Shown one piece after another: positions 1 to 64,000 of a stretch of DNA of 64,000 nucleotides. The stretch comes from Nitrospinaceae bacterium (GTDB taxonomy: Bacteria; Nitrospinota; Nitrospinia; Nitrospinales; Nitrospinaceae), in contig OZ245011.1 in NCBI GenBank assembly GCA_965223665.1, positions 3,744,001 to 3,808,000 of the forward strand, in the 5' to 3' direction. Each line of letters begins with the position of its first letter. Within the stretch, counting starts at the first letter, position 1. The notes beneath the pieces are model-generated. The model was not told the DNA's origin and did no database searches. It worked only from the letters and a program-made list of their open reading frames with translations. Both the position numbers and the translations under genes were made by a program.

Positions 1-89
1 GAAATAATGCTAAAGAAGTATTAGAAAAATTTAGTATGACCAAGGTAATGGGAATGTGGGTAAAGGTTATAGAAGAATCTATGGACTGA
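1..89 (+). CDS. C-terminal end of a probable GT4 glycosyltransferase (truncated by window edge)
   Basis: Frame from nt 3 reads NNAKEVLEKFSMTKVMGMWVKVIEESMD-stop, typical of the GT4 C-terminal helix; lies directly upstream of a polysaccharide operon. Confidence 0.55.
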   Translation, partial: NNAKEVLEKFSMTKVMGMWVKVIEESMD

Positions 90-136
90 TTAAATGCAAA
101 ATTATTAATAAATCACAAAAGAAATAACATGGTGTC

Positions 137-1405
137 ATGGTAATAGTAAAAGATACTGTAATTTTTATTTTATTTTTTATTTGTTTGGTTCCTGCATTAG
201 GGGGAGTCGACATTCTTTTAGCCCAAGGCTACCTTGGTTTTGCCATACCCTTCCCATCATTTATTTTTTTAATGTTATTGTTTTTACCGTTAGTTTTTTC
301 AGGAATTTTTAAAGATGGCGGTAGGGAATTCCTTAGGAACTATCACCTGACTCTGTGGATAACCTTACCTTTGTTTTTTTGCTCCATTATTTGGATTCTT
401 TATGGTCTCCATCCACATGCGACCTTACTTTTAAGACCTAAAATAATGCTGGTTTATCAATTTTGTTTGGTGATCATGGTAATTGCCATTGGGGCCTCAA
501 ATTATTTTATAGAGCATTATCGGAAATTGTCTTTTGGGATTTTGGTTGTTATTTGTACTGGACTTTGGATAGATTTCTTTTTTCCTCAAACCTTTTCTTC
601 TATTCCGTCTAGAGCAGCTGGATTTAGTTTAAATTCCAATTTAGCTGCACTGGAATTGGTATTTACTACCATCGCTACTATTGATTGGAAAAAAAACTCT
701 TATTGGAATTTGCTAATTTTTGGTTTTGCAGGGGGAAGCATTTTTTTAACGCTATCTGTTGGAGGGATTGCTTTATTTATTGGTACATTTGGGCTTTATT
801 TGCTAGTGATTTTGTTGCAAAGAGGGTTCAGTTTAGGGCAGATCATTTTTTTTCTGATTGCCCCAATTTTTCTTCTCTTAATATTGGTTCCAGTACTAAG
901 TTATTTTGTGGAATCTACAGATACCTTTTCTGGAAGAGGTGCGCAGCTAAGATTTGATGAAATCCTTGCATTTTTTTCAGGAGATTTTTCTTTCTTAACG
1001 GGTCATGAAAGAGGAATGATTGCTGGTAGATTTTGGGATGATATTAATGAATCTCCAATTATTGGCCACGGGGTAGGTTACTATATCCCTGAATTAGGTC
1101 CGCATAATATGTACTTGTTATTTTGGGCGACCACCGGAATTGTTGGTTTGCTTATTTATATTAGTTTTGTTTTGGGTTCTTTTTACTTTTTTATACGTCA
1201 TAACAATACCCAGGGAATGGTGTTTGCTTTTGTTTTCTCAATTGCGAGCTTATATAACCACACTTTGCTAAGTACTCATAATATCACCTCATTTTTAGGA
1301 ATACTTGCCGTGATTGTGGCGAAGAAATCCTATATGCAATCATCCGAAGATCTAAATAAGGAAAAAAAGTTTTTATCAGGACCGAATCTTCAATTAAATA
1401 ATTAG
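137..1405 (+). CDS. O-antigen ligase / Wzy-like polysaccharide polymerase
   Basis: 422 aa, many TM helices, RAAGF..NSN motif, P(IIG)HG.G and HN.YL motifs of the Wzy_C/WaaL family; flanked by glycosyltransferases. Confidence 0.8.
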   Translation: MVIVKDTVIFILFFICLVPALGGVDILLAQGYLGFAIPFPSFIFLMLLFLPLVFSGIFKDGGREFLRNYHLTLWITLPLFFCSIIWILYGLHPHATLLLRPKIMLVYQFCLVIMVIAIGASNYFIEHYRKLSFGILVVICTGLWIDFFFPQTFSSIPSRAAGFSLNSNLAALELVFTTIATIDWKKNSYWNLLIFGFAGGSIFLTLSVGGIALFIGTFGLYLLVILLQRGFSLGQIIFFLIAPIFLLLILVPVLSYFVESTDTFSGRGAQLRFDEILAFFSGDFSFLTGHERGMIAGRFWDDINESPIIGHGVGYYIPELGPHNMYLLFWATTGIVGLLIYISFVLGSFYFFIRHNNTQGMVFAFVFSIASLYNHTLLSTHNITSFLGILAVIVAKKSYMQSSEDLNKEKKFLSGPNLQLNN

Positions 1406-1474
1406 TATGAAAGTTACTGTTGGATATTTAGAAATGTTTAGTTTTTCTCAATGAAGTAACTTAAGAACACTCTT

Positions 1475-2614
1475 ATGAAAAAAATTGTATTTGTAATTCG
1501 AGCCTTAATGTATGGGGGAGCGGAGCGGCAATTAATTACTCTTGCAAAGGCTCTATGCAAAGAGCATGAGGTGACCGTAGTTTATTTTTACGGAGGACCC
1601 ATGGAAAAAGAGTTTGCTGATTCTACAGTTAATTGTATCCATTTGGAAAAACGGGGTCGTTGGGATTTTCTATTTATTTTTAGAATATTTAAATACTTTA
1701 AACCAATGAATCCCGATGTAATTCATGGTTATATGGAAGTGGGAAATATATTTTCTATTTTGTTAAAACCTTTTTTTCCAAAAACAAAAATTGTTTGGGG
1801 AATCCGAGCTTCTAATGTTGATTTCTCTAGGACAGATTGGTTCGTTCGTCTTGCTGACCGGGTTGAAAGATTGTTGGCTAGATTTGCAGATTTAATTATT
1901 TTTAATTCTAAAGCGGGGTTGAAAATTTTTGAAAAGAAGGGATTTCCAACCAAAAATGCTATTGTCATTCCCAATGGAATTGATTTGGATCGATTTCAAC
2001 CAGACATAGGGTGCCGGCAAAAATTTAGAAAGGAACTAAACCTAGGAGATGAAATATTGATAGGTAATGTGGGTCGATTAGCTCCTCAAAAAGACCATAC
2101 TACATTTATACATGCAGCAGCTATTTTATTGAAAAGTAGGAATGATGTGAAGTTTGTTTGTGTGGGTGGCATTCAGGATCAAGAATATACAAAAGAAATA
2201 AAGGCACTTACTGAAGAACTGGGCCTAAAGGAAAAACTAATTTGGTTGGGTTCAAGGAGCAACATGAGTGAGGTTTATAATGGATTAGACATTCTAACTT
2301 CTTCGTCTTCTTGGGGAGAAGGATTTTCTAATGTTGTAGGAGAAGCAATGGCTTGTGGGGTCCCAAGTGTTGTTACAGATGTGGGAGATTCTTCGTGGAT
2401 TATAGGTGATCTTGGAGTGACAGTTCCACCCAATAATCCTGAAGCTTTAGCTGAAGGATGGGTTAAATGTATAGAGGGTTTAAAAGAAAATAGAGGAAAC
2501 CCAATTCGTGCGATTATAAAGAATAACTTTAGTGTTGAGAAGCTGGTAGAAAGAACAAAAAAAGCTCTCGGCTTAAATTCAACTGAGCTTAAAGAGAAAA
2601 CTTTAATATTGTGA
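1475..2614 (+). CDS. GT4 family glycosyltransferase
   Basis: GGAERQ N-terminal motif, IPNG, GR..PQKD, EGFSNVVGEAMACGVP.V.TDVG. Confidence 0.92.
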   Translation: MKKIVFVIRALMYGGAERQLITLAKALCKEHEVTVVYFYGGPMEKEFADSTVNCIHLEKRGRWDFLFIFRIFKYFKPMNPDVIHGYMEVGNIFSILLKPFFPKTKIVWGIRASNVDFSRTDWFVRLADRVERLLARFADLIIFNSKAGLKIFEKKGFPTKNAIVIPNGIDLDRFQPDIGCRQKFRKELNLGDEILIGNVGRLAPQKDHTTFIHAAAILLKSRNDVKFVCVGGIQDQEYTKEIKALTEELGLKEKLIWLGSRSNMSEVYNGLDILTSSSSWGEGFSNVVGEAMACGVPSVVTDVGDSSWIIGDLGVTVPPNNPEALAEGWVKCIEGLKENRGNPIRAIIKNNFSVEKLVERTKKALGLNSTELKEKTLIL

Positions 2615-3804
2615 CTTCCCAGGAAGATCTCCAAAAAATTAAAATCCTCTTTCTTACCACTAATCTGGGAACGGGTGGTGCTGAAACCATGCTGTTAAAC
2701 TTCCTGGAACGCATTGATCGCAAAGTTTTTCAACCCTATGTAATTTCTCTAATAAGTATAGATAAAATTGGTGAAAAGATCCGAAACTTAGGAGTGCCCG
2801 TTTTTGCAATGGAATTAAATCCAGCTTCAGTCAATCCTTTTCCAATTTTAAGATTTTTAAAGCAAGTTCGAAAGATCAAACCAGAAATTATTCAGGGATG
2901 GATGTACCATGGGAATTTGTTTTCTTTAATAGGTAATTGGACTTTACGAAAGAAAGCATTGCTTTTTTGGAGTATTCATCACTCAGTTTATAGTTTGAAA
3001 AATGAAAAAAAGTTGACGGCTTTACTTATTCGTTTAAGTGCCAGGTTTTCTAGCAAAGTTAATAAAATTCATTACGTTGCTGAAGAATCAGCCAAGTTGC
3101 ATAAAATCATTGGATTTTGCGAAGATAACGCTATTTTGATTCCTAATGGATTTGATACTGATAAGTTTAAACCAGATTCCCATGCAAAGATTCAGTTGAG
3201 AAATGAATTAAGCATAACGGATGGTTCGTTATTGGTGGGTTTGGTTGCAAGATACCATCCAATGAAAGATCATAAAAATTTGATTCAAGCGGCAAAAATT
3301 GTAAAGGATCGTATTCCAAAGGTAAAATTCCTATTAGTTGGAAATGATATTGATGAAAAAAATATAGAGTTAAATAAATTAATTGATCAGTACGATTTAA
3401 AAAATCACGTTATACTATTAGGAGTAAGAGAAGATATTCCAAAGATTGTGGCCGCATTAGATGTTGCAGTTAACTGTTCCTATTCTGAAAGCTTTCCATT
3501 GGCTGTGGGAGAGGCAATGGCTGCAGGGGTTCCCTGTGTAGTAACAGATACTGGAGCGTGTGGTTGGGTTGTTGATAATACCGGGAGGGTTGTACCAGTA
3601 AAAGATTCTCCAGCTTTAGCCGAAGGAATCCTTGAATTATTGAGTTTAGAACCTAATGAAAGGGCTAATTTAGGTGAAAAGGCTAGAGAAAGAGTTCAAG
3701 AAAATTTTGCTTTAAATAAAATAGTTAAAAAATTTGAAAATCTTTATTTGGATGCTGTTAAAGAAAAAAATGAAACAGTTAATCCTTCCAATTCAACAGA
3801 TTGA
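2611..3804 (+). CDS. GT4 family glycosyltransferase
   Basis: GGAE, IPNGFD, ARYHPMKDH, ESFPLAVGEAMAAGVP; 4-nt overlap with the previous gene. Confidence 0.92.
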   Translation: MTSQEDLQKIKILFLTTNLGTGGAETMLLNFLERIDRKVFQPYVISLISIDKIGEKIRNLGVPVFAMELNPASVNPFPILRFLKQVRKIKPEIIQGWMYHGNLFSLIGNWTLRKKALLFWSIHHSVYSLKNEKKLTALLIRLSARFSSKVNKIHYVAEESAKLHKIIGFCEDNAILIPNGFDTDKFKPDSHAKIQLRNELSITDGSLLVGLVARYHPMKDHKNLIQAAKIVKDRIPKVKFLLVGNDIDEKNIELNKLIDQYDLKNHVILLGVREDIPKIVAALDVAVNCSYSESFPLAVGEAMAAGVPCVVTDTGACGWVVDNTGRVVPVKDSPALAEGILELLSLEPNERANLGEKARERVQENFALNKIVKKFENLYLDAVKEKNETVNPSNSTD

Positions 3805-5144
3805 TGAAGCTTAAAACCAAACTATTCTATTTAATTAGAAATAATTTATTTTATAAAAATTGGTATAAATTTTATCAAGATTTGTGGAAATTAGATCCCA
3901 CGTCTTGCCAGCTTCTTCTAAGAGATTTATTAGTTCATGCCCGTGAAAATGTTCCTTATTATAAGGACAAAATTCCTTTCGATAATAAACCAGAAAACCT
4001 GTTATCTCAGATCCCTATTTTAAGAAAAAACCAAATTCGACTTCACTTTGAAAACCTAAAAAGCACGAAAGTTGATTTAACGAAAATTTCTTTGCAAAGT
4101 TCTGGTGGTTCCACTGGTAAACCAATTACTCTAGTGATTGATAATGATTATTCAGAATGGTTGATTGCATCAGAAAATTATTACTATAAAAAGTACATGG
4201 GATTTCTTTTTGCTGAACCTACCAAAATAATTTTGTGGGGGGCTCATAGGGATATCAAACAATTTCAGGGGTTAAGGGCTAAGGTTTCTCACTATCTAAG
4301 TAACATTACTCTATTAAATGCTTTTGAAATTTCGGATCGTAAATTTGATGAATTTATTGAAATAATTAATAGTACAAAACCTGTTTTTTTAAGATCCTTT
4401 GCCGGGTCGTTGTTTTTGCTGGCCAAATATATTAAGGAAAAAAATATAAAAGTTTTTAAGCCAAAGTTTATTGGGACTTCTGCTGAAACTTTAAGGCCCT
4501 TCATGCGGGAGTTAATCGAAGAAGTTTTTGAAACACGGGTAAGAGATTATTATGGAAGTAGAGAGGTTGGTATTATTGCGGCAGAATGTAGAAAGGGGAA
4601 AATGCATACTTTGCCATTTTTCAACCATGTTGAAGTAGTAGACGGGAAAGGGGATTCGGTAAAGCCAGGTGAAGAGGGAGTTTTGTTAGTTACTGGTTTG
4701 AAGAATTATTCTATGCCCTTAATTCGATATGAAATTGGAGACACTGCAGTATTGGGAAGTTCTTGTGATTGTGGAGGAGATACTCCTGTATTAGAAAAGG
4801 TTACAGGAAGAATTACAGACCACTTTGTTACTTCCACTGGGAAAATGGTCCACGGACAATATTTTACTCGACTGTTTTATTTCAGCAAATGGGTAGGGGA
4901 GTTTCAGATATTGCAAAAAGACTTTAATTTAATTGAAATACAATATGTCCCAACTAATGATCCTTCACAAATGGAAATTGAGGAAATTAATATAAAAGTT
5001 CGTAAGGTTATGGGAAATGAATGTGAAATTAATTGGGTTAAAATGGATTCAATTCCCCCAAATGCGGTTGGAAAAAGATTGTTTACACGAAGTTTTGTGT
5101 TTGAACAAGGGATGGATTTTAATACAAAAGATATGGTGAAATGA
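3804..5144 (+). CDS. Phenylacetate-CoA ligase family / CapK-like adenylate-forming enzyme
   Basis: SSGGSTGKP loop, YGSRE, MPLIRYEIGD, GR motifs; ATG overlaps the upstream TGA. Confidence 0.88.
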   Translation: MKLKTKLFYLIRNNLFYKNWYKFYQDLWKLDPTSCQLLLRDLLVHARENVPYYKDKIPFDNKPENLLSQIPILRKNQIRLHFENLKSTKVDLTKISLQSSGGSTGKPITLVIDNDYSEWLIASENYYYKKYMGFLFAEPTKIILWGAHRDIKQFQGLRAKVSHYLSNITLLNAFEISDRKFDEFIEIINSTKPVFLRSFAGSLFLLAKYIKEKNIKVFKPKFIGTSAETLRPFMRELIEEVFETRVRDYYGSREVGIIAAECRKGKMHTLPFFNHVEVVDGKGDSVKPGEEGVLLVTGLKNYSMPLIRYEIGDTAVLGSSCDCGGDTPVLEKVTGRITDHFVTSTGKMVHGQYFTRLFYFSKWVGEFQILQKDFNLIEIQYVPTNDPSQMEIEEINIKVRKVMGNECEINWVKMDSIPPNAVGKRLFTRSFVFEQGMDFNTKDMVK

Positions 5145-6259
5145 AAATTGTTTTTATTGCTCACCATGCGAAAGATGTACTAAATTTTCAAGGTCCTCTT
5201 CTTAAGGAAATATGTTCGTTGGGTCATTCTCTTGTGGCTCTCCTTCCGAAATCTACCCCAGATATTCAAAAGGGATTCTCCGATTTAGGGATTGATTTCA
5301 TCCCTATCTCTTTAGATCGAACAGGGATGAATCCCCTTATGGATGTAAAATCTTTTATTAACATATTTTTATTGATCAGGAAAATCCGGCCGCAATTGGT
5401 TTTTACCACGGCGATTAAGCCAAATATTTATGGGTGTCTTGCTGCACAATTGAACGGAATTCCGCAAATTTATAGTATGCTCCAGGGCTTAGGATATGCT
5501 TTTGAAAGAACAGGGGCAAAAGGTAGGGTGGCAAATTGGATCGCAAGGACTTTATATAAGATTGCATTTAGGAAAAACCAATCAGTTTTTTTTCTTAATC
5601 CGGACAATTGCGCTACTTTTTTAAAACTTGGCCTTGTAAAAGAAAATCAAGCTGTTTTGTCAAATGGAGTTGGAGTGGATACGGAGATTTATTCTGAAGC
5701 ACCCTTGGATACTTCAAAAGTGACTTTTTTGGTAATTGCAAGGTTAATCAAAGATAAGGGAATAATTGAATATGCCCAAGCGGCAGAAACACTGAAAAAG
5801 AAATACCCGGATGTGGAGTTCAAAATTCTTGGTCCAATGGATAGCAATCCATCAGCCATTTCATCTAACCAAGTTAAAAAATGGGAGGAAGAAGGAATCC
5901 TTGAATATTGCGGAGTTACTGACGATGTTCGTCCTTATATTGCCTCTTGTAATGTTTTTGTATTACCTTCATATCATGAAGGGATGCCTCGTTCTGTCTT
6001 AGAGGGAATGGCTATGGGGAGGCCAATAATAACTACCTTTGCTTCGGGGTGTAAAGAAACCGTGAATGAGGGAGTAAATGGCTATTTGGTACCGATAAAA
6101 AATGCGGAAGCTTTAGCCGAATCGATGGAGAAATATATTAAGGAACCGGATTTGATTGAAGCGATGGGTAAAGCGAGCCGCCAAATGGCGGTTGAAAAAT
6201 TTGATGTGCACAAGGTAAATGATAAAATTCTTCGAACCATGCGATTAAGGAAAAACTAG
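5141..6259 (+). CDS. GT4 glycosyltransferase (PglA/CapM-like)
   Basis: IKPNIYG, GLG, ARLIKDKGI.EY, LPSYHEGMPRSVLEGMAMGRPIITT. Confidence 0.9.
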   Translation: MKIVFIAHHAKDVLNFQGPLLKEICSLGHSLVALLPKSTPDIQKGFSDLGIDFIPISLDRTGMNPLMDVKSFINIFLLIRKIRPQLVFTTAIKPNIYGCLAAQLNGIPQIYSMLQGLGYAFERTGAKGRVANWIARTLYKIAFRKNQSVFFLNPDNCATFLKLGLVKENQAVLSNGVGVDTEIYSEAPLDTSKVTFLVIARLIKDKGIIEYAQAAETLKKKYPDVEFKILGPMDSNPSAISSNQVKKWEEEGILEYCGVTDDVRPYIASCNVFVLPSYHEGMPRSVLEGMAMGRPIITTFASGCKETVNEGVNGYLVPIKNAEALAESMEKYIKEPDLIEAMGKASRQMAVEKFDVHKVNDKILRTMRLRKN

Positions 6260-6322
6260 GTAGAAGTAAAATCTAATTTATTCTCTCGGTCTAATTCCGT
6301 TCTTCCTCACACGCTAAAAACC

Positions 6323-6331
6323 TGTTATAAT
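6323..6331 (+). promoter_or_regulatory. Extended -10 sigma70-type promoter element upstream of the DUF4956-CotH-VTC module
   Basis: TG-T-TATAAT in the 245-nt gap before 6505. Confidence 0.45.
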
Positions 6332-6504
6332 ATTGTTTTTAAAAAGGTTGTGCTGTTTGAGTAAAAGAGGTTGTTAAATCTTTTTGTCATCATAATCTAT
6401 TTTTTCATTGGTTCCTTTTGGTTTTTCTAAAAAGGAGATAGGTTATTTGTATTTAAATTAATTAATATTGGTTTTATCCTTCCATTGATTATTTAAGGAA
6501 AACT

Positions 6505-7188
6505 ATGAACAAGGCCCAAACATTCCAAGATTTTTTAGTTAACCAAAGCGCCGAAATTTCTGTATGGGGATTTTTAGTAAATATCATTTTGGCCATTATT
6601 TTTTCATTTATATTGGCGCAAATGTATATTCGGTTTGGAAATGTACTTTCAAATCGAAAAATGTTCTCAAAGAACTTAATTTTTATATCGATGACTACTA
6701 TGCTGGTCATCACTATTGTGAAATCTTCTTTGGCGCTTTCTTTAGGTCTGGTGGGTGCTCTTTCAATTGTTCGTTTTCGCGCTGCTATAAAAGAACCTGA
6801 AGAATTGGCTTATTTGTTTTTGGCGATTGCAATTGGACTTGGTTTTGGAGCGAATCAGGGACTTATCACTATTTTGGCTTTTATAATTATATTGGGAGTA
6901 ATAATTTGGCTTAATTATTCTCATTCTGTTGAAGAAAGCCAAAACCTTCATTTAAGCATATTCTGTGATACCCAACCCAAACTGGAATTAAACCAATTGG
7001 TTTCTGAATTAAAAAAGCATTGTAATAAAGTAGTGTTGAAACGGTTTGATGAAGATAAGGACACAATAAACTCCACTTTCTTGGTGGAGTTTAAAGGTGC
7101 GGATGACTTAGAAGAAGCAAAAAAATCTCTCCAAAAAATAAATGAAACTGTAAAAATTACCTATTTGGATTCCCGCGGAGTTTTTTAA
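6505..7188 (+). CDS. DUF4956 family membrane protein
   Basis: Signature SLALSLGLVGALSIVRFR..IK.PEE..YLF..I.IGL..G, 4-5 TM helices and a soluble ACT-like C-terminus. Confidence 0.88.
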   Translation: MNKAQTFQDFLVNQSAEISVWGFLVNIILAIIFSFILAQMYIRFGNVLSNRKMFSKNLIFISMTTMLVITIVKSSLALSLGLVGALSIVRFRAAIKEPEELAYLFLAIAIGLGFGANQGLITILAFIIILGVIIWLNYSHSVEESQNLHLSIFCDTQPKLELNQLVSELKKHCNKVVLKRFDEDKDTINSTFLVEFKGADDLEEAKKSLQKINETVKITYLDSRGVF

Positions 7189-9861
7189 ATGTTAATCAAG
7201 GATGAGTATGGATTTACGAATACCATCCAAGGATTAGGACTTTTTTTTAAGAAAAGAAAGTTTCTAATTGGATTGGTGTTGTTTTGTTTTTATACCTTTT
7301 TGGTTTTTGGAGTATCTTCCTATTTGGTAAAACATGGTTTTTGGGGGACTTTTCTAAAACCATGGATAATTAAAAACGTAAATGTACCCATAGATTATAT
7401 AAAAAGCTTTTCTGCCCAACCGGAATCCATTGTTTTAGATATTAAACAAAAAGATGTTCTAAAGCTTGCCCATAAGAGAAAAGAAGCCTTATCCGTAGGT
7501 ACTCTTTACTATTCTTCTGAAGAAGATTGGGTCCCTGCCAAATTTACCAACAATAATAAAACGTACAAAGTCAAAATTCGGTTAAAAGGAACACGGTCTT
7601 CTCATTGGGAAGATGAAGAAGTTTGGTCTTACAAGGTAAAAATGAAAAAGTCGGATACTTTTATGGGGATGCGCAGATTTGCTTTGCAGGGACCACACAA
7701 CAGAAATTTCCTTAATGAATGGATGTACCAAAAATTATATAAATATTTAGGAGTTATTAGTCTACGGTACGACTTCGTTGAGGTAACGGTAAACGGAAAA
7801 AAAATGCCTGTTTATGCTGTCGAGGAAAATTTTGATAAAAGACTAATTGAAAATAATCAAAGAAGGGAAGGTCCCATTTTCCGAGCAAAAATGATTCCTT
7901 TTTTGACTGACGAACCGATTGATGTTTATGGAATGAGTAAATACAAAGATGATGCTTCCGCATTAAAATTAGTTCATTCCGTAGAGAGCTTGATGGAAGC
8001 TTTTCGATTAGGTACACGTTCTACTTCAGAGGTGTTTGATATTGAAATGTTGGCCAAATCTTTGGCAGGTATGGACTTGGGAGGAAGTTTCCACTCTGTG
8101 AATTATTCTAATATAAGGTTTTATTATAATCCAATCACCGGCCGGGTAGAGCCCATACCTTATGATAATCAACACCTTCAACCTTTAGAATCGACCCAAT
8201 TGCTAGGTGAGGGACATTGGATTTCTCCAGAAATTTATAAAGATATTGGAGGCAAAATATATATAGATGGAACTGAACGGGGTATGCATTGGTTGTTTCT
8301 ACTGTTTCAGGATCGGGTATTTTACAAAAAATATATTGAAGCCCTGGAAATGATTTCAAAGAAAGAATACCTGGATGGATTTTTTAACAGTATCCAAGAA
8401 GAACAAGAAGAAAAGTTAAATACTCTATATAAAAGTTGGCCTCAATATAAATTCGAGGGAAAAAAAATTATTTATAGTAACCAAGAGTATATTAGAAAAG
8501 TCCTGCACCCTGAAAAAGCCGCCTTAGCCTATTGGGAAGAAATTGACTCAAGTTCAAATACAATTTATTTAAATATTGCAAACATTCATTCTCTACCAAT
8601 TGAAATAATGAGTCTTGTTGTTTCAAATGATTTGGTTTTGGAACCCATCGGCGAACATATTCTGGTTGGGAAAAGACGCCGAGGAGGGCCTTTGCTGGCT
8701 GGTAATACGGACCTGAAAAATGTTTACGAAACGTTATTGATTGGAAGGGATGGAAACTCAAAGATTAAATACCACCGTATTGGTTTTAAAATTCCAGAGG
8801 GTATCCATTGGGATTCTGCGTTAAAATCAAATTTGAAAATTGGAACAAGGGTTTATGGAACGAAAAATTTAATTCAAGATTCTATAATTCCCTGGAATAA
8901 AGAAAGTGACTTGATGCGAATGCCTTCTAATGTAGATAAATTTTCCTTTCTCAAAATTGACTCTGATAAAAAAACGATTCAATTTAAAAGGGGAAGTTGG
9001 GTATTAGATTCTGATCTGATAGTGCCTTCGGGTTATCGTTTTGTGGCTGTAAAAGGTACTCAGGTAGAATTGAAAAACAAGGCAAAAATTATTTCATTCT
9101 CTCCAGTGGAATTTATTGGATCACCAGAAGATCCTGTTAAATTTTTCTCGAACAATCATGCGGGACAGGGAATAATTATTATGAACGCAAAGGATGAATC
9201 TATTGTAAATCATGCAGAGTTTTCTGGTTTATCTAATCCCTTTTTATCCGGATGGTCTGTTACTGGGGCCGTTACTTTTCATGAATCACCCGCGACATTT
9301 ACAAATGTTAAATTTTTAAACAATTATTCCGAAGATGGGCTTAACCTTGTAAGGTCAAAATTCTTTATGGACAAAGTTTTGTTTCAGGGAACTTTTTCCG
9401 ATGCGTTTGATTCAGACTTTTCGACAGGAAAAATAAAATCCATTACCTTTTTAAATTGCGGTAATGATGGAATCGATATATCCGGTAGCCAGGTAGAAGT
9501 CGACCATATTGAAATCAACGGCGCTGGAGATAAAGGGGTTAGTGCTGGAGAAAATAGCCAACTTTCAATTAATACCCTGGTGGGTAAAAACGCAAATATT
9601 CTCGTTGCTAGTAAAGATTTATCCAGGGTGAAAATAAAAAAAGCGAAACTTGAAAATTCAAAATTTGGGTTTGCGGTTTTTCAAAAGAAAAGCGAGTTTG
9701 GTGCTGCTTCCATTGATGTTGACCAATTGGAAATGGCCGATTTAGAGTTACCTTTCCTAATTGAAAAAGGCTCTTCATTAATTGTCGAGGGCGAGCAAAT
9801 TAAAAGTAAGTATAAGAATATTAAAAAGTTGCTTTATCCTCCAAACCCTGATCAATCTTAA
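7189..9861 (+). CDS. CotH-family kinase with N-terminal membrane anchor and C-terminal right-handed beta-helix
   Basis: KKRK + TM at aa ~21-46; VKIRLKG, SYKVK, LNE, FVEVTVNG, YAVEE, NIRFYYNP..EPIPYDN (CotH-like); C-terminal EDGLN/SDAFDSDFS/NDGIDISGS/DKGVSAGE beta-helix turns. Confidence 0.8.
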   Translation: MLIKDEYGFTNTIQGLGLFFKKRKFLIGLVLFCFYTFLVFGVSSYLVKHGFWGTFLKPWIIKNVNVPIDYIKSFSAQPESIVLDIKQKDVLKLAHKRKEALSVGTLYYSSEEDWVPAKFTNNNKTYKVKIRLKGTRSSHWEDEEVWSYKVKMKKSDTFMGMRRFALQGPHNRNFLNEWMYQKLYKYLGVISLRYDFVEVTVNGKKMPVYAVEENFDKRLIENNQRREGPIFRAKMIPFLTDEPIDVYGMSKYKDDASALKLVHSVESLMEAFRLGTRSTSEVFDIEMLAKSLAGMDLGGSFHSVNYSNIRFYYNPITGRVEPIPYDNQHLQPLESTQLLGEGHWISPEIYKDIGGKIYIDGTERGMHWLFLLFQDRVFYKKYIEALEMISKKEYLDGFFNSIQEEQEEKLNTLYKSWPQYKFEGKKIIYSNQEYIRKVLHPEKAALAYWEEIDSSSNTIYLNIANIHSLPIEIMSLVVSNDLVLEPIGEHILVGKRRRGGPLLAGNTDLKNVYETLLIGRDGNSKIKYHRIGFKIPEGIHWDSALKSNLKIGTRVYGTKNLIQDSIIPWNKESDLMRMPSNVDKFSFLKIDSDKKTIQFKRGSWVLDSDLIVPSGYRFVAVKGTQVELKNKAKIISFSPVEFIGSPEDPVKFFSNNHAGQGIIIMNAKDESIVNHAEFSGLSNPFLSGWSVTGAVTFHESPATFTNVKFLNNYSEDGLNLVRSKFFMDKVLFQGTFSDAFDSDFSTGKIKSITFLNCGNDGIDISGSQVEVDHIEINGAGDKGVSAGENSQLSINTLVGKNANILVASKDLSRVKIKKAKLENSKFGFAVFQKKSEFGAASIDVDQLEMADLELPFLIEKGSSLIVEGEQIKSKYKNIKKLLYPPNPDQS

Positions 9862-9884
9862 GGGATAAGTTTACCTGAGTTCTT

Positions 9885-10571
9885 ATGGATGGAATTGAGT
9901 CTTATAGATATGAGAGAAAGTTTTTGGTGACGGCTCTTTCTTATGAAGAGTTAAATCAAAAAATCCTCCTCCATCCTGCCATATTTCAGCCGATTTATCA
10001 TAAACGTTACGTAAACAATATTTACTTTGACAGCCCAGATTTAACCAGTTTTGTTGACAATGTTGAAGGAGTTGGAAAAAGAACAAAATTTAGGATTAGA
10101 TGGTATGGATCTTTATCAGGGAAAATTCAAAAGCCAGTTTTGGAAATTAAAAATAAAACTGGATTTCTATGTAGTAAAGAATTGTATCCTATAGAGGGTT
10201 TTACCATAGACGAAGAATTTTCAATTAAAAAGGTTATGGACAGTGTAACGCGTTCGAAAATACCTAAAAGTGTTGTTGTTCAATTGGGTCTATTAGAGCC
10301 CGTTTTAATTAATAGATATTTAAGAAACTATTTTTTATCCATTGATGGCGATTTTAGAATTACTATCGACAGGGAATTAAGTTTTTTCCCCTTTGATTTA
10401 TCTTTTCCAAGGTTATTGGATCACGAAATGAAAGAATCGTTTAGTATTCTAGAACTAAAATATGCTTTAGAAAAGGACGATGAAGCTCAGAGAATTTCAA
10501 ATGCCTTTGATTTTCGCCTTACAAAAAGTTCCAAATACGTAAATGGCGTTTTTCGTTTAATGGCGGAATAA
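9885..10571 (+). CDS. VTC domain / polyphosphate polymerase domain protein (CYTH-like tunnel metalloenzyme)
   Basis: RYERKF, NIYFD, R.KFRIRWY, LEIK.K, Y.R.YF, RITID, ILELKY, SKY motifs. Confidence 0.88.
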   Translation: MDGIESYRYERKFLVTALSYEELNQKILLHPAIFQPIYHKRYVNNIYFDSPDLTSFVDNVEGVGKRTKFRIRWYGSLSGKIQKPVLEIKNKTGFLCSKELYPIEGFTIDEEFSIKKVMDSVTRSKIPKSVVVQLGLLEPVLINRYLRNYFLSIDGDFRITIDRELSFFPFDLSFPRLLDHEMKESFSILELKYALEKDDEAQRISNAFDFRLTKSSKYVNGVFRLMAE

Positions 10572-10624
10572 AAAAACTGTAATTAAAAAGCTTAATACTG
10601 GTTATGACGAATTAAATTAAAGTT

Positions 10625-11542
10625 TTAAGCGCCTTGAAAAAAGTTGTATGTTTTTGTCAAACCTTTTTCTAGAGAATAAGTAGGTTTCCAACCAAAGGAT
10701 GAGTTAAGCTTTCTAAAATCGATCACACTTCTACGTTGTTCCCCTTTTCTAGGCGATTCATGGGAAGCTTCAATGTTTTTCCCAGAAATTTTTGTCAGGT
10801 ATTTACTCAGACTGTTGACAGTCGTTTCTTGTGCAGTACCTACATTAAAAACTCCCTGACAATCCTCTGAGAGCGCTACATTGTTTGCTTGTACCACATC
10901 GAAAACTGAAACAAAATCTCGAGTTTGCTCACCATCTCCATAAATAATGGGAATTTGATTTCCTATTAATTTTTGACAAAAAATTGCAACTACACCCGCT
11001 TCACCGTGAGGATCTTGACGAGGGCCATATACATTGCTATATCTCAATACAGCTGTATTCAAATTGTATGTTTGATTATAAAAACGCATATAATTTTCAA
11101 CGCTAAACTTGGCAATTCCATAAGGGCTGAGGGGCCGACAAGGATGTTTTTCACAGGCAGGAAAATATTCCTGTTCTCCGTAAATAGCTCCTCCAGTGGA
11201 AGCAAAAACAAATTTTTTCACTTTGTATTCGTTCGCTAGTTTTAATATTTTCAAACTTCCAAGTATATTGATCTCGGCATCAAAGCTAGGATCAGAAACT
11301 GATTGGGTGACTGAAATTTGTGCGGCGTGATGGTTAATCTTATCAATTTTCTCATTTTTGAAAATGGTTTCGACTTCGGGATCCATCAAATCCATTTCAT
11401 AAAATTTTGCATCGGGATGAATATTACTTTTTTTTCCTGAAGAAAGATTATCAAGAACGATTACCCGATAACCTTTAGAGATATAAGACTCTACAATATG
11501 TGAACCAATGAAACCGGCCCCCCCGGTAACTAAAATGTTCAT
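10625..11542 (-). CDS. NAD-dependent epimerase/dehydratase (UDP-glucose 4-epimerase-like)
   Basis: MNILVTGGAGFIGSH, HAAQ, YGIAK (YxxxK), NVYGPRQ, GDGEQTRDF; start placed at the Met of MNILVTGG. Confidence 0.92.
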   Translation of the reverse strand: MNILVTGGAGFIGSHIVESYISKGYRVIVLDNLSSGKKSNIHPDAKFYEMDLMDPEVETIFKNEKIDKINHHAAQISVTQSVSDPSFDAEINILGSLKILKLANEYKVKKFVFASTGGAIYGEQEYFPACEKHPCRPLSPYGIAKFSVENYMRFYNQTYNLNTAVLRYSNVYGPRQDPHGEAGVVAIFCQKLIGNQIPIIYGDGEQTRDFVSVFDVVQANNVALSEDCQGVFNVGTAQETTVNSLSKYLTKISGKNIEASHESPRKGEQRRSVIDFRKLNSSFGWKPTYSLEKGLTKTYNFFQGA

Positions 11543-11579
11543 ATATATTCCTTGAGATAACTTTGAGTTACTAAATGAT

Positions 11580-12992
11580 TTATCTACCCTTACCAAAAAC
11601 CATGAGATGTGCTGTTTTTAATAGTATAGCGGCATCAAGTTTAAAAGAGTAGTGTCGAATGTAATAGAGATCATATTCGAACTTTTTGATCGCATCATTA
11701 AAGTCAAACCCATAGTTAAAGTTTACTTGCGACCAACCCGTAATCCCGGGTTTTACAAGATGTCTGAAGCGATAACAAGGAAATTGGCTTTCATAAGCTT
11801 GAGTCAATTGGTGTTGCTCAGGCCTAGGTCCGATAATACTCATATCTCCCTTCAAAACATTCCAAATTTGAGGAATTTCATCCAAATGGGAGGCCCGTAA
11901 CCATTTCCCTAACTTGGTAATTCGGTCATCATTCGAATTGGTGCAAGCATCTCCGTGGTTTTCTCTTTGGACCATGGTTCTATATTTATAGACTTGGAAG
12001 GGTTGATTGTTTTTCCCAGTTCTTGCCTGCTTAAAAATTGCTGGACCCTTTCCTTCTAGTTTAATTAACAAGGGAATAATCACAAACAATGGACTCATTA
12101 GAATTAAACTTAAAGAAGCAATCGTTATGTCAATTAAGCGTTTAATATTTTCAAAAATGGGTTGTCGGGCAAATTGAAAACCAGGACCTAATAATAATTG
12201 AGGATGCATTATTGATGCAGGTACTCTTTTGAAATATTCTTCATAAAACTTGTCTACACTTAGTATTGGAACTTGACCAAAATGACATTCAATTAATTTC
12301 TCAACCATTTCTTTAGGCATTCCTCTTCGATCAGCGGCTAAAACAACCGCATCATGCATACCGTTTAAATTTTCTAATTGCCAAAGAGGATCTCCTTCTA
12401 CAATAGGAGAATCGTTGTCATTTTGTGAAAGTCGTTCTCCAACTTTTTCTAAATTGATTTCAACAAAACGTAATCCCTGTTTCAATTTTGATTCTGTGCA
12501 ATCTTGATAAATAGTTTGCGCTACAGGACCTGAACCTATAATTAGTAGTTTTCTTCCATCCAGAAACTTATTGGCCCACCTTGATAAAGATCTTCTATAA
12601 AGAAGAGAAAGGGGTAAAAAAGTTAAAAAGACTAATGGCAAAATCCCACGTCCCAGGTTATTTTCGGGTTGCATTGCAAAAATATAAACAACCGAAACCG
12701 TTAAAATTGCAGCGGATACTAAAGCAATCACATGTTCGCTGGCATATTCAAGACTCAATAAATCTCTTTTAGGGGAGTAGCCGTCAATAATATATAGAGC
12801 TAAAAAAGTAAATCCAAATGGGATTAACCATTGAATTCCCATAGCTGTAGAAATATCTAGGTTGTCAAAACGAAATAGATTGAAAACAAGAAAGAGTAAC
12901 CAAAGGCTCAGTGCATCTAATAGTAAAAAAGTGGTTGCAATTCCTTTTTTGAAGGCCATATGTTTTTTAGATTGTATAGTTGTCGTCATCAT
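11580..12992 (-). CDS. Exopolysaccharide polyprenyl glycosylphosphotransferase (priming sugar transferase)
   Basis: 4 N-terminal TMs, Rossmann-like IIGSG, KR.IDI, KYRTM, DEIPQ.WNVLKGDMS.IGPRPE, KPGITGWSQV, YDLYYI. Confidence 0.92.
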   Translation of the reverse strand: MMTTTIQSKKHMAFKKGIATTFLLLDALSLWLLFLVFNLFRFDNLDISTAMGIQWLIPFGFTFLALYIIDGYSPKRDLLSLEYASEHVIALVSAAILTVSVVYIFAMQPENNLGRGILPLVFLTFLPLSLLYRRSLSRWANKFLDGRKLLIIGSGPVAQTIYQDCTESKLKQGLRFVEINLEKVGERLSQNDNDSPIVEGDPLWQLENLNGMHDAVVLAADRRGMPKEMVEKLIECHFGQVPILSVDKFYEEYFKRVPASIMHPQLLLGPGFQFARQPIFENIKRLIDITIASLSLILMSPLFVIIPLLIKLEGKGPAIFKQARTGKNNQPFQVYKYRTMVQRENHGDACTNSNDDRITKLGKWLRASHLDEIPQIWNVLKGDMSIIGPRPEQHQLTQAYESQFPCYRFRHLVKPGITGWSQVNFNYGFDFNDAIKKFEYDLYYIRHYSFKLDAAILLKTAHLMVFGKGR

Positions 12993-13081
12993 TATTTATA
13001 CAGATTTACATAAAATATCAATTTATAGATTTACATTCCAAATGCTGTATGAAAATAATAAAAACTAAGCCTCCGCTTATC

Positions 13082-13101
13082 AATACCCCTGTAGGGGTAT
13101 T
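13082..13101. promoter_or_regulatory. Perfect palindrome AATACCCCT-GT-AGGGGTATT (candidate operator or hairpin)
   Basis: 9-bp arms with a 2-nt spacer upstream of the priming glycosyltransferase; resembles TACCC..GGGTA boxes of CsoR/RcnR-type repressors. Confidence 0.35.
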
Positions 13102-13383
13102 TTTATTGGGGTTGGATTTGGGAAATTTGAGATTGAGATAAGTTTAAGAATTTTATGGTGAGTTTAATATGCCCCATCCCCTTGTAAACCATTCACTTTA
13201 AAAGCGCTATTTTATTAAAAGGTATTGTAAATTGTCAATAGTTTAGATGGGTCAGGAAGGGAATAGATAGATAAAAGAAAAATTCTTGATGAAAATGTAA
13301 CAGAATCTAAATTCTTTTGTGATCAAATTTTAGAGGAAAATGTAAATTTAAATGAAGGATAAAAGTTTAAATTTTTTGTCCCA

Positions 13384-14301
13384 CTAAAAGAAACTTCGTG
13401 GGACATGGATAATATCTCCTGGTTGCAATAGTAGATTTTTAGATAAATCTCCATCAAAAATTACTTTGTCCAATTCCACCTGAATCTTTTGAATGGCCTT
13501 ACTACCGGAACTGGATTTTCTATAAACCTGCGTTGATCTGGGGCGTGCCACATCTGTTAAACCTTCTGCCATTAAAATAGCATCCAAAACCGTCATTCCC
13601 TCATGAAAGGTGATAACTTGTGGCCTCTGTACCTCTCCCATGATATTGATACGCTTATCAAAATTATCAGCAATGTAAACCAGGTCGTCCTGTTGAAGCC
13701 AAATATTTTGGCTAAAATCTCCATTATTCACTAAATCATGAATATTAAGTTCCAGTTTCTTTCCATTTCTAAGGAGATAGGAATTATGCAAATCAGCTTG
13801 CTCAGTAAAGCCTTTTCCAAGTGAAAACAAGTGCAATAAAGAAATAGGGCGGTTGACTTTATAAGTATCGGGGGCATTCACCTGTCCCCAAATTGAAATT
13901 TTAATACTGTTAATTTCCTTAACGATAACCGTAATACTTGCATCGGTAATATAGTCCCTGAGGCGATCAGCCATCTTTTCTTTCAATTGGTCAGGAGTCA
14001 GACCTTTAGCCTTGACATCTCCAATGAGAGGGAAAGAAATGAAACCATCAGGCCTGACAGGCATTTCAGTGGTTAATTCCTTATTTCCCCATACAGCAAT
14101 TTGGAGTACATCTTCAGGGCCTAAAAGAAAATCCCCTTTAGCTGAACCTTTTCCAGGTGCACCTGAGTCGCTTATACCGCCATTATTCATTTCTTTTGGA
14201 TTGTCTGAAATGTCAAAATCGAAAGGGGCGGCGAAACTAATGGATTGAATTAAAAAAAGGGTCATCAAGGTAACCAAGGGAATCAATAATCTATCTCGCA
14301 T
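13384..14301 (-). CDS. Polysaccharide export protein (OPX/Wza family) with SLBB domains
   Basis: Signal peptide, LGPEDVLQI.VW...VRPDG.ISFPLIG PES motif, two SLBB repeats, ends LQPGDIIHVP. Confidence 0.9.
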   Translation of the reverse strand: MRDRLLIPLVTLMTLFLIQSISFAAPFDFDISDNPKEMNNGGISDSGAPGKGSAKGDFLLGPEDVLQIAVWGNKELTTEMPVRPDGFISFPLIGDVKAKGLTPDQLKEKMADRLRDYITDASITVIVKEINSIKISIWGQVNAPDTYKVNRPISLLHLFSLGKGFTEQADLHNSYLLRNGKKLELNIHDLVNNGDFSQNIWLQQDDLVYIADNFDKRINIMGEVQRPQVITFHEGMTVLDAILMAEGLTDVARPRSTQVYRKSSSGSKAIQKIQVELDKVIFDGDLSKNLLLQPGDIIHVPRSFF

Positions 14302-14443
14302 AAGGTACTCCTTAGAGGCTTTTGAAAATAACGGCCAAAGTTTTGAAATTGTTTGGAAAGAATTTTTAAAATGGAGCTTATTATATGATATCGCGAAAAA
14401 CGATATTTCTCTACAGAAATTTTAATACAAAGGGGTGACTACT

Positions 14444-15829
14444 TTAAAAAGTGGCAATGACACTGAGGCCAACTAAATTATTGCTGTATTCACGATCTAC
14501 AAAGTTGGAATCATTAGTGCGGAATTGATATCTCAATTGGGCTTGTAACCATTCCTGAATATGGTAAGCAAGGTTAAGGGAAAATAAGAAAAAGTTATCC
14601 TCTCTGATTCTTTGTAATCCGGGCGGAGGAGGTGTAGGGTTTGAGTCTCCCGCAAAATCCTGAACAGCAACATCATAATCTAGGCGGTTATATTGTGCTC
14701 TTCCAGTAATAGTCCATTTTGTTAAAATTTGTTGAGTCACAGAAAACCCTACAACATGTCTAAGAAAGGATTGGTTCACATTGAAGGTAGCATCAAGAAC
14801 GTCTCTTGTAACAAAAAATCTATAACTCGTTCTTTCTTTGGGACGGTAAGTAACGTTGAAAAAGAATACGAAATCGGTGCGATTCTGACTCAGTTGTGAA
14901 AGTACTTGCTGAAAAATCATGGATTGAACGCCCAAGCCTAAGTTAACCAAAATTAAAGGAGTCGCTTGCCATTTCCAGGTACCGTAAAACGTATGTGTAT
15001 TGGAATGAGCGTTATTTGGAGAGAGTTCATCATACCTTATCTTTTGATAGCGATACTGAATTCCAAAAGCTGTTTGCGGAGTCCATTGAAATAGAAACTG
15101 AGGATTAATAATGTAAATAATATCGTCTTGTGTGTCTGCAGGAAAGCTAAAATCTTCTCGCTGAATACTTCCATCCAAAAGAAATTGAAATCGCTTGGTG
15201 AGATTATAAATAAAATTTAAATAGCCCCTGTAATCAAACCTTTCAATCCGTGGATTTAAGTTGGCTGCAATTTCAGGATTTCGCAGTTGTCGGGTATCTA
15301 AATAACTTCCCCCTATTTTTAACTCAGAACGCCCACCTTTTCCACCAAACAATAAATACGAGTCAATTTCATGAATAAAAGTATCTTGATCATTGAGGTC
15401 TACAAAGTCCTCATAGCGGCCGTTATATTGAAAATGAAAGCCAAATACTTCTCCAGTTTCACGGGGTAAATCTATTGCAAGAGTAGGAATATAAGCAAAA
15501 ATAGTATCCTCAATTTTACCCTCTGAATTCCCATTCGGAAATGCTCGATCGGCAAGTAGGAAAACATTATTATTATAAACAACTTCCATACCAAAGCTGG
15601 GAGTAATAACCCACCGCCCCAAGTGTGTATTTTTTAATGCCTGCGCCTGGGTAACCAAAGTACACAAACCTAGAAGCAAAAAAAGGAAAATCCTGGGAAT
15701 CCAGTTTTGAGTTAATTGGGTGTAATATTTTGAAAAGGTTGGATCAACTTGTCGCATTTTCTTTTTAAATGATTCCATTTCTTTGAAAAGCGTAGTATTT
15801 TGAAAAATCAGCGTTAATTCCATTTCCAC
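14444..15829 (-). CDS. Outer-membrane beta-barrel protein of polysaccharide export (BBP2-like)
   Basis: Signal peptide ending AQA, YNNNVF motif, alternating aromatic beta strands, C-terminal Phe; immediately upstream of OPX; true start probably downstream of 15829. Confidence 0.78.
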   Translation of the reverse strand: MEMELTLIFQNTTLFKEMESFKKKMRQVDPTFSKYYTQLTQNWIPRIFLFLLLGLCTLVTQAQALKNTHLGRWVITPSFGMEVVYNNNVFLLADRAFPNGNSEGKIEDTIFAYIPTLAIDLPRETGEVFGFHFQYNGRYEDFVDLNDQDTFIHEIDSYLLFGGKGGRSELKIGGSYLDTRQLRNPEIAANLNPRIERFDYRGYLNFIYNLTKRFQFLLDGSIQREDFSFPADTQDDIIYIINPQFLFQWTPQTAFGIQYRYQKIRYDELSPNNAHSNTHTFYGTWKWQATPLILVNLGLGVQSMIFQQVLSQLSQNRTDFVFFFNVTYRPKERTSYRFFVTRDVLDATFNVNQSFLRHVVGFSVTQQILTKWTITGRAQYNRLDYDVAVQDFAGDSNPTPPPPGLQRIREDNFFLFSLNLAYHIQEWLQAQLRYQFRTNDSNFVDREYSNNLVGLSVIATF

Positions 15830-16059
15830 CGGGGCACCACTCTAGCATAATTAAGCGGATTTTTCTGAAAAAATCTTTAAAAATGTTAAAAAAATTGGTG
15901 AATTAAATGACCAATTTGGGGGATATTTTTTTCTAATATCTCTGAGCCAAAAGACAAATACATATTTTTTTGTTTGAAGACATCTTAAGTTTGCCGTAAA
16001 AGTTATTGAAAAATGCGTAGATATAACTTTCACTCGATTTTTTTTAAAAAATTGGTTTT

Positions 16060-17385
16060 TTGCCTAAATTTGGAGTCTTTTTGGGATTTATGGATATTGA
16101 TGGCTACAGAATTATATCTTTCTTTGGATTTTTCTCCATTTGTTTCCTGGCCTGGGTCACAGGCAGGTGTCGAAGCATAAACCTTAGAACCATTGTTGGA
16201 AGTTTATTGTTGGCCTGGGTTCTGGGTTTTTTAATTTTTGGGATCCCGGGGTCTCGGGTTTTGTTACTTATGTTAAATGACGGAGTTTTGACTTTAATAA
16301 AAGCTTCGCAAAAAGGAACTCTTTTTTTATTTGGACCACTTGCTTTAGGACCTGGTCAAACCCTTCCTGATGGGACTGCTTCTATCGGATTTGTTTTAGC
16401 AATGCAGGTTTTACCATCCGTTATTTTCTTTTCTGCACTTCTCAGTGGACTCTATTATTTAAATATAATGCCTTGGCTTATTCGAGGCTTTGCAGTGGTC
16501 TTTTATAAAGTTATGAGATTGTCTGGGGCAGAGGCTCTATCCGCTTCAGCAAATATTTTTGTGGGAATAGAATCTAGTCTGACCGTCCGACCGTATTTAT
16601 CTAAATTAACCGCTTCAGAACTATTAACTTTGCTTACCTGCATGATGGCTACGGTGGCCAGCACTGTTTTAGGAATATATGTAATGGCATTGCAAAGTAC
16701 TTTCCCGCAAATAGCGGCCCACCTGATTTCTGCCAGTGTCATATCCATTCCCTGCGCAATTTTAATTAGCAAGCTTTCCCTCCCAGAAACGGAAAACCCG
16801 GAAACCATGAAATTACTACCTCAAAATTCACCAAATGAAACCTCCACGAACAATAAAGAGGTTTCTTCCTCAAACTTGATGGTGGCTCTTATGGATGGAG
16901 GGGCGCAAGGAGTGAAAATGGCAGTTGGTATTGGAACTCTATTAATTGTTGTTCTAGGACTGGAGTCGCTGATTGATTTAGTTTTGGGGAAATTTATTAT
17001 TGATGGGGATCCGCTTACCTTGGGAAAGCTACTGGGTTGGCTAACCTGGCCTTTTACCGTTTTACTCGGGTTGCAACCGAATGAATGGATGGTAGCATCC
17101 AAGATCTTGGGGTCCCGTTTTATTGAGACAGAGGTGGCAGCCTATTTTAATCTGGCGGCATTCCAGTCAAGCACTCCACCCGCATTTTCGCCAAGATCGT
17201 TGGTAATTGTAACCTATGCTTTGTGCGGGTTTGTACATATTGCAAGTGCAGGTATTTTTATAGGAGGTTTAGCTCCCTTGATGCCAGCACGATTAAAAGA
17301 ATTGTCGCTTCTTGGAATGCGAGCATTGTGGACTGCATTTTTAGCGACTTTATTAACCGGTTGTATTGCTGGGGTGCTGGCTTAG
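16060..17385 (+). CDS. Concentrative nucleoside transporter (NupC/CNT family)
   Basis: F.FG, QVLP.VIFFSAL..LYYL, SGAE.LSA.ANIFVG..ES, TYALCGF; likely start at 16090. Confidence 0.92.
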   Translation: MPKFGVFLGFMDIDGYRIISFFGFFSICFLAWVTGRCRSINLRTIVGSLLLAWVLGFLIFGIPGSRVLLLMLNDGVLTLIKASQKGTLFLFGPLALGPGQTLPDGTASIGFVLAMQVLPSVIFFSALLSGLYYLNIMPWLIRGFAVVFYKVMRLSGAEALSASANIFVGIESSLTVRPYLSKLTASELLTLLTCMMATVASTVLGIYVMALQSTFPQIAAHLISASVISIPCAILISKLSLPETENPETMKLLPQNSPNETSTNNKEVSSSNLMVALMDGGAQGVKMAVGIGTLLIVVLGLESLIDLVLGKFIIDGDPLTLGKLLGWLTWPFTVLLGLQPNEWMVASKILGSRFIETEVAAYFNLAAFQSSTPPAFSPRSLVIVTYALCGFVHIASAGIFIGGLAPLMPARLKELSLLGMRALWTAFLATLLTGCIAGVLA

Positions 17386-17386
17386 T

Positions 17387-17533
17387 TTAGTTTTCTTTTA
17401 ATATTGCTGAAAGGATATGCCAAACAAACGAAATCACTATAATTACCCCTCCAACTAAAGCGATGATAATGGAGCGACTTTCCTTTTTTTGTTTTTCGGT
17501 GAGAGGGGGAAGCTTTTCTTCTTTGTCAGTCAT
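17387..17533 (-). CDS. Small single-TM protein (48 aa), not in the ORF track
   Basis: MTDKEEKLPPLTEKQKKESRSIIIALVGGVIIVISFVWHILSAILKEN-stop; charged N-terminus followed by one clean TM. Confidence 0.55.
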   Translation of the reverse strand: MTDKEEKLPPLTEKQKKESRSIIIALVGGVIIVISFVWHILSAILKEN

Positions 17534-17715
17534 AATTTCTTCAAATTGAATTTCAAAAAATACTAAGATTAAGTTTGACCCTCAATTCCTTTAAAAAATT
17601 TTTTGCATCGAAACTCAAAGTATTTTTTTAGGAGAAAGAGAAAGCTTTATTAAACATTAATCTTTCAATATTAATTTAAAGTTTTCTGATTTCCTGTAAT
17701 TAGGATTGAGTGCTT

Positions 17716-18066
17716 TTAAATTTCTCCTAATTCATCTTCTTCAAATAGTGATTCCATGGTTTCTCTATCACTTTCTTCATTCGTTTGCCGGTCGGCACGG
17801 TCGATAAATTCATTGACGGTTTTTAAATGTTCCTGCGAGATATTACATAAAACCAATCGTGTCATAATAGTTTCTTTTTCATAAAAGTTTAACAATTTAC
17901 CAATAAAGCCCATTAAAAAAGGAGAAAATAAAAGCTTAATATTTGAAAAATCCAACTCAATTGATTGGTTTTCTTTGAACATGGGATAGATTTTTTCGTA
18001 AAGGGAGAATCCATCCTCTAAAGAAACACAGGATGAACCAAACAGATCAAAAAGTATAAATCGCAT
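17716..18066 (-). CDS. STAS-like DUF4325 family protein
   Basis: G..CVS.EDG..LY..I, IELDF.NI....SPFL...IGKL pattern. Confidence 0.7.
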   Translation of the reverse strand: MRFILFDLFGSSCVSLEDGFSLYEKIYPMFKENQSIELDFSNIKLLFSPFLMGFIGKLLNFYEKETIMTRLVLCNISQEHLKTVNEFIDRADRQTNEESDRETMESLFEEDELGEI

Positions 18067-18201
18067 TTTTCCATTGCTCGTCTAAGGGTTCGATTTCTTT
18101 ATTGAAAAGTTATGGGCAATCATGGTAATAGATCAGTAAAAAAAGCGAACCAGTTCATGGTTAGTCTGATTAATTAGATAGTTTTTCTGGTCGAGAGATT
18201 T

Positions 18202-18333
18202 ATGTCAAACAATAAAAATTCTAAACAGGTTTTAAACAAAAGTGACAAATTCCGCCGATTTCTAATTTTTTTCTTTTATATTTTTATTGTGGGTGGAGGA
18301 ATTATTTACCATTTTATTATTAAACCCTTATGA
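18202..18333 (+). CDS. Small single-TM protein (43 aa), not in the ORF track
   Basis: MSNNKNSKQVLNKSDKFRRFLIFFFYIFIVGGGIIYHFIIKPL-stop, GAGAGA upstream. Confidence 0.45.
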   Translation: MSNNKNSKQVLNKSDKFRRFLIFFFYIFIVGGGIIYHFIIKPL

Positions 18334-18465
18334 TTTAAGGATTTAATAATTAATTTTTCTTTTGCTTATTTTTGGGTGATTTCTAAGTATTTCAGTTTAA
18401 GGAAATTGTATTAAGGCTGTGATTTAGAATCTTATAGGTGTGATTGTTTAGGCAGAATGAAAAAG

Positions 18466-19791
18466 CTAATCTGCCGATTTATTACCTAAGGTTAAAGTGA
18501 AAGTTGATCCATTGCCCTGAGAGCTTTTTGCAGTAATATTGCCTCCGTGCCGCTCCATTATTTTATGGCAAATAGCGAGGCCCATTCCTGTTCCTTCCTT
18601 TTCACTCCTACCATGAAGCCTTTCAAATGGTTTGAAAATTCGGTTATTGAACTTTTCATTAAAACCAATTCCATTATCGCTAACGGATATTTCCCATTTT
18701 TCTTTGTCTACAGGATGACTGGAAATAGAAATTTCAGGATTAGAGTCTGGTTTAGAAAATGTAATGGCATTATTAATTAATTGGGTAAAAAGTTGTCGCA
18801 TTTGAACTTTATCTACACAAAGAATGGGAAGTTCTTCGATATAAACTTTTGCTTTGGATCTGGCTATTTTGCTTTCTAGATCTAGAAGTGCTTCGTTGAC
18901 AACTTTTTCGATAGGGGTGCTTTCAAACTCGCATGATTTCGTGGAGATTCTTGTTAATTGAAGTAAGGCATCAATCAACTTTTGCATATGATTGGTTGCC
19001 TTGGACATCACTTTAATATATTCCTTAGCTTTTGGATCCAGTAAATTTTGGAATTTCGTTTGAAGTCTTTCTCCAAACGTAATCACTTTTCTCAAAGGTT
19101 CCTGTAAATCATGGGAGGCGGTATAAGCAAAATCTTTTAGCTCCTGAATATGTGTTTTAAGTTCTTCCGTGGTATTTTCTAATTCGACGGTACGTTTCTG
19201 CACCTTTTTTTCCAGAGATTTATTTTGGTCATTTAGCAGGTCATATAACGAACCGTTTTCTAGTGCATATGCAGTATGATGCATAACAATTGTAAGTAAT
19301 GTTGAAACCTCTGAAGGTATGTGTCGAGTATTTTTTTCAAGTCGGGCTAATACCATACCTTTGACTTTATTTTTTGTCGATAATATGTGTAAAAGTAACT
19401 TTTCTTGGAAATATTTGCTTTCTACAATGATGGCTCTATTTTGTTTTAAAGCCCAGGCAAAAGCTCCCTTTTCAATTTGATAATCTAATTCTAATCGAAG
19501 TTGATCGTTGTCTTCCTTTGGTTCTCCATTCACTAACTTGAAGCTTTTATCCGTTTCACTTACCTGAAAAAAACCAACGGATTTAAATTTTATTAATTGT
19601 TTTAAATAGTAGTTGGTTTTTTCAAAAATTTGTTGAGGGGTTGTGGACTTAGGAACATATCGATGCATTTCCCCCATAGAAGCTACTAATTCTAATGCGG
19701 AAAAGTACCATCTATTTTCATTTTCTAAATAAGAAATCCGAGCTTTTAACTTTTGAATGTCATCACGGTTTAAAGTTCCTAATTTATCCAT
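18466..19791 (-). CDS. Cytoplasmic sensor histidine kinase (GAF-like + coiled coil + HisKA/HATPase)
   Basis: FAYTASHDLQEPLR H-box, QLINNA, DNGIG, IFKPFERLH, GTGMGLAIC. Confidence 0.92.
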   Translation of the reverse strand: MDKLGTLNRDDIQKLKARISYLENENRWYFSALELVASMGEMHRYVPKSTTPQQIFEKTNYYLKQLIKFKSVGFFQVSETDKSFKLVNGEPKEDNDQLRLELDYQIEKGAFAWALKQNRAIIVESKYFQEKLLLHILSTKNKVKGMVLARLEKNTRHIPSEVSTLLTIVMHHTAYALENGSLYDLLNDQNKSLEKKVQKRTVELENTTEELKTHIQELKDFAYTASHDLQEPLRKVITFGERLQTKFQNLLDPKAKEYIKVMSKATNHMQKLIDALLQLTRISTKSCEFESTPIEKVVNEALLDLESKIARSKAKVYIEELPILCVDKVQMRQLFTQLINNAITFSKPDSNPEISISSHPVDKEKWEISVSDNGIGFNEKFNNRIFKPFERLHGRSEKEGTGMGLAICHKIMERHGGNITAKSSQGNGSTFTLTLGNKSAD

Positions 19792-19800
19792 GAATTTTTA

Positions 19801-20649
19801 TTACCTCGATAAAACTATTTCTACGTTCTCTTCATATTCCGGCCCCACTTGATTCCAAACCTGACTCATAACTGCCGGAGACAAGTCTACTGTTTCAAAA
19901 GCTTCCGCTTCTAATGGAGGGAGATGAGGATCTCCACTTGATCCTAATTCCATGGCCTTGGCAATAATATCAGCCAAATGGACTAAAGCGGTTCCTATTG
20001 GAAACCGTTGTGCTTCCAGTGGCTTATGATGGCAAGAAATGTATTCCTCCAGGCTTAGAGGTAATTTCCATGCTTTGGCCAAACAGGCTCCTACTTCAGT
20101 GTGATCAAAACCTAAAACTTCTTTTTCAATCTTATGAATTAGTCCTTTTTCTTCTTTGTTTCGATAAAATATTTCTTGAGCCTGCTCAGGAAGATTTTCT
20201 AGAATAATTAATCGTCCCACATCATGAAGGATCCCGGCTAAATAAAAACGCTCGGGATTGGGTTCTCTCCGATGAATAGCAAGGTTTCTAGCAATAATTC
20301 CCACTGCGAGGCTGTGTCGCCAGAATTGCTCCATATTTATGTTCTCTTCAGAAATTCCATTAAAAGAGGTAAGAACGGTAGTGGCTAAAGCCAATTCATA
20401 CAATTGCTCTGTGCCAACCAATGAAATGGCATGGGTAATGGTTTCTATTGCCGAAGGAAAATTAAATAAAGAACTGTTTACAATTTTTAAGAGTTTTACG
20501 CTTAAAGCAGTATCTAAACTTATAATTTTAGCTATATCCGAGTAACTGCTATTGGGATCGTGAAGAATATCGTGCATCATTAAAAATGATTCTGGTAACG
20601 AAGAAACTCGGGTCGAACCAGTAATTAAATCCTTGGCTTTACTTTCCAT
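19801..20649 (-). CDS. HDOD domain protein
   Basis: SLP, D.ALS.KLLKIVNS, FWRHS, AGILHDVGR, E..VLGFDH.EVG, W.LP. Confidence 0.92.
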   Translation of the reverse strand: MESKAKDLITGSTRVSSLPESFLMMHDILHDPNSSYSDIAKIISLDTALSVKLLKIVNSSLFNFPSAIETITHAISLVGTEQLYELALATTVLTSFNGISEENINMEQFWRHSLAVGIIARNLAIHRREPNPERFYLAGILHDVGRLIILENLPEQAQEIFYRNKEEKGLIHKIEKEVLGFDHTEVGACLAKAWKLPLSLEEYISCHHKPLEAQRFPIGTALVHLADIIAKAMELGSSGDPHLPPLEAEAFETVDLSPAVMSQVWNQVGPEYEENVEIVLSR

Positions 20650-20998
20650 CTAGGTTTGCTCCGCTAGAAATGTCTTTAATTTTCTTTTGAGTAGATAATT
20701 GTAATAATTCGTTCATTAGTGGGTGTTTGCAATTGGAATGACGAAAAATTTTAGCTACTTCAATCTGTGCTTTTTTTAACAATTGAGGATCCACAGAGTT
20801 TTCCTGTGAATTTTCGGATTCATTCTTTCTTGAAACCCCAATAACAGGGATTTCTAAAATTCCCCATGCTTTAAAAGTTTTGATATCTTTGTCACTAACC
20901 GGGCGACCTTTAGATAGAATGAGTTCGCCAGAAAAATTCCTTATATCTTTGGCAATTACCATGCCGGGTTTAAGTTGATTAGGATTTAGAACCTGCAA
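20639..20998 (-). CDS. Small protein resembling the N-terminal domain of HD-GYP/HDOD proteins
   Basis: LKPGMV.AKDI...G..IL.KG..V...I..F..WGI pattern; overlaps the HDOD gene start. Confidence 0.65.
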   Translation of the reverse strand: MQVLNPNQLKPGMVIAKDIRNFSGELILSKGRPVSDKDIKTFKAWGILEIPVIGVSRKNESENSQENSVDPQLLKKAQIEVAKIFRHSNCKHPLMNELLQLSTQKKIKDISSGANLDGK

Positions 20999-21249
20999 AG
21001 GTCCTCCTGTAGATCAAAGTTAATGTTAAAAATTAACCCCAGCAAGCCTGGTGGTTTGATTCAATTAATTTATGAGATATTTTTATTATCAAGGAAAAAA
21101 TTAATAAGTTCAATAATCTATGGCTTATTTAAGACCCGGCTTAGACAGTAACTATTGGCATTAAATTTATGTTTTGCGATTAAATTCGGAGGAAAAAATA
21201 AATTTGCCAATCAATTGAATTGAATTTTGCCTTCTTGCTTTTCTTAGCC

Positions 21250-21277
21250 TTATCGGAAAATTTGTGGAAAAATTTGA
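21250..21277 (-). promoter_or_regulatory. Candidate sigma28 (FliA) promoter of the HDOD-kinase operon
   Basis: Minus strand TCAAA-N15-TCCGATAA versus consensus TAAA-N15-GCCGATAA. Confidence 0.5.
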
Positions 21278-21439
21278 GAAAAACCATCAAAATAAATAAA
21301 AAAATTTAAGGAAAAATTTTATTTTCTTTATTTGGGAGGTGGAAAAAAGGTTAGCTTGTGGTTAAAGATGGGACCCTTTACAATACCTTTTTCTTAAAAA
21401 CCTTGTTCATGAAAATAAAAAAGATCTAATTTTAAAATT

Positions 21440-22216
21440 ATGTTGTTAGCCGTTGATATTGGAAATACAAACATTGTGTTTGGTTTGTATGTTGAAGAGA
21501 AATTGCGAACCCATTGGCGAATTCGGACCGAAAAAAACCGAACGACTGATGAATATTGGGTTTTGGTTAATGAGTTCATTCGACTAAATGAAATTGGTCC
21601 GGAAACTATTGATGACATAATTATTTCTTGCGTGGTTCCTCCATTAATTCCCGTTTTTGAGGAACTCTCTAAAAAGTATCTAAAAGCTTCCCCTTTAATT
21701 GTAGGGCCAGGAATAAAAACTGGCATTTCAATTTTATATAAAAACCCAGCAGAGGTAGGTGCAGATAGGATCGTTAATGCTGTTGCTGGTTTTGCAAAAT
21801 ATGGGGGGCCTTTGATTATTGTGGATTTTGGAACGGCTACAACTTTTGATGTGGTCTCGGTAAGGGGTGAATATTTAGGTGGTGTTATTTGTCCTGGTTT
21901 GCAAATTTCATTGGAAGCTCTATATAAGGGAACCGCAAAATTATCTCCGGTGGACCTAGTGACCCCAAAACATGTAATAGGGAAATCTACCGTGGAAAGT
22001 ATCCAGTCTGGAGCTATCTTTGGTTCAGTGGGGATGGTTGAAAAAATGATATCTAAAATTCATGAAGAACTGGGACAAAAAGCAAAAGTAATTGGAACAG
22101 GGGGTGTCTTGAAATCCATCATAGACCAAATAGAAATAATTGAAACGATTGACCTGTTTCTAACATTGGAAGGATTAAAAATAATTCGTGATCTGAATCG
22201 ACAAAAACTCAAGTGA
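21440..22216 (+). CDS. coaX: Type III pantothenate kinase
   Basis: LAVDIGNTNI, SCVVP, VGADRIVNA, IVDFGTATT, GGVI.PG, LTLEGL. Confidence 0.96.
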   Translation: MLLAVDIGNTNIVFGLYVEEKLRTHWRIRTEKNRTTDEYWVLVNEFIRLNEIGPETIDDIIISCVVPPLIPVFEELSKKYLKASPLIVGPGIKTGISILYKNPAEVGADRIVNAVAGFAKYGGPLIIVDFGTATTFDVVSVRGEYLGGVICPGLQISLEALYKGTAKLSPVDLVTPKHVIGKSTVESIQSGAIFGSVGMVEKMISKIHEELGQKAKVIGTGGVLKSIIDQIEIIETIDLFLTLEGLKIIRDLNRQKLK

Positions 22217-22224
22217 AACCTTTT

Positions 22225-22315
22225 GTTAAAACCGACTTTCCCAATCGGAGGAGGGGGCTTAGGGATCCGAGGAGAGGAGGAACCTCGGATAAGGATCAGA
22301 AAAGCCGGTCTTAAC
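22225..22315 (-). ncRNA. Candidate structured RNA with CCUCC (anti-SD) loops
   Basis: 15-bp closing stem with two G-U pairs on the minus strand, inner 8-bp hairpin AUCCGAGG/CCUCGGAU with loop UUCCUCCUCU, and a second CCUCCUCC tract; GC-rich island in an AT-rich gap. Confidence 0.5.
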
Positions 22316-22341
22316 CATGTGCAAATATTTTTTTAATCGTA

Positions 22342-22578
22342 TTACCTTGTGGGTTTCATTAAAAATAAACGTACCAGCATGCTATCTTCATCCCGGTTTG
22401 AAACTTTAAATCCATTTGACTCAGCTAAGTTTTGAAATGCTTCTGTAAAATTCTTTTTTTTATCTAAAATTATTTCAAGGATTCCATTTGTTTTGACATC
22501 CTCGATGGCTTTCTTCGTTTCAGAAAAAGCATTAAAAAATGATAACCCTCTGGTGTCCAAAGTCTTAAAAATCTTCAT
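22342..22578 (-). CDS. TusA/SirA-like small protein lacking the catalytic CPxP cysteine
   Basis: TLDTRGL start, G..LEIILD, size and pattern of TusA; has SFFNA where CPxP is expected. Confidence 0.65.
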   Translation of the reverse strand: MKIFKTLDTRGLSFFNAFSETKKAIEDVKTNGILEIILDKKKNFTEAFQNLAESNGFKVSNRDEDSMLVRLFLMKPTR

Positions 22579-22898
22579 GATTTATTTCTCCCTTGACCAA
22601 CTGAAGTGATAAACCGACAATCAAAACCCAATTTCAACTTATTACCCTTATACAATTTGGAGATTAAATCCGGGTTAAAGGTTTATTAATTTTTTTTAAT
22701 ATATTTGGAAGATTTTAACCTATTGAATAAAAAGGGGTAAAATTGGCCGAAAATCTCTTTAAGTCAGTTGATTAAAGCTCAAGTAAGGGGGGTAAATATT
22801 ACATTGTGGTATGATTTGGAAAACTATTTTTATTATTGATACAATAATTTCTTTGGTTTAATAGTAGAAATTTTAATTTTTGGAAAGGGACTGAGACG

Positions 22899-23831
22899 AT
22901 GGCCATTTCTCGGGACGGAAATACTCAATATGAGTCTCCAGAGTTATCTTTTGAAGAAAAATCAGAGAAGTTAAGATTGGAGATTGAAAAACTTTTGGAG
23001 AAAGATAGTTCCAGTTTAGTGCTCCGCGGAAAATATTTTTCAACGGATGAGATGACGATTCTCTCCCAATTCGAACCCGTCCAGTCAATAAGATCTTTAG
23101 ATATAAGTGATAACCAAATTGGTAATGAAGGTCTTAAAATTATATTTGAGTCGAAAAATTTTGAAAATTTAGAAGAACTTAATCTTTCTATAAATTTTAT
23201 TACCAAAGATGGGATTGTAGAAATTTCTGAGTCAGAAGAAGTTAAAATAAAGCGCCTTAAAGTTTTACACCTGGAAGATAATAAATTAATTGACGAAGCG
23301 GCGATAGCACTGGTGAATTCATCAAATTTTTGTCATTTAGAAACTCTAAATATTGGATGGAATGAGGTGGGTAATGAGACCGTAATAGCCCTTGGAAAAA
23401 GTAATTCGATGAAAAACCTTAAATCTTTGGATTTAGAAAGAAATTATGTGGATCAAGAGGGTGTTAAAGGGTTGTGCGAAGGGGGGGCGTTGGAAAATTT
23501 AGAAAATTTAAACCTGTCCTCTAATAAATTAGGTGACCCTGGGGCAATTGCTTTAGCCAGTGGGAAGCCTCTACCCAATTTGAAATATTTATGGCTCACG
23601 AATAACTCCATTGGAGATGAGGGTGCAAAAATGATTGGAGAATCGAATAACTTTTCGATCCTTGAGAAACTGTATATCGGCCGAAACTACTTCCAGGAAC
23701 CTGGTGGAGATGCTCTATACAATACAAAGACTATGCCAAACCTAAAAACTTTAGTCCTGAGAGAAGGGGTTGAGTCGACCCCGGGTTACGTAAATTATTC
23801 TCGTCCTGAATTATTGCGTCCGGGCCATTAA
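22899..23831 (+). CDS. Leucine-rich repeat protein (ribonuclease-inhibitor-like 28-aa repeats)
   Basis: Repeated L..L.L..N.IG.EG...L units with ~28-aa period. Confidence 0.88.
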   Translation: MAISRDGNTQYESPELSFEEKSEKLRLEIEKLLEKDSSSLVLRGKYFSTDEMTILSQFEPVQSIRSLDISDNQIGNEGLKIIFESKNFENLEELNLSINFITKDGIVEISESEEVKIKRLKVLHLEDNKLIDEAAIALVNSSNFCHLETLNIGWNEVGNETVIALGKSNSMKNLKSLDLERNYVDQEGVKGLCEGGALENLENLNLSSNKLGDPGAIALASGKPLPNLKYLWLTNNSIGDEGAKMIGESNNFSILEKLYIGRNYFQEPGGDALYNTKTMPNLKTLVLREGVESTPGYVNYSRPELLRPGH

Positions 23832-23867
23832 TTGGGATTGAATAAGAATATATTTCTAAACCTTATT

Positions 23868-24542
23868 TTAAAAAACTTTTAGCTTTTCCAATTTAGTAAG
23901 TTTAGAAGAATTACGAAGTGCCTGTTTGGCATCTTCACTTTTGACCCGATTTCCTCCCAAGTGAAGATAAGTAAGGTTTGATAAGTTATCCGAATTTGCT
24001 ATCGCTAATGCGCCTTCATCACCCAATCTATTATCCACTAAACTTAATGAAGTAACTTTTGTAAGCAAGTTTGAAGAGGCTAAAAATTTACCTCCCTCGG
24101 GTCCAATACCATTGCACTCTAAATTAAGGGTTTCTACATTTTTAAATTTGGGGCACTCAGCAATAATTTTAACTCCCTCATCCCCCAAGTCATTGGAACC
24201 TAAATGTAAGTAATCTATATGGCCTAAATAGGGGGAATCTACCAGAATTTTCAAGGCCTCAGCTGTCAAACGATTGTGAGTTATGATTAAACTTGTGACA
24301 GTTTGAATGGGTTCCAGATCAGCAACCAGCTTTGCCAACTCAATTGGATGGTCGTCATTCTCGGCGTTATGACCAGTTTTTGCAAAGATATAACTATCCT
24401 GGATTTTTAATATTTTTTTTTCCTTAATGCACTCAAAAATAACTTTTTGTACGGGGGTAAAATTAGCACCTTCATCGCCATAGTTTTCACCATCATTTAT
24501 AAGTTGTTCCCAGTTCTTAATTTTATTTGGCGGCTTGGACAT
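23868..24542 (-). CDS. Leucine-rich repeat protein
   Basis: YLHLGSNDLGDEG, TLNLECNGIGPEG, SLSLVDNRLGDEG. Confidence 0.88.
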   Translation of the reverse strand: MSKPPNKIKNWEQLINDGENYGDEGANFTPVQKVIFECIKEKKILKIQDSYIFAKTGHNAENDDHPIELAKLVADLEPIQTVTSLIITHNRLTAEALKILVDSPYLGHIDYLHLGSNDLGDEGVKIIAECPKFKNVETLNLECNGIGPEGGKFLASSNLLTKVTSLSLVDNRLGDEGALAIANSDNLSNLTYLHLGGNRVKSEDAKQALRNSSKLTKLEKLKVF

Positions 24543-24555
24543 GGATTAAAAAAAA

Positions 24556-25020
24556 TTATTTATTGAGCCATTTTACATTGTCACAACCTACAATATTTCC
24601 CATATCACAGGCTTTTTGAAAGTACTTTTTGGCTTTACTCGCACGGCCTTCTTTATATTTTAAAGCCCCTTGATTAAAGCAAGCAGCATCTTCCCCTGCG
24701 TTGCAGGCTTTTTCAAACATTTTTGAGGCCTCTTTCCACTGAGGGCTATATTGTTTTCCTGAATTTTGGATCAGCGCACCACCAAAATTACATGCAGTCA
24801 TGTGATCTAAATCACAACTTTTCTTAAAATAAGCAGTGGCTTTTTTCTTATCTTTATCCAAAGATAAAGCTTTTTGGCCTAGTTTGAAACAAGCTACAGA
24901 ATTATTATCTTTACAAAGTTGTTCCATCTTCTCGTCAGTTGTGAGAGAGAAAGCAGGTGATAAATTTTGTATTAAAAGTAATGAGCAAATTAGGGAAATC
25001 CTAAGGATTTTATTAATCAC
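24556..25020 (-). CDS. Secreted Sel1-like repeat, cysteine-rich (Hcp-type) protein
   Basis: Signal peptide; repeated KAC......AC..LG disulfide-type SLR units. Confidence 0.85.
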   Translation of the reverse strand: MINKILRISLICSLLLIQNLSPAFSLTTDEKMEQLCKDNNSVACFKLGQKALSLDKDKKKATAYFKKSCDLDHMTACNFGGALIQNSGKQYSPQWKEASKMFEKACNAGEDAACFNQGALKYKEGRASKAKKYFQKACDMGNIVGCDNVKWLNK

Positions 25021-25238
25021 GATTAGGCCCTTTCAATTGGGTCGCCAGACTTAAGCGACGGGTTAATGTCCCCAGATTCTACCATAACTAAACGCGGGCT
25101 TACTTTTTTTTAAAAGAAGATAAGTAATAAAACAATCGTATTGAAAAGGACGCTTTCGTTTGCAACTCACACCAAAATATTCTAACCTTTCCTAACTCCA
25201 TTAATTTGAATAAGTTGAATTTAGCTTAAGTCTTACAA

Positions 25239-25760
25239 ATGAACATAGTTTTAATAGGTTACCGCGGTTCAGGCAAAAGTGTGGTGGGAAGATTGTTGTC
25301 CCAACGTTTGGGATGCTCCTTATTTAGCGTGGATAGAATGATTGTAGAATCTGTTGGAATGCCTATCCCAAAATTTGTAAAGAGTCAGGGATGGCCAGAG
25401 TTTCGAAAAATAGAATCCAAATTAGTTCAAAAAATATGTCGGGAAGAAAATGATATTGTCATTGACTGTGGCGGTGGGGTGGTTCTGGATAATCGAAATG
25501 TTGAATTGCTTAAGCAAAAAGGTAAGATGGTTTTATTGAAGGCTAGTTTTTCAACGATTCTTAAAAGGATTCAAAAAGATTCAAACCGTCCGCCTTTAAC
25601 AAATGGTTTGTCTTTTGAAGATGAACAAAAAAAGATAATTGAAGAGCGAGAGGAAAAGTATTTGCAGGCAGCCGATTTTGTTTGTGATACCACCCATAAA
25701 CGACCCCATGAAACGGTTCAAGAGATAATAGGATATTTTAAAAGAAATAATTGGATTTAA
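25239..25760 (+). CDS. aroK: Shikimate kinase
   Basis: NIVLIGYRGSGKS Walker A, GW..FR..E, CGGGVV, RPPL. Confidence 0.95.
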   Translation: MNIVLIGYRGSGKSVVGRLLSQRLGCSLFSVDRMIVESVGMPIPKFVKSQGWPEFRKIESKLVQKICREENDIVIDCGGGVVLDNRNVELLKQKGKMVLLKASFSTILKRIQKDSNRPPLTNGLSFEDEQKKIIEEREEKYLQAADFVCDTTHKRPHETVQEIIGYFKRNNWI

Positions 25761-25761
25761 A

Positions 25762-26565
25762 ATGGAAAGTTCTTTGTTTGAAAGTTTGGTTCGGAACAGC
25801 ATGACCCTTATAACGGATATAGACGAAAGCGAATCTATGGTAATCCATGAGGGAAAAATGTTTGCCGATGCGGAAACCAGTGAAAACCCTACTTTTCTAT
25901 TAGACTTAAATGATAAAGAAGTTATCCTCGAAGAACTTGAGGAATTAATCCGCTACCCAAGATTGCGGTTAGTAAAAATATTAAAGTTGGATGAGAATAG
26001 TTTTGGAGATGAGGGTGTAGAATTGCTAAGCCAATGTGAATCGTTAGGAAAATTAACCTGGCTTTCTTTAGCTCATAACAACTTAACTTTTAAATCAGCT
26101 CAAGCAATTGCAAACTCAAAAGTTTTTACAAATCTGCAAACCTTGTTTTTGCAATTCAACAAATTTGGCCCTGACGCTTTACAGTCTATTGCAGATTCAG
26201 AAATGCTAAAGAAATTAAAAGTTTTATATTTAAAGGGTAACCCCATTGGTCCTGAGGGAGCGATTAATTTAGCGAGCTCCAAACATCTACGAAACCTTAA
26301 AGAACTTTACTTGGATCGTGGAGGTATAAAGAACTCGGGTTTAGAGGCCTTGTGTCAATCAGAAATAATGTTGAGTGTTGAAAAGTTGATGCTTCCCTTT
26401 AACAACTTAGATGACAGCGCCATTGACTTGATTGCGCAAAGTGAATTCCTGCCGAATTTAAGGACCATTGATTTATGTGGAAATCCCTTAAATCAAGAGA
26501 GGGCTCAACAATTAAAATCAGCACCCAAATTAAAAAACTTTAAATTTTTGCAAACCGATTGGTGA
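25762..26565 (+). CDS. Leucine-rich repeat protein
   Basis: LKLDENSFGDEG, LYLKGNPIGPEG and further 28-aa LRRs; starts 1 nt after aroK. Confidence 0.85.
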   Translation: MESSLFESLVRNSMTLITDIDESESMVIHEGKMFADAETSENPTFLLDLNDKEVILEELEELIRYPRLRLVKILKLDENSFGDEGVELLSQCESLGKLTWLSLAHNNLTFKSAQAIANSKVFTNLQTLFLQFNKFGPDALQSIADSEMLKKLKVLYLKGNPIGPEGAINLASSKHLRNLKELYLDRGGIKNSGLEALCQSEIMLSVEKLMLPFNNLDDSAIDLIAQSEFLPNLRTIDLCGNPLNQERAQQLKSAPKLKNFKFLQTDW

Positions 26566-26576
26566 GTATTTTTTCC

Positions 26577-27212
26577 ATGGCCCGCTTGGATATCTTGCCT
26601 TCTTACAATGAAATAATAAGGCACTTCAAAAAAAATGATCCTAATATGGCTCGCGTAATAAAAGAAATCGGCGAGTGCAAACTAAAAAGAAATAAAAATT
26701 ATTTCGTGGTTCTTTGTAAATCTATAGTTTCTCAGCAAATTTCCACTAAAGCAGCTGATACAATATTTGACCGGTTTAAATGTTTATTTGAGAAAAAACG
26801 ACCAAGACCTCACCTTGTAAGAAATTTATCTTTGGAAACAATGCAAAAGGTTGGCCTTTCCCGACAAAAAATTTCTTACCTAAAAGACTTGGGTGAAAAA
26901 TTTTTGGAAAATAGGATCCGGCCAAATAAGCTTTCCTATTTATCCAATGAAGAGGTTATCCAATGCTTAACCCAAGTCCATGGAATTGGACGATGGACAG
27001 CCGAAATGTTTTTGATATTTTCACTAAATAGATTGGATGTTTTACCTGTTGACGATTTGGGATTAAAAATTGCCGTGAAAAATATATATGGTCTCCAAAA
27101 AAATCCAGATGCAAAAAAATTAAAAAATATTGCAAAACCATGGCAACCTTTTGAAACACTAGGAACTTGGTATGCATGGCGTTCCTTAAATGCGCAAATT
27201 GTAAATTATTGA
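26577..27212 (+). CDS. alkA: DNA-3-methyladenine glycosylase II (AlkA/HhH-GPD family)
   Basis: SIVSQQIS..AA, GLSRQK, GIGRWTAEMFLIF.L.R.DVLP.DDLG. Confidence 0.9.
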   Translation: MARLDILPSYNEIIRHFKKNDPNMARVIKEIGECKLKRNKNYFVVLCKSIVSQQISTKAADTIFDRFKCLFEKKRPRPHLVRNLSLETMQKVGLSRQKISYLKDLGEKFLENRIRPNKLSYLSNEEVIQCLTQVHGIGRWTAEMFLIFSLNRLDVLPVDDLGLKIAVKNIYGLQKNPDAKKLKNIAKPWQPFETLGTWYAWRSLNAQIVNY

Positions 27213-27226
27213 TCGAGGACATTTTC

Positions 27227-27859
27227 ATGAATTTTATTGATGCAAAAATTGAACAGTATGCTGTGGATCACACAGAGTCCGAAAATGAATTGTTGGAACG
27301 TCTAAAAAAAGAAACTCAAGAAACTTTGGAAATTCCTCAAATGTTGACTGGGCGACTTGAGGGTCGGTTTTTAAATTTTTTGGGAAAATTAGTAAATGCC
27401 AAAAGGATTTTAGAGGTGGGTACTTTTAGTGGTTATGGCACTTTGTCTATGGCTGAGGCTTTGCCAGAGAACGGAAGAATTTTTACATGTGAAATGGATC
27501 CAGAAGCTATTGCTGTTGCAAAAAAATATTTTTCTCAAAGTGAACATGGCAATAAAGTAACTTTGCTAGAAGGGGATGCCATGGAGAGTATAAAAAAATT
27601 GGAGGGTCCCTTTGATATGTCTTTCATTGACGCGGATAAGGTTAACTATTTAAATTATTATAATTTGATTCTTCCTATTACCCGTGCCGGAGGTTTGATA
27701 GTAGTCGATAATGTGTTATGGGGAGGTGCCGTGCTTAACCCAAAAGATGAATCAGATCATGCTATTCATCATTTTAATGAAACAGTTTGTAGTGATGACC
27801 GAGTGGAAGGGGTCTTGCTCCCCATCCGTGATGGGGTGTTTTGCCTTAGAAAAAAGTAA
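27227..27859 (+). CDS. O-methyltransferase (caffeoyl-CoA OMT family)
   Basis: ILEVGTFSGY, FIDADK.NY, GGLIVVDNVLW.G; start at MNFID with GAGGA RBS. Confidence 0.92.
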   Translation: MNFIDAKIEQYAVDHTESENELLERLKKETQETLEIPQMLTGRLEGRFLNFLGKLVNAKRILEVGTFSGYGTLSMAEALPENGRIFTCEMDPEAIAVAKKYFSQSEHGNKVTLLEGDAMESIKKLEGPFDMSFIDADKVNYLNYYNLILPITRAGGLIVVDNVLWGGAVLNPKDESDHAIHHFNETVCSDDRVEGVLLPIRDGVFCLRKK

Positions 27860-27867
27860 CCCAGGAA

Positions 27868-28710
27868 TTAAAGATATCGATCCAGCAAATCTTTCCTCTT
27901 TTTTTGATATTCCTCTTCATCAATTAACTGATTCTGATAGAGTTGTTTAAGAAAACGAAGCTTTTCCTCAAGTTTGGGATCAATCGTTGGATTCGAAGAT
28001 GGTGTCTCAGAATCCTTAACCGAAGGAGCCATCTTGGTTGAATTAGATTCACTCGGCCTTGGTGATGTGGATCGTTTTTTAATTACACGATATCTTTTTT
28101 TGATGGGACCTAATCTCGATACAATCCAATTCGTTTCTTGCTTCGCCCCTAAAAGCTTACTAGAGGTGTGATACCTTTGTCCCTTTTTAGGAACCAAACG
28201 CCAGGCAGTTCCATAACGGGCAATCCGATTACGGGTTAATGAATACTTTACTCCGCGAATTTCTTGAAATCGCCAATTAAGATTTCCGTTAGAGGCAAAC
28301 AAAATTCCAACAGTATTACCCTCATCAGAGTTGACGTCAAAGGTTATAATATTTTCTTTACGAGCGCTATTAAGAGCTTTAGTCAATAATCGCTTCATAA
28401 GTAGCATATCTTTTTTGGTGAAAATCCGGCCTTCTTCACCTAACAAGGCATAATTTTCGTAGTAAAGACGAGCCATTTGCCGTAGGAGCTGATTTTCAGA
28501 AATTTTAAAAGGATGCTGCAATTCTAACTCAGAGACTTCCGGACCTCCATCCGCTTTGTTGGTATAGCCTAACTTAAAGTCTTCAACCTCTAAAGTCTTT
28601 TCACCTGTTCGCTTGCCCCCGCAGCCGGAAAAGTTGAAACTAATAAAACAAATTAACAAAACCAAAAAGCCGATATTTTTTCTAAAATGCATAGAGCCTC
28701 TTACTTTCAT
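27868..28710 (-). CDS. Lipoprotein with C-terminal SHOCT domain
   Basis: Lipobox FSGC; C-terminal EEKLRFLKQLY...LIDEEEYQKKRKDLL. Confidence 0.8.
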   Translation of the reverse strand: MKVRGSMHFRKNIGFLVLLICFISFNFSGCGGKRTGEKTLEVEDFKLGYTNKADGGPEVSELELQHPFKISENQLLRQMARLYYENYALLGEEGRIFTKKDMLLMKRLLTKALNSARKENIITFDVNSDEGNTVGILFASNGNLNWRFQEIRGVKYSLTRNRIARYGTAWRLVPKKGQRYHTSSKLLGAKQETNWIVSRLGPIKKRYRVIKKRSTSPRPSESNSTKMAPSVKDSETPSSNPTIDPKLEEKLRFLKQLYQNQLIDEEEYQKKRKDLLDRYL

Positions 28711-28726
28711 AATAATTTTTTTACTC

Positions 28727-29293
28727 TTACCATTTCATGGCGACCAAAGAGGAAAAGGCAGTTTGCTCCTCTGGATCATCAACCTCTCGATAATTTAGAA
28801 TATGCAGATCAATGAATCCTTTAATTAATTCATTATGATCCAAAACCCAATCTCTCTTAAAATTGCTGTATTTAAGATAATCTATATTAAAAGTTTCGAA
28901 AAGTAGTAATCCGCCTGATTTTAACCCTCTCCGGATTTTGGGAAAAAGGTCTCTGTTTAAAAAGTAAAAACACATGATGAGATCAAATTCGTTTTCGGGA
29001 AGAGAATAACCATCTAAATCTGCAACCTTGGTTTGGATGGATATTCCTTTTTCCTTAGCCAGATTCTCTGCACGTCCTATTCCCACATCGGATATGTCAA
29101 TTCCTAAAACTCTATAACCTAAAGAGGCAGCAAACAATGCATTTCGTCCTTCCCCCATGGCAATATCTAATGCATTACCTTTTCCTGTTAATAAATGTTT
29201 ATTGTTTTTTAGCCAGGAACAGGGTTCTATATTGACAGGGCAATCCTTTGCGGCATACTTGCTATTCCATTTTGATTTGTCTTTCAGGGTCAT
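28727..29293 (-). CDS. Class I SAM-dependent methyltransferase (TehB-like)
   Basis: ALDIAMGEGRNA, GIDIS, FDLI..FYFL.R, LK.GG. Confidence 0.88.
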   Translation of the reverse strand: MTLKDKSKWNSKYAAKDCPVNIEPCSWLKNNKHLLTGKGNALDIAMGEGRNALFAASLGYRVLGIDISDVGIGRAENLAKEKGISIQTKVADLDGYSLPENEFDLIMCFYFLNRDLFPKIRRGLKSGGLLLFETFNIDYLKYSNFKRDWVLDHNELIKGFIDLHILNYREVDDPEEQTAFSSLVAMKW

Positions 29294-29511
29294 TTAAGAG
29301 AATTTTTTTATGAATTGAGGTTTTCTTATACCATTTGGTCTTTGTTTTTGGCAAAATTAAAACTTGGATTTTAATGAGTTGGGAAGCAAAAAGTCATTAA
29401 TTTCATCCATTGACTAATGGATATGTTTAGATTATTATAACCGTTTGCAATTTTCCTAAAGAAAAATTTCCCAAAATAAGATATAAGACCATTAATTCGG
29501 GAGTTAAATTG

Positions 29512-29826
29512 ATGTTTGCAGTGGTCAAAACTGGTGGTAAACAATACAAAGTATCTGAAGGCGATGTCATCCAAATTGAAAAATTGGAAGCTCAGGTGGG
29601 TGACTCGGTTACTTTGGATCAAGTTTTAATGATTGGCGATGAAGATAATGTTGATCTTGGTTCTCCTTTTCTAAGTGGTATTGCCGTGACGGGTGAGGTG
29701 TTAGACCAAACCAAAGGGAAAAAACTTATTGTTTTTAAAAAGAGACGGCGTAAAAATTATCGTAGAAAAAATGGGCATCGGCAGTTGTTGACTCGAGTAA
29801 AAATTACAGGAATTTCCAAAAATTAG
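29512..29826 (+). CDS. rplU: 50S ribosomal protein L21
   Basis: [14 protein letters not shown]...GHRQ. Confidence 0.98.
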
Positions 29827-29834
29827 GTTTCTTT

Positions 29835-30092
29835 ATGGCACACAAAAAAGGACAAGGCAGTACTTCTAATGGCCGAGACAGTATTGGCAAGCGTTTAGGC
29901 GTTAAACGGTATGCGGGCCAAGTAGTAAAGGCAGGAGAGATCTTGGTACGTCAACGTGGTACTTCTATTCATCCCGGTGAAAATGTTGGATTGGGTAATG
30001 ACTACACAATTTTTTCTAAAATCCCTGGTGTTGTGAAGTTCGAGTGGTTGACCCGATCTAAGAAAAAAGTTAGCGTTTACCCCTCCAATTAG
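29835..30092 (+). CDS. rpmA: 50S ribosomal protein L27
   Basis: [22 protein letters not shown]. Confidence 0.98.
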
Positions 30093-30126
30093 ACGTTTTA
30101 ATTTCTCCAGGGTGTGAGCCCTCCTC

Positions 30127-31125
30127 ATGTTTGTTGATCAAGTCAAGATAATGGTGCATGCCGGAAATGGCGGTGACGGTTGTTGCAGCTTTAGGCGGGA
30201 AAAGTTTGTTCCTAAAGGAGGGCCTGACGGTGGAGACGGGGGCAAGGGTGGCGATATAGTTTTTGTGGCAGACCATAACCTTTCAACACTTCTCGATTTA
30301 CGTTACCAGCAACTTTATCGAGCCGACCACGGCCAACCAGGACAAGGTAGTTTAAAAACAGGCCGAAGTGGAAAAGATTTAATCATTCGCGTTCCTGTGG
30401 GAACCGTAATAAAAGATTACGAATCTGGCGAGCTTTTAGCAGATTTGGTTGAAGAGTTCCAGGAATTCATTTCTGCTTATGGTGGGGCCGGAGGATACGG
30501 CAATGATCATTTTAAGTCCTCAGTAAACCGAGCGCCCAGACGGGCGGATCCCGGGACACCAGGGGAACACAAAACCCTATTAGTTGAACTTAAACTATTA
30601 GCCGATGTTGCAATAATTGGTTATCCCAACGCTGGAAAATCCACTCTCATTTCAACAATTTCAAATGCAAAACCCAAAATAGCCGCGTATCCTTTTACAA
30701 CATTGGTTCCAAACTTAGGAATTGTCCGTGTGGATGAATATCAATCTTTTGTGGCGGCGGATATCCCTGGATTGATTGAAGGAGCCCATGAGGGAAAAGG
30801 TCTGGGAACTCGCTTTCTTAAACATACCGAAAGAACAAGGCTATTGGTGCATCTTATAGATTTTTCTATTGAAAATGATCGCGATCCAATTTCGGATTAT
30901 GAAACCATCCAAAATGAACTAAAAAACTTTAGTGGGGATTTGTATAAAAAACCTCAGATCCTAGTGGCCAGCAAAGTGGATCATCCCGAAGCGGAGGAAA
31001 AGTTGAAAGAATATTATGATAGCTTAAAAGAAATTAATCCCAACCTATTTATTATTTCTTCTATAACAAAAAAGGGGATCAAGGAATTAGTATTAGCAAT
31101 TTTTCAGCAACTCAAAAATGTTTGA
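30127..31125 (+). CDS. obgE: GTPase ObgE/CgtA
   Basis: Gly-rich Obg fold, GYPNAGKST, YPFTTL.PNLG, DIPGLIEGA; canonical rplU-rpmA-obg order. Confidence 0.97.
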   Translation: MFVDQVKIMVHAGNGGDGCCSFRREKFVPKGGPDGGDGGKGGDIVFVADHNLSTLLDLRYQQLYRADHGQPGQGSLKTGRSGKDLIIRVPVGTVIKDYESGELLADLVEEFQEFISAYGGAGGYGNDHFKSSVNRAPRRADPGTPGEHKTLLVELKLLADVAIIGYPNAGKSTLISTISNAKPKIAAYPFTTLVPNLGIVRVDEYQSFVAADIPGLIEGAHEGKGLGTRFLKHTERTRLLVHLIDFSIENDRDPISDYETIQNELKNFSGDLYKKPQILVASKVDHPEAEEKLKEYYDSLKEINPNLFIISSITKKGIKELVLAIFQQLKNV

Positions 31126-31189
31126 TATGAGTCCAAATCATTTTTTGAATTAGGAAATCAAACTCAAAAATTTTGATTATGAAACCAAA

Positions 31190-32431
31190 CTACCTTCCAA
31201 ATATTCCATCGAATAGAGATTTAACCCCTTCTTTAACACCGTCCTTAACTCCCTCAGTCATAGATTCCTCTGCCTGATCTGCTGCCGCATCTCCAATTCG
31301 TTCGGTTCCTTTTTCTAAACGACTGGCTTCTTCTTTTTCTTGCTCAGCTTTTGCTTTAGCATCCTGGGATCTTCTTGAATCATCTCTATAATCCCGGGGG
31401 TCACGGTCTCTATAATCTCTATCGCGGTAATCTCGGTCTCGGTAATCTCTTTCACGCTCTCTATATTGGTCACGCGCGTCTCGGTAATCTCGATCCCTTG
31501 AATCACGATAGTCCCTATCTCTAGGATCTCGAGGATCACGATCTCTATAATCTCGGTCACGTGAATCACGATAATCCCGATCCCGGTAATCTCTTTCGCG
31601 GTCTCTATACTGGTCGCGCGCGTCTCGGTAATCCCGATCTCTATAATCTCGTGGATCCCGGTCCCTATAATCTCCGTCGCGGAAATCTCGCTCGCGATTT
31701 TGATATTGTTCTCTTGCGTTACGTAAGTTATCCATATCTCTTCTGTCCGGCATATTGACAGGCTGAATTCTTGGGACATTAAACCGATTGGGATCAATAT
31801 GGGTTTCATTGACGGATTCCAATATCATCATATCTTCATATCTAAGAAGAGCTCCCCCTGGTCCGTTTTTTTCGTATCTTTTCATGAGATCACCCATGGT
31901 TTGACCAGGATGTCTTTGCCCCATGGATCCCCAGGACTGGGCGAAACGTGCTTGCGCTTTTTGAAGTGTCAATAGTCTGGAATCATTTGCAAACACAACT
32001 TCAGCAGATTCCTTTTCGCCATATCGGTTAGTGGTTGTAATTAAATAAACCTGTCCTATAATTCCTGCTATATTTTCTTCTCTACCCGTATTTTCAATTT
32101 TAGGTCTTTCTTCACGCCTCATTTGGTGTTGGTTACGATTAAGGAAACCACCGATACCAGACTGTTCAAACATTCGTCTCATTTCATCCATACTGGTAGC
32201 CACCCATTCGTTATTATCTCTAGATACAATATATCCTTTACCGGTGTTCATAAGGGCATAGCTATCTGATCCCATATTCATCCTAAAATTATTTTCATCG
32301 TGGTATTCCATAGAAACTGGCGGGCCATCTTTTATTTTCCATTTTCCCACTAAATCAGATGCATTTGGAGTAGTTAGCAAAATCAAAAAGGATAATGAAA
32401 CAGATACAAAAAATGACGATAAAAATTTCAT
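31190..32431 (-). CDS. Secreted protein, DUF4412-like N-domain plus long Arg/Asp/Tyr low-complexity tract
   Basis: GGAGG RBS and signal peptide MKFLSS..; TGREENIAGI.G..Y and I....F.VP (DUF4412-like); (D)YRDRD repeats; C-terminal ..KSLFDGIFG. Confidence 0.7.
   Translation of the reverse strand: MKFLSSFFVSVSLSFLILLTTPNASDLVGKWKIKDGPPVSMEYHDENNFRMNMGSDSYALMNTGKGYIVSRDNNEWVATSMDEMRRMFEQSGIGGFLNRNQHQMRREERPKIENTGREENIAGIIGQVYLITTTNRYGEKESAEVVFANDSRLLTLQKAQARFAQSWGSMGQRHPGQTMGDLMKRYEKNGPGGALLRYEDMMILESVNETHIDPNRFNVPRIQPVNMPDRRDMDNLRNAREQYQNRERDFRDGDYRDRDPRDYRDRDYRDARDQYRDRERDYRDRDYRDSRDRDYRDRDPRDPRDRDYRDSRDRDYRDARDQYRERERDYRDRDYRDRDYRDRDPRDYRDDSRRSQDAKAKAEQEKEEASRLEKGTERIGDAAADQAEESMTEGVKDGVKEGVKSLFDGIFGR
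31378..31718 (-). repeat. Degenerate coding tandem repeat (DYRDR / DPR units)
   Basis: About 110 codons of YRDRD, RDPRD and RDARDQYR units with diverged synonymous codons. Confidence 0.85.
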
Positions 32432-32685
32432 GTTTGAATTTCCTCCCAAAGAATCCTAAAGCTTTACAACCTAGGTTCTAGTTTTTTAGGTTATTATACT
32501 GTTTCAACTAACAATAACCAGTGGAAAAATGCGTATTCAATTTGAGGAAAGGGTTTTTCCTGTTCTCGGTAAATATTAATTAAAGAGTTTTTAAGTCCCA
32601 TAAATTCAATGGGTTTAAGGGAGCGGGTTAAGCTAAGAGTTTTTAAAGTTTATTAATAAAATCAAAATTAAGGGAGAAGAGGGGA

Positions 32686-35235
32686 TTATTGAATTGCAAA
32701 ATCTTTAAATTTTGTTTTTTTTACTTTTCCACCTCTGATGGATTTGTTCATAGAGGCGACTAATCGTTTTTGTAATTTTTCTTTAAAATATAAAATGTCA
32801 TTGTAAAACTTTCGCTCAAGAAATTTTTCGACGGTTGTAATCATTATCTTTTCATAAACGGGTAAGGCTTCACGAACTAAATCAGCTGTTTCGGGAGAGC
32901 TTAATTCTACTTCCAAAGTAAAGCTTAATACTCTGATGTCGGTTTGATTATAAGCTATGGGCATGATTGTATTTAGGGTAACAAAAGTTGAAGAAGCATT
33001 AATAGCTTCTCTAAGACTTTTGTCCTCCTTAGCGGCTTCGGTTTCAGAGGTTTCTGCTTGAGATAAAATTTTTGACTCACCTAATTCCTGAAGTAATGCT
33101 TCCTCCACAGAGTTTTCATTTTGGGTTGAAGGTTCACTATCTTTTGGAGAGACCTCATCCTCCGGTTTCATTTTTGCCATTTCCTCCTTTGAAGGTTGAA
33201 TGGCTTCTTCCAAAGATAGAACATCCTCTCCCTCCTCCAATTCTAATAAATCGGAGGGAACTTCTTTAGGAGAAAGCTCTTCTGGGATCTCAATTTCTTT
33301 CTTATCTATTTCTGCAAGCTCATCTGGAACAAAAGTTTTGTATGCAAAGTAACCACTTCCAGCGATTAGCAAAAAACCGCCTAAAACGCCAGCCAATATC
33401 ATGTCTCCTTTTTTTCCATGTGGAATTTCAAAAGGCCCTATTTTTCTTTTCTTGGGTTTAAATTCAAACTCATCATCATCCCCCTCGTATTCTGCAAATG
33501 CTTCTGGGGGTAATTCTTTTTCAGATTCTTCCGAGGGCAAGTTAGAATTGTCTAAGTCTACATTTGCTGAGTCAGCCAAAGCTTGGATTTCTTCATCCCC
33601 CTCTCCAAATGCTTCGTCCCACATTTCATCATCTTTTTTATCAGATTGCTCGGTGGATTTTGGAGAAGGTGTTTCTTCAGGGGTTTCTGAGTCGGTTTCA
33701 TTTGATTGGGATTGCTCTGCTTCCGTGGCATCCTGATCAGCGAAGGCTTGGGCCCAGAGATCTTCATCGCTGGGTTCTTCAGTACTGGATGGTTCTGTGC
33801 TGGCAGGGGTGTCTTCACTAGCGGTTGAGGGCTCCCCGGATTCAACTGTTGAGGCCTCTCCGCTCTCCGCCTGTTGGGCTTCCGTGGCGTCCTGGTCGGC
33901 GAAGGCTTGGGCCCAGAGATCTTCGTCGCTGGGTTCTTCAGCACTGGATGGTTCTGTGCTGGCAGGTGTGTCCTCACTAGTGGTTGAGGGATCCTCGGAT
34001 TCAACTGTTGAGGCCTCTCCGCTCTCCGCCTGTTGTGCTTCTGTGGCATCCTGATCAGCAAAAGCTTCCGCCCAGAGATCTTCATCGCTGGGTTCTTCAG
34101 TACTGGATGGTTCTGTGCTGGCAGGTGTGTCCTCACTAGTGGTTGAGGGCTCCCCGGATTCAACTGTTGAGGCCTCTCCGCTCTCCGCCTGTTGGGCTTC
34201 CGTGGCGTCCTGATCAGCAAAAGCTTCCGCCCAGAGATCTTCTTCACTGGGTTCTTCAGTACTGGATGGTTCTGTGCTGGCAGGTGTGTCTTCACTAGCG
34301 GTTGAGGGATCCTCGGATTCAACTGTTGAGGCCTCTCCGCTCTCCGCCTGTTGTGCTTCTGTGGCATCCTGATCAGCAAAAGCTTCCGCCCAGAGATCTT
34401 CATCGCTGGGTTCTTCTTTGCTACTATCCTTAGAGGTTTCTATAGACTCATTTGTTGAAGAATCCTGATTTTTAGTACTAACTGATTCAGTTTCTTTTAG
34501 TGCTTCAGACTCCCCACTATTAGAATCTGAAGTTTCAGGGTCAGTATTTGATTTATTTTTTGGAATGTCTTCATTTTCTAACTCATGATCCTCACCATGG
34601 ATTTCTGAATTTTCTTCAGGTTGTTCTAAGCTTTCCTGGACCGCATCTTCCCAAATTTGATCCAGTGCTTCATCCTTTATTGAATTTGGGTCCGAAGATT
34701 GGTTTGATTCTGCAGGTAAATCAGTTTTTATTTCTGAGTCGTCTAAATTTTTGTTGATTTCGCCGGGTTTAAGTGAATCTCTACCTGAAGTTTCATTTAA
34801 AGGAGTAGGTTCATCTTCTTCTATTATTTTGTCTATAAGATTTTCCAGTTCAGGTGACTCATCGTTTTTCAATGAGTTTCCTTCAGTTGAAGATTCAGAA
34901 ATATTTTTTGCAGAATTTTCGGCTTCATCCTCCAATTCTTTATGTATTATTTCATCAAGAAAAGCCTCGATTTCTGGGTCCTTACCCAAAGACCCCTTAC
35001 TTTCGGGTTGACTTATACCTTCATCGAGGGATAATGAGTCTTCATTTACATCAACATCTGAGTTTGAAGAGGTAAATGTAGAGGTGACTTGAGAACCTAC
35101 TGGCTGTTCTACAATTTCAGGTTTAACAAGAAAGATGTTTAGGCACTTGGCACACTGGACATCTCTACCTGAATCGTCCAGATCGGGAAGATCGACTTTG
35201 TAAGCAGCCTGGCATTTTGGACAAATTATTTTCAT
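32686..35235 (-). CDS. Zinc-ribbon (MJ0042-type) + acidic repeat region + TM + C-terminal FliL-like domain
   Basis: N-terminal CPKC..VQCAKC..F; long acidic linker; one TM (MILAGVLGGFLLIAGSGYFAY); C-terminus LSFTLEVEL...KEKL...MN....GKVKKTKFKDFAIQ matches the FliL pattern. Confidence 0.78.
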   Translation of the reverse strand: MKIICPKCQAAYKVDLPDLDDSGRDVQCAKCLNIFLVKPEIVEQPVGSQVTSTFTSSNSDVDVNEDSLSLDEGISQPESKGSLGKDPEIEAFLDEIIHKELEDEAENSAKNISESSTEGNSLKNDESPELENLIDKIIEEDEPTPLNETSGRDSLKPGEINKNLDDSEIKTDLPAESNQSSDPNSIKDEALDQIWEDAVQESLEQPEENSEIHGEDHELENEDIPKNKSNTDPETSDSNSGESEALKETESVSTKNQDSSTNESIETSKDSSKEEPSDEDLWAEAFADQDATEAQQAESGEASTVESEDPSTASEDTPASTEPSSTEEPSEEDLWAEAFADQDATEAQQAESGEASTVESGEPSTTSEDTPASTEPSSTEEPSDEDLWAEAFADQDATEAQQAESGEASTVESEDPSTTSEDTPASTEPSSAEEPSDEDLWAQAFADQDATEAQQAESGEASTVESGEPSTASEDTPASTEPSSTEEPSDEDLWAQAFADQDATEAEQSQSNETDSETPEETPSPKSTEQSDKKDDEMWDEAFGEGDEEIQALADSANVDLDNSNLPSEESEKELPPEAFAEYEGDDDEFEFKPKKRKIGPFEIPHGKKGDMILAGVLGGFLLIAGSGYFAYKTFVPDELAEIDKKEIEIPEELSPKEVPSDLLELEEGEDVLSLEEAIQPSKEEMAKMKPEDEVSPKDSEPSTQNENSVEEALLQELGESKILSQAETSETEAAKEDKSLREAINASSTFVTLNTIMPIAYNQTDIRVLSFTLEVELSSPETADLVREALPVYEKIMITTVEKFLERKFYNDILYFKEKLQKRLVASMNKSIRGGKVKKTKFKDFAIQ
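33721..34416 (-). repeat. 159-bp (53-aa) tandem repeat, 4 full units plus a partial fifth
   Basis: EEPSDEDLWA(E/Q)AFADQDATEA recurs at ~33728, 33887, 34046, 34205 and 34364; near-identical DNA. Confidence 0.95.
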
Positions 35236-35513
35236 AACCTTTTTAATATAAAGGGCTTATACAAATATTATAGAAGTTTCTTTTTATTATTCAATAGGTT
35301 GTTGAAGGTGATTTAATTGTGAATAGAAAAAATGTTATTTTTTAGGAATTTGAAAACCAATAATTTGCCCTAAAAATATTTTTAAGAATTCGACTTTGTG
35401 GGTTTAAATTCAGTGGTTCTTATGGAATAATTCGTTGGAATTATTAAATTTACACCCAATAAACTAAGGGTAAATTTATTAAAGTTTTTGGTTTGCATAA
35501 TACAAGTTGAAAA

Positions 35514-36194
35514 ATGAAACTTTTTAAAAACCAAAATACATTATTTTCGTTTCTTGTAGCATTTGCGCTATTAGGGAATTTTTCTTGGAATCCTTCATAC
35601 ATAGAAGGAATTTCATATGACTCTAACGCTTTGTTGAAACTTGAGAAAAAAGTTTTTCAAAAAATTTCAGCCGATAAAAGGGACTTCCTTTTTGAGAAAG
35701 AACAGAGGACCCGTCTTCAGATTGTCAGAGTATTGTCTCATGTAATATCCAAATATCATACGGGTTTGGATAACCAAACAGTTAGAATGTTACCTAATTT
35801 GATATTAGAAGAAAGTGGGAAATATGGATACGACCCACTTTTTATAACCGCACTTATTATTACCGAAAGTTCCTTTAATAATTGGGCGCAGTCCAAGGTA
35901 GGGGCTTTAGGATTGATGCAAATTAAACCTCGAACAGCTTTTGCAGTTGCTAAAGAAAAATCAATGCGTTGGAGAGGAAAACCTTCTTTATTTCACCCTG
36001 AAACAAATATTGCAATTGGTAGCTATTATTTAAATAAGATGCATAAGAGATTTCAGGATATGGAATTAGCTTTGGAAGCTTATAACCATGGTCCCACCCA
36101 ATTAATGCGCTTTCTTCATAAGGGGAATCCTCCTTACAAATATTCTTCAAAAGTTTTTAGTATTTATGATGACTTAAAAAACCAAACAATTTAG
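35514..36194 (+). CDS. Lytic transglycosylase (SLT domain)
   Basis: ALIITESSFN..A.S.VGALGLMQI.P.TA, NIAIG..YL, ALEAYNHGP. Confidence 0.93.
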   Translation: MKLFKNQNTLFSFLVAFALLGNFSWNPSYIEGISYDSNALLKLEKKVFQKISADKRDFLFEKEQRTRLQIVRVLSHVISKYHTGLDNQTVRMLPNLILEESGKYGYDPLFITALIITESSFNNWAQSKVGALGLMQIKPRTAFAVAKEKSMRWRGKPSLFHPETNIAIGSYYLNKMHKRFQDMELALEAYNHGPTQLMRFLHKGNPPYKYSSKVFSIYDDLKNQTI

Positions 36195-36283
36195 AATTAT
36201 ATATTAAAATTTAAATTTCCCCCCTGAATCATCCATTGTAAATTTTTGTTTTTTTTATATATAAATGTTTATAATTAAAAAAT

Positions 36284-36727
36284 ATGGCGATTTCTAAAGT
36301 TCCCCTAATTTTGAAAGTTTATGGGTCAACTCAGGGAAAAAAAGTCCCATCATTTTCGAGTATAGTATTAAGAAATCTATTTATAGTATTTCTGAGTTTG
36401 AGCTTAGGGATAGGATGCTATACAAAAAAAATAGAAGAAGCCTTTGATGGAGACTTTTCGTCAAAAGAAAATAATCAAATCATCAATGATTATTGTAAAG
36501 GATGTCATATACATCGAGAATTTGAGCCCTCGGAGCATGTTAAAGAGGTGGCTAAGCAATACCGGAGGAAAGTTTTTCGTTTTACTTCTGAGTGCAGGAC
36601 TTGTCATTATTTAGAAAAGAAATTCTCTTTAAATGATTTTCTTCGTAAAACTCGGAGACCTAAAGAAGCGAATCAAGGGAAATTCCGAGAATTTGAAATA
36701 CAGGAATTAAGATCTAAAAAAAAGTAG
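36284..36727 (+). CDS. Putative di-heme c-type cytochrome lipoprotein
   Basis: Lipobox-like LGIGC; two CxxCH motifs (CKGCH, CRTCH). Confidence 0.62.
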   Translation: MAISKVPLILKVYGSTQGKKVPSFSSIVLRNLFIVFLSLSLGIGCYTKKIEEAFDGDFSSKENNQIINDYCKGCHIHREFEPSEHVKEVAKQYRRKVFRFTSECRTCHYLEKKFSLNDFLRKTRRPKEANQGKFREFEIQELRSKKK

Positions 36728-36821
36728 CAGGAGCTTAATCTGCTATTAGTCCCCCAATTAGAAAAGTTGAAAACTTTTCTAACAAAATGTCACACCCGTT
36801 AATTCTTTATTCGGTTTAATC

Positions 36822-38933
36822 TTGAAAACAATATTTCAATTTACAATTCTTTCATTTATTTTTTTATTTTGGAGTTTTACTTTTCCCCTCTCTTCAGCCT
36901 TCGCGCTTTCTCTAGGTCCGATGCAAGTCAAAAGTGCATTTGGAGACCCTTTCCATGCAGAAATAAAAATAGTGGTAAAAGATACGAATAACTTGGAAAT
37001 TTCTATAGGTGAAAGTCAGGATTATCAATTATTAGAAATTGATCGCCCAAGTGTTGTTGATCAATTGGCCGTTCAAATTCCCACCAAAATTGAAGGAGGA
37101 GTTTTTTATTTGAAGGTGTTTTCTAAGCGACCTTTTTTTTATCCTTCATTTAATTTGTTAATAAAGGTGACTCAAGGAGGAGGAACAATTTTTGAAAATT
37201 ATTTAGTCACGGTTGATTTTCGTCAAAGTGTTTCATTAAAACTAAAGGCGGATAAAGAATCATCTTCACCGGAAGAGGCTTCTACCCTTCAGCAAGGGAA
37301 AAAAGAAATGATTGTCCCTTCGAATGAGAGCGTGGGGATGGGGGTTGAAAAACCAATAACCCAAAAACGAAAAGCCAGGGTAAAAGAAGCTGGTATCCAT
37401 CCCACGCCTCTTATTGTCCGTGAATTGCCTGAAATAAAATATCCTAAAAGTTTTCCGAAGAAAGTCATTGAAGATTTGGAACCTCCCATGACTTCGGCTC
37501 AACTTTTAGACAAGCCAACGAAAACTTTATCCTCCAAAATTAAACGATCAAGAATTAAACATAAGGACCAAAGCTCAGAAGTCCGTAAGACTGAAATTAA
37601 AGAAAAAATAAATCAGAACTCTAAGGAAATTTCCAAAAAAAATGAAATAGATACCAACGCTTTTTCAAAAAAACAACGAGGGTTAATTGAAACTCTAAAT
37701 TCGAATCAAAGTTATGGGCCAATAAAAAAAGGAGAAAGCCTTATTGCAATTGCAAGAAACCTTCTAACTGAATCCTCGAATGCAACTAAGGTGGCAGCCG
37801 CTTTATGGATGGACAACCAGGAACAATTTATTAATAACAATATCCATGGTTTGAAAAGTGGGGCAAAACTTTCTCTTAAAAACTTAAAGAATCGTATTGA
37901 GGACATTACTTTTTCTAAAGCTAAATGGATTATTAAAAACCATTGGCAAGAATGGAAATTGATAAATGAAAGGAAAAGAAATTCTGTTGAAAAAGTAATG
38001 GCACCCCTTATAAATGAATTGTTAATTCCTCAAGAAAATCCTGAAAAAAAATTAGCAATACACGAAGTCCTGGAAAATTGGAGAAATAGCTGGGAAAAAG
38101 GGGACTTGAAAAAACATTTAAGCTTTTTCTCAAAGAAACCCAGGAACTCGATAGAAAAAATAAATAAAGATTTTGAATATTATAGTCGGTTTAAAAAAAT
38201 GATGTTTCGTCGACATAAAAATGTGCGAATACTAATTCATCAACCTAAAATTGTTATTTTGGATAATAAGGCTTTTGTCGGATTTCATCAAACCTTTGAC
38301 TCGGATTTAATAAAGAGCTTTGGCTGGAAATCTTTGGAGTTGATTGAGGAGGACCAAGAATGGAAAATTTTAAAAGAAAAGTTTTCTGTAAAAGAATTCT
38401 TTGATAGGACAAAGTTAGAAGAACAGAAGCCGGATGATTCTAAATTTATGCCTAATATGAACTCTCAGTTTCCCTATGTGATTCACGCTAGCACCAAAAT
38501 CGATAAATTAGATTCGACTCAATTGGTGAATCAACTTCGCGAATTAGGTTTTGCGGCTTACTCTGCGCCACTGTATGTCGGGCCTTCAAGAGAAATTTAT
38601 CGAGTTTTTGTGGGGAGATTCTCAGAAAAAGAGCATTCGGAGAAAGTATCGGCTGTGCTCCGAGACACAGGTTTGACACCTTTTGCGGTGGCATTAGAAA
38701 TTCCATATTCATTAGAAATTGGTGAATTTTTGGATGAGGAAAACGCTTTGGAAAAATCTAAAATGATACAGGGAAAAGGTTATTCATCTTTTTTATTTTC
38801 GTTGAAGGAATCTGGAAAAGAAGAGGCTAATGTCAAAGTTTTCTTAGGGGCATTTTTGAAAAAGGAAAATGCAATTAGGATGTCAAAAGAACTTACCGCA
38901 AATTCCATAGACTGGAATTTGGTGACTCCATAA
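36822..38933 (+). CDS. FimV-like N-terminus + LysM-like + NTF2-like + SPOR domain protein
   Basis: ALSLGPMQVKSAFGDPFHAEI (FimV N-terminus), YGPIKKGESLIAIA..N..AFI-like segment, W...W..GD...H..F/W.I..E (NTF2-like), YRVFVGRF and VFLGAF (SPOR). Confidence 0.75.
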   Translation: MKTIFQFTILSFIFLFWSFTFPLSSAFALSLGPMQVKSAFGDPFHAEIKIVVKDTNNLEISIGESQDYQLLEIDRPSVVDQLAVQIPTKIEGGVFYLKVFSKRPFFYPSFNLLIKVTQGGGTIFENYLVTVDFRQSVSLKLKADKESSSPEEASTLQQGKKEMIVPSNESVGMGVEKPITQKRKARVKEAGIHPTPLIVRELPEIKYPKSFPKKVIEDLEPPMTSAQLLDKPTKTLSSKIKRSRIKHKDQSSEVRKTEIKEKINQNSKEISKKNEIDTNAFSKKQRGLIETLNSNQSYGPIKKGESLIAIARNLLTESSNATKVAAALWMDNQEQFINNNIHGLKSGAKLSLKNLKNRIEDITFSKAKWIIKNHWQEWKLINERKRNSVEKVMAPLINELLIPQENPEKKLAIHEVLENWRNSWEKGDLKKHLSFFSKKPRNSIEKINKDFEYYSRFKKMMFRRHKNVRILIHQPKIVILDNKAFVGFHQTFDSDLIKSFGWKSLELIEEDQEWKILKEKFSVKEFFDRTKLEEQKPDDSKFMPNMNSQFPYVIHASTKIDKLDSTQLVNQLRELGFAAYSAPLYVGPSREIYRVFVGRFSEKEHSEKVSAVLRDTGLTPFAVALEIPYSLEIGEFLDEENALEKSKMIQGKGYSSFLFSLKESGKEEANVKVFLGAFLKKENAIRMSKELTANSIDWNLVTP

Positions 38934-38943
38934 GAATTCCGCG

Positions 38944-38975
38944 AAAAAAAAGCCCAGGTAAAAGTTACCTGGGCT
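38944..38975 (-). terminator. Rho-independent terminator of the HU gene (possibly bidirectional)
   Basis: AGCCCAGGTAA/TTACCTGGGCT 11-bp stem with a T-run on the minus strand, between convergent genes. Confidence 0.85.
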
Positions 38976-39017
38976 GAAATTCAATTCGATCTCTCAGCTC
39001 TCAATGGATAATTCGGG

Positions 39018-39296
39018 TTACAGCATACCTTTTAGGGTTGGAGCAGGCTTAAAGCCACAAGTCTTACTGGCTTTAATTTTAATTTCTTCACCGGTTTGAG
39101 GGTTTCTACCTTTGCGCGCCTTGCGTGTTCTTACAGTAAAGGTACCGAATCCCGGATAAGAAAAACGCTTGTCCTTTTTGATGGCCTTAGAAATTGATTC
39201 GAATGCTGCATCAATAACATCTCCAGCCAATCTCTTACTTAGGTTAGAATCTTTAACATTTTTTTGTACGGTGGCAATCAACTCGTCTTTAGTCAA
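39018..39296 (-). CDS. hup: HU family DNA-binding protein
   Basis: MTKDELI, GFGTF.V..R.AR.GRNPQTGEEI.I.A. Confidence 0.95.
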   Translation of the reverse strand: MTKDELIATVQKNVKDSNLSKRLAGDVIDAAFESISKAIKKDKRFSYPGFGTFTVRTRKARKGRNPQTGEEIKIKASKTCGFKPAPTLKGML

Positions 39297-39683
39297 TTAA
39301 CATCGCCTCCTTTCACAGGTGGGAAGTTTATAAGCGGGTGTAATTATAAAAAATGAGGGGTAAATGTCAATCAAAAAATCAAAGCGGTCATCTCTTTTTT
39401 CCCCAGCAAAATAAGGTGATTGAGGTGGTAGCACCTTGAAAATGCTTTATGTTAAAATCTCTTTATGAGTTTACCTTGTAGGGGTATTTTTCTAACCCCA
39501 AGGTTTGAGATTTTATAAAGTTAAAACGCAGATACTTAGAAATTAATTGAGAAAAAATATAAATTAATTTTTTATTTGAGAGCTCTAAAATTGATATATT
39601 TTTTTCGTTAATCAGTTAGAACTTTATGGAAGATTAATATTTTAAAATAAGAATTCTTTAAATAAAGCCAAGGGAGAAAGAAT

Positions 39684-40259
39684 GTGGCTGTATTAGACAT
39701 AGCGCATATGGGCAATCCCATTTTGAGACAAAAAGCTTTACCTGTTAATTTGGATGAATTAATAGATCCCAATAACCCAGAATTGCAACGGTTTATTGAT
39801 GACCTTATCGATACCATGCATGATGAAGGGGGAGTCGGTATTGCTGCACCTCAGGTATCCCGTTCTTTGCAAATTGTAATTGCAGAATGTGAATCGAACG
39901 AAAGATATCCGGAGCAAAAAAACGTTCCTTTGACGGTTTTGGTTAATCCAGAAATTACTTATCTAAGTAAAGAAAAAGTTTCCTTTTGGGAAGGTTGTTT
40001 AAGTTTGAAAGATCTGAGAGGCTTGGTATCCAGGTCCAAAGAAATTCATGTTGAAGCATGGTCCCGTTATGGAGAAAAGTTTGAAATAAAGACGGACGGG
40101 TTTTTGTCAATAATTCTTCAACATGAAATTGACCATTTAAAAGGTAAATTATTTATTGACCGAATTGAGGATTTGAAATATTTATCTTATCTTGACGAGT
40201 ATCAAAAATATTGGCTTGAGGAGTTTGTTCACACTGAAGAACAGGAAAAATCGTTATGA
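39684..40259 (+). CDS. def: Peptide deformylase
   Basis: GVGIAAPQV, EGCLS, QHEIDHL.G. Confidence 0.96.
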   Translation: MAVLDIAHMGNPILRQKALPVNLDELIDPNNPELQRFIDDLIDTMHDEGGVGIAAPQVSRSLQIVIAECESNERYPEQKNVPLTVLVNPEITYLSKEKVSFWEGCLSLKDLRGLVSRSKEIHVEAWSRYGEKFEIKTDGFLSIILQHEIDHLKGKLFIDRIEDLKYLSYLDEYQKYWLEEFVHTEEQEKSL

Positions 40260-40609
40260 GTTTTGATCGGCAGTCTTTCGAAGAAGAAGTTTTAAAACTA
40301 TATTATGAGCCAATTATTGGAGCAAATTATACCAACACCTATGGAGAAGAGAATTTGGTGAATTTGGTAAAAAAATATAGAAGCTTACCTCCAGAAAAAA
40401 TGGATGTAATGCGAGAGATGGTTATTAATTTTTCTCAATCTCAAGATTTGGGGTCTAGCTTTGTTTCGGTGGGTGTATTACACGCGTTAGGAATGAGTGA
40501 TGAGGTGACAGCCGCTTACGACTGGGCTCAAACACAAGAAGACTGCCAAATGATTACCAGTCACTTTGATATTGGTAAATCACTAGCAGATCATTTTATT
40601 GCCAGCTAA
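40256..40609 (+). CDS. Hypothetical protein
   Basis: 117-aa ORF with ATGA overlap to def. Confidence 0.7.
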   Translation: MSFDRQSFEEEVLKLYYEPIIGANYTNTYGEENLVNLVKKYRSLPPEKMDVMREMVINFSQSQDLGSSFVSVGVLHALGMSDEVTAAYDWAQTQEDCQMITSHFDIGKSLADHFIAS

Positions 40610-40619
40610 GATTAAATTA

Positions 40620-41939
40620 TTAAACCGAAGTTGGGGGAACTTTGGGTTTCTCTGCTTCTAAGATTTTTACTTTTTCGGCTATTTTTTCGTTACACCGTTT
40701 TCTTAAACAAAGTAAAGTTCCTCCCCATAGGATTCCAGGTACAAAATAAAATAACCCTAACGCAACAGCCGTTTGAGATAAAGACCAACTCAGGGATTCA
40801 GCAGACCACCCTACAAACCAATTACTAAGGCTCATTACCAGTGTTAATAAGGCCATTTCAGTACTAAAAATTCTACCTAAATAGTGGTCCTGCGCTTCTA
40901 AATGAATGAGTGCTGTACTAAACACCCAAATTGTGGAAGCGAAAAAAGTTAACAAACCAATTGCGAAAGCAATTTGTACAAGATGGTTCAATTGACCCAG
41001 TAATATTAAAGAAAGGCCACCTAAAAAGAAAGCTGCAAGAATGGTTAACTGTAAAACCCGGGGGGTTTCACCAAATATTTTTTTTACAACAATAGGACCT
41101 AATGCCGCACCCAACCCTCTAGCACAATACATGAACCCTATAGCGAAGGACACCTTGGAAGGAGAATTAAATATTTTATTTGCATAGAGGGGAATCATTG
41201 TCAAAATGCCACCAGATATAGCCAAGCCCGATTTTAACAAAGTTATTGCAAATATTAAGGGGTCATTCGTTAAGTATCGAGCGCCTTCTAGAAAGTCTTT
41301 TAATCCACTCGTGGCTTTAGAGGTTTTTGAAAATGCCACTTTATTTTCAGGAATTTTTATTTTGGCTATAAACCAGGCCGACCATAAGAATGTGATTGAG
41401 TCTATTATGAAGGCTGCTTTAATTCCTAGAAACCCGACAATTCCTCCACCCAATGCTGCGCCTAAAGCCAACATGACAGACCATGTGGAGCCGCTCAGAG
41501 CATTTGCTGTCACTAAATCCTTTTTAGCAGTTAAGGAAGGAATTAAAGCACTTCGAGCTGGTTCAAAAAAACCAGCTAAACTGATTTCCACTACGGTGAG
41601 CAAATATAACAACCATAAATGACTATGATTTTGAACAAATAAAAACCCAAGAACGACCACAAACCTTAACAAATCCGTAGCAATCATAATTTTTTTGCGG
41701 CTGATACGATCAGCCAGAATTCCGGCCACTGGGCTTACGAAAAATACGGGTAAGAGCTTGGCAATCATTGCCATTGACATGGCCATTCCCCCGCCTCCTA
41801 ATTGTAATATCAGTGAGTAAATGGCAATACTGTTTAGCCAATCCCCTAATTCAGAAATTACCTGACCACACCATAGGTTCCGAAATGGTATGTTTGATTT
41901 TAATAGCTGAATATAACCGCCAGAGGGTTGGGAAGTCAT
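40620..41939 (-). CDS. MFS transporter (H+ antiporter/MFS_3-like)
   Basis: FRNLW.GQ.IS.LGDW, AGILADR.SRKKIMI..DLLR, FFEPAR.A..P; ~12 TMs. Confidence 0.92.
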   Translation of the reverse strand: MTSQPSGGYIQLLKSNIPFRNLWCGQVISELGDWLNSIAIYSLILQLGGGGMAMSMAMIAKLLPVFFVSPVAGILADRISRKKIMIATDLLRFVVVLGFLFVQNHSHLWLLYLLTVVEISLAGFFEPARSALIPSLTAKKDLVTANALSGSTWSVMLALGAALGGGIVGFLGIKAAFIIDSITFLWSAWFIAKIKIPENKVAFSKTSKATSGLKDFLEGARYLTNDPLIFAITLLKSGLAISGGILTMIPLYANKIFNSPSKVSFAIGFMYCARGLGAALGPIVVKKIFGETPRVLQLTILAAFFLGGLSLILLGQLNHLVQIAFAIGLLTFFASTIWVFSTALIHLEAQDHYLGRIFSTEMALLTLVMSLSNWFVGWSAESLSWSLSQTAVALGLFYFVPGILWGGTLLCLRKRCNEKIAEKVKILEAEKPKVPPTSV

Positions 41940-42111
41940 TGAAGAAGTAATTTGACAAGAAAATAGTTTTCGGAGTTGTTAGGATTTTTAAAAGGCCAAT
42001 CTAACATGGGTGGAAGGGTTTCACAAATCGTTTATAATTTAAAATTTATTGGAATAGAGTGTCCAGAATAGAAGTTTGTTATGGTATATTTTTAAAAACC
42101 AAGGATTGAAT

Positions 42112-42567
42112 ATGTTAAAAAATGAATCCCCGCAAGAATTTGACGATCAATATGACAAGCTAATTGGCAGAGTGTCTTTTTGGACATCGTTTGTGTTAGC
42201 GACCTTATCCGCGGTTTGGTATTATCAATCCAATCCGCCAGAAACAGACGAAGTCAAACGGATGCGAATGTTTTTTAAAGAAAACTCTATAGAGGTTTCC
42301 GAGTTTATCAAATTACCCCCTAAAAAAATGAAGGAAGCCGCTAAAAATAAAACGCATCCATTCTTTAAATCATATATCAAGTCTTCAGAAGTAGAAAAAA
42401 ATAAAATTAATGCTCTTATTCATGTTTCAATTGATTACACCCCCAATCAATATTGGTTCAATATCATTTTTCTTTGGGTGATATTTTTTACCACCTTTTG
42501 GTTTCTGGGATTAATGCTTCAAGGGGTGATAAATTTAGTTCGAAACGATTCGGTGAAAAAAAAATAA
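42112..42567 (+). CDS. Hypothetical membrane protein (2 TM)
   Basis: Two hydrophobic segments flanking a soluble loop. Confidence 0.65.
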   Translation: MLKNESPQEFDDQYDKLIGRVSFWTSFVLATLSAVWYYQSNPPETDEVKRMRMFFKENSIEVSEFIKLPPKKMKEAAKNKTHPFFKSYIKSSEVEKNKINALIHVSIDYTPNQYWFNIIFLWVIFFTTFWFLGLMLQGVINLVRNDSVKKK

Positions 42568-42594
42568 AACACTTCAACTTATTTTTAGAGCGCC

Positions 42595-43380
42595 ATGAAC
42601 GTTGACACGATACGTTTTTCAGTTTTTCTTGGTGTATTTATTCTTATGCTCATTTTGGAGCATTTAATACCGCGTCATCACACAGTAGATTCCAAGCTTC
42701 GGCGGTTAGGAATAAACTTTGGTTTAACTGGATTTAACATTATTCTCGTTAAATTAGTATTAGGAGGAGGTGCTGTAGCTACTGCCCATTTTGCAACAGA
42801 ACAGGGATGGGGGGTATTAAATTATGTTAATTGGCCGTTTTGGTTGGAGGTTGTTTTGGCGGTTATTTTTTTAGACCTGATGATCTATCTACAGCATGTC
42901 TTAGTTCATATGGTTCCTTTTTTTTGGCGGTTCCATGTAGTTCATCATTCAGATTTAGATTTGGATGTTTCGTCCGGATTAAGGTTTCATCCTTTAGAAA
43001 TATTAGGGTCTATGATTTTTAAAATGGGATTGATTTTGGCTTTAGGTCCCTCAGCATTTTCTGTAATAATTTTTGAAGCTATTCTTAACGGAATGGCTCA
43101 ATTCTCACATTCTAATTTTAAGATTTCCGAGCCTTTAGATCGAATTTTGCGTTATTTAATTGTCACTCCAGATATGCATCGGATTCACCATTCCATAGAA
43201 AGAAACGAAACAAATTCCAATTATGGATTTAATCTTTCCATTTGGGACAGATTACTAGGTACCTATAAACATTTTGCTAAAAAAGACCAGCCCGAGATAG
43301 TGATTGGTGTACCGGAATATCGTGACACCCAACAAGTCAGCTTACCTAAGTTAATTACCATGCCTTTAAAGTATCCTTAA
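42595..43380 (+). CDS. Sterol desaturase / fatty acid hydroxylase family protein
   Basis: His boxes Y.QH...H, WRFH.VHHS, RFHP.E, HSN, HRIHHS, NYG. Confidence 0.92.
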   Translation: MNVDTIRFSVFLGVFILMLILEHLIPRHHTVDSKLRRLGINFGLTGFNIILVKLVLGGGAVATAHFATEQGWGVLNYVNWPFWLEVVLAVIFLDLMIYLQHVLVHMVPFFWRFHVVHHSDLDLDVSSGLRFHPLEILGSMIFKMGLILALGPSAFSVIIFEAILNGMAQFSHSNFKISEPLDRILRYLIVTPDMHRIHHSIERNETNSNYGFNLSIWDRLLGTYKHFAKKDQPEIVIGVPEYRDTQQVSLPKLITMPLKYP

Positions 43381-43424
43381 GCTTATTCCAAAGGATTTAG
43401 TTTTTCCCCCATTATGGAGGAAAA

Positions 43425-43649
43425 TTGGTAAAATATCCCATGTCTGTCAGATACTATTGGATCAGTTTTATTGTTGTGCTGGGCCTAACTATCATTATCA
43501 GTTGGGTCCGACAAACTCGATCCCGAAAGGAGTTTTTTTTAATTATGGTATTTGTTACGGTGGGTTTAGTTTTAATTGGTTTCATTTTAGCGGGGTTAGC
43601 AAAACTTTTTGAGTACTTAGGAATTAGCGAATCGGGATTTATTTATTAA
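43425..43649 (+). CDS. Small membrane protein
   Basis: 74 aa, two TMs, GGAGG upstream. Confidence 0.6.
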   Translation: MVKYPMSVRYYWISFIVVLGLTIIISWVRQTRSRKEFFLIMVFVTVGLVLIGFILAGLAKLFEYLGISESGFIY

Positions 43650-43715
43650 TTGAATCCTGAAAAATTTAGTTTGCGAGGCCTGTCATCATGAACTCAAGGA
43701 ATCTTATTTTGATGG

Positions 43716-43949
43716 GTGATATATAGTATGGAAAACTTAGAATTTACGCCATTCATGTTTGCCATTATGGGGTTAGCCTTTGTAATAATTTCATATTTTA
43801 TGGGAATGTTAATTCATTCTGCATGGATGTACGAGGATACAGAAAAAATGAAACGCGATAGCAGAAAGGCGTGGACTTTGTGTATGATTGCTGGCACAGG
43901 TGTGACCGGGTGGTTATTTGCGTATGGTTATTATGTTAATTTTCGTTGA
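43716..43949 (+). CDS. Small membrane protein
   Basis: 77 aa, two TMs. Confidence 0.6.
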   Translation: MIYSMENLEFTPFMFAIMGLAFVIISYFMGMLIHSAWMYEDTEKMKRDSRKAWTLCMIAGTGVTGWLFAYGYYVNFR

Positions 43950-43968
43950 TAAATAATCGAAATATTTT

Positions 43969-44319
43969 TTATCCTGCTAAAATATCAATCAATTTTTGAC
44001 AATCATTTTTATATAAATTAATTTCTTCTCTTTCAGTCTCATCTAAATCGTCCAGGGGTTGCTCATCTAATAATTCAATAGCATCGTTAAGACCTCCTGC
44101 TACAATATCCAGTTCATGCTCTGCCAAAGCATAAATGGATGGGTTTTGTCGCAACCTGTCAAATACTCTTGTATATTTTGTTTTATAATCCATGACTTCC
44201 ATCTTTTTTTTGTCCGGCATTGGATTTCGTAATTCCATGTTCATGTCCGAAATGGCATCATTAAGTGCCATCTTAATAGTTTCAATTTCTTTTGGCCCGA
44301 TTGACGCCAGAGATTTCAT
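43969..44319 (-). CDS. Hypothetical helical protein with internal duplication
   Basis: EIETIKMALNDAI / ELDIVAGGLNDAI halves; AAGGA RBS. Confidence 0.7.
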   Translation of the reverse strand: MKSLASIGPKEIETIKMALNDAISDMNMELRNPMPDKKKMEVMDYKTKYTRVFDRLRQNPSIYALAEHELDIVAGGLNDAIELLDEQPLDDLDETEREEINLYKNDCQKLIDILAG

Positions 44320-44441
44320 AAAATTTCCTTATGTCCAGTTAGGTTGAAAATTAGATAGAAATTCAAATGTTTTATAAAAACCAAAATACTTTGTTTGGAT
44401 GTTACTTTATATTATATACATTCATTAAAACTTTCAAAAAT

Positions 44442-44475
44442 AAAAAAGCCTGCGTCTTAAAAATGCAGGCTTTTT
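44442..44475. terminator. Bidirectional terminator-like hairpin with no annotated gene ending at it
   Basis: AAAAAAGCCTGC..GCAGGCTTTTT. Confidence 0.6.
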
Positions 44476-44900
44476 AGAGGTTAATAGCCGATTTCTCCCC
44501 TAATGGATTTGGAATTGGTTTTTCTTTTATTAAAAAATTATTGATTTAAATCTAATTTTTTACCTTGTAGGAGCATTTTCTTAGAGTTTGCCCTTGCCTA
44601 ATTTTGTCGTAATAGTTCTTAAGTTTAAAACACATTTCCGGGTTTTAAAGAAAAGACTAGAGCTTTTCAAAAAAATATTGCTGCTAATGTTTGTTACAAG
44701 TTAGAGTAATTTTTTAAATTGATTGGAAAATGGGTGGAACACTTTTTAATGGTAATCTCTTCTAAGATGTAATTTGGATTAATGAGACAAGATAAAAACT
44801 ATTTACGATTCATTAAAGTTGATAAAATGGTGCCGGTTAGATTGTGGAAAACCTTTTTTTTATCAAAACCCTTCTTGTCTGAGAATTTAAATTTCTATTA

Positions 44901-45467
44901 ATGCTTTTTTTTAAAAAGAATTCTCGTTTGGTTTTTATTGTTTCCGCTATAGTTGCAATAATTGCCATTGCTGAAATGAATGGTTTCCGATCTTATTTTT
45001 CTGTCACCTCGGTTAAAGATTTATTTTTAGAAAATAAATTTATTGGCATTATTCTGTTTTGCTTAGTTTTTTCAATTGGAAATTTGCTATATGTTCCCGG
45101 ATGGATTTTTTTAGTAGGTTCTGTTTTTTCTTTAGGAAAAGAATGGGGAGGCCTGGTTACTTATTTTGCTGCTATGTTTTCAGCAATGGTCAGTTTCTAT
45201 TGTTTGCATTATTTTGGTCGAGATGCTCTAAGAAACTTTGATAATAAATTAGCTAATCGAATTTTTTCGAATTTAGATAATAATCCTGTCTCTTCCATAG
45301 TGTTACTTCGATTGATTTTTCAAACAGCCCCTCCATTAAATTATGCTTTGGCTATGTCAGATATTAGGTTTAGGAATTACTTTTTTGGAACATTGATTGG
45401 TTTACCCATTCCAATTTTTGTGTATTGTTATTTTTTTGATTTTTTTCTGCAAAATTTTTTCAAATGA
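44901..45467 (+). CDS. VTT/SNARE-associated (TVP38/DedA) membrane protein
   Basis: VPG..F...G, GR, LLRL......NYA.A.S.I.F..YF.GT.IG..P. Confidence 0.85.
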   Translation: MLFFKKNSRLVFIVSAIVAIIAIAEMNGFRSYFSVTSVKDLFLENKFIGIILFCLVFSIGNLLYVPGWIFLVGSVFSLGKEWGGLVTYFAAMFSAMVSFYCLHYFGRDALRNFDNKLANRIFSNLDNNPVSSIVLLRLIFQTAPPLNYALAMSDIRFRNYFFGTLIGLPIPIFVYCYFFDFFLQNFFK

Positions 45468-45476
45468 ATAAACAAG

Positions 45477-46118
45477 TCATCCACTTTTATTCTCCCCAAG
45501 TAATTGCAAAATATTTTTTTCTGTTTGTTGATACCGACCTTCACCAAAGTGGCTGTAGCGGATAAACCCATTTTTATCTATTAAATAAAATGCTGGCCAA
45601 TATCGATTTCTATAGGCTCTCCATAGTTGGAATCCATTGTCTAAAGCCACTGGGAATTGAATTCCATGCTTTTTAACAGCCTCTTTGACATTTTTTAAAT
45701 TCTTTTCGAAAAAGAATTCCGGAGCATGGATACCCAATACTATAAATCCCTTTTCTTTATATTTTTTGTACCAAGACTTTACGTGGGGGAGTGTATTAAT
45801 GCAGTTGTAGCAGGAATAGGTCCAGAAATCTATTAGAACAACTTTTCCTTTTAATTCCTTCATAGAGCTAATCGAAGAAGAATTAATCCAATGGCTTAAA
45901 CCTATAATCTCTGGTGCTTTATTGAGTCTTGGTAATGAAGAAGATTTTGAGTTGACAGAATGTGCAGCCAATTGCGTCCCTCCCAAAAGCAGACTAATAA
46001 TTAAAGTAACGGAAAATATTTTAATAAAATGTTCTGAGCAATTTTGCTTTGTTGAATAGTTTGAGAAACGTGAAGATCTTTTCTCAGCTTTATTTTTTAT
46101 ATTAATTATAATTTTCAT
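45477..46118 (-). CDS. DipZ-like redoxin (TlpA family)
   Basis: LKGKVVLIDFWTYSCYNC, GIHAPEF.FEK, YRNRYWPA.YLID. Confidence 0.92.
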   Translation of the reverse strand: MKIIINIKNKAEKRSSRFSNYSTKQNCSEHFIKIFSVTLIISLLLGGTQLAAHSVNSKSSSLPRLNKAPEIIGLSHWINSSSISSMKELKGKVVLIDFWTYSCYNCINTLPHVKSWYKKYKEKGFIVLGIHAPEFFFEKNLKNVKEAVKKHGIQFPVALDNGFQLWRAYRNRYWPAFYLIDKNGFIRYSHFGEGRYQQTEKNILQLLGENKSG

Positions 46119-46183
46119 AGTATATTTCCTTTGGAATATTTAAATTCCTTAATTTGTTACTACTTATAAAAAGTTTTTGATTT

Positions 46184-46639
46184 TTAAATGTAAGCCAATC
46201 TTGTTTTATCTTTTTTAATTATTAAAAAAATTAAAACTAAAGAAGCGATTACTAATATTAAATCTTCAAAAACTGTCCAACCGGATAGAGGTCTGGCAAA
46301 AAATACTCCAAAACAACCGCAATTGGGTATAGACAATCCACGAAATAAAGTAATCAATGTCCAAAAAATAAATATCAAATGCAAAACCATAGAAAAGATT
46401 GCTCCCAACATCAATGTCCTATCTTTTAATAACCATTCTGCAATTCTAAGTTCCAGCAAAATAAGGGTGACAACCACAAAATGAATAGCCCAGGTGGGAA
46501 TCGCCTGATATGTTTCTAATACTTTTACAAACCCAGGAACATCTAACAATTTTCCTAAGCTGGTTAAAAATAATAAAGCTGAAATAAAATAGCGAATTAT
46601 GCAAATTACTATTTTATTGACTGTTGAGTCGCCAGTCAT
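46184..46639 (-). CDS. MauE/DoxX family membrane protein
   Basis: GKL.D..GF...Y, E, RGL.I.NCGCFG. Confidence 0.85.
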   Translation of the reverse strand: MTGDSTVNKIVICIIRYFISALLFLTSLGKLLDVPGFVKVLETYQAIPTWAIHFVVVTLILLELRIAEWLLKDRTLMLGAIFSMVLHLIFIFWTLITLFRGLSIPNCGCFGVFFARPLSGWTVFEDLILVIASLVLIFLIIKKDKTRLAYI

Positions 46640-46846
46640 AATCCATAAACTCCACTTTGTAATCTGCTGGTACTGCTTTAATTCGATTTCTATTGATATA
46701 TGAAATAATGGTTGGTGTAGTAGGGTTATTTATAAATCACTTTTATAAAACTTAAAGATCTTTGATGCTTGGACTTTTTTTTCTTCAATAGAATTTAAGT
46801 CTGAATTTTTCCCTATCGAAACGGATGAAAAATTTTTACGTTTCAT
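46614..46846 (-). pseudogene. Frameshifted C-terminal remnant of a DUF547 family gene
   Basis: One frame gives ..KKVQASKIFKFYKSDL-stop; a shifted frame continues FINNPTTPTIISYINRNRIKAVPADYKVEFMDYDWRLNSQ-stop; SKIF..Y..DF and YDW.LN are the DUF547 C-terminal signature. Confidence 0.7.
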
Positions 46847-47008
46847 TGAACCAGCCTCAAATTAAAAAATATTAATGTAATTAATAATTAAACTGACATT
46901 ATTAAGAGGTTGGTCGATAACCGGGAAGTCTCATTACAAAAACTTTTATTCAATTTAAATTTGCGGAAAAAATTATTTTTATAAATAAACTTGTAAATTA
47001 ATCATTAT

Positions 47009-47166
47009 GGTATTCGAATAGCTTGGTCGTCTGAGGACCTTGGAAAACGGATTCAGGAAATCATGTTAAAAATACATGGTCAATGTGTCGAATACGGAAC
47101 GAATAATGGAAAAGTAGATTATGTTAAAGGTGCGAATATTGAATGTTGTCTTATGGGGTAATGTAA
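47009..47166 (+). pseudogene. gdhA: C-terminal fragment of NADP-specific glutamate dehydrogenase
   Basis: GIRIAWSSEDLGKRIQEIMLKIHGQCVEYGTNNGKVDYVKGANI, then frameshifted MLSYGVM-stop; matches the GdhA tail with the AGF.KVA.A segment missing. Confidence 0.8.
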
Positions 47167-47191
47167 AAGTTTTTGAATTTTGATGTTTTCC

Positions 47192-47623
47192 TTATTTTTC
47201 ACAAAGTGGGATTATTTTAGAGGGTTCCTCAAGAATCGTTTGGATGGTAGCTTCCTTGAAAACGTCTTCCATGAGCTGGATGGATTGGTTGATTCTTTTA
47301 TGCAAGGCACAAAGATTTTGGGTGTGAGCATTGAGCTTTAAGGGACAACTTTGAATTTTTCGAATAGGGTCGACTGCATTGATTACACTTAAAAGTTGGA
47401 TCTGATCGGAGGGTCGACTTAGGATATATCCCCCATGAACTCCTCTCTTTGAATGGACAATTTCTCCTTTTGCTAGGCTGTGAAGCACTTTAGACAGGTA
47501 AAATTCCGGGACTTTAGTAGCAAGGGCAATTTCAGCCGTAGTTAGGGGTTTTTCAGGATGTTGTGCTAAGGATACTATTGCTCTTAAAGCGTATTCGGCG
47601 GTTTGCGAAATCAAGTTCTGCAT
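47192..47623 (-). CDS. Rrf2 family transcriptional regulator
   Basis: SQTAEYALRA, VP..YLSKVL..L, S.RG.HGGY.L, CPL...H...LC.LH cluster-ligand region. Confidence 0.93.
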   Translation of the reverse strand: MQNLISQTAEYALRAIVSLAQHPEKPLTTAEIALATKVPEFYLSKVLHSLAKGEIVHSKRGVHGGYILSRPSDQIQLLSVINAVDPIRKIQSCPLKLNAHTQNLCALHKRINQSIQLMEDVFKEATIQTILEEPSKIIPLCEK

Positions 47624-47675
47624 CTCCGGACAGGTGGTTATTCAGCCACAGGTTATCAAAAGGAAAAAAAATGTC

Positions 47676-47750
47676 AATTAAGGATAAAAAGACCTTGACA
47701 TCTTTAATTGGCTTGTATATTTTAATTAAAGATAAAGATATCTTTTTATC
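47676..47750 (+). promoter_or_regulatory. Sigma70 promoter with two candidate Rrf2 operator boxes
   Basis: TTGACA 47695-47700 + 17 nt + TATTTT; palindrome AAAGATA-N4-TATCTTT at 47728-47745 and related box AATTAAGGATAAAAAGACCTT at 47676-47696. Confidence 0.65.
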
Positions 47751-47774
47751 TGTTAAAAGAGAGTCGAATATTTT

Positions 47775-48215
47775 ATGAAATCTATAGCCACTATAAAAAA
47801 CACTGAACTGCCAGATTTAGATTCTCGCGAAAGAATTCAAACTTTGGTGAATTCCTTTTACTCGAAAGTTAGGAAGGAGCAATTATTAGGGCGTCTATTC
47901 GAAGAGGTGATTGATGATTGGGAGTCCCATTTGCCAACTATGTACAATTTTTGGGAAAAAGTTTTATTGGGTACAGGAAACTATCAGGGAAATCCTTTCC
48001 AGAAACATATGAAATTGTCTTTGATGAAAAAACATTTCAATGTTTGGGTTGAATTATTTATTCAAACAGTGGATGAGAATTTTTCTGGTATTTATGCTGA
48101 GAAATCGAAGAGATTGGCAAAAAATGTTTCCGAAACCTTTCAACATAGATTGGGGATTGATTCTTTGTCATCGGACTACATCATTCCCAAGTATGTTTCT
48201 TCAAACGTTCCTTAA
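47775..48215 (+). CDS. Group III truncated hemoglobin (trHbP/Ctb-like)
   Basis: I..LV..FY.KVR...LLG..F, DWE.HL..M..FW..VL, Y.GNP..KH, HF..W..LF. Confidence 0.92.
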   Translation: MKSIATIKNTELPDLDSRERIQTLVNSFYSKVRKEQLLGRLFEEVIDDWESHLPTMYNFWEKVLLGTGNYQGNPFQKHMKLSLMKKHFNVWVELFIQTVDENFSGIYAEKSKRLAKNVSETFQHRLGIDSLSSDYIIPKYVSSNVP

Positions 48216-48230
48216 ATAGGAGGATGAAAA

Positions 48231-48950
48231 ATGAATTTTTCAAATTTTAATATTCAAACACCAGTGGGTGATTTTGTAAATCACAATCCGGTTGTTGCAA
48301 TTAAATTGCTCGGTGATTTTGATTTAGATTATTGCTGTGGTGGTAAAAAGACTCTGAAACAAGCTTGTGAGGAAAAAGAACTGAATGCCACTGAAGTTTT
48401 AAACCAGTTAAATCAGGCAGAATTTGAAAGCAAAACCCGAATTAATGATGATTGGCTGGCCCTGGACCCTGTTAGCTTAATTGATCAAATAGTAAATACT
48501 CATCACTGCTATTTGGAAAAGGTCTTTCCAGAATTAATTCAAACGACAGAAAAAGTGGTTCAAGCGCATGGAAATAATCATAAAGAACTAAGGGAATTAA
48601 GAAAAACTATTCATGCATTAATTGATGATTTTCAACCACATCTAATTAAAGAAGAACAAGTTTTATTCCCGATGATAAAAACTATTTCTGAAAGTATTGA
48701 TTCTAATCCAATGGCAAATTTGGGTTCATTAGAAAAACCGATTAGGGTCATGCTGTCTGAACATGAAAACGTCGGGCATCTTTTACAACAAATTAAATCT
48801 CTAACGAATGGATATTCTCCCCCGAACGATGCCTGTAATTCATTCAAGCATTTATACCGAATTCTAAAAGAAATTGAACAAGATACTTTTTTGCATATCC
48901 ATAAGGAAAATAACCTTCTGTTTCCGAAAGTTTTAGAATTGGTAACGTAA
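48231..48950 (+). CDS. ric: Di-iron protein for iron-sulfur cluster repair (YtfE/ScdA/RIC)
   Basis: LDYCCGG ScdA_N, HH.YL, H..KEE..LFP, EH, HIHKENN.LFP. Confidence 0.95.
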   Translation: MNFSNFNIQTPVGDFVNHNPVVAIKLLGDFDLDYCCGGKKTLKQACEEKELNATEVLNQLNQAEFESKTRINDDWLALDPVSLIDQIVNTHHCYLEKVFPELIQTTEKVVQAHGNNHKELRELRKTIHALIDDFQPHLIKEEQVLFPMIKTISESIDSNPMANLGSLEKPIRVMLSEHENVGHLLQQIKSLTNGYSPPNDACNSFKHLYRILKEIEQDTFLHIHKENNLLFPKVLELVT

Positions 48951-49012
48951 GAGCCACTTTTTTTGTTAGTAAATTTAAAATTTATAAATCCATTTTATAA
49001 GGAATTCCAAAT

Positions 49013-50005
49013 ATGAAAAACAAATACTTATATAAGGGAATAACAACATTGATTACGGTATGGGTCGGGATATTTTTTTCAATTAATGTATTCGCTGATA
49101 ATGAAGCAAAACTAACTACGGCCCCCAATGTGCCTGACCCTATAGGCAAGCGAGAAGCGCAAACAATCCAGATAAAGTTTGAAGCAAAGGAATTTAAAGG
49201 ATTTCTTGCGGAAGGTGTTCAATATGAGTTCTGGAGTTTTAACGGTATAGTGCCTGGTCCAATGGCCCGAGTCCGTGTAGGTGACCAGGTAAAATTTCAA
49301 TTATCTAATGCTAAATCCAATAGTCAACAACACAACATTGACATTCATGCCGTCAATGGACCCGGTGGAGGCGCAGCAGTGAACACTGTGAGTCCTGGTG
49401 AAACCAAGACATTTACTTGGAAAGCGCTCAATCCAGGTTTGTATATTTATCACTGTGCTGCCGGATCTATTGTAGATCACATTGCTAATGGAATGTATGG
49501 TTTAATTTTAGTTGAACCCGCGGGCGGCCTCTCTAAGGTAGATAGAGAGTTTTATGTTTTTGAAAGTGAATTTTTCTTAACTGATCCAGAGAATGGAGTT
49601 GCTGCATTTGACATTACCAAAGGTCTAGCGGAACATCCTACTTATGTTGTGTTTAATGGTAAAGAAGGGGCTGTGACAGGGAAGAATGCTCTAAAGGCGA
49701 AAACTGGGGAGACTATCAGGATTTTCTTTGGGAACATTGGTCCTAATGGAATTTCTTCCTTCCATGTAATTGGTGAGATTTTTGACAAGGTGTATCATGA
49801 AGGTGCAATCAATGGTCTTGTCAATCACAACATCCAAACCACTTTAGTCCCATCGGCGGGCGCCACAATAGTGGAATTCAAAGTGGATAATCCAGGGACA
49901 TATGTTTTAGTAGATCACAGCATTTTTCGAGTTGCTAAGGGAGCTATTGGCCACTTGGTTGTGACAGGAGATAAAAATCCTTCCATTTATTTGGGAAAAG
50001 AATAA
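49013..50005 (+). CDS. nirK: Copper-containing nitrite reductase (AniA-like)
   Basis: Signal peptide; HNIDIH, YHCA...HIANGMYG, SFHVIGEIFD, LVDHS; T1/T2 Cu ligands and catalytic Asp/His present. Confidence 0.95.
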   Translation: MKNKYLYKGITTLITVWVGIFFSINVFADNEAKLTTAPNVPDPIGKREAQTIQIKFEAKEFKGFLAEGVQYEFWSFNGIVPGPMARVRVGDQVKFQLSNAKSNSQQHNIDIHAVNGPGGGAAVNTVSPGETKTFTWKALNPGLYIYHCAAGSIVDHIANGMYGLILVEPAGGLSKVDREFYVFESEFFLTDPENGVAAFDITKGLAEHPTYVVFNGKEGAVTGKNALKAKTGETIRIFFGNIGPNGISSFHVIGEIFDKVYHEGAINGLVNHNIQTTLVPSAGATIVEFKVDNPGTYVLVDHSIFRVAKGAIGHLVVTGDKNPSIYLGKE

Positions 50006-50055
50006 TCAATAGAATTTTTGTTTGGTTGGATTCAAGGAAAGCGAAGGAAAGTGTC

Positions 50056-50988
50056 ATGAGTAATGAAGAGCAATTTTCGATAGAAAATAACTATTCAGCT
50101 TTGAAGCAACATTATCGCTTTACTAAAGCAGATGAGAATCTTCTTTTAGAAATGAAACCAGTGCTTGAGTCTCATGTAGATGAATTCATTGAAGGGTTTT
50201 ATGAATTCATTTGGAACTTTGGAAAAACCGCCGAATTCTTAAAGGATGAAGCGGTGATTACTAGACATAGAGGAAAAATATCTCAATGGTATCTGGATTT
50301 GTTCAGTGGAAAATACGATATTTCTTATTTTTCGAAGTTATACAAAATAGGAGAAATCCACGTAAAGCTGGGGTTGCCCACTCATTATGTGAACGCTGCA
50401 TTTAATTATGTTCGGGTGTTTTCTTTGGAAAAAATATCTAAACAATTCACCAGCAAATCTGACCTAACCCTAAGACTGAGAGCAATTGAAAAAGTCTTAG
50501 ATATTAACCTAGATATATTGACTAGCTCCTATCGTGAAGAAGAAATAGGCCGATTTTTATCTTTATCGAGAATCGAAAAAAGCCTATTAGGGACTTTGAA
50601 AAAAATAAGTGGCTATTTTAATTTTTTACTCTCTGGTGCATTAGTATTGGTGGCTTTCTTTGCCATTGGTTTATTTGGTTATGATGTTTACCTTTTGGTT
50701 TCGGATCAAATACCCATTGAACAGGGAATTTTAACTATTTTAGGAAGTCTGCTTATCCTTTGGGCAGCAATTGAATTGATTCAGGAAGAAATGAAGCATC
50801 TTCGGGGAGGGAAGTTTGCTCTGGAAGCCTTTATTGCTTTGGCTATAGCGGCCTTAATTCGAAAAATACTTATTTTTTCCCTTTCGCCAACAAAAACTAT
50901 AGATGTTTTATTGTACGGCCTTTTGGTCCTCTGTTTGGGAATTTCCTATTGGTTAATAGTTCAAAAAGTTGACTCTAGAGCTAAATAA
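50056..50988 (+). CDS. Protoglobin/sensor-globin domain fused to a PsiE-like 4-TM domain
   Basis: FT..D...L, FY, W..DLF.G.YD..Y...L.KIG..HVK.GL; C-terminal ILGSLL.LW..IEL..E, FI.LAI.A.IRKILI. Confidence 0.8.
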   Translation: MSNEEQFSIENNYSALKQHYRFTKADENLLLEMKPVLESHVDEFIEGFYEFIWNFGKTAEFLKDEAVITRHRGKISQWYLDLFSGKYDISYFSKLYKIGEIHVKLGLPTHYVNAAFNYVRVFSLEKISKQFTSKSDLTLRLRAIEKVLDINLDILTSSYREEEIGRFLSLSRIEKSLLGTLKKISGYFNFLLSGALVLVAFFAIGLFGYDVYLLVSDQIPIEQGILTILGSLLILWAAIELIQEEMKHLRGGKFALEAFIALAIAALIRKILIFSLSPTKTIDVLLYGLLVLCLGISYWLIVQKVDSRAK

Positions 50989-51015
50989 ACGTTCAGAATA
51001 CTGGGTGATTTTTCA

Positions 51016-51810
51016 ATGTCTAAAAAAATTAATTTATTTTTCGCAGTAATTGTATTAATCATTATCGGATTTGTAACAAGTTTTTCGATGGGAATCGCTG
51101 CTCAAGACAGTGAAGAAAAACCCATTCATCCCTGGGGTTACGAAGGTGGAACGGGTCCCTTGCATTGGGGTGAAATGGAACAAGACCATGAAAAACATCT
51201 CATGTGTCGGGAAGGGGTTCGACAATCACCCATTAATATCGATCACGTTCCAGGATTCAAATTGGGGAAGCTCCATACCCATTATATTAAAACTCCCCTG
51301 CGATTAATAAATAATACCCATACCATTATGTTGGATTATCAGGAAGGAAGTTTTGTGGAGTGGGAGGGAGAGACTTTTGATTTAATTCAAGTTCACTTTC
51401 ATTATCCAAGTGAGCACTTGGTGAATGGAAAAACATTTCCAATGGAAATTCATTTAGTTCATAAAACCCTGGACCATCAATACGTTGTAATTGCAATTTT
51501 TGCAAAGTTTGGTAAAGAAAACCCAACCATTCAAAAAATTTGGGACAATATACCTAAGAAAATCAACCAAGAAACCACAATTGAAAAAAGTTTTATTAAT
51601 GCCGAGAAACTTTTGCCTCCTTCCAAAGCATATTTTTTTTATAACGGTTCGCTAACTACCCCTCCCTGTTCAGAAAATGTTACTTGGTTTGTATTGGAAG
51701 AACCGATTGAAATTCATCCCAAACAAATAAGGGTTTTCAAGAAATACATTAAAAAAAATGCAAGGCCTGTTCAAAAATTAAATCATAGAATTGTGGTGAA
51801 GCTTCAATAA
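51016..51810 (+). CDS. Alpha-class carbonic anhydrase, exported
   Basis: Signal peptide, WGYEG.TGP.HW, QSPINI, QVHFH.PSEH, EIHLVH, GSLTTPPCSE.VTW. Confidence 0.95.
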   Translation: MSKKINLFFAVIVLIIIGFVTSFSMGIAAQDSEEKPIHPWGYEGGTGPLHWGEMEQDHEKHLMCREGVRQSPINIDHVPGFKLGKLHTHYIKTPLRLINNTHTIMLDYQEGSFVEWEGETFDLIQVHFHYPSEHLVNGKTFPMEIHLVHKTLDHQYVVIAIFAKFGKENPTIQKIWDNIPKKINQETTIEKSFINAEKLLPPSKAYFFYNGSLTTPPCSENVTWFVLEEPIEIHPKQIRVFKKYIKKNARPVQKLNHRIVVKLQ

Positions 51811-51816
51811 AATTAT

Positions 51817-54800
51817 CTATTCTTCTATGGTTACATTTTGAGTGTCGGTTCCAGTGTTTCCAGCGGTGTCGGTTGCCGACCAAGTGACTATAGTAAGTCC
51901 AATAGGGAAAGTGCCTGGCGCGTCGTTTGTGGGTGTTATAGATCCATCGACGAGATCAGTGGCGGTGGCTGTTCCTAAGGCAGGGTTTGGGTCGGTAGTT
52001 GTTATATCTGCAGGCGCTGTAACTACAGGTGCAGTGGTGTCCGTGATGGTTACATTCTGAGTGTCCGTACCCGTGTTGCCTGCAATATCAGTAGCGGACC
52101 ATGTGACTACGGTAAGTCCAACTATAAATGATCCTGGTGCATCATTTGTTGGAGTAATTGAACCATCTACAATGTCATTGGCAGTACCGGTACCTAGACT
52201 CACAGTCGTGGTTGGCCCAGTTGCTTCAGTTGTAATGCCAACGGGGGCGGTCACTGTGGGTGCTGTCGTATCCGTAATGGTGACGTTTTGAGTATCGGTT
52301 CCGGTGTTACCCGCCGCATCGGTGGCAGACCATGTCACGACTGTGAGTCCAACCGGGAATCCTCCTGCCGGTGCATCGTTGGTTGGTGTTAATGGACCAT
52401 CGACATCATCGTTTGCAGTAGCAGTTCCTAAAGCAACAGTTGTTGTCGGACCGGTGGCTTCCGTGTTGATGTCAGCCGGCGCGGTGACTACCGGTGGAGT
52501 GGTGTCTTCTGTAATAGTTACGTTCTGAGTATCGGTGCCGGTGTTGCCAGCGGTATCCGTAGCACTCCAGGTGACCACAGTGAGACCGAGCGGGAACGTT
52601 CCGGGTGCGTCGTTTACGGGAATTAAAGATCCATCGACCAGGTCAGTTGCTGTGGCGGTACCCAGATCCGGTGTGGTATCTGCAGTTGATAAATCAGCCG
52701 GTGCAGTCACAGTTGGTGCGGTTGTGTCTGTAATGGTGACGTTTTGAGTATCGGTTCCGGTGTTACCCGCCGCATCGGTGGCGGACCAGGTAACGACAGT
52801 GAGTCCAACCGGGAATCCTCCTGCCGGTGCATCGTTGGTTGGTGTTAATGGACCATCGACATCATCGTTTGCAGTAGCAGTTCCTAAAGCAACAGTTGTT
52901 GTCGGACTGGTGGCTTCCGTGTTGATGTCAGCCGGTGCAGTGACTACCGGCGGAGTTGTGTCTTCAGTAATAGTGACGTTCTGAGTATCGGTGCCGGTGT
53001 TGCCAGCGGTATCCGTAGCACTCCAGGTGACCATAGTGAGACCGAGCGGGAACGTTCCGGGTGCGTCGTTTACGGGAATTAAAGATCCATCGACCAGGTC
53101 AGTTGCTGTGGCGGTACCCAGATCCGGTGTGGTATCTGCAGTTGATAAATCAGCCGGTGCAGTCACAGTTGGTGCGGTTGTGTCTGTAATGGTGACGTTT
53201 TGAGTATCGGTTCCGGTGTTACCCGCCGCATCGGTGGCGGACCAGGTAACGACAGTGAGTCCAACCGGGAATCCTCCCGCCGGTGCATCGTTGGTTGGTG
53301 TTAATGGACCATCGACATCATCGTTTGCAGTAGCAGTTCCTAAAGCAACAGTTGTTGTCGGACTGGTGGCTTCCGTGTTGATGTCAGCCGGTGCAGTGAC
53401 TACCGGCGGAGTTGTGTCTTCAGTAATAGTGACGTTCTGAGTATCGGTGCCGGTGTTGCCAGCGGTATCCGTTGCACTCCAGGTGACGACAGTGAGACCG
53501 AGCGGGAACGTTCCGGGTGCGTCGTTTACGGGAATTAAAGATCCATCGACCAGGTCAGTTGCTGTGGCGGTTCCCAGATCCGGCGTGGTATCCGCAGTCG
53601 AGACATCAGCCGGTGCAGTCACAGTTGGTGCGGTTGTGTCTGTAATGGTGACGTTTTGTGTATCGGTACCGGTGTTACCTGCGGCATCGGTGGCAGACCA
53701 GGTCACGACTGTGAGTCCAACCGGGAATCCTCCTGCCGGTGCATCGTTGGTTGGTGTTAATGGACCATCGACATCATCGTTTGCAGTAGCAGTTCCTAAA
53801 GCAACAGTTGTTGTCGGACTGGTGGCTTCCGTGTTGATGTCAGCCGGTGCAGTGACTACCGGCGGAGTGGTGTCTTCAGTAATAGTGACGTTCTGAGTAT
53901 CGGTGCCGGTGTTGCCAGCGGTATCCGTTGCACTCCAGGTGACGACAGTGAGACCGAGCGGGAACGTTCCGGGTGCGTTATTCGTTGGGGTAATAGATCC
54001 ATCGACCAGGTCAGTTGCTGTGGCGGTACCCAGATCCGGTGTGGTATCTGCAGTTGATAAATCAGCCGGTGCAGTCACGGTTGGTGCGGTTGTGTCTGTA
54101 ATGGTGACGTTTTGTGTATCGGTACCGGTGTTACCCGCCGCATCGGTGGCGGACCAGGTAACGACAGTGAGCCCAACCGGGAATGAAACTGGTGCATCGT
54201 TGGTTGGTGTTAATGGACCATCGACATCATCGTTTGCAGTAGCAGTTCCCAGGGAAACGGTTGTAGTTGGACCGGTGGCTTCTGTATTGATGTCAGCCGG
54301 TGCCGTGACCACTGGTGGAGTGGTGTCTTCTGTAATAGTGACGTTCTGAGTATCGGTGCCGGTGTTGCCAGCGGTATCCGTAGCACTCCAGGTGACCACA
54401 GTGAGACCGAGCGGGAACGTTCCGGGTGCGTTATTCGTTGGGGTAATAGATCCATCGACCAGGTCAGTTGCTGTGGCGGTTCCCAGATCCGGGGTGGTAT
54501 CTGCAGTTGATAAATCAGCCGGTGCAGTCACGGTTGGTGCGGTTGTGTCTGTAATGGTGACGTTTTGTGTATCGGTACCGGTGTTGCCTGCCGCATCAGT
54601 GGCCGACCAGGTCACGACTGTGAGTCCAACCGGGAATGAAACTGGTGCATCGTTGGTTGGTGTTAATGGACCATCGACATCATCGTTTGCGGTAGCGGTT
54701 CCTAAAGCAACGGTTGTGGTCGGTCCGGTCGCTTCGGTATTAATGTCCGCCGGCGCGGTGACTACCGGTGGAGTGGTGTCTTCTGTAATAGTTACGTTCT

Positions 54801-57800
54801 GAGTATCGGTGCCGGTGTTGCCAGCGGTATCCGTAGCACTCCAGGTGACGACAGTGAGACCGAGCGGGAACGTTCCGGGTGCGTTGTTCGTTGGGGTAAT
54901 AGATCCATCGACCAGGTCAGTTGCTGTGGCGGTACCCAGATCCGGTGTGGTATCTGCAGTTGATAAATCAGCCGGTGCAGTCACAGTTGGTGCTGTCGTA
55001 TCGGTAATGGTGACGTTTTGAGTATCGGTGCCGGTATTACCTGCGGCATCGGTGGCGGACCAGGTAACGACAGTGAGTCCAACCGGGAATCCTCCCGCCG
55101 GTGCATCATTCGTTGGTGTCAGCGGACCATCCACATCATCGTTTGCAGTAGCAGTTCCCAGGGAAACGGTTGTAGTTGGCCCGGTGGCTTCTGTATTGAT
55201 GTCAGCCGGCGCGGTGACTACCGGTGGAGTGGTGTCTTCTGTAATAGTTACGTTCTGAGTATCGGTGCCGGTGTTACCCGCCGCATCGGTGGCGGACCAG
55301 GTAACGACAGTGAGACCGAGCGGGAACGTTCCGGGTGCGTCGTTTACGGGAATTAAAGATCCATCGACCAGGTCAGTTGCTGTGGCGGTTCCCAGATCCG
55401 GGGTGGTATCCGCAGTCGAGACATCAGCCGGTGCAGTCACAGTTGGTGCTGTCGTATCCGTAATGGTGACGTTTTGAGTATCGGTACCGGTGTTACCCGC
55501 CGCATCGGTGGCGGACCAGGTAACGACAGTGAGTCCAACCGGGAATCCTCCCGCCGGTGCATCATTCGTTGGTGTTAATGGACCATCGACATCATCGTTT
55601 GCGGTAGCGGTTCCTAAAGCAACCGTTGTGGTCGGTCCGGTCGCTTCGGTATTAATGTCCGCCGGTGCCGTGACCACTGGTGGAGTGGTGTCATTTATAA
55701 CGGTTTCATAAGTAATTGTTAACTTTGGTCGCCCTGATCCAGCTTCACTTGAATTGATAAAAATTCCGTCATTGTTGTTGTTAGTTTCTTTAATCACAAT
55801 TCCATTGTTATTTATGGAGCCATCAATCCATCCTTGAACTAAATTGATTCCGTTAGAATTTAGATTGATTATATTTTCACCAAACTGTCCCGGAATGATG
55901 GTTCCTAAAACTGAAGTACCAACATTGGTGGATGAACCTCCAAAAGTATTCCAGGTAACAGTCGATTCATTCCAATTGGTTAATGCTTGATGTAGGTTAT
56001 AGGAATCCGTGCTTACGTTTGAAAGATTTAAAGAGACACTTACAGATTGGACGGTTGCGTTTCCGGGAATAGTACTAATATCCCATGATATAACCGAAAT
56101 GACTTCGCCAAATCTTCCATTATCTGGATCAGGTTGAATGAGGTCCGCGCTTAAAGAAGTTTGGCTCCCATAGTTTGTATTGGCTGATGTTTCTCTCAAC
56201 AACGAATCCTGAGTTCCGCTGTATCCGGAATCGGGTTCCACTCCATTTTGAAATTCAATTATTGTTGGTCCTGAAGAGGGTTGGATTGTTATGTTTTGTG
56301 TGTCGGTTCCCGTATTTCCAGCAGGATCAGTTGCTGTCCAGGTAACGATGGTAAATCCAATTGGGAATATTCCGGGCGCGTCGTTAATTAATGAGTCGAT
56401 AATTCCCGAATTATCTGTGGCGGTAGCGGTTCCTATATTTGGTGTTGTATTGGTTGTCGTAATATCAGCTGGAGCTGTGACCACTGGATCCTCAGTATCA
56501 GCTAATAAAGTAACGTCTTGAGTGTCAGTACCGCTGTTTCCTGCTGCGTCCATTGCTGTCCATGTAACTGTGGTAGTGCCTAATGGAAAAATAGCCGGGG
56601 CATCATTTGTTAAGGAAGTCACTCCTATGTTATCTGTAGCTGTTGCGGTTCCAATATCCGGTGTTGGGTCCATTGTGGTCAGGTTCGCGGGGGCAGTTAC
56701 TACAGGGTCCTCTGTGTCGGGTCCTGAAGGAACGGTATAAGTAATACTCAATTTTGGCCGTCCCGACCCAGCTTCACTGGAATTGACAAAAATTCCATCA
56801 TTGTTGTTATTAGTTTCTTTAATCACAATTCCATTGTTTGCGATTGAACTGTCAATCCACCCTTGAACTAAATTAATTCCGTTGGAATTTAGATTGATTA
56901 TATTTTCACCAAACTGTCCCGGAATGATGGTTCCTAAAACTGAAGTACCAACATTGGTGGATGAACCTCCAAAAGTATTCCAGGTAACAGTTGATTCATT
57001 CCAATTGGTTAATGCTTGATGTAGGTTATAGGAATCCGTGCTTACGTTTGAAAGATTTAAAGAGACACTTACCGATTGAACGGTTGCGTTGCCGGGAATG
57101 GTACTAATATCCCAGGAAATAACAGAAATCACCTCACCAAATCTACCATTGCTTGGGTCGGGTTGTATGAGGTCAGCACTTAAAGAAGTTTGGTTTCCAT
57201 AATTTGTATTGGCTGATGTTTCTCTCAGCAACGAATCCTGAGTTCCGCTGTATCCTGAATCCGGTTCTACTCCATTTTGAAACTCGATGATTACGGGTCC
57301 AGTGGGGACTTGGAGAGTGACATTCTGAGTGTCGATTCCCGTATTGCCTGCCGGATCGGTGGCTGTCCATGTGACGACAGTGGTTCCCAATGGAAATGTT
57401 CCAGGGGCATCATTTATTAAAGAATCGATTATGCCTGAATTATCTGTAGCCGTGGCAGTTCCTAAATTCGGTGCTGGATCTGTAGTAGTGATATCTGCGG
57501 GTGCAGTGACTACAGGGTCTTCCGTGTCGTCCAGTAAAGTAACGTCTTGAGTATCTGTTCCACTGTTTCCTGCTGCGTCCATTGCAGTCCAGGTAACCGT
57601 GGTAGTGCCTAAAGGGAATGTTGCGGGAGCATCATTTGTTATGGAAGTCACTCCTACGTTATCAGTTGCTGTTGCTGTACCGATATCGGGTGTCGGGTCC
57701 AGGGTAGTCAAGTCTGCTGGGGCGGTTACCACCGGGTCCTCTGTATCTTCCACTAAAGGAGTGGTATAGGTTATCGATAACTTAGGTCTTCCTGAGGAAG

Positions 57801-60800
57801 CTTCACTTGAATTGAAATCGATACCGTCATTGGTGCCACCTGTTTTTACTACAATGCCATTATTAGGAATTGTTCCATCAATCCAACCTTGAACCATGTT
57901 GATTCCAGAGGAGTTTAAATTGATTATATTCTCTCCAAATTGTCCGGTAGAAATAACACCAATAACTGTTGATCCTACATTTGCAGTGGCTCCGCCAAAG
58001 CTGTTCCAGGTTACCGTACCCTCCGTCCAACTACTGCTTAAAACTTGAAATAAGTTATAGGGTCCAGAACTAATATTCGTTAAATTTAAAGAAATGCTTG
58101 CAGATGAAACCGTCGCATTGCTGGGAACGGATGAAATGTCCCAAGAAATTGTAATGATAAGTTGCCCAAAAGATCCATTAGATGGATCTGAATCGCTACC
58201 ATCTGCATTTAGTGATGTGCTGTTCCCATTGTTTGTATTGGGTGATGTTTCTCTAAGTTCGGCATCTTGGGTACCTGCATATGATGAATCCGGCTCTACC
58301 CCATCTTGAAATTCAAGAGTTGTGGGTCCTGAAGTAGGTATGATTGTTACGCTCTGAGTGTCAGTGCCGATGTTTCCTGCTGGATCTGTGGCCGACCAAG
58401 TAACAATAGTGGTACCTACAGGAAATGATCCAGGTGCATCGTTAGTTAATGAATCGATAATCCCAGAGTTGTCAGTTGCAGTAGCGGTTCCTAAGTTTGG
58501 TGCCGCGTCTGTGGTCGTAATATCGGCCGGGGCCGTGACCACAGGGGACTCATTGTCAGCTTGTAGGGTGATATCTTGAGTATCTGTGCCGGAATTCCCT
58601 GCCGCATCCATTGCCGTCCAGGTAACAGTAGTTGTGCCTAAAGGAAAAGTTGCCGGCGCATCATTGGTTAGAGAGGTAACCCCTACATTATCGGTTGCAG
58701 TTGCAGAACCTATGTTAGGTGTGGGATCCAATGTCGTTAAATCTCCAGGTGCTGTAACCACGGGTGGTTCTGTGTCTGGTTCTAAAGGAATTAAATAAGT
58801 TATGCTCAACTTAGGTCGATTTGATGTTGCCTCACTTGAATTAAAAAATATCCCATCATTGGTTCCACCAGTTTTAACTACGATTCCGTTATTAGGAATA
58901 GATCCATTTATCCAACCCTGGATTAGATTAATGCCATCCGTATTTAAAGAAATAATATTGTTTCCAAAAGGTCCGGTTGGAAGTGCTCCTATTACCGAGG
59001 AACCCACATTTGCTGTACCCCCTCCAAAGTTATTCCAGGTAACGGTTCCTTCTGTCCAATTGGTTTCAGCTTCATGTAAGTTATACGTTCCTGAACTAAT
59101 ATTAGTTAAATTGAATGTAATGGATGCAGATTGGACGGATGCATTGTTGGGGATTGCTGAAACATCCCAGGATATAACAGACATTACTTCCCCTATGCTT
59201 CCATTACCCGGGTCAGATTGGGAACCATCGGCGGTCAAAGAAGGATCATTTGGATAATTGGAATTGGGTGAAGTCTCTCTTAAAATGGCATCTTCTATGC
59301 CTGATTGAATATCGAGTGTAAATTGGTTGGGTGGAGGAACAGTATAAGAGATAGTAATTCTAGGACGTCGGGTGGCGACACTTGTTTCGCTTGAGTACAT
59401 TCTTAAGTCTTGCGTTCCTCCAACATTGGCTATTCGAAATCCGTTGTTAGAAATGCTTCCATTTACCCATCCCTGAACTAGATCTATTCCTGTTTGATTT
59501 AAATTTATTGTGGTCGAACCTGATGAGGATGCTGGAATTGTACCTACTAGACTTCCAACAAAAGAAGAATCATTGATAGAATTCCAGGTTGCGGTGTGTT
59601 CATCCCATTTAGTTTTTATTGAAATAAGGTTATGGCTGAAGGATGAAGAATCAAAAATATTAAAGGTAACACTGACTGAATCTATGATGGCTGTCTTTGG
59701 GATGGCGGTAAGATCCCATTTGACTACAGAGTCGACATCTCCAAACAGCCCTCCAGGAGGAAACTGTTCATCTCCGTCAGCACCAATTTGTGTGCCGCCT
59801 GCATCATTGGAATTTCTGGAAGATGATCTTATTCGAGAATCGGAGGTCCCAGAATATGTTGTGCTTGGTTCCACCCCATCTCGAAAACTAATAGTATTTG
59901 GAGTGGTGAGGACAGGAACCTGAACCGTAACTTTTTGTAAATCAGTAGCGGTGTTTCCCGCAGCATCTGTTGCGGTCCAAGTAACAATTGTTGTCCCTAA
60001 GGGAAATCCGCCGGCTGGCGCATCGTTTGTAATTGTGGGAGAGCCAATATTATCAACGGCTGTTGCTGTACCGAGAAAAACTGGAGTCAAATTGCCTGTA
60101 GATTCTGTGGTAATATCGGACGGGGCTAATATAGCAGGGTCAATACTATCACCAGAAGTAGGAAGTGAATAAGTAATAGAAATTCTTGGTCGATTTTCCG
60201 ATCGTCTGGACCACATCCGGATAGCGTTCCACCAATTTGGGTGTTCCCCAGGACCGCCGTTTTCAATTGCTAATCCATTATTTGAGTAAGTTCCATCTAT
60301 CCAACCCTGCACCACATCAAGGCCATCGGCATTCATTGGAATTATATTGAGACCAAACTTTTGTGGAGTTATGGTTCCCATTATAGTATTACTGATATTT
60401 GAGGAACCACCAATATTGTTCCAAGTGACAGAAAACTCATTCCAAGAAGACATAATTCGGTGAAGATGATAAGAGGTCTCACTTCGGTTAAATAAATCAA
60501 CGTAAACAGTAGCTGACTCAACAATTGCATTCGAGGGAATTGAGGATAAATCCCAAGAAATTAAAGTAATGGCATCTCCAACCACTGTATTTTCAAAAGG
60601 TCCGTGTGATAGGAGTTCAATTTTAGTTCCAAAGTTTTCGTTAGGATCGCCTTCAAAAATATAGGAATCCTTTGTTCCGTCATAACCTTCATGAGGAAAA
60701 TAACCATCTTGAAAGTCTACTGTGTATTCCAGCGGATCTTCAAATCCAGGAACAAAGGAAAAAGTCGTTCCTGGTGAAGGGATAGAGGTGTTTGTATCGT

Positions 60801-62415
60801 AATCGGCGACCCCTGTTACCGTTAGGTTATAGTTTGTAGAGTTGTTTAGAGGAGAGGTTAGTAATTTTACGGTTCGAAAATCACTTTGTAATTTAGCGGC
60901 AGATACAGTCACTCCATTATTTATCGAATAGTTTGATACACTCTCTGCACTAATTTTTTCAAGAGGTTCTGAAAACTGAACCTCCAAAGTTAATGGGTTG
61001 GGGGCATGTACGGAAAAAATTCCGGGAGGAAAATTATTTAAATCATGAATAATTGAAAACTTATCTTCGGTTTTTCCAAATGCATCGAGAAAAACTGCTT
61101 CTAACCGGTTTTCATATATATCCAAAACCATAGAACCTAATTTGTTTATAGAATGGAACATTGCCGGGTGATTGAGAGACCCACCACTAAGTTTTCCTGA
61201 GTTGCCTGCAACCGCATAAACAGCTCCATCATTTCCCATTTTACTTCCGTCAGGGTTAAGAAATTTTGTATAACCTCCCTGTGCATCTATTTCCGGATCT
61301 GGCCTCCCGTTTCCGGGATCTAATTTTAATGAAGGGTTACTATTGATCTCACTAGAGCTACCATAGTGACCATTAAGAAAAAAAGATCTTTCGTAGGAAT
61401 GGCTATGCCCCATTAAAACTAAATCAACTCCGTGTTGTTCTAAAATGGGGAGAACATTTTCTCGCATCTGAATTAAAATTAATTCGGCATCTGAATTATG
61501 AGAACCTTTTGAATATGCCGGGTGGTGCCAATATGCAATGAGCCATTCTTTATCGTTTGCTATCAAATCATTTTCGAGCCACGTAAGCATTGAAGATCCG
61601 GGTAATCTGGAATGCCCAAAGGAATCTAAAACTACAAAATGTATATTTCCATAATCAAATGAATAGTAGGCCTCTGTGCCAGAGGCAACACCTCCAATTT
61701 CTCCACTTCTTGGAAGCTCCCAAATATCGAAATACACACCCGATTCGTTACCTGAGGTTGCGCTTCTGGCATCATGGTTTCCGAATGTAGGCCAAACTGC
61801 TACATTCCTTAAAAAATCAGGATACATTAAAAAAACAGCACCATGATGGTCTCTATCCGTTCCATCTTCGTAAGCGTTGTCTCCAAGCATTAACCAAACA
61901 TCAGGGTCGCGAGACTTAGAGAAATTTTTAAATCTATTGCTAACAGCTAAGGCTTTTGTGTCGTCCGTTCCGGAATCTCCAATGACCCATACTCGTGTAG
62001 GCGTAGGTGTTCCAGGAGTAGGAAAAGTTTTAAAGGTCCCATTAAATTTATATTCAATTGAGGGTGTGGATGAGGTTCCTATTGCATAGTAATAGCGAGT
62101 GTTTGGAGAAAGGCTGGATATGGTTACTTCAAATTCCCGCCAACTTTCCGGGCAATATCCACAAGACTTTGATACGGGAGAGGAATCTGTAACTGTAGAG
62201 GATAAACTTCCAGGAGAAGTTCCATAATGAACACTATTATTGGAAATTTGTGATGTAGGAACCCGCCATTTAATTAAGACACTGTTTGGAGAAAGTTTTT
62301 GTAAAAAAGGTCCCCAATCATTGATGGCTCCAAAGGCAAACTTTACATTTATTAAAATTCCAATTATGCAAAAAAATACAAAACCAAATTTTTTTCTTAA
62401 ATGTAAATAAATCAT
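51817..62415 (-). CDS. Giant secreted purple-acid-phosphatase-type metallophosphoesterase with Ig-like, six DNRLRE/CBM96-like and ~24 HYR-like domains
   Basis: Signal peptide; GDSG, GDNAY, GNHD, WHH, GHSHSYER motifs; six domains with WD.S.IP..A.V..A / W.E..VTWN / N.G / SSE..RPKL.ITY; repeats DT..P.VTAPAD...FP.G.T.VTW.ATD.AGN. Confidence 0.9.
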   Translation of the reverse strand: MIYLHLRKKFGFVFFCIIGILINVKFAFGAINDWGPFLQKLSPNSVLIKWRVPTSQISNNSVHYGTSPGSLSSTVTDSSPVSKSCGYCPESWREFEVTISSLSPNTRYYYAIGTSSTPSIEYKFNGTFKTFPTPGTPTPTRVWVIGDSGTDDTKALAVSNRFKNFSKSRDPDVWLMLGDNAYEDGTDRDHHGAVFLMYPDFLRNVAVWPTFGNHDARSATSGNESGVYFDIWELPRSGEIGGVASGTEAYYSFDYGNIHFVVLDSFGHSRLPGSSMLTWLENDLIANDKEWLIAYWHHPAYSKGSHNSDAELILIQMRENVLPILEQHGVDLVLMGHSHSYERSFFLNGHYGSSSEINSNPSLKLDPGNGRPDPEIDAQGGYTKFLNPDGSKMGNDGAVYAVAGNSGKLSGGSLNHPAMFHSINKLGSMVLDIYENRLEAVFLDAFGKTEDKFSIIHDLNNFPPGIFSVHAPNPLTLEVQFSEPLEKISAESVSNYSINNGVTVSAAKLQSDFRTVKLLTSPLNNSTNYNLTVTGVADYDTNTSIPSPGTTFSFVPGFEDPLEYTVDFQDGYFPHEGYDGTKDSYIFEGDPNENFGTKIELLSHGPFENTVVGDAITLISWDLSSIPSNAIVESATVYVDLFNRSETSYHLHRIMSSWNEFSVTWNNIGGSSNISNTIMGTITPQKFGLNIIPMNADGLDVVQGWIDGTYSNNGLAIENGGPGEHPNWWNAIRMWSRRSENRPRISITYSLPTSGDSIDPAILAPSDITTESTGNLTPVFLGTATAVDNIGSPTITNDAPAGGFPLGTTIVTWTATDAAGNTATDLQKVTVQVPVLTTPNTISFRDGVEPSTTYSGTSDSRIRSSSRNSNDAGGTQIGADGDEQFPPGGLFGDVDSVVKWDLTAIPKTAIIDSVSVTFNIFDSSSFSHNLISIKTKWDEHTATWNSINDSSFVGSLVGTIPASSSGSTTINLNQTGIDLVQGWVNGSISNNGFRIANVGGTQDLRMYSSETSVATRRPRITISYTVPPPNQFTLDIQSGIEDAILRETSPNSNYPNDPSLTADGSQSDPGNGSIGEVMSVISWDVSAIPNNASVQSASITFNLTNISSGTYNLHEAETNWTEGTVTWNNFGGGTANVGSSVIGALPTGPFGNNIISLNTDGINLIQGWINGSIPNNGIVVKTGGTNDGIFFNSSEATSNRPKLSITYLIPLEPDTEPPVVTAPGDLTTLDPTPNIGSATATDNVGVTSLTNDAPATFPLGTTTVTWTAMDAAGNSGTDTQDITLQADNESPVVTAPADITTTDAAPNLGTATATDNSGIIDSLTNDAPGSFPVGTTIVTWSATDPAGNIGTDTQSVTIIPTSGPTTLEFQDGVEPDSSYAGTQDAELRETSPNTNNGNSTSLNADGSDSDPSNGSFGQLIITISWDISSVPSNATVSSASISLNLTNISSGPYNLFQVLSSSWTEGTVTWNSFGGATANVGSTVIGVISTGQFGENIINLNSSGINMVQGWIDGTIPNNGIVVKTGGTNDGIDFNSSEASSGRPKLSITYTTPLVEDTEDPVVTAPADLTTLDPTPDIGTATATDNVGVTSITNDAPATFPLGTTTVTWTAMDAAGNSGTDTQDVTLLDDTEDPVVTAPADITTTDPAPNLGTATATDNSGIIDSLINDAPGTFPLGTTVVTWTATDPAGNTGIDTQNVTLQVPTGPVIIEFQNGVEPDSGYSGTQDSLLRETSANTNYGNQTSLSADLIQPDPSNGRFGEVISVISWDISTIPGNATVQSVSVSLNLSNVSTDSYNLHQALTNWNESTVTWNTFGGSSTNVGTSVLGTIIPGQFGENIINLNSNGINLVQGWIDSSIANNGIVIKETNNNNDGIFVNSSEAGSGRPKLSITYTVPSGPDTEDPVVTAPANLTTMDPTPDIGTATATDNIGVTSLTNDAPAIFPLGTTTVTWTAMDAAGNSGTDTQDVTLLADTEDPVVTAPADITTTNTTPNIGTATATDNSGIIDSLINDAPGIFPIGFTIVTWTATDPAGNTGTDTQNITIQPSSGPTIIEFQNGVEPDSGYSGTQDSLLRETSANTNYGSQTSLSADLIQPDPDNGRFGEVISVISWDISTIPGNATVQSVSVSLNLSNVSTDSYNLHQALTNWNESTVTWNTFGGSSTNVGTSVLGTIIPGQFGENIINLNSNGINLVQGWIDGSINNNGIVIKETNNNNDGIFINSSEAGSGRPKLTITYETVINDTTPPVVTAPADINTEATGPTTTVALGTATANDDVDGPLTPTNDAPAGGFPVGLTVVTWSATDAAGNTGTDTQNVTITDTTAPTVTAPADVSTADTTPDLGTATATDLVDGSLIPVNDAPGTFPLGLTVVTWSATDAAGNTGTDTQNVTITEDTTPPVVTAPADINTEATGPTTTVSLGTATANDDVDGPLTPTNDAPAGGFPVGLTVVTWSATDAAGNTGTDTQNVTITDTTAPTVTAPADLSTADTTPDLGTATATDLVDGSITPTNNAPGTFPLGLTVVTWSATDTAGNTGTDTQNVTITEDTTPPVVTAPADINTEATGPTTTVALGTATANDDVDGPLTPTNDAPVSFPVGLTVVTWSATDAAGNTGTDTQNVTITDTTAPTVTAPADLSTADTTPDLGTATATDLVDGSITPTNNAPGTFPLGLTVVTWSATDTAGNTGTDTQNVTITEDTTPPVVTAPADINTEATGPTTTVSLGTATANDDVDGPLTPTNDAPVSFPVGLTVVTWSATDAAGNTGTDTQNVTITDTTAPTVTAPADLSTADTTPDLGTATATDLVDGSITPTNNAPGTFPLGLTVVTWSATDTAGNTGTDTQNVTITEDTTPPVVTAPADINTEATSPTTTVALGTATANDDVDGPLTPTNDAPAGGFPVGLTVVTWSATDAAGNTGTDTQNVTITDTTAPTVTAPADVSTADTTPDLGTATATDLVDGSLIPVNDAPGTFPLGLTVVTWSATDTAGNTGTDTQNVTITEDTTPPVVTAPADINTEATSPTTTVALGTATANDDVDGPLTPTNDAPAGGFPVGLTVVTWSATDAAGNTGTDTQNVTITDTTAPTVTAPADLSTADTTPDLGTATATDLVDGSLIPVNDAPGTFPLGLTMVTWSATDTAGNTGTDTQNVTITEDTTPPVVTAPADINTEATSPTTTVALGTATANDDVDGPLTPTNDAPAGGFPVGLTVVTWSATDAAGNTGTDTQNVTITDTTAPTVTAPADLSTADTTPDLGTATATDLVDGSLIPVNDAPGTFPLGLTVVTWSATDTAGNTGTDTQNVTITEDTTPPVVTAPADINTEATGPTTTVALGTATANDDVDGPLTPTNDAPAGGFPVGLTVVTWSATDAAGNTGTDTQNVTITDTTAPTVTAPVGITTEATGPTTTVSLGTGTANDIVDGSITPTNDAPGSFIVGLTVVTWSATDIAGNTGTDTQNVTITDTTAPVVTAPADITTTDPNPALGTATATDLVDGSITPTNDAPGTFPIGLTIVTWSATDTAGNTGTDTQNVTIEE
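51820..55695 (-). repeat. Tandem HYR-like array, 456/453-bp two-domain period, 17 domains
   Basis: Alternating DTTPPVVTAPADINTEATG/S and DTTAPTVTAPAD(L/V)STADTTP units; period read from the sequence and the shadow ORF spacing. Confidence 0.95.
55715..57290 (-). repeat. Near-identical duplication of a DNRLRE domain (about 1020-bp spacing)
   Basis: IIEFQNGVEPDSGYSGTQDSLLRETSANTNYG..RPKL present twice with long identical DNA stretches. Confidence 0.9.
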
Positions 62416-62986
62416 ATAAAAATTTATCCACCATACTTTTATTGGTATGCGGAAAAATAAGAGTGCGATGTGTGTGTTGTCTGCGGATAAAATACCCCAA
62501 AAGGCGTTTAAATGACAGGGATTTTTGAAAAATTAAATGAATATATACCTAACTAATTGATATTTAAAATGTATTTGGAGTAATAAAGTGAAATGTTTTT
62601 TGGTTTTCCGAAAAAATATTGGATATTTAGAGTTTTTTCTAAAAAAAAAACAGTAGAAATAAAAAATATTGAATAGTTTTTGTAGACAAATAGGGGTAGT
62701 TTCTGCTAAATAGGATAATTTTCGAAATTAAGGTAAAACTTTTGGACATTATTTTAAGGATCAGTCGTTCTTTAAACAGTTCCAAATAAAATTGTTATAA
62801 GTAAGCGTATCGATAGCCGGGTTGAAAATAACAGGGGGGCACCAAAAGAATTAAATTGATAAGATCCAATTGTTTTGTGTTTTCTTATTACTTTAAAATT
62901 TTGTGGCTAAACTAAAATTCCAAAATTGAAGAAGGGTGTTGATAATCGAGAAATTGAAAGATTTTTGAAGAGTAAGGTGTGAGTCT

Positions 62987-64000
62987 ATGAATACAAAATA
63001 TCGTTTATTTTCCTTTTTGAAAACCATTCAAGATCCTTCTTATCGTAAATGGAAAAAATTAACACGGGATCTTATTGATCAAAAGTTTGATTATTCGACC
63101 CAATACCTTAGTGAGCTCCTTCAGTTTGCGAAAAATAAGGTTCCTTATTACTCACAAATCATTAAAGGAAGTTACAGCGGGCCGGAATCTCTGGTTGAAA
63201 TTCCAATTCTAAATAGAAACCAATTTCGTGAAAATTTTGAATATTTAAAAGCGAAGGATTTAGAAAATAGACCTCACTATACAATTCATTCAGGCGGTAC
63301 TACAGGAAAACCACAAATTTTCTACCAGGATTATGATTTTTTCAATTGGAGTTTAATAACAGAGCAGTATTACTATGAATGTTTTCTTGGTTTTGACCCT
63401 GATGAAGTCGGAGGAGCAATTTTGTGGGGGTCACCAGCAGATTTGCTGGAAAAGAAAAAAATAAAAACGAAAATAAGTCAATGGTTAAAACAAACGGTTT
63501 TTCTAAACTCTTATTCCATGACTCAAGATCAATGTCGAGAATACGTCCAGGTAATTAATCGTAAAAAACCTTTTTATATTCGTGGTTATGCGCAGTCATT
63601 GTATTATTTTGCTAAGTTTATAGTGGAGCAAAATATAAAAGTTTATTCTCCGAATTGCATTATTTCCGCTGCAGAAAAACTTTATCCCTTTATGAAGTCG
63701 ACTGTTCAAGAGGCGTTTTCCTGCCCCATCTTCGACTATTATGGGTCAAGGGAGCTTGGTGCTCTTGCTGGTGAATGCCATGAAAATAAACTTCACATAT
63801 TTTCTTTTAACAACTGGATAGAAATTGTCGATGATAAAGGAAAGCCAGTTAAGCCGGGACAGGAAGGAAAAGTTATTGTCACAAATTTGCATAACTATTC
63901 TATGCCTCTCATTCGATATGAATTAGGTGACACTGCAGTTCTAGGTCATCCCTGCTCATGCGGAAGCAACTTGCCAACCTTGGAACAAGTCACAGGACGA
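62987..64000 (+). CDS. Second phenylacetate-CoA ligase / CapK-like protein (truncated by window edge)
   Basis: Open frame from ATG 62987: MNTKYRLF..VPYY..HSGGTTGKP..YGSRE..NYSMPLIRYELGDTAVLG..LEQVTGR. Confidence 0.88.
   Translation, partial: MNTKYRLFSFLKTIQDPSYRKWKKLTRDLIDQKFDYSTQYLSELLQFAKNKVPYYSQIIKGSYSGPESLVEIPILNRNQFRENFEYLKAKDLENRPHYTIHSGGTTGKPQIFYQDYDFFNWSLITEQYYYECFLGFDPDEVGGAILWGSPADLLEKKKIKTKISQWLKQTVFLNSYSMTQDQCREYVQVINRKKPFYIRGYAQSLYYFAKFIVEQNIKVYSPNCIISAAEKLYPFMKSTVQEAFSCPIFDYYGSRELGALAGECHENKLHIFSFNNWIEIVDDKGKPVKPGQEGKVIVTNLHNYSMPLIRYELGDTAVLGHPCSCGSNLPTLEQVTGR

Follow-up and report, generated by a model that had tools for sequence, protein, structure and literature searches.

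The locus and its setting

Three co-oriented genes, separated by gaps of 0 and 23 nt, occupy positions 6505 to 10571 of the window (the whole 64,000-nucleotide stretch analyzed) and are flanked by polysaccharide genes on both sides:

137-6259, + strand: upstream glycan operon (Pfam), made up of the next three lines
137-1405, + strand: Wzy_C polymerase/ligase-like protein
1475-2614, 2611-3804 and 5141-6259, + strand: three GT4 glycosyltransferases
3801-5144, + strand: F390-synthetase-like adenylating enzyme
6323-6331, + strand: TGTTATAAT, which resembles an extended -10 element and lies 174 nt ahead of the start of DUF4956; a weak candidate promoter
6505-7188, + strand: DUF4956 ORF, 227 aa
7189-9861, + strand: CotH-like ORF, 890 aa
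9885-10571, + strand: VTC ORF, 228 aa; stand-alone, predicted cytoplasmic VTC/TTM-domain protein and candidate polyphosphate polymerase
10625-15829, - strand: convergent downstream operon (Pfam), made up of the next four lines
10625-11596, - strand: NAD epimerase/dehydratase
11580-12992, - strand: Bac_transf priming transferase
13384-14301, - strand: Wza-type Poly_export/SLBB protein
14444-15829, - strand: EpsL-like outer-membrane barrel

ORF calls and Pfam matches reproduce the layout of the original prediction, with the Wzy/GT4 operon on one side and the convergent export and priming operon on the other; the latter also gives partial matches to TIGR03014 and TIGR03016, both under their cut-offs. 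All three families of the trio score above their Pfam cut-offs: DUF4956 (PF16316; E 1.4e-16, 61 bits against 30.6), CotH (PF08757; E 2e-12, 47.7 bits against 23.8, residues 145-436) and VTC (PF09359; E 6.7e-29, 101.5 bits against 23). The trio had also been credited with its own TGnTATAAT element. The element is present, but the window contains two copies of TGNTATAAT where 3.65 are expected by chance (shuffling gives two or more in 91 of 100 cases), and a -35/-10 scan finds 8 sites, fewer than the 16.0 in shuffles; because the count lies below chance expectation, the motif alone is no evidence for a promoter and the site stands only as a weak candidate. No terminator-like site was found between 6259 and 6505, so that read-through from the glycosyltransferase operon into the trio is possible.

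A widespread, co-inherited module

The trio is a real and widespread module, its genes co-inherited and adjacent across many phyla. We surveyed the neighborhoods of 80 genome loci holding the best VTC relatives, chosen by VTC similarity only and thus a biased sample of phylogenetically non-independent loci without a formal background control; in 68 of them DUF4956 lies beside VTC (47 loci, within 300 nt on the same strand) or has nothing but a long CotH gene in between (21 loci). DUF4956 is found elsewhere in the locus in 4 cases and is absent from 7, of which 3 have the VTC start less than 1 kb from a contig end; in one locus VTC was missed by the survey HMM. In two genome samples, nearly all genomes with VTC carry DUF4956 and CotH as well; phyletic linkage is strong, and the trio is, as had been claimed, a recurring gene neighborhood. 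Among 61 genomes of the host's order, 11 carry VTC, 10 DUF4956 and 9 a Pfam CotH, the latter two always together with VTC and in none of the 50 VTC-negative genomes, and the copy numbers of DUF4956 and VTC match (2/2 and 3/3). All 17 VTC-positive genomes among 101 from Bacteroidota carry both DUF4956 and CotH; in the same sample, 16 of 33 CotH-positive genomes have no Pfam VTC match and 13 of 30 DUF4956-positive genomes are without VTC. The single annotated locus of this DUF4956-without-VTC kind, L087, pairs the DUF4956 gene with an HlyD-like adaptor; a DUF4956 subfamily thus works without VTC. Across 14 control genomes, VTC and DUF4956 occur in the same 3, and CotH in those 3 plus B. subtilis.

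The association with glycan genes extends beyond this host, the module being enriched beside them. Such genes adjoin the module in 15 clear and 2 marginal cases among 26 Pfam-annotated loci, with Wzy_C in 8 of the 26, in at least five different architectures, and MBOAT and/or AlgX in 6. Wzy_C genes number three in the 4.35-Mb host genome and four in a 9.4-Mb genome (G061), which gives a chance of about 1% of finding one within 10 kb.

The VTC protein

Hydropathy analysis finds no hydrophobic or transmembrane (TM) segment in the VTC protein, in keeping with the earlier view that it has no signal peptide. A PDB search with a 32-homolog profile matched Vtc2/3/4 chains only (6 of 6 matches; yeast Vtc2 1.1e-6, Vtc4 1.7e-5), and the invariant residues K12, R70, R72, E87, K89, E190 and K192 align to Vtc4 K200, R264, R266, E279, K281, E426 and K428. 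Judged by this alignment, the protein keeps positions whose mutation inactivates yeast Vtc4, catalysis being impaired in the R264A/R266A/E426N mutant (PMC9911596). We conclude that its sequence is that of a soluble, cytoplasmic protein with the catalytic residues of Vtc4.

A different reading, which strikes us as quite improbable, holds that the protein has no part in polyphosphate (polyP) synthesis and is a triphosphatase of the tunnel fold or another kind of TTM enzyme; what ties it to DUF4956 and CotH would be some other shared substrate, such as a precursor linked to a nucleotide or triphosphate that the membrane protein receives. TTM hydrolases, too, typically have the tunnel residues conserved in VTC, and these residues therefore neither discriminate between activities nor prove a polymerase; to our knowledge, the bacterial TTM/CYTH proteins so far characterized are hydrolases or cyclases, and at locus L014 a CYTH-domain protein directly adjoins the VTC gene. 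Against this, the Pfam assignment to VTC is firm and CYTH gives no hit at any E up to 10, the profile search returned nothing but Vtc chains, and the β1 motif, R-x-E-x-K, has in common with the R-x-T-x-K of Vtc4 a leading Arg where CYTH hydrolases carry the first Glu of E-x-E-x-K.

The CotH/β-helix protein

The largest product of the trio is predicted to be bifunctional, membrane-anchored and periplasm-facing, combining a kinase fold, a β-sandwich and a right-handed β-helix over the length of its gene (7189-9861, + strand):

7255-7332, + strand: single TM anchor, residues ~23-48, after KKRK (residues 21-24), predicted N-in, C-out
7417-8511, + strand: CotH-like kinase-fold domain, residues ~77-441 (structure alignment, Foldseek, profile alignment)
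8521-8883, + strand: β-sandwich linker, residues ~445-565, of which 497-524 form a loop of low confidence (secondary structure, pLDDT)
8899-9822, + strand: right-handed parallel β-helix, residues ~571-878 (model pLDDT 84, structural matches)

Both the extracytoplasmic placement, originally read from KKRK and one TM segment, and the β-helix hold up. Of 50 long-type homologs, 31 have a basic-flanked anchor (K+R 4.3 before against 1.5 after) and 18 a signal peptide followed by Cys, leaving one with neither. The long family comprises 2892 cluster representatives at E<=1e-30; the best 150 of these, on which the counts out of 150 below are based, are mostly 806-942 aa long (range 670-1128), and 138 of them have an N-terminal hydrophobic segment. 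The protein is accordingly predicted to be anchored in the membrane with its bulk outside the cytoplasm.

The CotH-like domain superimposes on B. cereus CotH (5jd9) with a VIA-align Z of 27.8 and an rmsd of 2.8 Å over 316 residues at 20% identity, and Foldseek recovers the same fold (E 2.6e-12). The proposed CotH kinase identity thus stands as to Pfam family and fold, but not as to a canonical kinase: profile alignment, and MAFFT alignment with canonical paralogs, place His302 at the position of the catalytic Asp, with Asn308 and Asp326 kept. This His is found in 28 of 30 relatives and in 144 of the best 150, Asn308 in 134, Asp326 in 137, and K133, H139, S147 and E212/E213 each in at least 141. 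The CotH protein of the locus is therefore a member of a distinct long subfamily, which has His at the catalytic-Asp position, is anchored by a TM segment and continues into a fused β-helix. A D228Q mutation inactivates B. subtilis CotH (PMC7821199); lacking the canonical Asp, the domain at this locus may not transfer phosphate at all. Bacillus CotH (PDB 5jd9/5jda; PMC7821199) is of the same fold and Pfam family, and the metal-binding Asp (D251 in B. subtilis) and the Asn of the catalytic loop are present in both; it has, however, the catalytic Asp (D228 in B. subtilis) where the locus protein has His, is devoid of the β-sandwich and β-helix, and is assembled in the mother cell, whereas the locus protein is membrane-anchored and predicted to be extracytoplasmic. 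Unlike the Bacillus setting, the window gives no sign of sporulation genes. This genome's other two His-type CotH genes also sit in a glycan locus.

No Pfam match was obtained in residues 601-890. Structurally, the β-helix is closest to AlgG (4ozz; Z 26.9, 275 residues aligned) and AlgE4 (2pyg; Z 26.4), followed by tailspikes, the RbmB lyase, GH28 and GH87, and its Atlas matches are Beta_helix PF13229-type clusters. A line of D716, D738, D741, D743, D763, K782 and D810 is kept in 146-148 of the best 150. With AlgG (4nk6/4ozz), AlgE4 (2pyg), RbmB (9ozl), GH28, GH87 and phage tailspike depolymerases, the domain has in common a right-handed parallel β-helix of about 300 residues (Z 22-27), a conserved acidic groove and a periplasmic position beside polysaccharide export (predicted here); sequence identity is low (7-15%), a catalytic motif typical of any one of these families was not recognized, and the enzymes listed are not fused to a kinase fold as the locus protein is. 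As modeled, then, a kinase fold with a remodeled, highly conserved site is joined to an AlgG-like polysaccharide β-helix with an invariant acidic groove.

This architecture could mean that the protein is chiefly a periplasmic polysaccharide processor (lyase-, hydrolase- or epimerase-like), a counterpart of AlgG/AlgL, PelA or S. intermedius SIR_1591, in which a CotH-like pseudokinase only binds a ligand (nucleotide, polyP or glycan), while VTC and DUF4956 deliver polyP as an envelope matrix or counter-ion and not as a phosphoryl donor. We regard this as somewhat unlikely. The β-helix is the best-conserved part of the protein, its top matches are glycan-modifying enzymes, and the kinase fold has lost its catalytic Asp; moreover, at L029 a β-helix/PKD protein and Wzy_C lie beside DUF4956-VTC without a long CotH, and at L014 a giant β-helix protein lies beside VTC. 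Yet the conservation of the kinase-like site exceeds what a scaffold needs, and three loci (L048, L052 and L066) pair canonical Asp-type CotH genes with DUF4956-VTC. AlgG/AlgE-type epimerases carry a D-P-H-D motif, which is not visible in the translated sequence.

The DUF4956 membrane protein

DUF4956, originally described as polytopic, is predicted to have five TM helices, and five are seen in its AF2 model (20-44, 51-71, 74-92, 98-115 and 119-139; pLDDT only 62), followed in the same model by a β-α-β-β-α-β domain (residues ~146-222) that resembles ACT/ferredoxin-like folds (Z 8-9.5), among them the MgtC C-domain 2lqj (Z 8.0). Homologs across phyla are 55-72% identical, with residues 75-92 unbroken invariant and many further invariant positions up to 116; the invariant motif RFRAAIKEPEE (residues 90-100) is assigned to the cytoplasmic face by hydropathy and positive-inside counts. 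The protein is thus, as modeled, an extremely conserved 5-TM protein with a basic/acidic motif and an ACT-like domain on its predicted cytoplasmic face.

Similarity between DUF4956 and the yeast VTC membrane domain was not detected. The yeast complex (PMC9911596; PDB 3g3q, 8i6v) nevertheless shares with the locus the tunnel-domain family, the residues matching K200, R264, R266, K281 and E426, and the genetic tie between a cytoplasmic catalytic domain and a small multi-TM protein, a likeness that suggests, by analogy, synthesis coupled to membrane passage. The systems differ in that yeast VTC has an SPX domain and a fused membrane domain, both missing from the locus protein, whose partner is a 5-TM family unrelated to the Vtc1/Vtc3/Vtc4 channel; the product would be destined for the periplasm, as proposed here, and not for a vacuole.

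A proposed model for phosphate transfer to an exported glycan

We tentatively favor, as a reading with a reasonable but less than even chance, that the trio acts as one module on the surrounding Wzy/Wza-type polysaccharide from the periplasmic side of the inner membrane, by polyP synthesis, passage and phosphoryl donation. At the membrane, the VTC protein would convert ATP into polyP. DUF4956, probably oligomeric and an analog of the yeast Vtc1/3/4 membrane channel, would take up the chain and convey either the chain or phosphoryl groups from it to the other side. In B. subtilis, CotH works in the mother cell, where ATP is present; the periplasmic CotH-like domain, with no ATP pool there, could use polyP as the donor to phosphorylate or polyphosphorylate a glycan held by the β-helix, perhaps via a phospho-histidine on His302, and the β-helix may also trim or otherwise process the chain. 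PolyP synthesis by a bacterial VTC, its translocation by DUF4956 and its use as the CotH donor are all inferred. Such a module may carry phosphate chemistry to the outer side of the cell membrane.

Relation to Gram-positive Pel loci

The trio had been thought to lack functional characterization. This is true of biochemistry, for the literature searched holds no biochemical result on any bacterial trio member, but not of genetics: the gene set is already published as an accessory part of Pel loci in Gram-positive bacteria, namely cotH, a "polyphosphate polymerase," DUF4956 and DUF4832 (Whitfield et al., bioRxiv 10.1101/768473; PMC12345266 and its preprint), represented in S. intermedius by SIR_1594/1593/1592/1591, with SIR_1591 a hydrolase, and partial genetics exist. 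Loss of the DUF4956- or CotH-type gene by deletion cuts Pel-dependent aggregation in one medium by over 50% and shifts Pel levels in different directions, whereas the accessible text reports no aggregation defect for the VTC-type deletion (PMC12345266). The three mutants thus do not phenocopy each other, which, together with the many genomes that carry CotH or DUF4956 without VTC, argues against a simple linear pathway; the authors also suggest, in the preprint of PMC12345266, that polyP may not leave the cytoplasm.

These findings bear on a third alternative, a regulatory module in which the phosphorylation targets of CotH are proteins, belonging to the polysaccharide machinery or the envelope, DUF4956 modulates phosphate/ATP homeostasis in the manner of MgtC and senses a ligand through its ACT domain, and VTC makes or hydrolyzes a cytoplasmic phosphate signal, with no translocation at all. 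The published Pel hypotheses point that way (bioRxiv 10.1101/768473; PMC12345266), as do the opposed Pel levels of the mutants, the ACT-like fold, typical of ligand-sensing domains, and the JGI name of DUF4956 homologs, which refers to YhiD/MgtC-type proteins. We still consider it unlikely: the CotH domain is predicted to lie outside and the VTC and ACT domains inside, so that a shared function requires some membrane crossing; the fused β-helix, and the CBM-type domains (CHB_HEX_C, Fn3_assoc) of canonical CotH paralogs, indicate glycan and not protein targets; and the Pfam match of DUF4956 to MgtC reaches only E=1.1.

Pel accessory genes and the locus present the same three families, contiguous and adjoining an exopolysaccharide locus, with CotH predicted to be secreted or extracytoplasmic, VTC cytoplasmic, DUF4956 multi-TM with a cytoplasmic ACT-like domain, and a glycan-active domain accompanying the genes. 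Here, however, the host is a diderm, the polysaccharide genes are of Wzy/Bac_transf/Wza/EpsL-like type and not pelDEADAFG, and CotH has a TM anchor, a fused β-helix and His for Asp where the Pel set has an FN3 domain and a separate DUF4832 hydrolase. New at this locus are the His in place of the CotH catalytic Asp, the AlgG-like β-helix with its invariant Asp/Lys line, the predicted periplasmic facing of the CotH/β-helix protein, and the retention by VTC of positions whose mutation inactivates Vtc4. A published remark that synteny is absent outside Pel loci (accessible text of PMC12345266) is contradicted by our 80-locus survey.

A three-gene module within a polysaccharide locus

The genes at window positions 6505–10571 are best read as a module of three parts, through which phosphate chemistry would reach a glycan-directed enzyme in the periplasm. 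ORF calling returned the arrangement of the original prediction, three genes on the + strand separated by gaps of 0 nt and then 23 nt, and all three proposed domains were matched in Pfam above their cut-offs; NCBIfam holds no model matching any of the three proteins.

Genes of the module (window positions, Pfam matches)
6505–7188, + strand: DUF4956 gene, 227 aa; PF16316, 61.1 bits against a cut-off of 30.6, E = 1.4e-16
7189–9861, + strand: CotH-like gene, 890 aa; PF08757 at residues 145–436, 47.7 bits against 23.8, E = 2e-12
9885–10571, + strand: VTC gene, 228 aa; PF09359 over positions 2–232 of 235, 101.5 bits against 23, E = 6.7e-29

The flanks match the proposed setting between a glycosyltransferase operon and a convergent export/priming operon. 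Upstream lie Wzy_C, three GT4 glycosyltransferases and an F390-synthetase-like adenylating enzyme (Pfam/NCBIfam); the convergent downstream genes encode an NAD epimerase, a Bac_transf priming transferase, a Poly_export/SLBB (Wza-type) protein and an outer-membrane barrel with partial EpsL / PEP-CTERM-associated matches. The adenylating enzyme (3801–5144, +, inside the GT operon; TIGR02304-like, below cut-off) and the outer-membrane protein (14444–15829, −, convergent operon; EpsL/TIGR03016-like) together suggest a PEP-CTERM/exosortase-style EPS locus. The nearest relative locus, in a same-genus Nitrospinaceae MAG (G001), has the same three gene sizes and a VTC protein 89% identical, so that the window's host is most probably a diderm of this group.

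The promoter element assigned to the trio, TGTTATAAT, is present at 6323–6331, but the motif is not over-represented (2 found, 3.65 expected), and promoter and terminator scans gave nothing above chance; transcription could thus start at an own promoter or arise by read-through from the GT operon.

Recurrence and genomic context

The trio had been described as a recurring gene neighborhood, and it is one: among 80 loci on one-genome-per-species contigs, chosen by VTC similarity alone and scored with purpose-built HMMs, the DUF4956 gene commonly lies beside the VTC gene or one long CotH gene away.

Gene order in the 80 surveyed loci
DUF4956 and VTC on one strand, no more than 300 nt apart: 47
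DUF4956, long CotH and VTC in a row, the window arrangement: 21
DUF4956 elsewhere within the locus: 4
DUF4956 absent: 7 (in 3 of these, VTC starts less than 1 kb from the contig end)
VTC missed by the purpose-built HMM: 1

A long-type CotH (CotH plus beta-helix) was detected in 57 of the 80 loci, a lower bound for loci with CotH because the HMM missed canonical short CotH paralogues, seen with Pfam, in at least seven (L009, L040, L048, L052, L053, L066 and L072). The loci carry the labels Bacteroidota, Planctomycetota, Chlorobiota/Ignavibacteriales, KSB1, Poribacteria, Verrucomicrobia, Omnitrophota, Anaerolineales, Acidimicrobiia, Clostridia and, for one MAG, Woesearchaeota. Locus L014 (8914–15580) has a CYTH-domain protein directly upstream of VTC, a 1579-aa Beta_helix/NosD protein downstream and no DUF4956; in L029 (5593–8997), Wzy_C and a PKD/Beta_helix protein precede DUF4956–VTC, and a long CotH is missing.

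The families were also counted over whole genomes, which are related, so that the counts are not independent events. In the window's own order (61 genomes), VTC occurs in 11 genomes, DUF4956 in 10 and Pfam CotH in 9, the latter two always within the VTC-positive set; the 50 VTC-negative genomes have neither. Among 101 Bacteroidota genomes, all 17 with VTC have both partners, but 16 of the 33 CotH-positive and 13 of the 30 DUF4956-positive genomes are without VTC. VTC thus seems to be there for DUF4956 and CotH, rather than they for it. Of 14 control genomes, B. subtilis is the sole carrier of CotH without VTC/DUF4956; the trio families are present in B. thetaiotaomicron and C. glutamicum.

Enrichment of the trio near glycan genes was assessed in 26 of the 31 loci spanning at least 18 kb (four near-duplicates, L007, L036, L051 and L070, and L075, with no VTC ORF by HMM, were left out), by annotating all ORFs in 10 loci and, in the other 16, those that are 150 aa or longer and lie no more than 4.5 kb from the module. 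Glycan genes clearly flank the module in 15 loci (L009, L011, L014, L015, L019, L023, L028, L029, L032, L038, L040, L053, L054, L072 and L080) and marginally in two (L066, L071), which bears out the co-occurrence that the original prediction expected; nine (L017, L030, L044, L045, L048, L052, L065, L069 and L086) have none. Wzy_C adjoins the module in eight loci, which represent at least five architectures, with the window additional, since four of the eight share one Bacteroidota architecture. With 3 Wzy_C genes in the 4.35-Mb genome carrying the window and 4 in the 9.4 Mb of comparison genome G061, the chance of finding one within 10 kb is ~1%, against a background of Wzy_C counts in five genomes rather than matched loci. 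MBOAT and/or AlgX O-acylation genes adjoin the module in 6 of the 26 loci. Both CotH types occur in one architecture shared by L009, L040, L053 and L072 (Bacteroidota), in the order DUF4956, VTC, short Asp-type CotH (CHB_HEX_C + Fn3_assoc + CotH), Wzy_C, long His-type CotH, a ~350-aa protein with no Pfam match, GT4, epimerase and DegT.

A stand-alone VTC domain

The VTC protein was proposed to lack a signal peptide and indeed contains no hydrophobic segment by hydropathy; it matches no Pfam family other than VTC even at E ≤ 10. Among 1058 candidates scored, 937 reach E ≤ 1e-5, and each of the 120 homologues listed is a stand-alone protein of 212–265 aa. The eukaryotic VTC complex, in contrast, combines an SPX domain with a fused membrane domain of three helices that forms a channel; the window protein, a VTC domain alone, has neither. 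A search for longer forms (400–2000 aa) returned none at E ≤ 1e-8, which is weak evidence for the absence of fused relatives.

A profile of 32 homologues searched against the PDB matched only yeast Vtc2, Vtc3 and Vtc4 chains (six of six matches; best E-values 1.1e-6 and 1.7e-5). Residues K12, R70, R72, E87, K89, E190 and K192, invariant in the 32 homologues, align with Vtc4 K200, R264, R266, E279, K281, E426 and K428 (offset taken from the 3g3q, 5iiq and 8i6v alignment rows; native number = 3g3q chain number + 185), equivalences that are probable rather than certain given the weak alignment (E = 1.7e-5). The first strand, R-Y-E-R-K, has its leading Arg in common with Vtc4 (R-Q-T-T-K); hydrolytic CYTH enzymes carry the first-strand motif E-x-E-x-K. 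K200 and K281 also belong to the tunnel residues needed for Vtc4 activity. The cryo-EM structure was obtained with a Vtc4 mutant, R264A/R266A/E426N, whose catalysis is impaired (PMC9911596). This conservation is compatible with a predicted polyP polymerase, without proving one.

A conserved membrane protein with an ACT-like domain

DUF4956 is the best conserved of the trio, at 55–72% identity across phyla versus 43–56% for VTC and 27–40% for the CotH-like protein (ranges that leave out a near-identical same-genus copy in each case). It has at least 8000 relatives, since every one of the 8000 candidates scored reaches E ≤ 1e-5; the best 120 of those listed share 55–94% identity with the window's protein. 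Residues 75–92 form an unbroken invariant stretch, with many more invariant positions up to residue 116.

In line with the polytopic protein that had been proposed, a low-confidence AF2 model (pLDDT 62) places five TM helices before a C-terminal beta-alpha-beta-beta-alpha-beta domain. A wide fold search with this model matched the C-terminal domain only, to ACT/ferredoxin-like folds at Z 8–9.5; the MgtC C-domain (2lqj, Z 8.0) is among many such folds of equal score, and the match to MgtC PF02308 (residues 59–140) reaches E = 1.1 and 10.1 bits against a cut-off of 31.4. Positive-inside counts assign three parts to the cytoplasmic side: the ACT-like domain, the loop at 42–58, which has 4 K/R, and the invariant motif R90-F-R-A-A-I-K-E-P-E-E100. 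Prediction of a DUF4956–VTC complex returned a score of 0.00 and no answer, and carries no weight either way on contact.

Pfam finds DUF4956 alone in the long "DUF4956" ORFs of L048 and L078, which, like other long ORFs such as the one in L010, may be over-extended ORF calls. In a Bacteroidota locus without VTC (L087:2564-5468, genome G090), a divergent DUF4956 (partial Pfam match, positions 5–105) shares an operon with an HlyD-like membrane-fusion protein and an unknown 410-aa protein; two further VTC-less DUF4956 loci, L089 among them, have the same ORF sizes, with L087 alone annotated. The operon with an HlyD-like protein hints at DUF4956 as an inner-membrane part of export-type systems.

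A His-variant CotH-like domain joined to a beta-helix

The 890-aa protein has one N-terminal TM helix after KKRK, and its model (pLDDT 84) comprises a CotH fold (residues ~77–441) followed by a predicted beta-sandwich and right-handed beta-helix (~571–878). The CotH fold aligns 316 residues with B. cereus CotH 5jd9 (Z 27.8, rmsd 2.8 Å; Foldseek E = 2.6e-12). The beta-helix is closest to the periplasmic alginate epimerase AlgG (4ozz; Z 26.9, 275 aligned, rmsd 2.6) and to AlgE4/AlgE6 (Z 26.2–26.4; AlgE4 2pyg, Z 26.4), with phage tailspike depolymerases, the Vibrio RbmB lyase, and GH28 and GH87 enzymes ranking lower. This large, unnamed family comprises 2892 cluster representatives (threshold E ≤ 1e-30); most of the best 150 are full-length, at 806–942 aa, and three outliers have 670, 1117 and 1128 aa.

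An N-terminal hydrophobic segment is present in 138 of these 150, and 50 long-type homologues from the surveyed loci divide into 31 with a basic-flanked TM anchor, 18 with a signal peptide then Cys, and one with neither. The anchors and signal peptides of these homologues, together with KKRK and the TM helix, predict that the bulk of the protein lies outside the cytoplasm, as originally proposed, and a periplasmic location would argue against ATP as donor. The cytoplasmic N-termini of TM-anchored long CotH proteins (window 7189–7254, residues 1–22) share a recurrent M-x-I-K start (MLIK, MIIK, MKIK, MRIK), possibly a docking peptide for a cytoplasmic partner.

The proposal of a CotH kinase holds for family and fold but not for the canonical active site, in which His302 replaces the catalytic Asp. 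A B. subtilis study reports CotH D228Q and D251A as inactive (PMC7821199), and the identity of the catalytic residues rests on that report and on spacing: the B. cereus chain has a D-x4-N loop at 224/229 and an Asp 23 residues on, at 247, matching B. subtilis if 4 is subtracted from its numbering, as this pattern implies. Both a profile alignment to 5jd9 and a MAFFT alignment with eight Asp-type paralogues place His302 in the D228 column, and they pair Asn308 with the Asn of the loop and Asp326 with the Asp that binds metal (D251).

Active-site columns of the long CotH family
His302: His 28 and Glu 2 in 30 aligned homologues; His 144 in 150 representatives
Asn308: Asn 20 in 30 aligned homologues; Asn 134 in 150 representatives
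Asp326: Asp 23, Glu 5 and Asn 2 in 30 aligned homologues; Asp 137 and Glu 8 in 150 representatives

K133, H139, S147, E212, E213, N314 and P315 are conserved equally well. A site that is altered yet strongly conserved has been remodeled under strong selection, which suggests, at the level of sequence, an active enzyme with altered chemistry and not a dead scaffold; a phospho-histidine mechanism is speculation. Better conserved still is a line of beta-helix residues (D716, D738, D741, D743, D763, K782 and D810), kept in 146–148 of the 150 representatives. The invariant residues of the beta-helix are Asp and Lys only, and the line is a plausible glycan- or cation-binding catalytic groove. AlgG/AlgE-type epimerases use a catalytic D-P-H-D motif, which is absent from the translated sequence of residues 571–878.

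The same genome carries tandem CotH-like paralogues (L090:7278-9059 and L090:10310-12049; C1:4066000-4084000) of ~580–590 aa with His in the catalytic-Asp column, each preceding a gene for an unknown membrane-anchored protein. They sit in a second glycan locus (GT4, GT2-methyltransferase, RmlA/B/D-like genes, GHMP kinase, nucleotidyltransferases), far from the genome's only VTC/DUF4956 pair.

Published relatives

The trio is kin to a known but functionally uncharacterized gene set; what is new is the diderm host, the Wzy/Wza-type locus and the distinct CotH subfamily. A preprint lists cotH, "polyphosphate polymerase", DUF4956 and DUF4832 as accessory genes that directly adjoin pelDEADAFG operons of Gram-positive bacteria (bioRxiv 10.1101/768473). 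The same three genes, cotH, VTC and DUF4956, are contiguous in the window; there, however, they adjoin Wzy_C, GT4, Bac_transf, Poly_export and an EpsL-like barrel instead of pelDEADAFG, and the 13 window proteins scanned include no Pel-specific family. In S. intermedius the genes were deleted: the DUF4956-type and CotH-type mutants lost over 50% of their aggregation in one medium and had altered Pel levels, and the VTC-type mutant is not singled out in the portion of the report at hand, whose authors did not find the synteny outside Pel loci (PMC12345266); its preprint suggests that polyP may stay cytoplasmic. In C. perfringens NELoc-2, VTC-domain genes occur with CotH, a chitin-synthase-like gene and genes for two membrane proteins of 222 and 226 aa that are annotated as "tubulin/FtsZ" (PMC2879425). 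The statement that the trio had no functional characterization thus stands for biochemistry, of which our full-text search found none for any bacterial member, but not for genetics, given the S. intermedius deletions. The searched papers do not state the polyP-export or polyP-donor idea either; others could hold one or the other.

A model for the trio

The linkage of the genes, the topology and folds of their products and their active-site conservation are established, and that the trio forms one functional envelope-glycan module is far more probable than the complete chain of reactions. In that chain, polyP made by cytoplasmic VTC would cross the membrane by way of DUF4956 and then be used on exopolysaccharide by the His-variant CotH/beta-helix protein; we infer all three activities and hold the whole tentatively, at somewhat less than an even chance. 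Against it stand the occurrence of CotH and DUF4956 each without VTC, the loss of the canonical catalytic Asp, the failure of the three S. intermedius mutants to phenocopy each other, and the want of support for a DUF4956–VTC contact.

A bolder and unlikely version makes the trio a compact bacterial/archaeal counterpart of the VTC machine, with polyP as the phosphoryl currency of an ATP-free compartment and glycan phosphorylation by the His-variant CotH. The soluble tunnel-domain polymerase would dock on an oligomeric DUF4956 channel that threads polyP through the cytoplasmic membrane to its outer face; the CotH domain would draw phosphate from it via phospho-histidine and place phosphate or a polyP chain on exopolysaccharide held in the beta-helix. 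If true, this would define a previously unrecognized class of phosphorylated or polyphosphorylated envelope glycans.

To our knowledge, the phosphoryl-donor supply of bacterial extracytoplasmic kinase-fold enzymes is unsolved, and we know of no established bacterial route for polyphosphate export. The trio offers a small, genetically tractable system for both questions and is widespread, occurring in many phyla, one archaeal-labeled MAG and the culturable controls B. thetaiotaomicron and C. glutamicum. If the model is true, some exopolysaccharides should carry phosphate and affect the charge of the biofilm matrix, the binding of metals and the cycling of phosphorus. Should its polyP part fail, the long His-variant CotH/beta-helix proteins still make up a large and unnamed class of predicted periplasmic glycan-directed enzymes.

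Other features of the window

Two further features were recorded. A giant ORF (51817–62415, −; 3532 aa) has an N-terminal calcineurin-like phosphoesterase (Metallophos), CBM96 and many HYR repeats, and its product is probably a surface or secreted giant protein. Three leucine-rich-repeat (LRR_6) proteins are clustered, on both strands, at 22899–26565.
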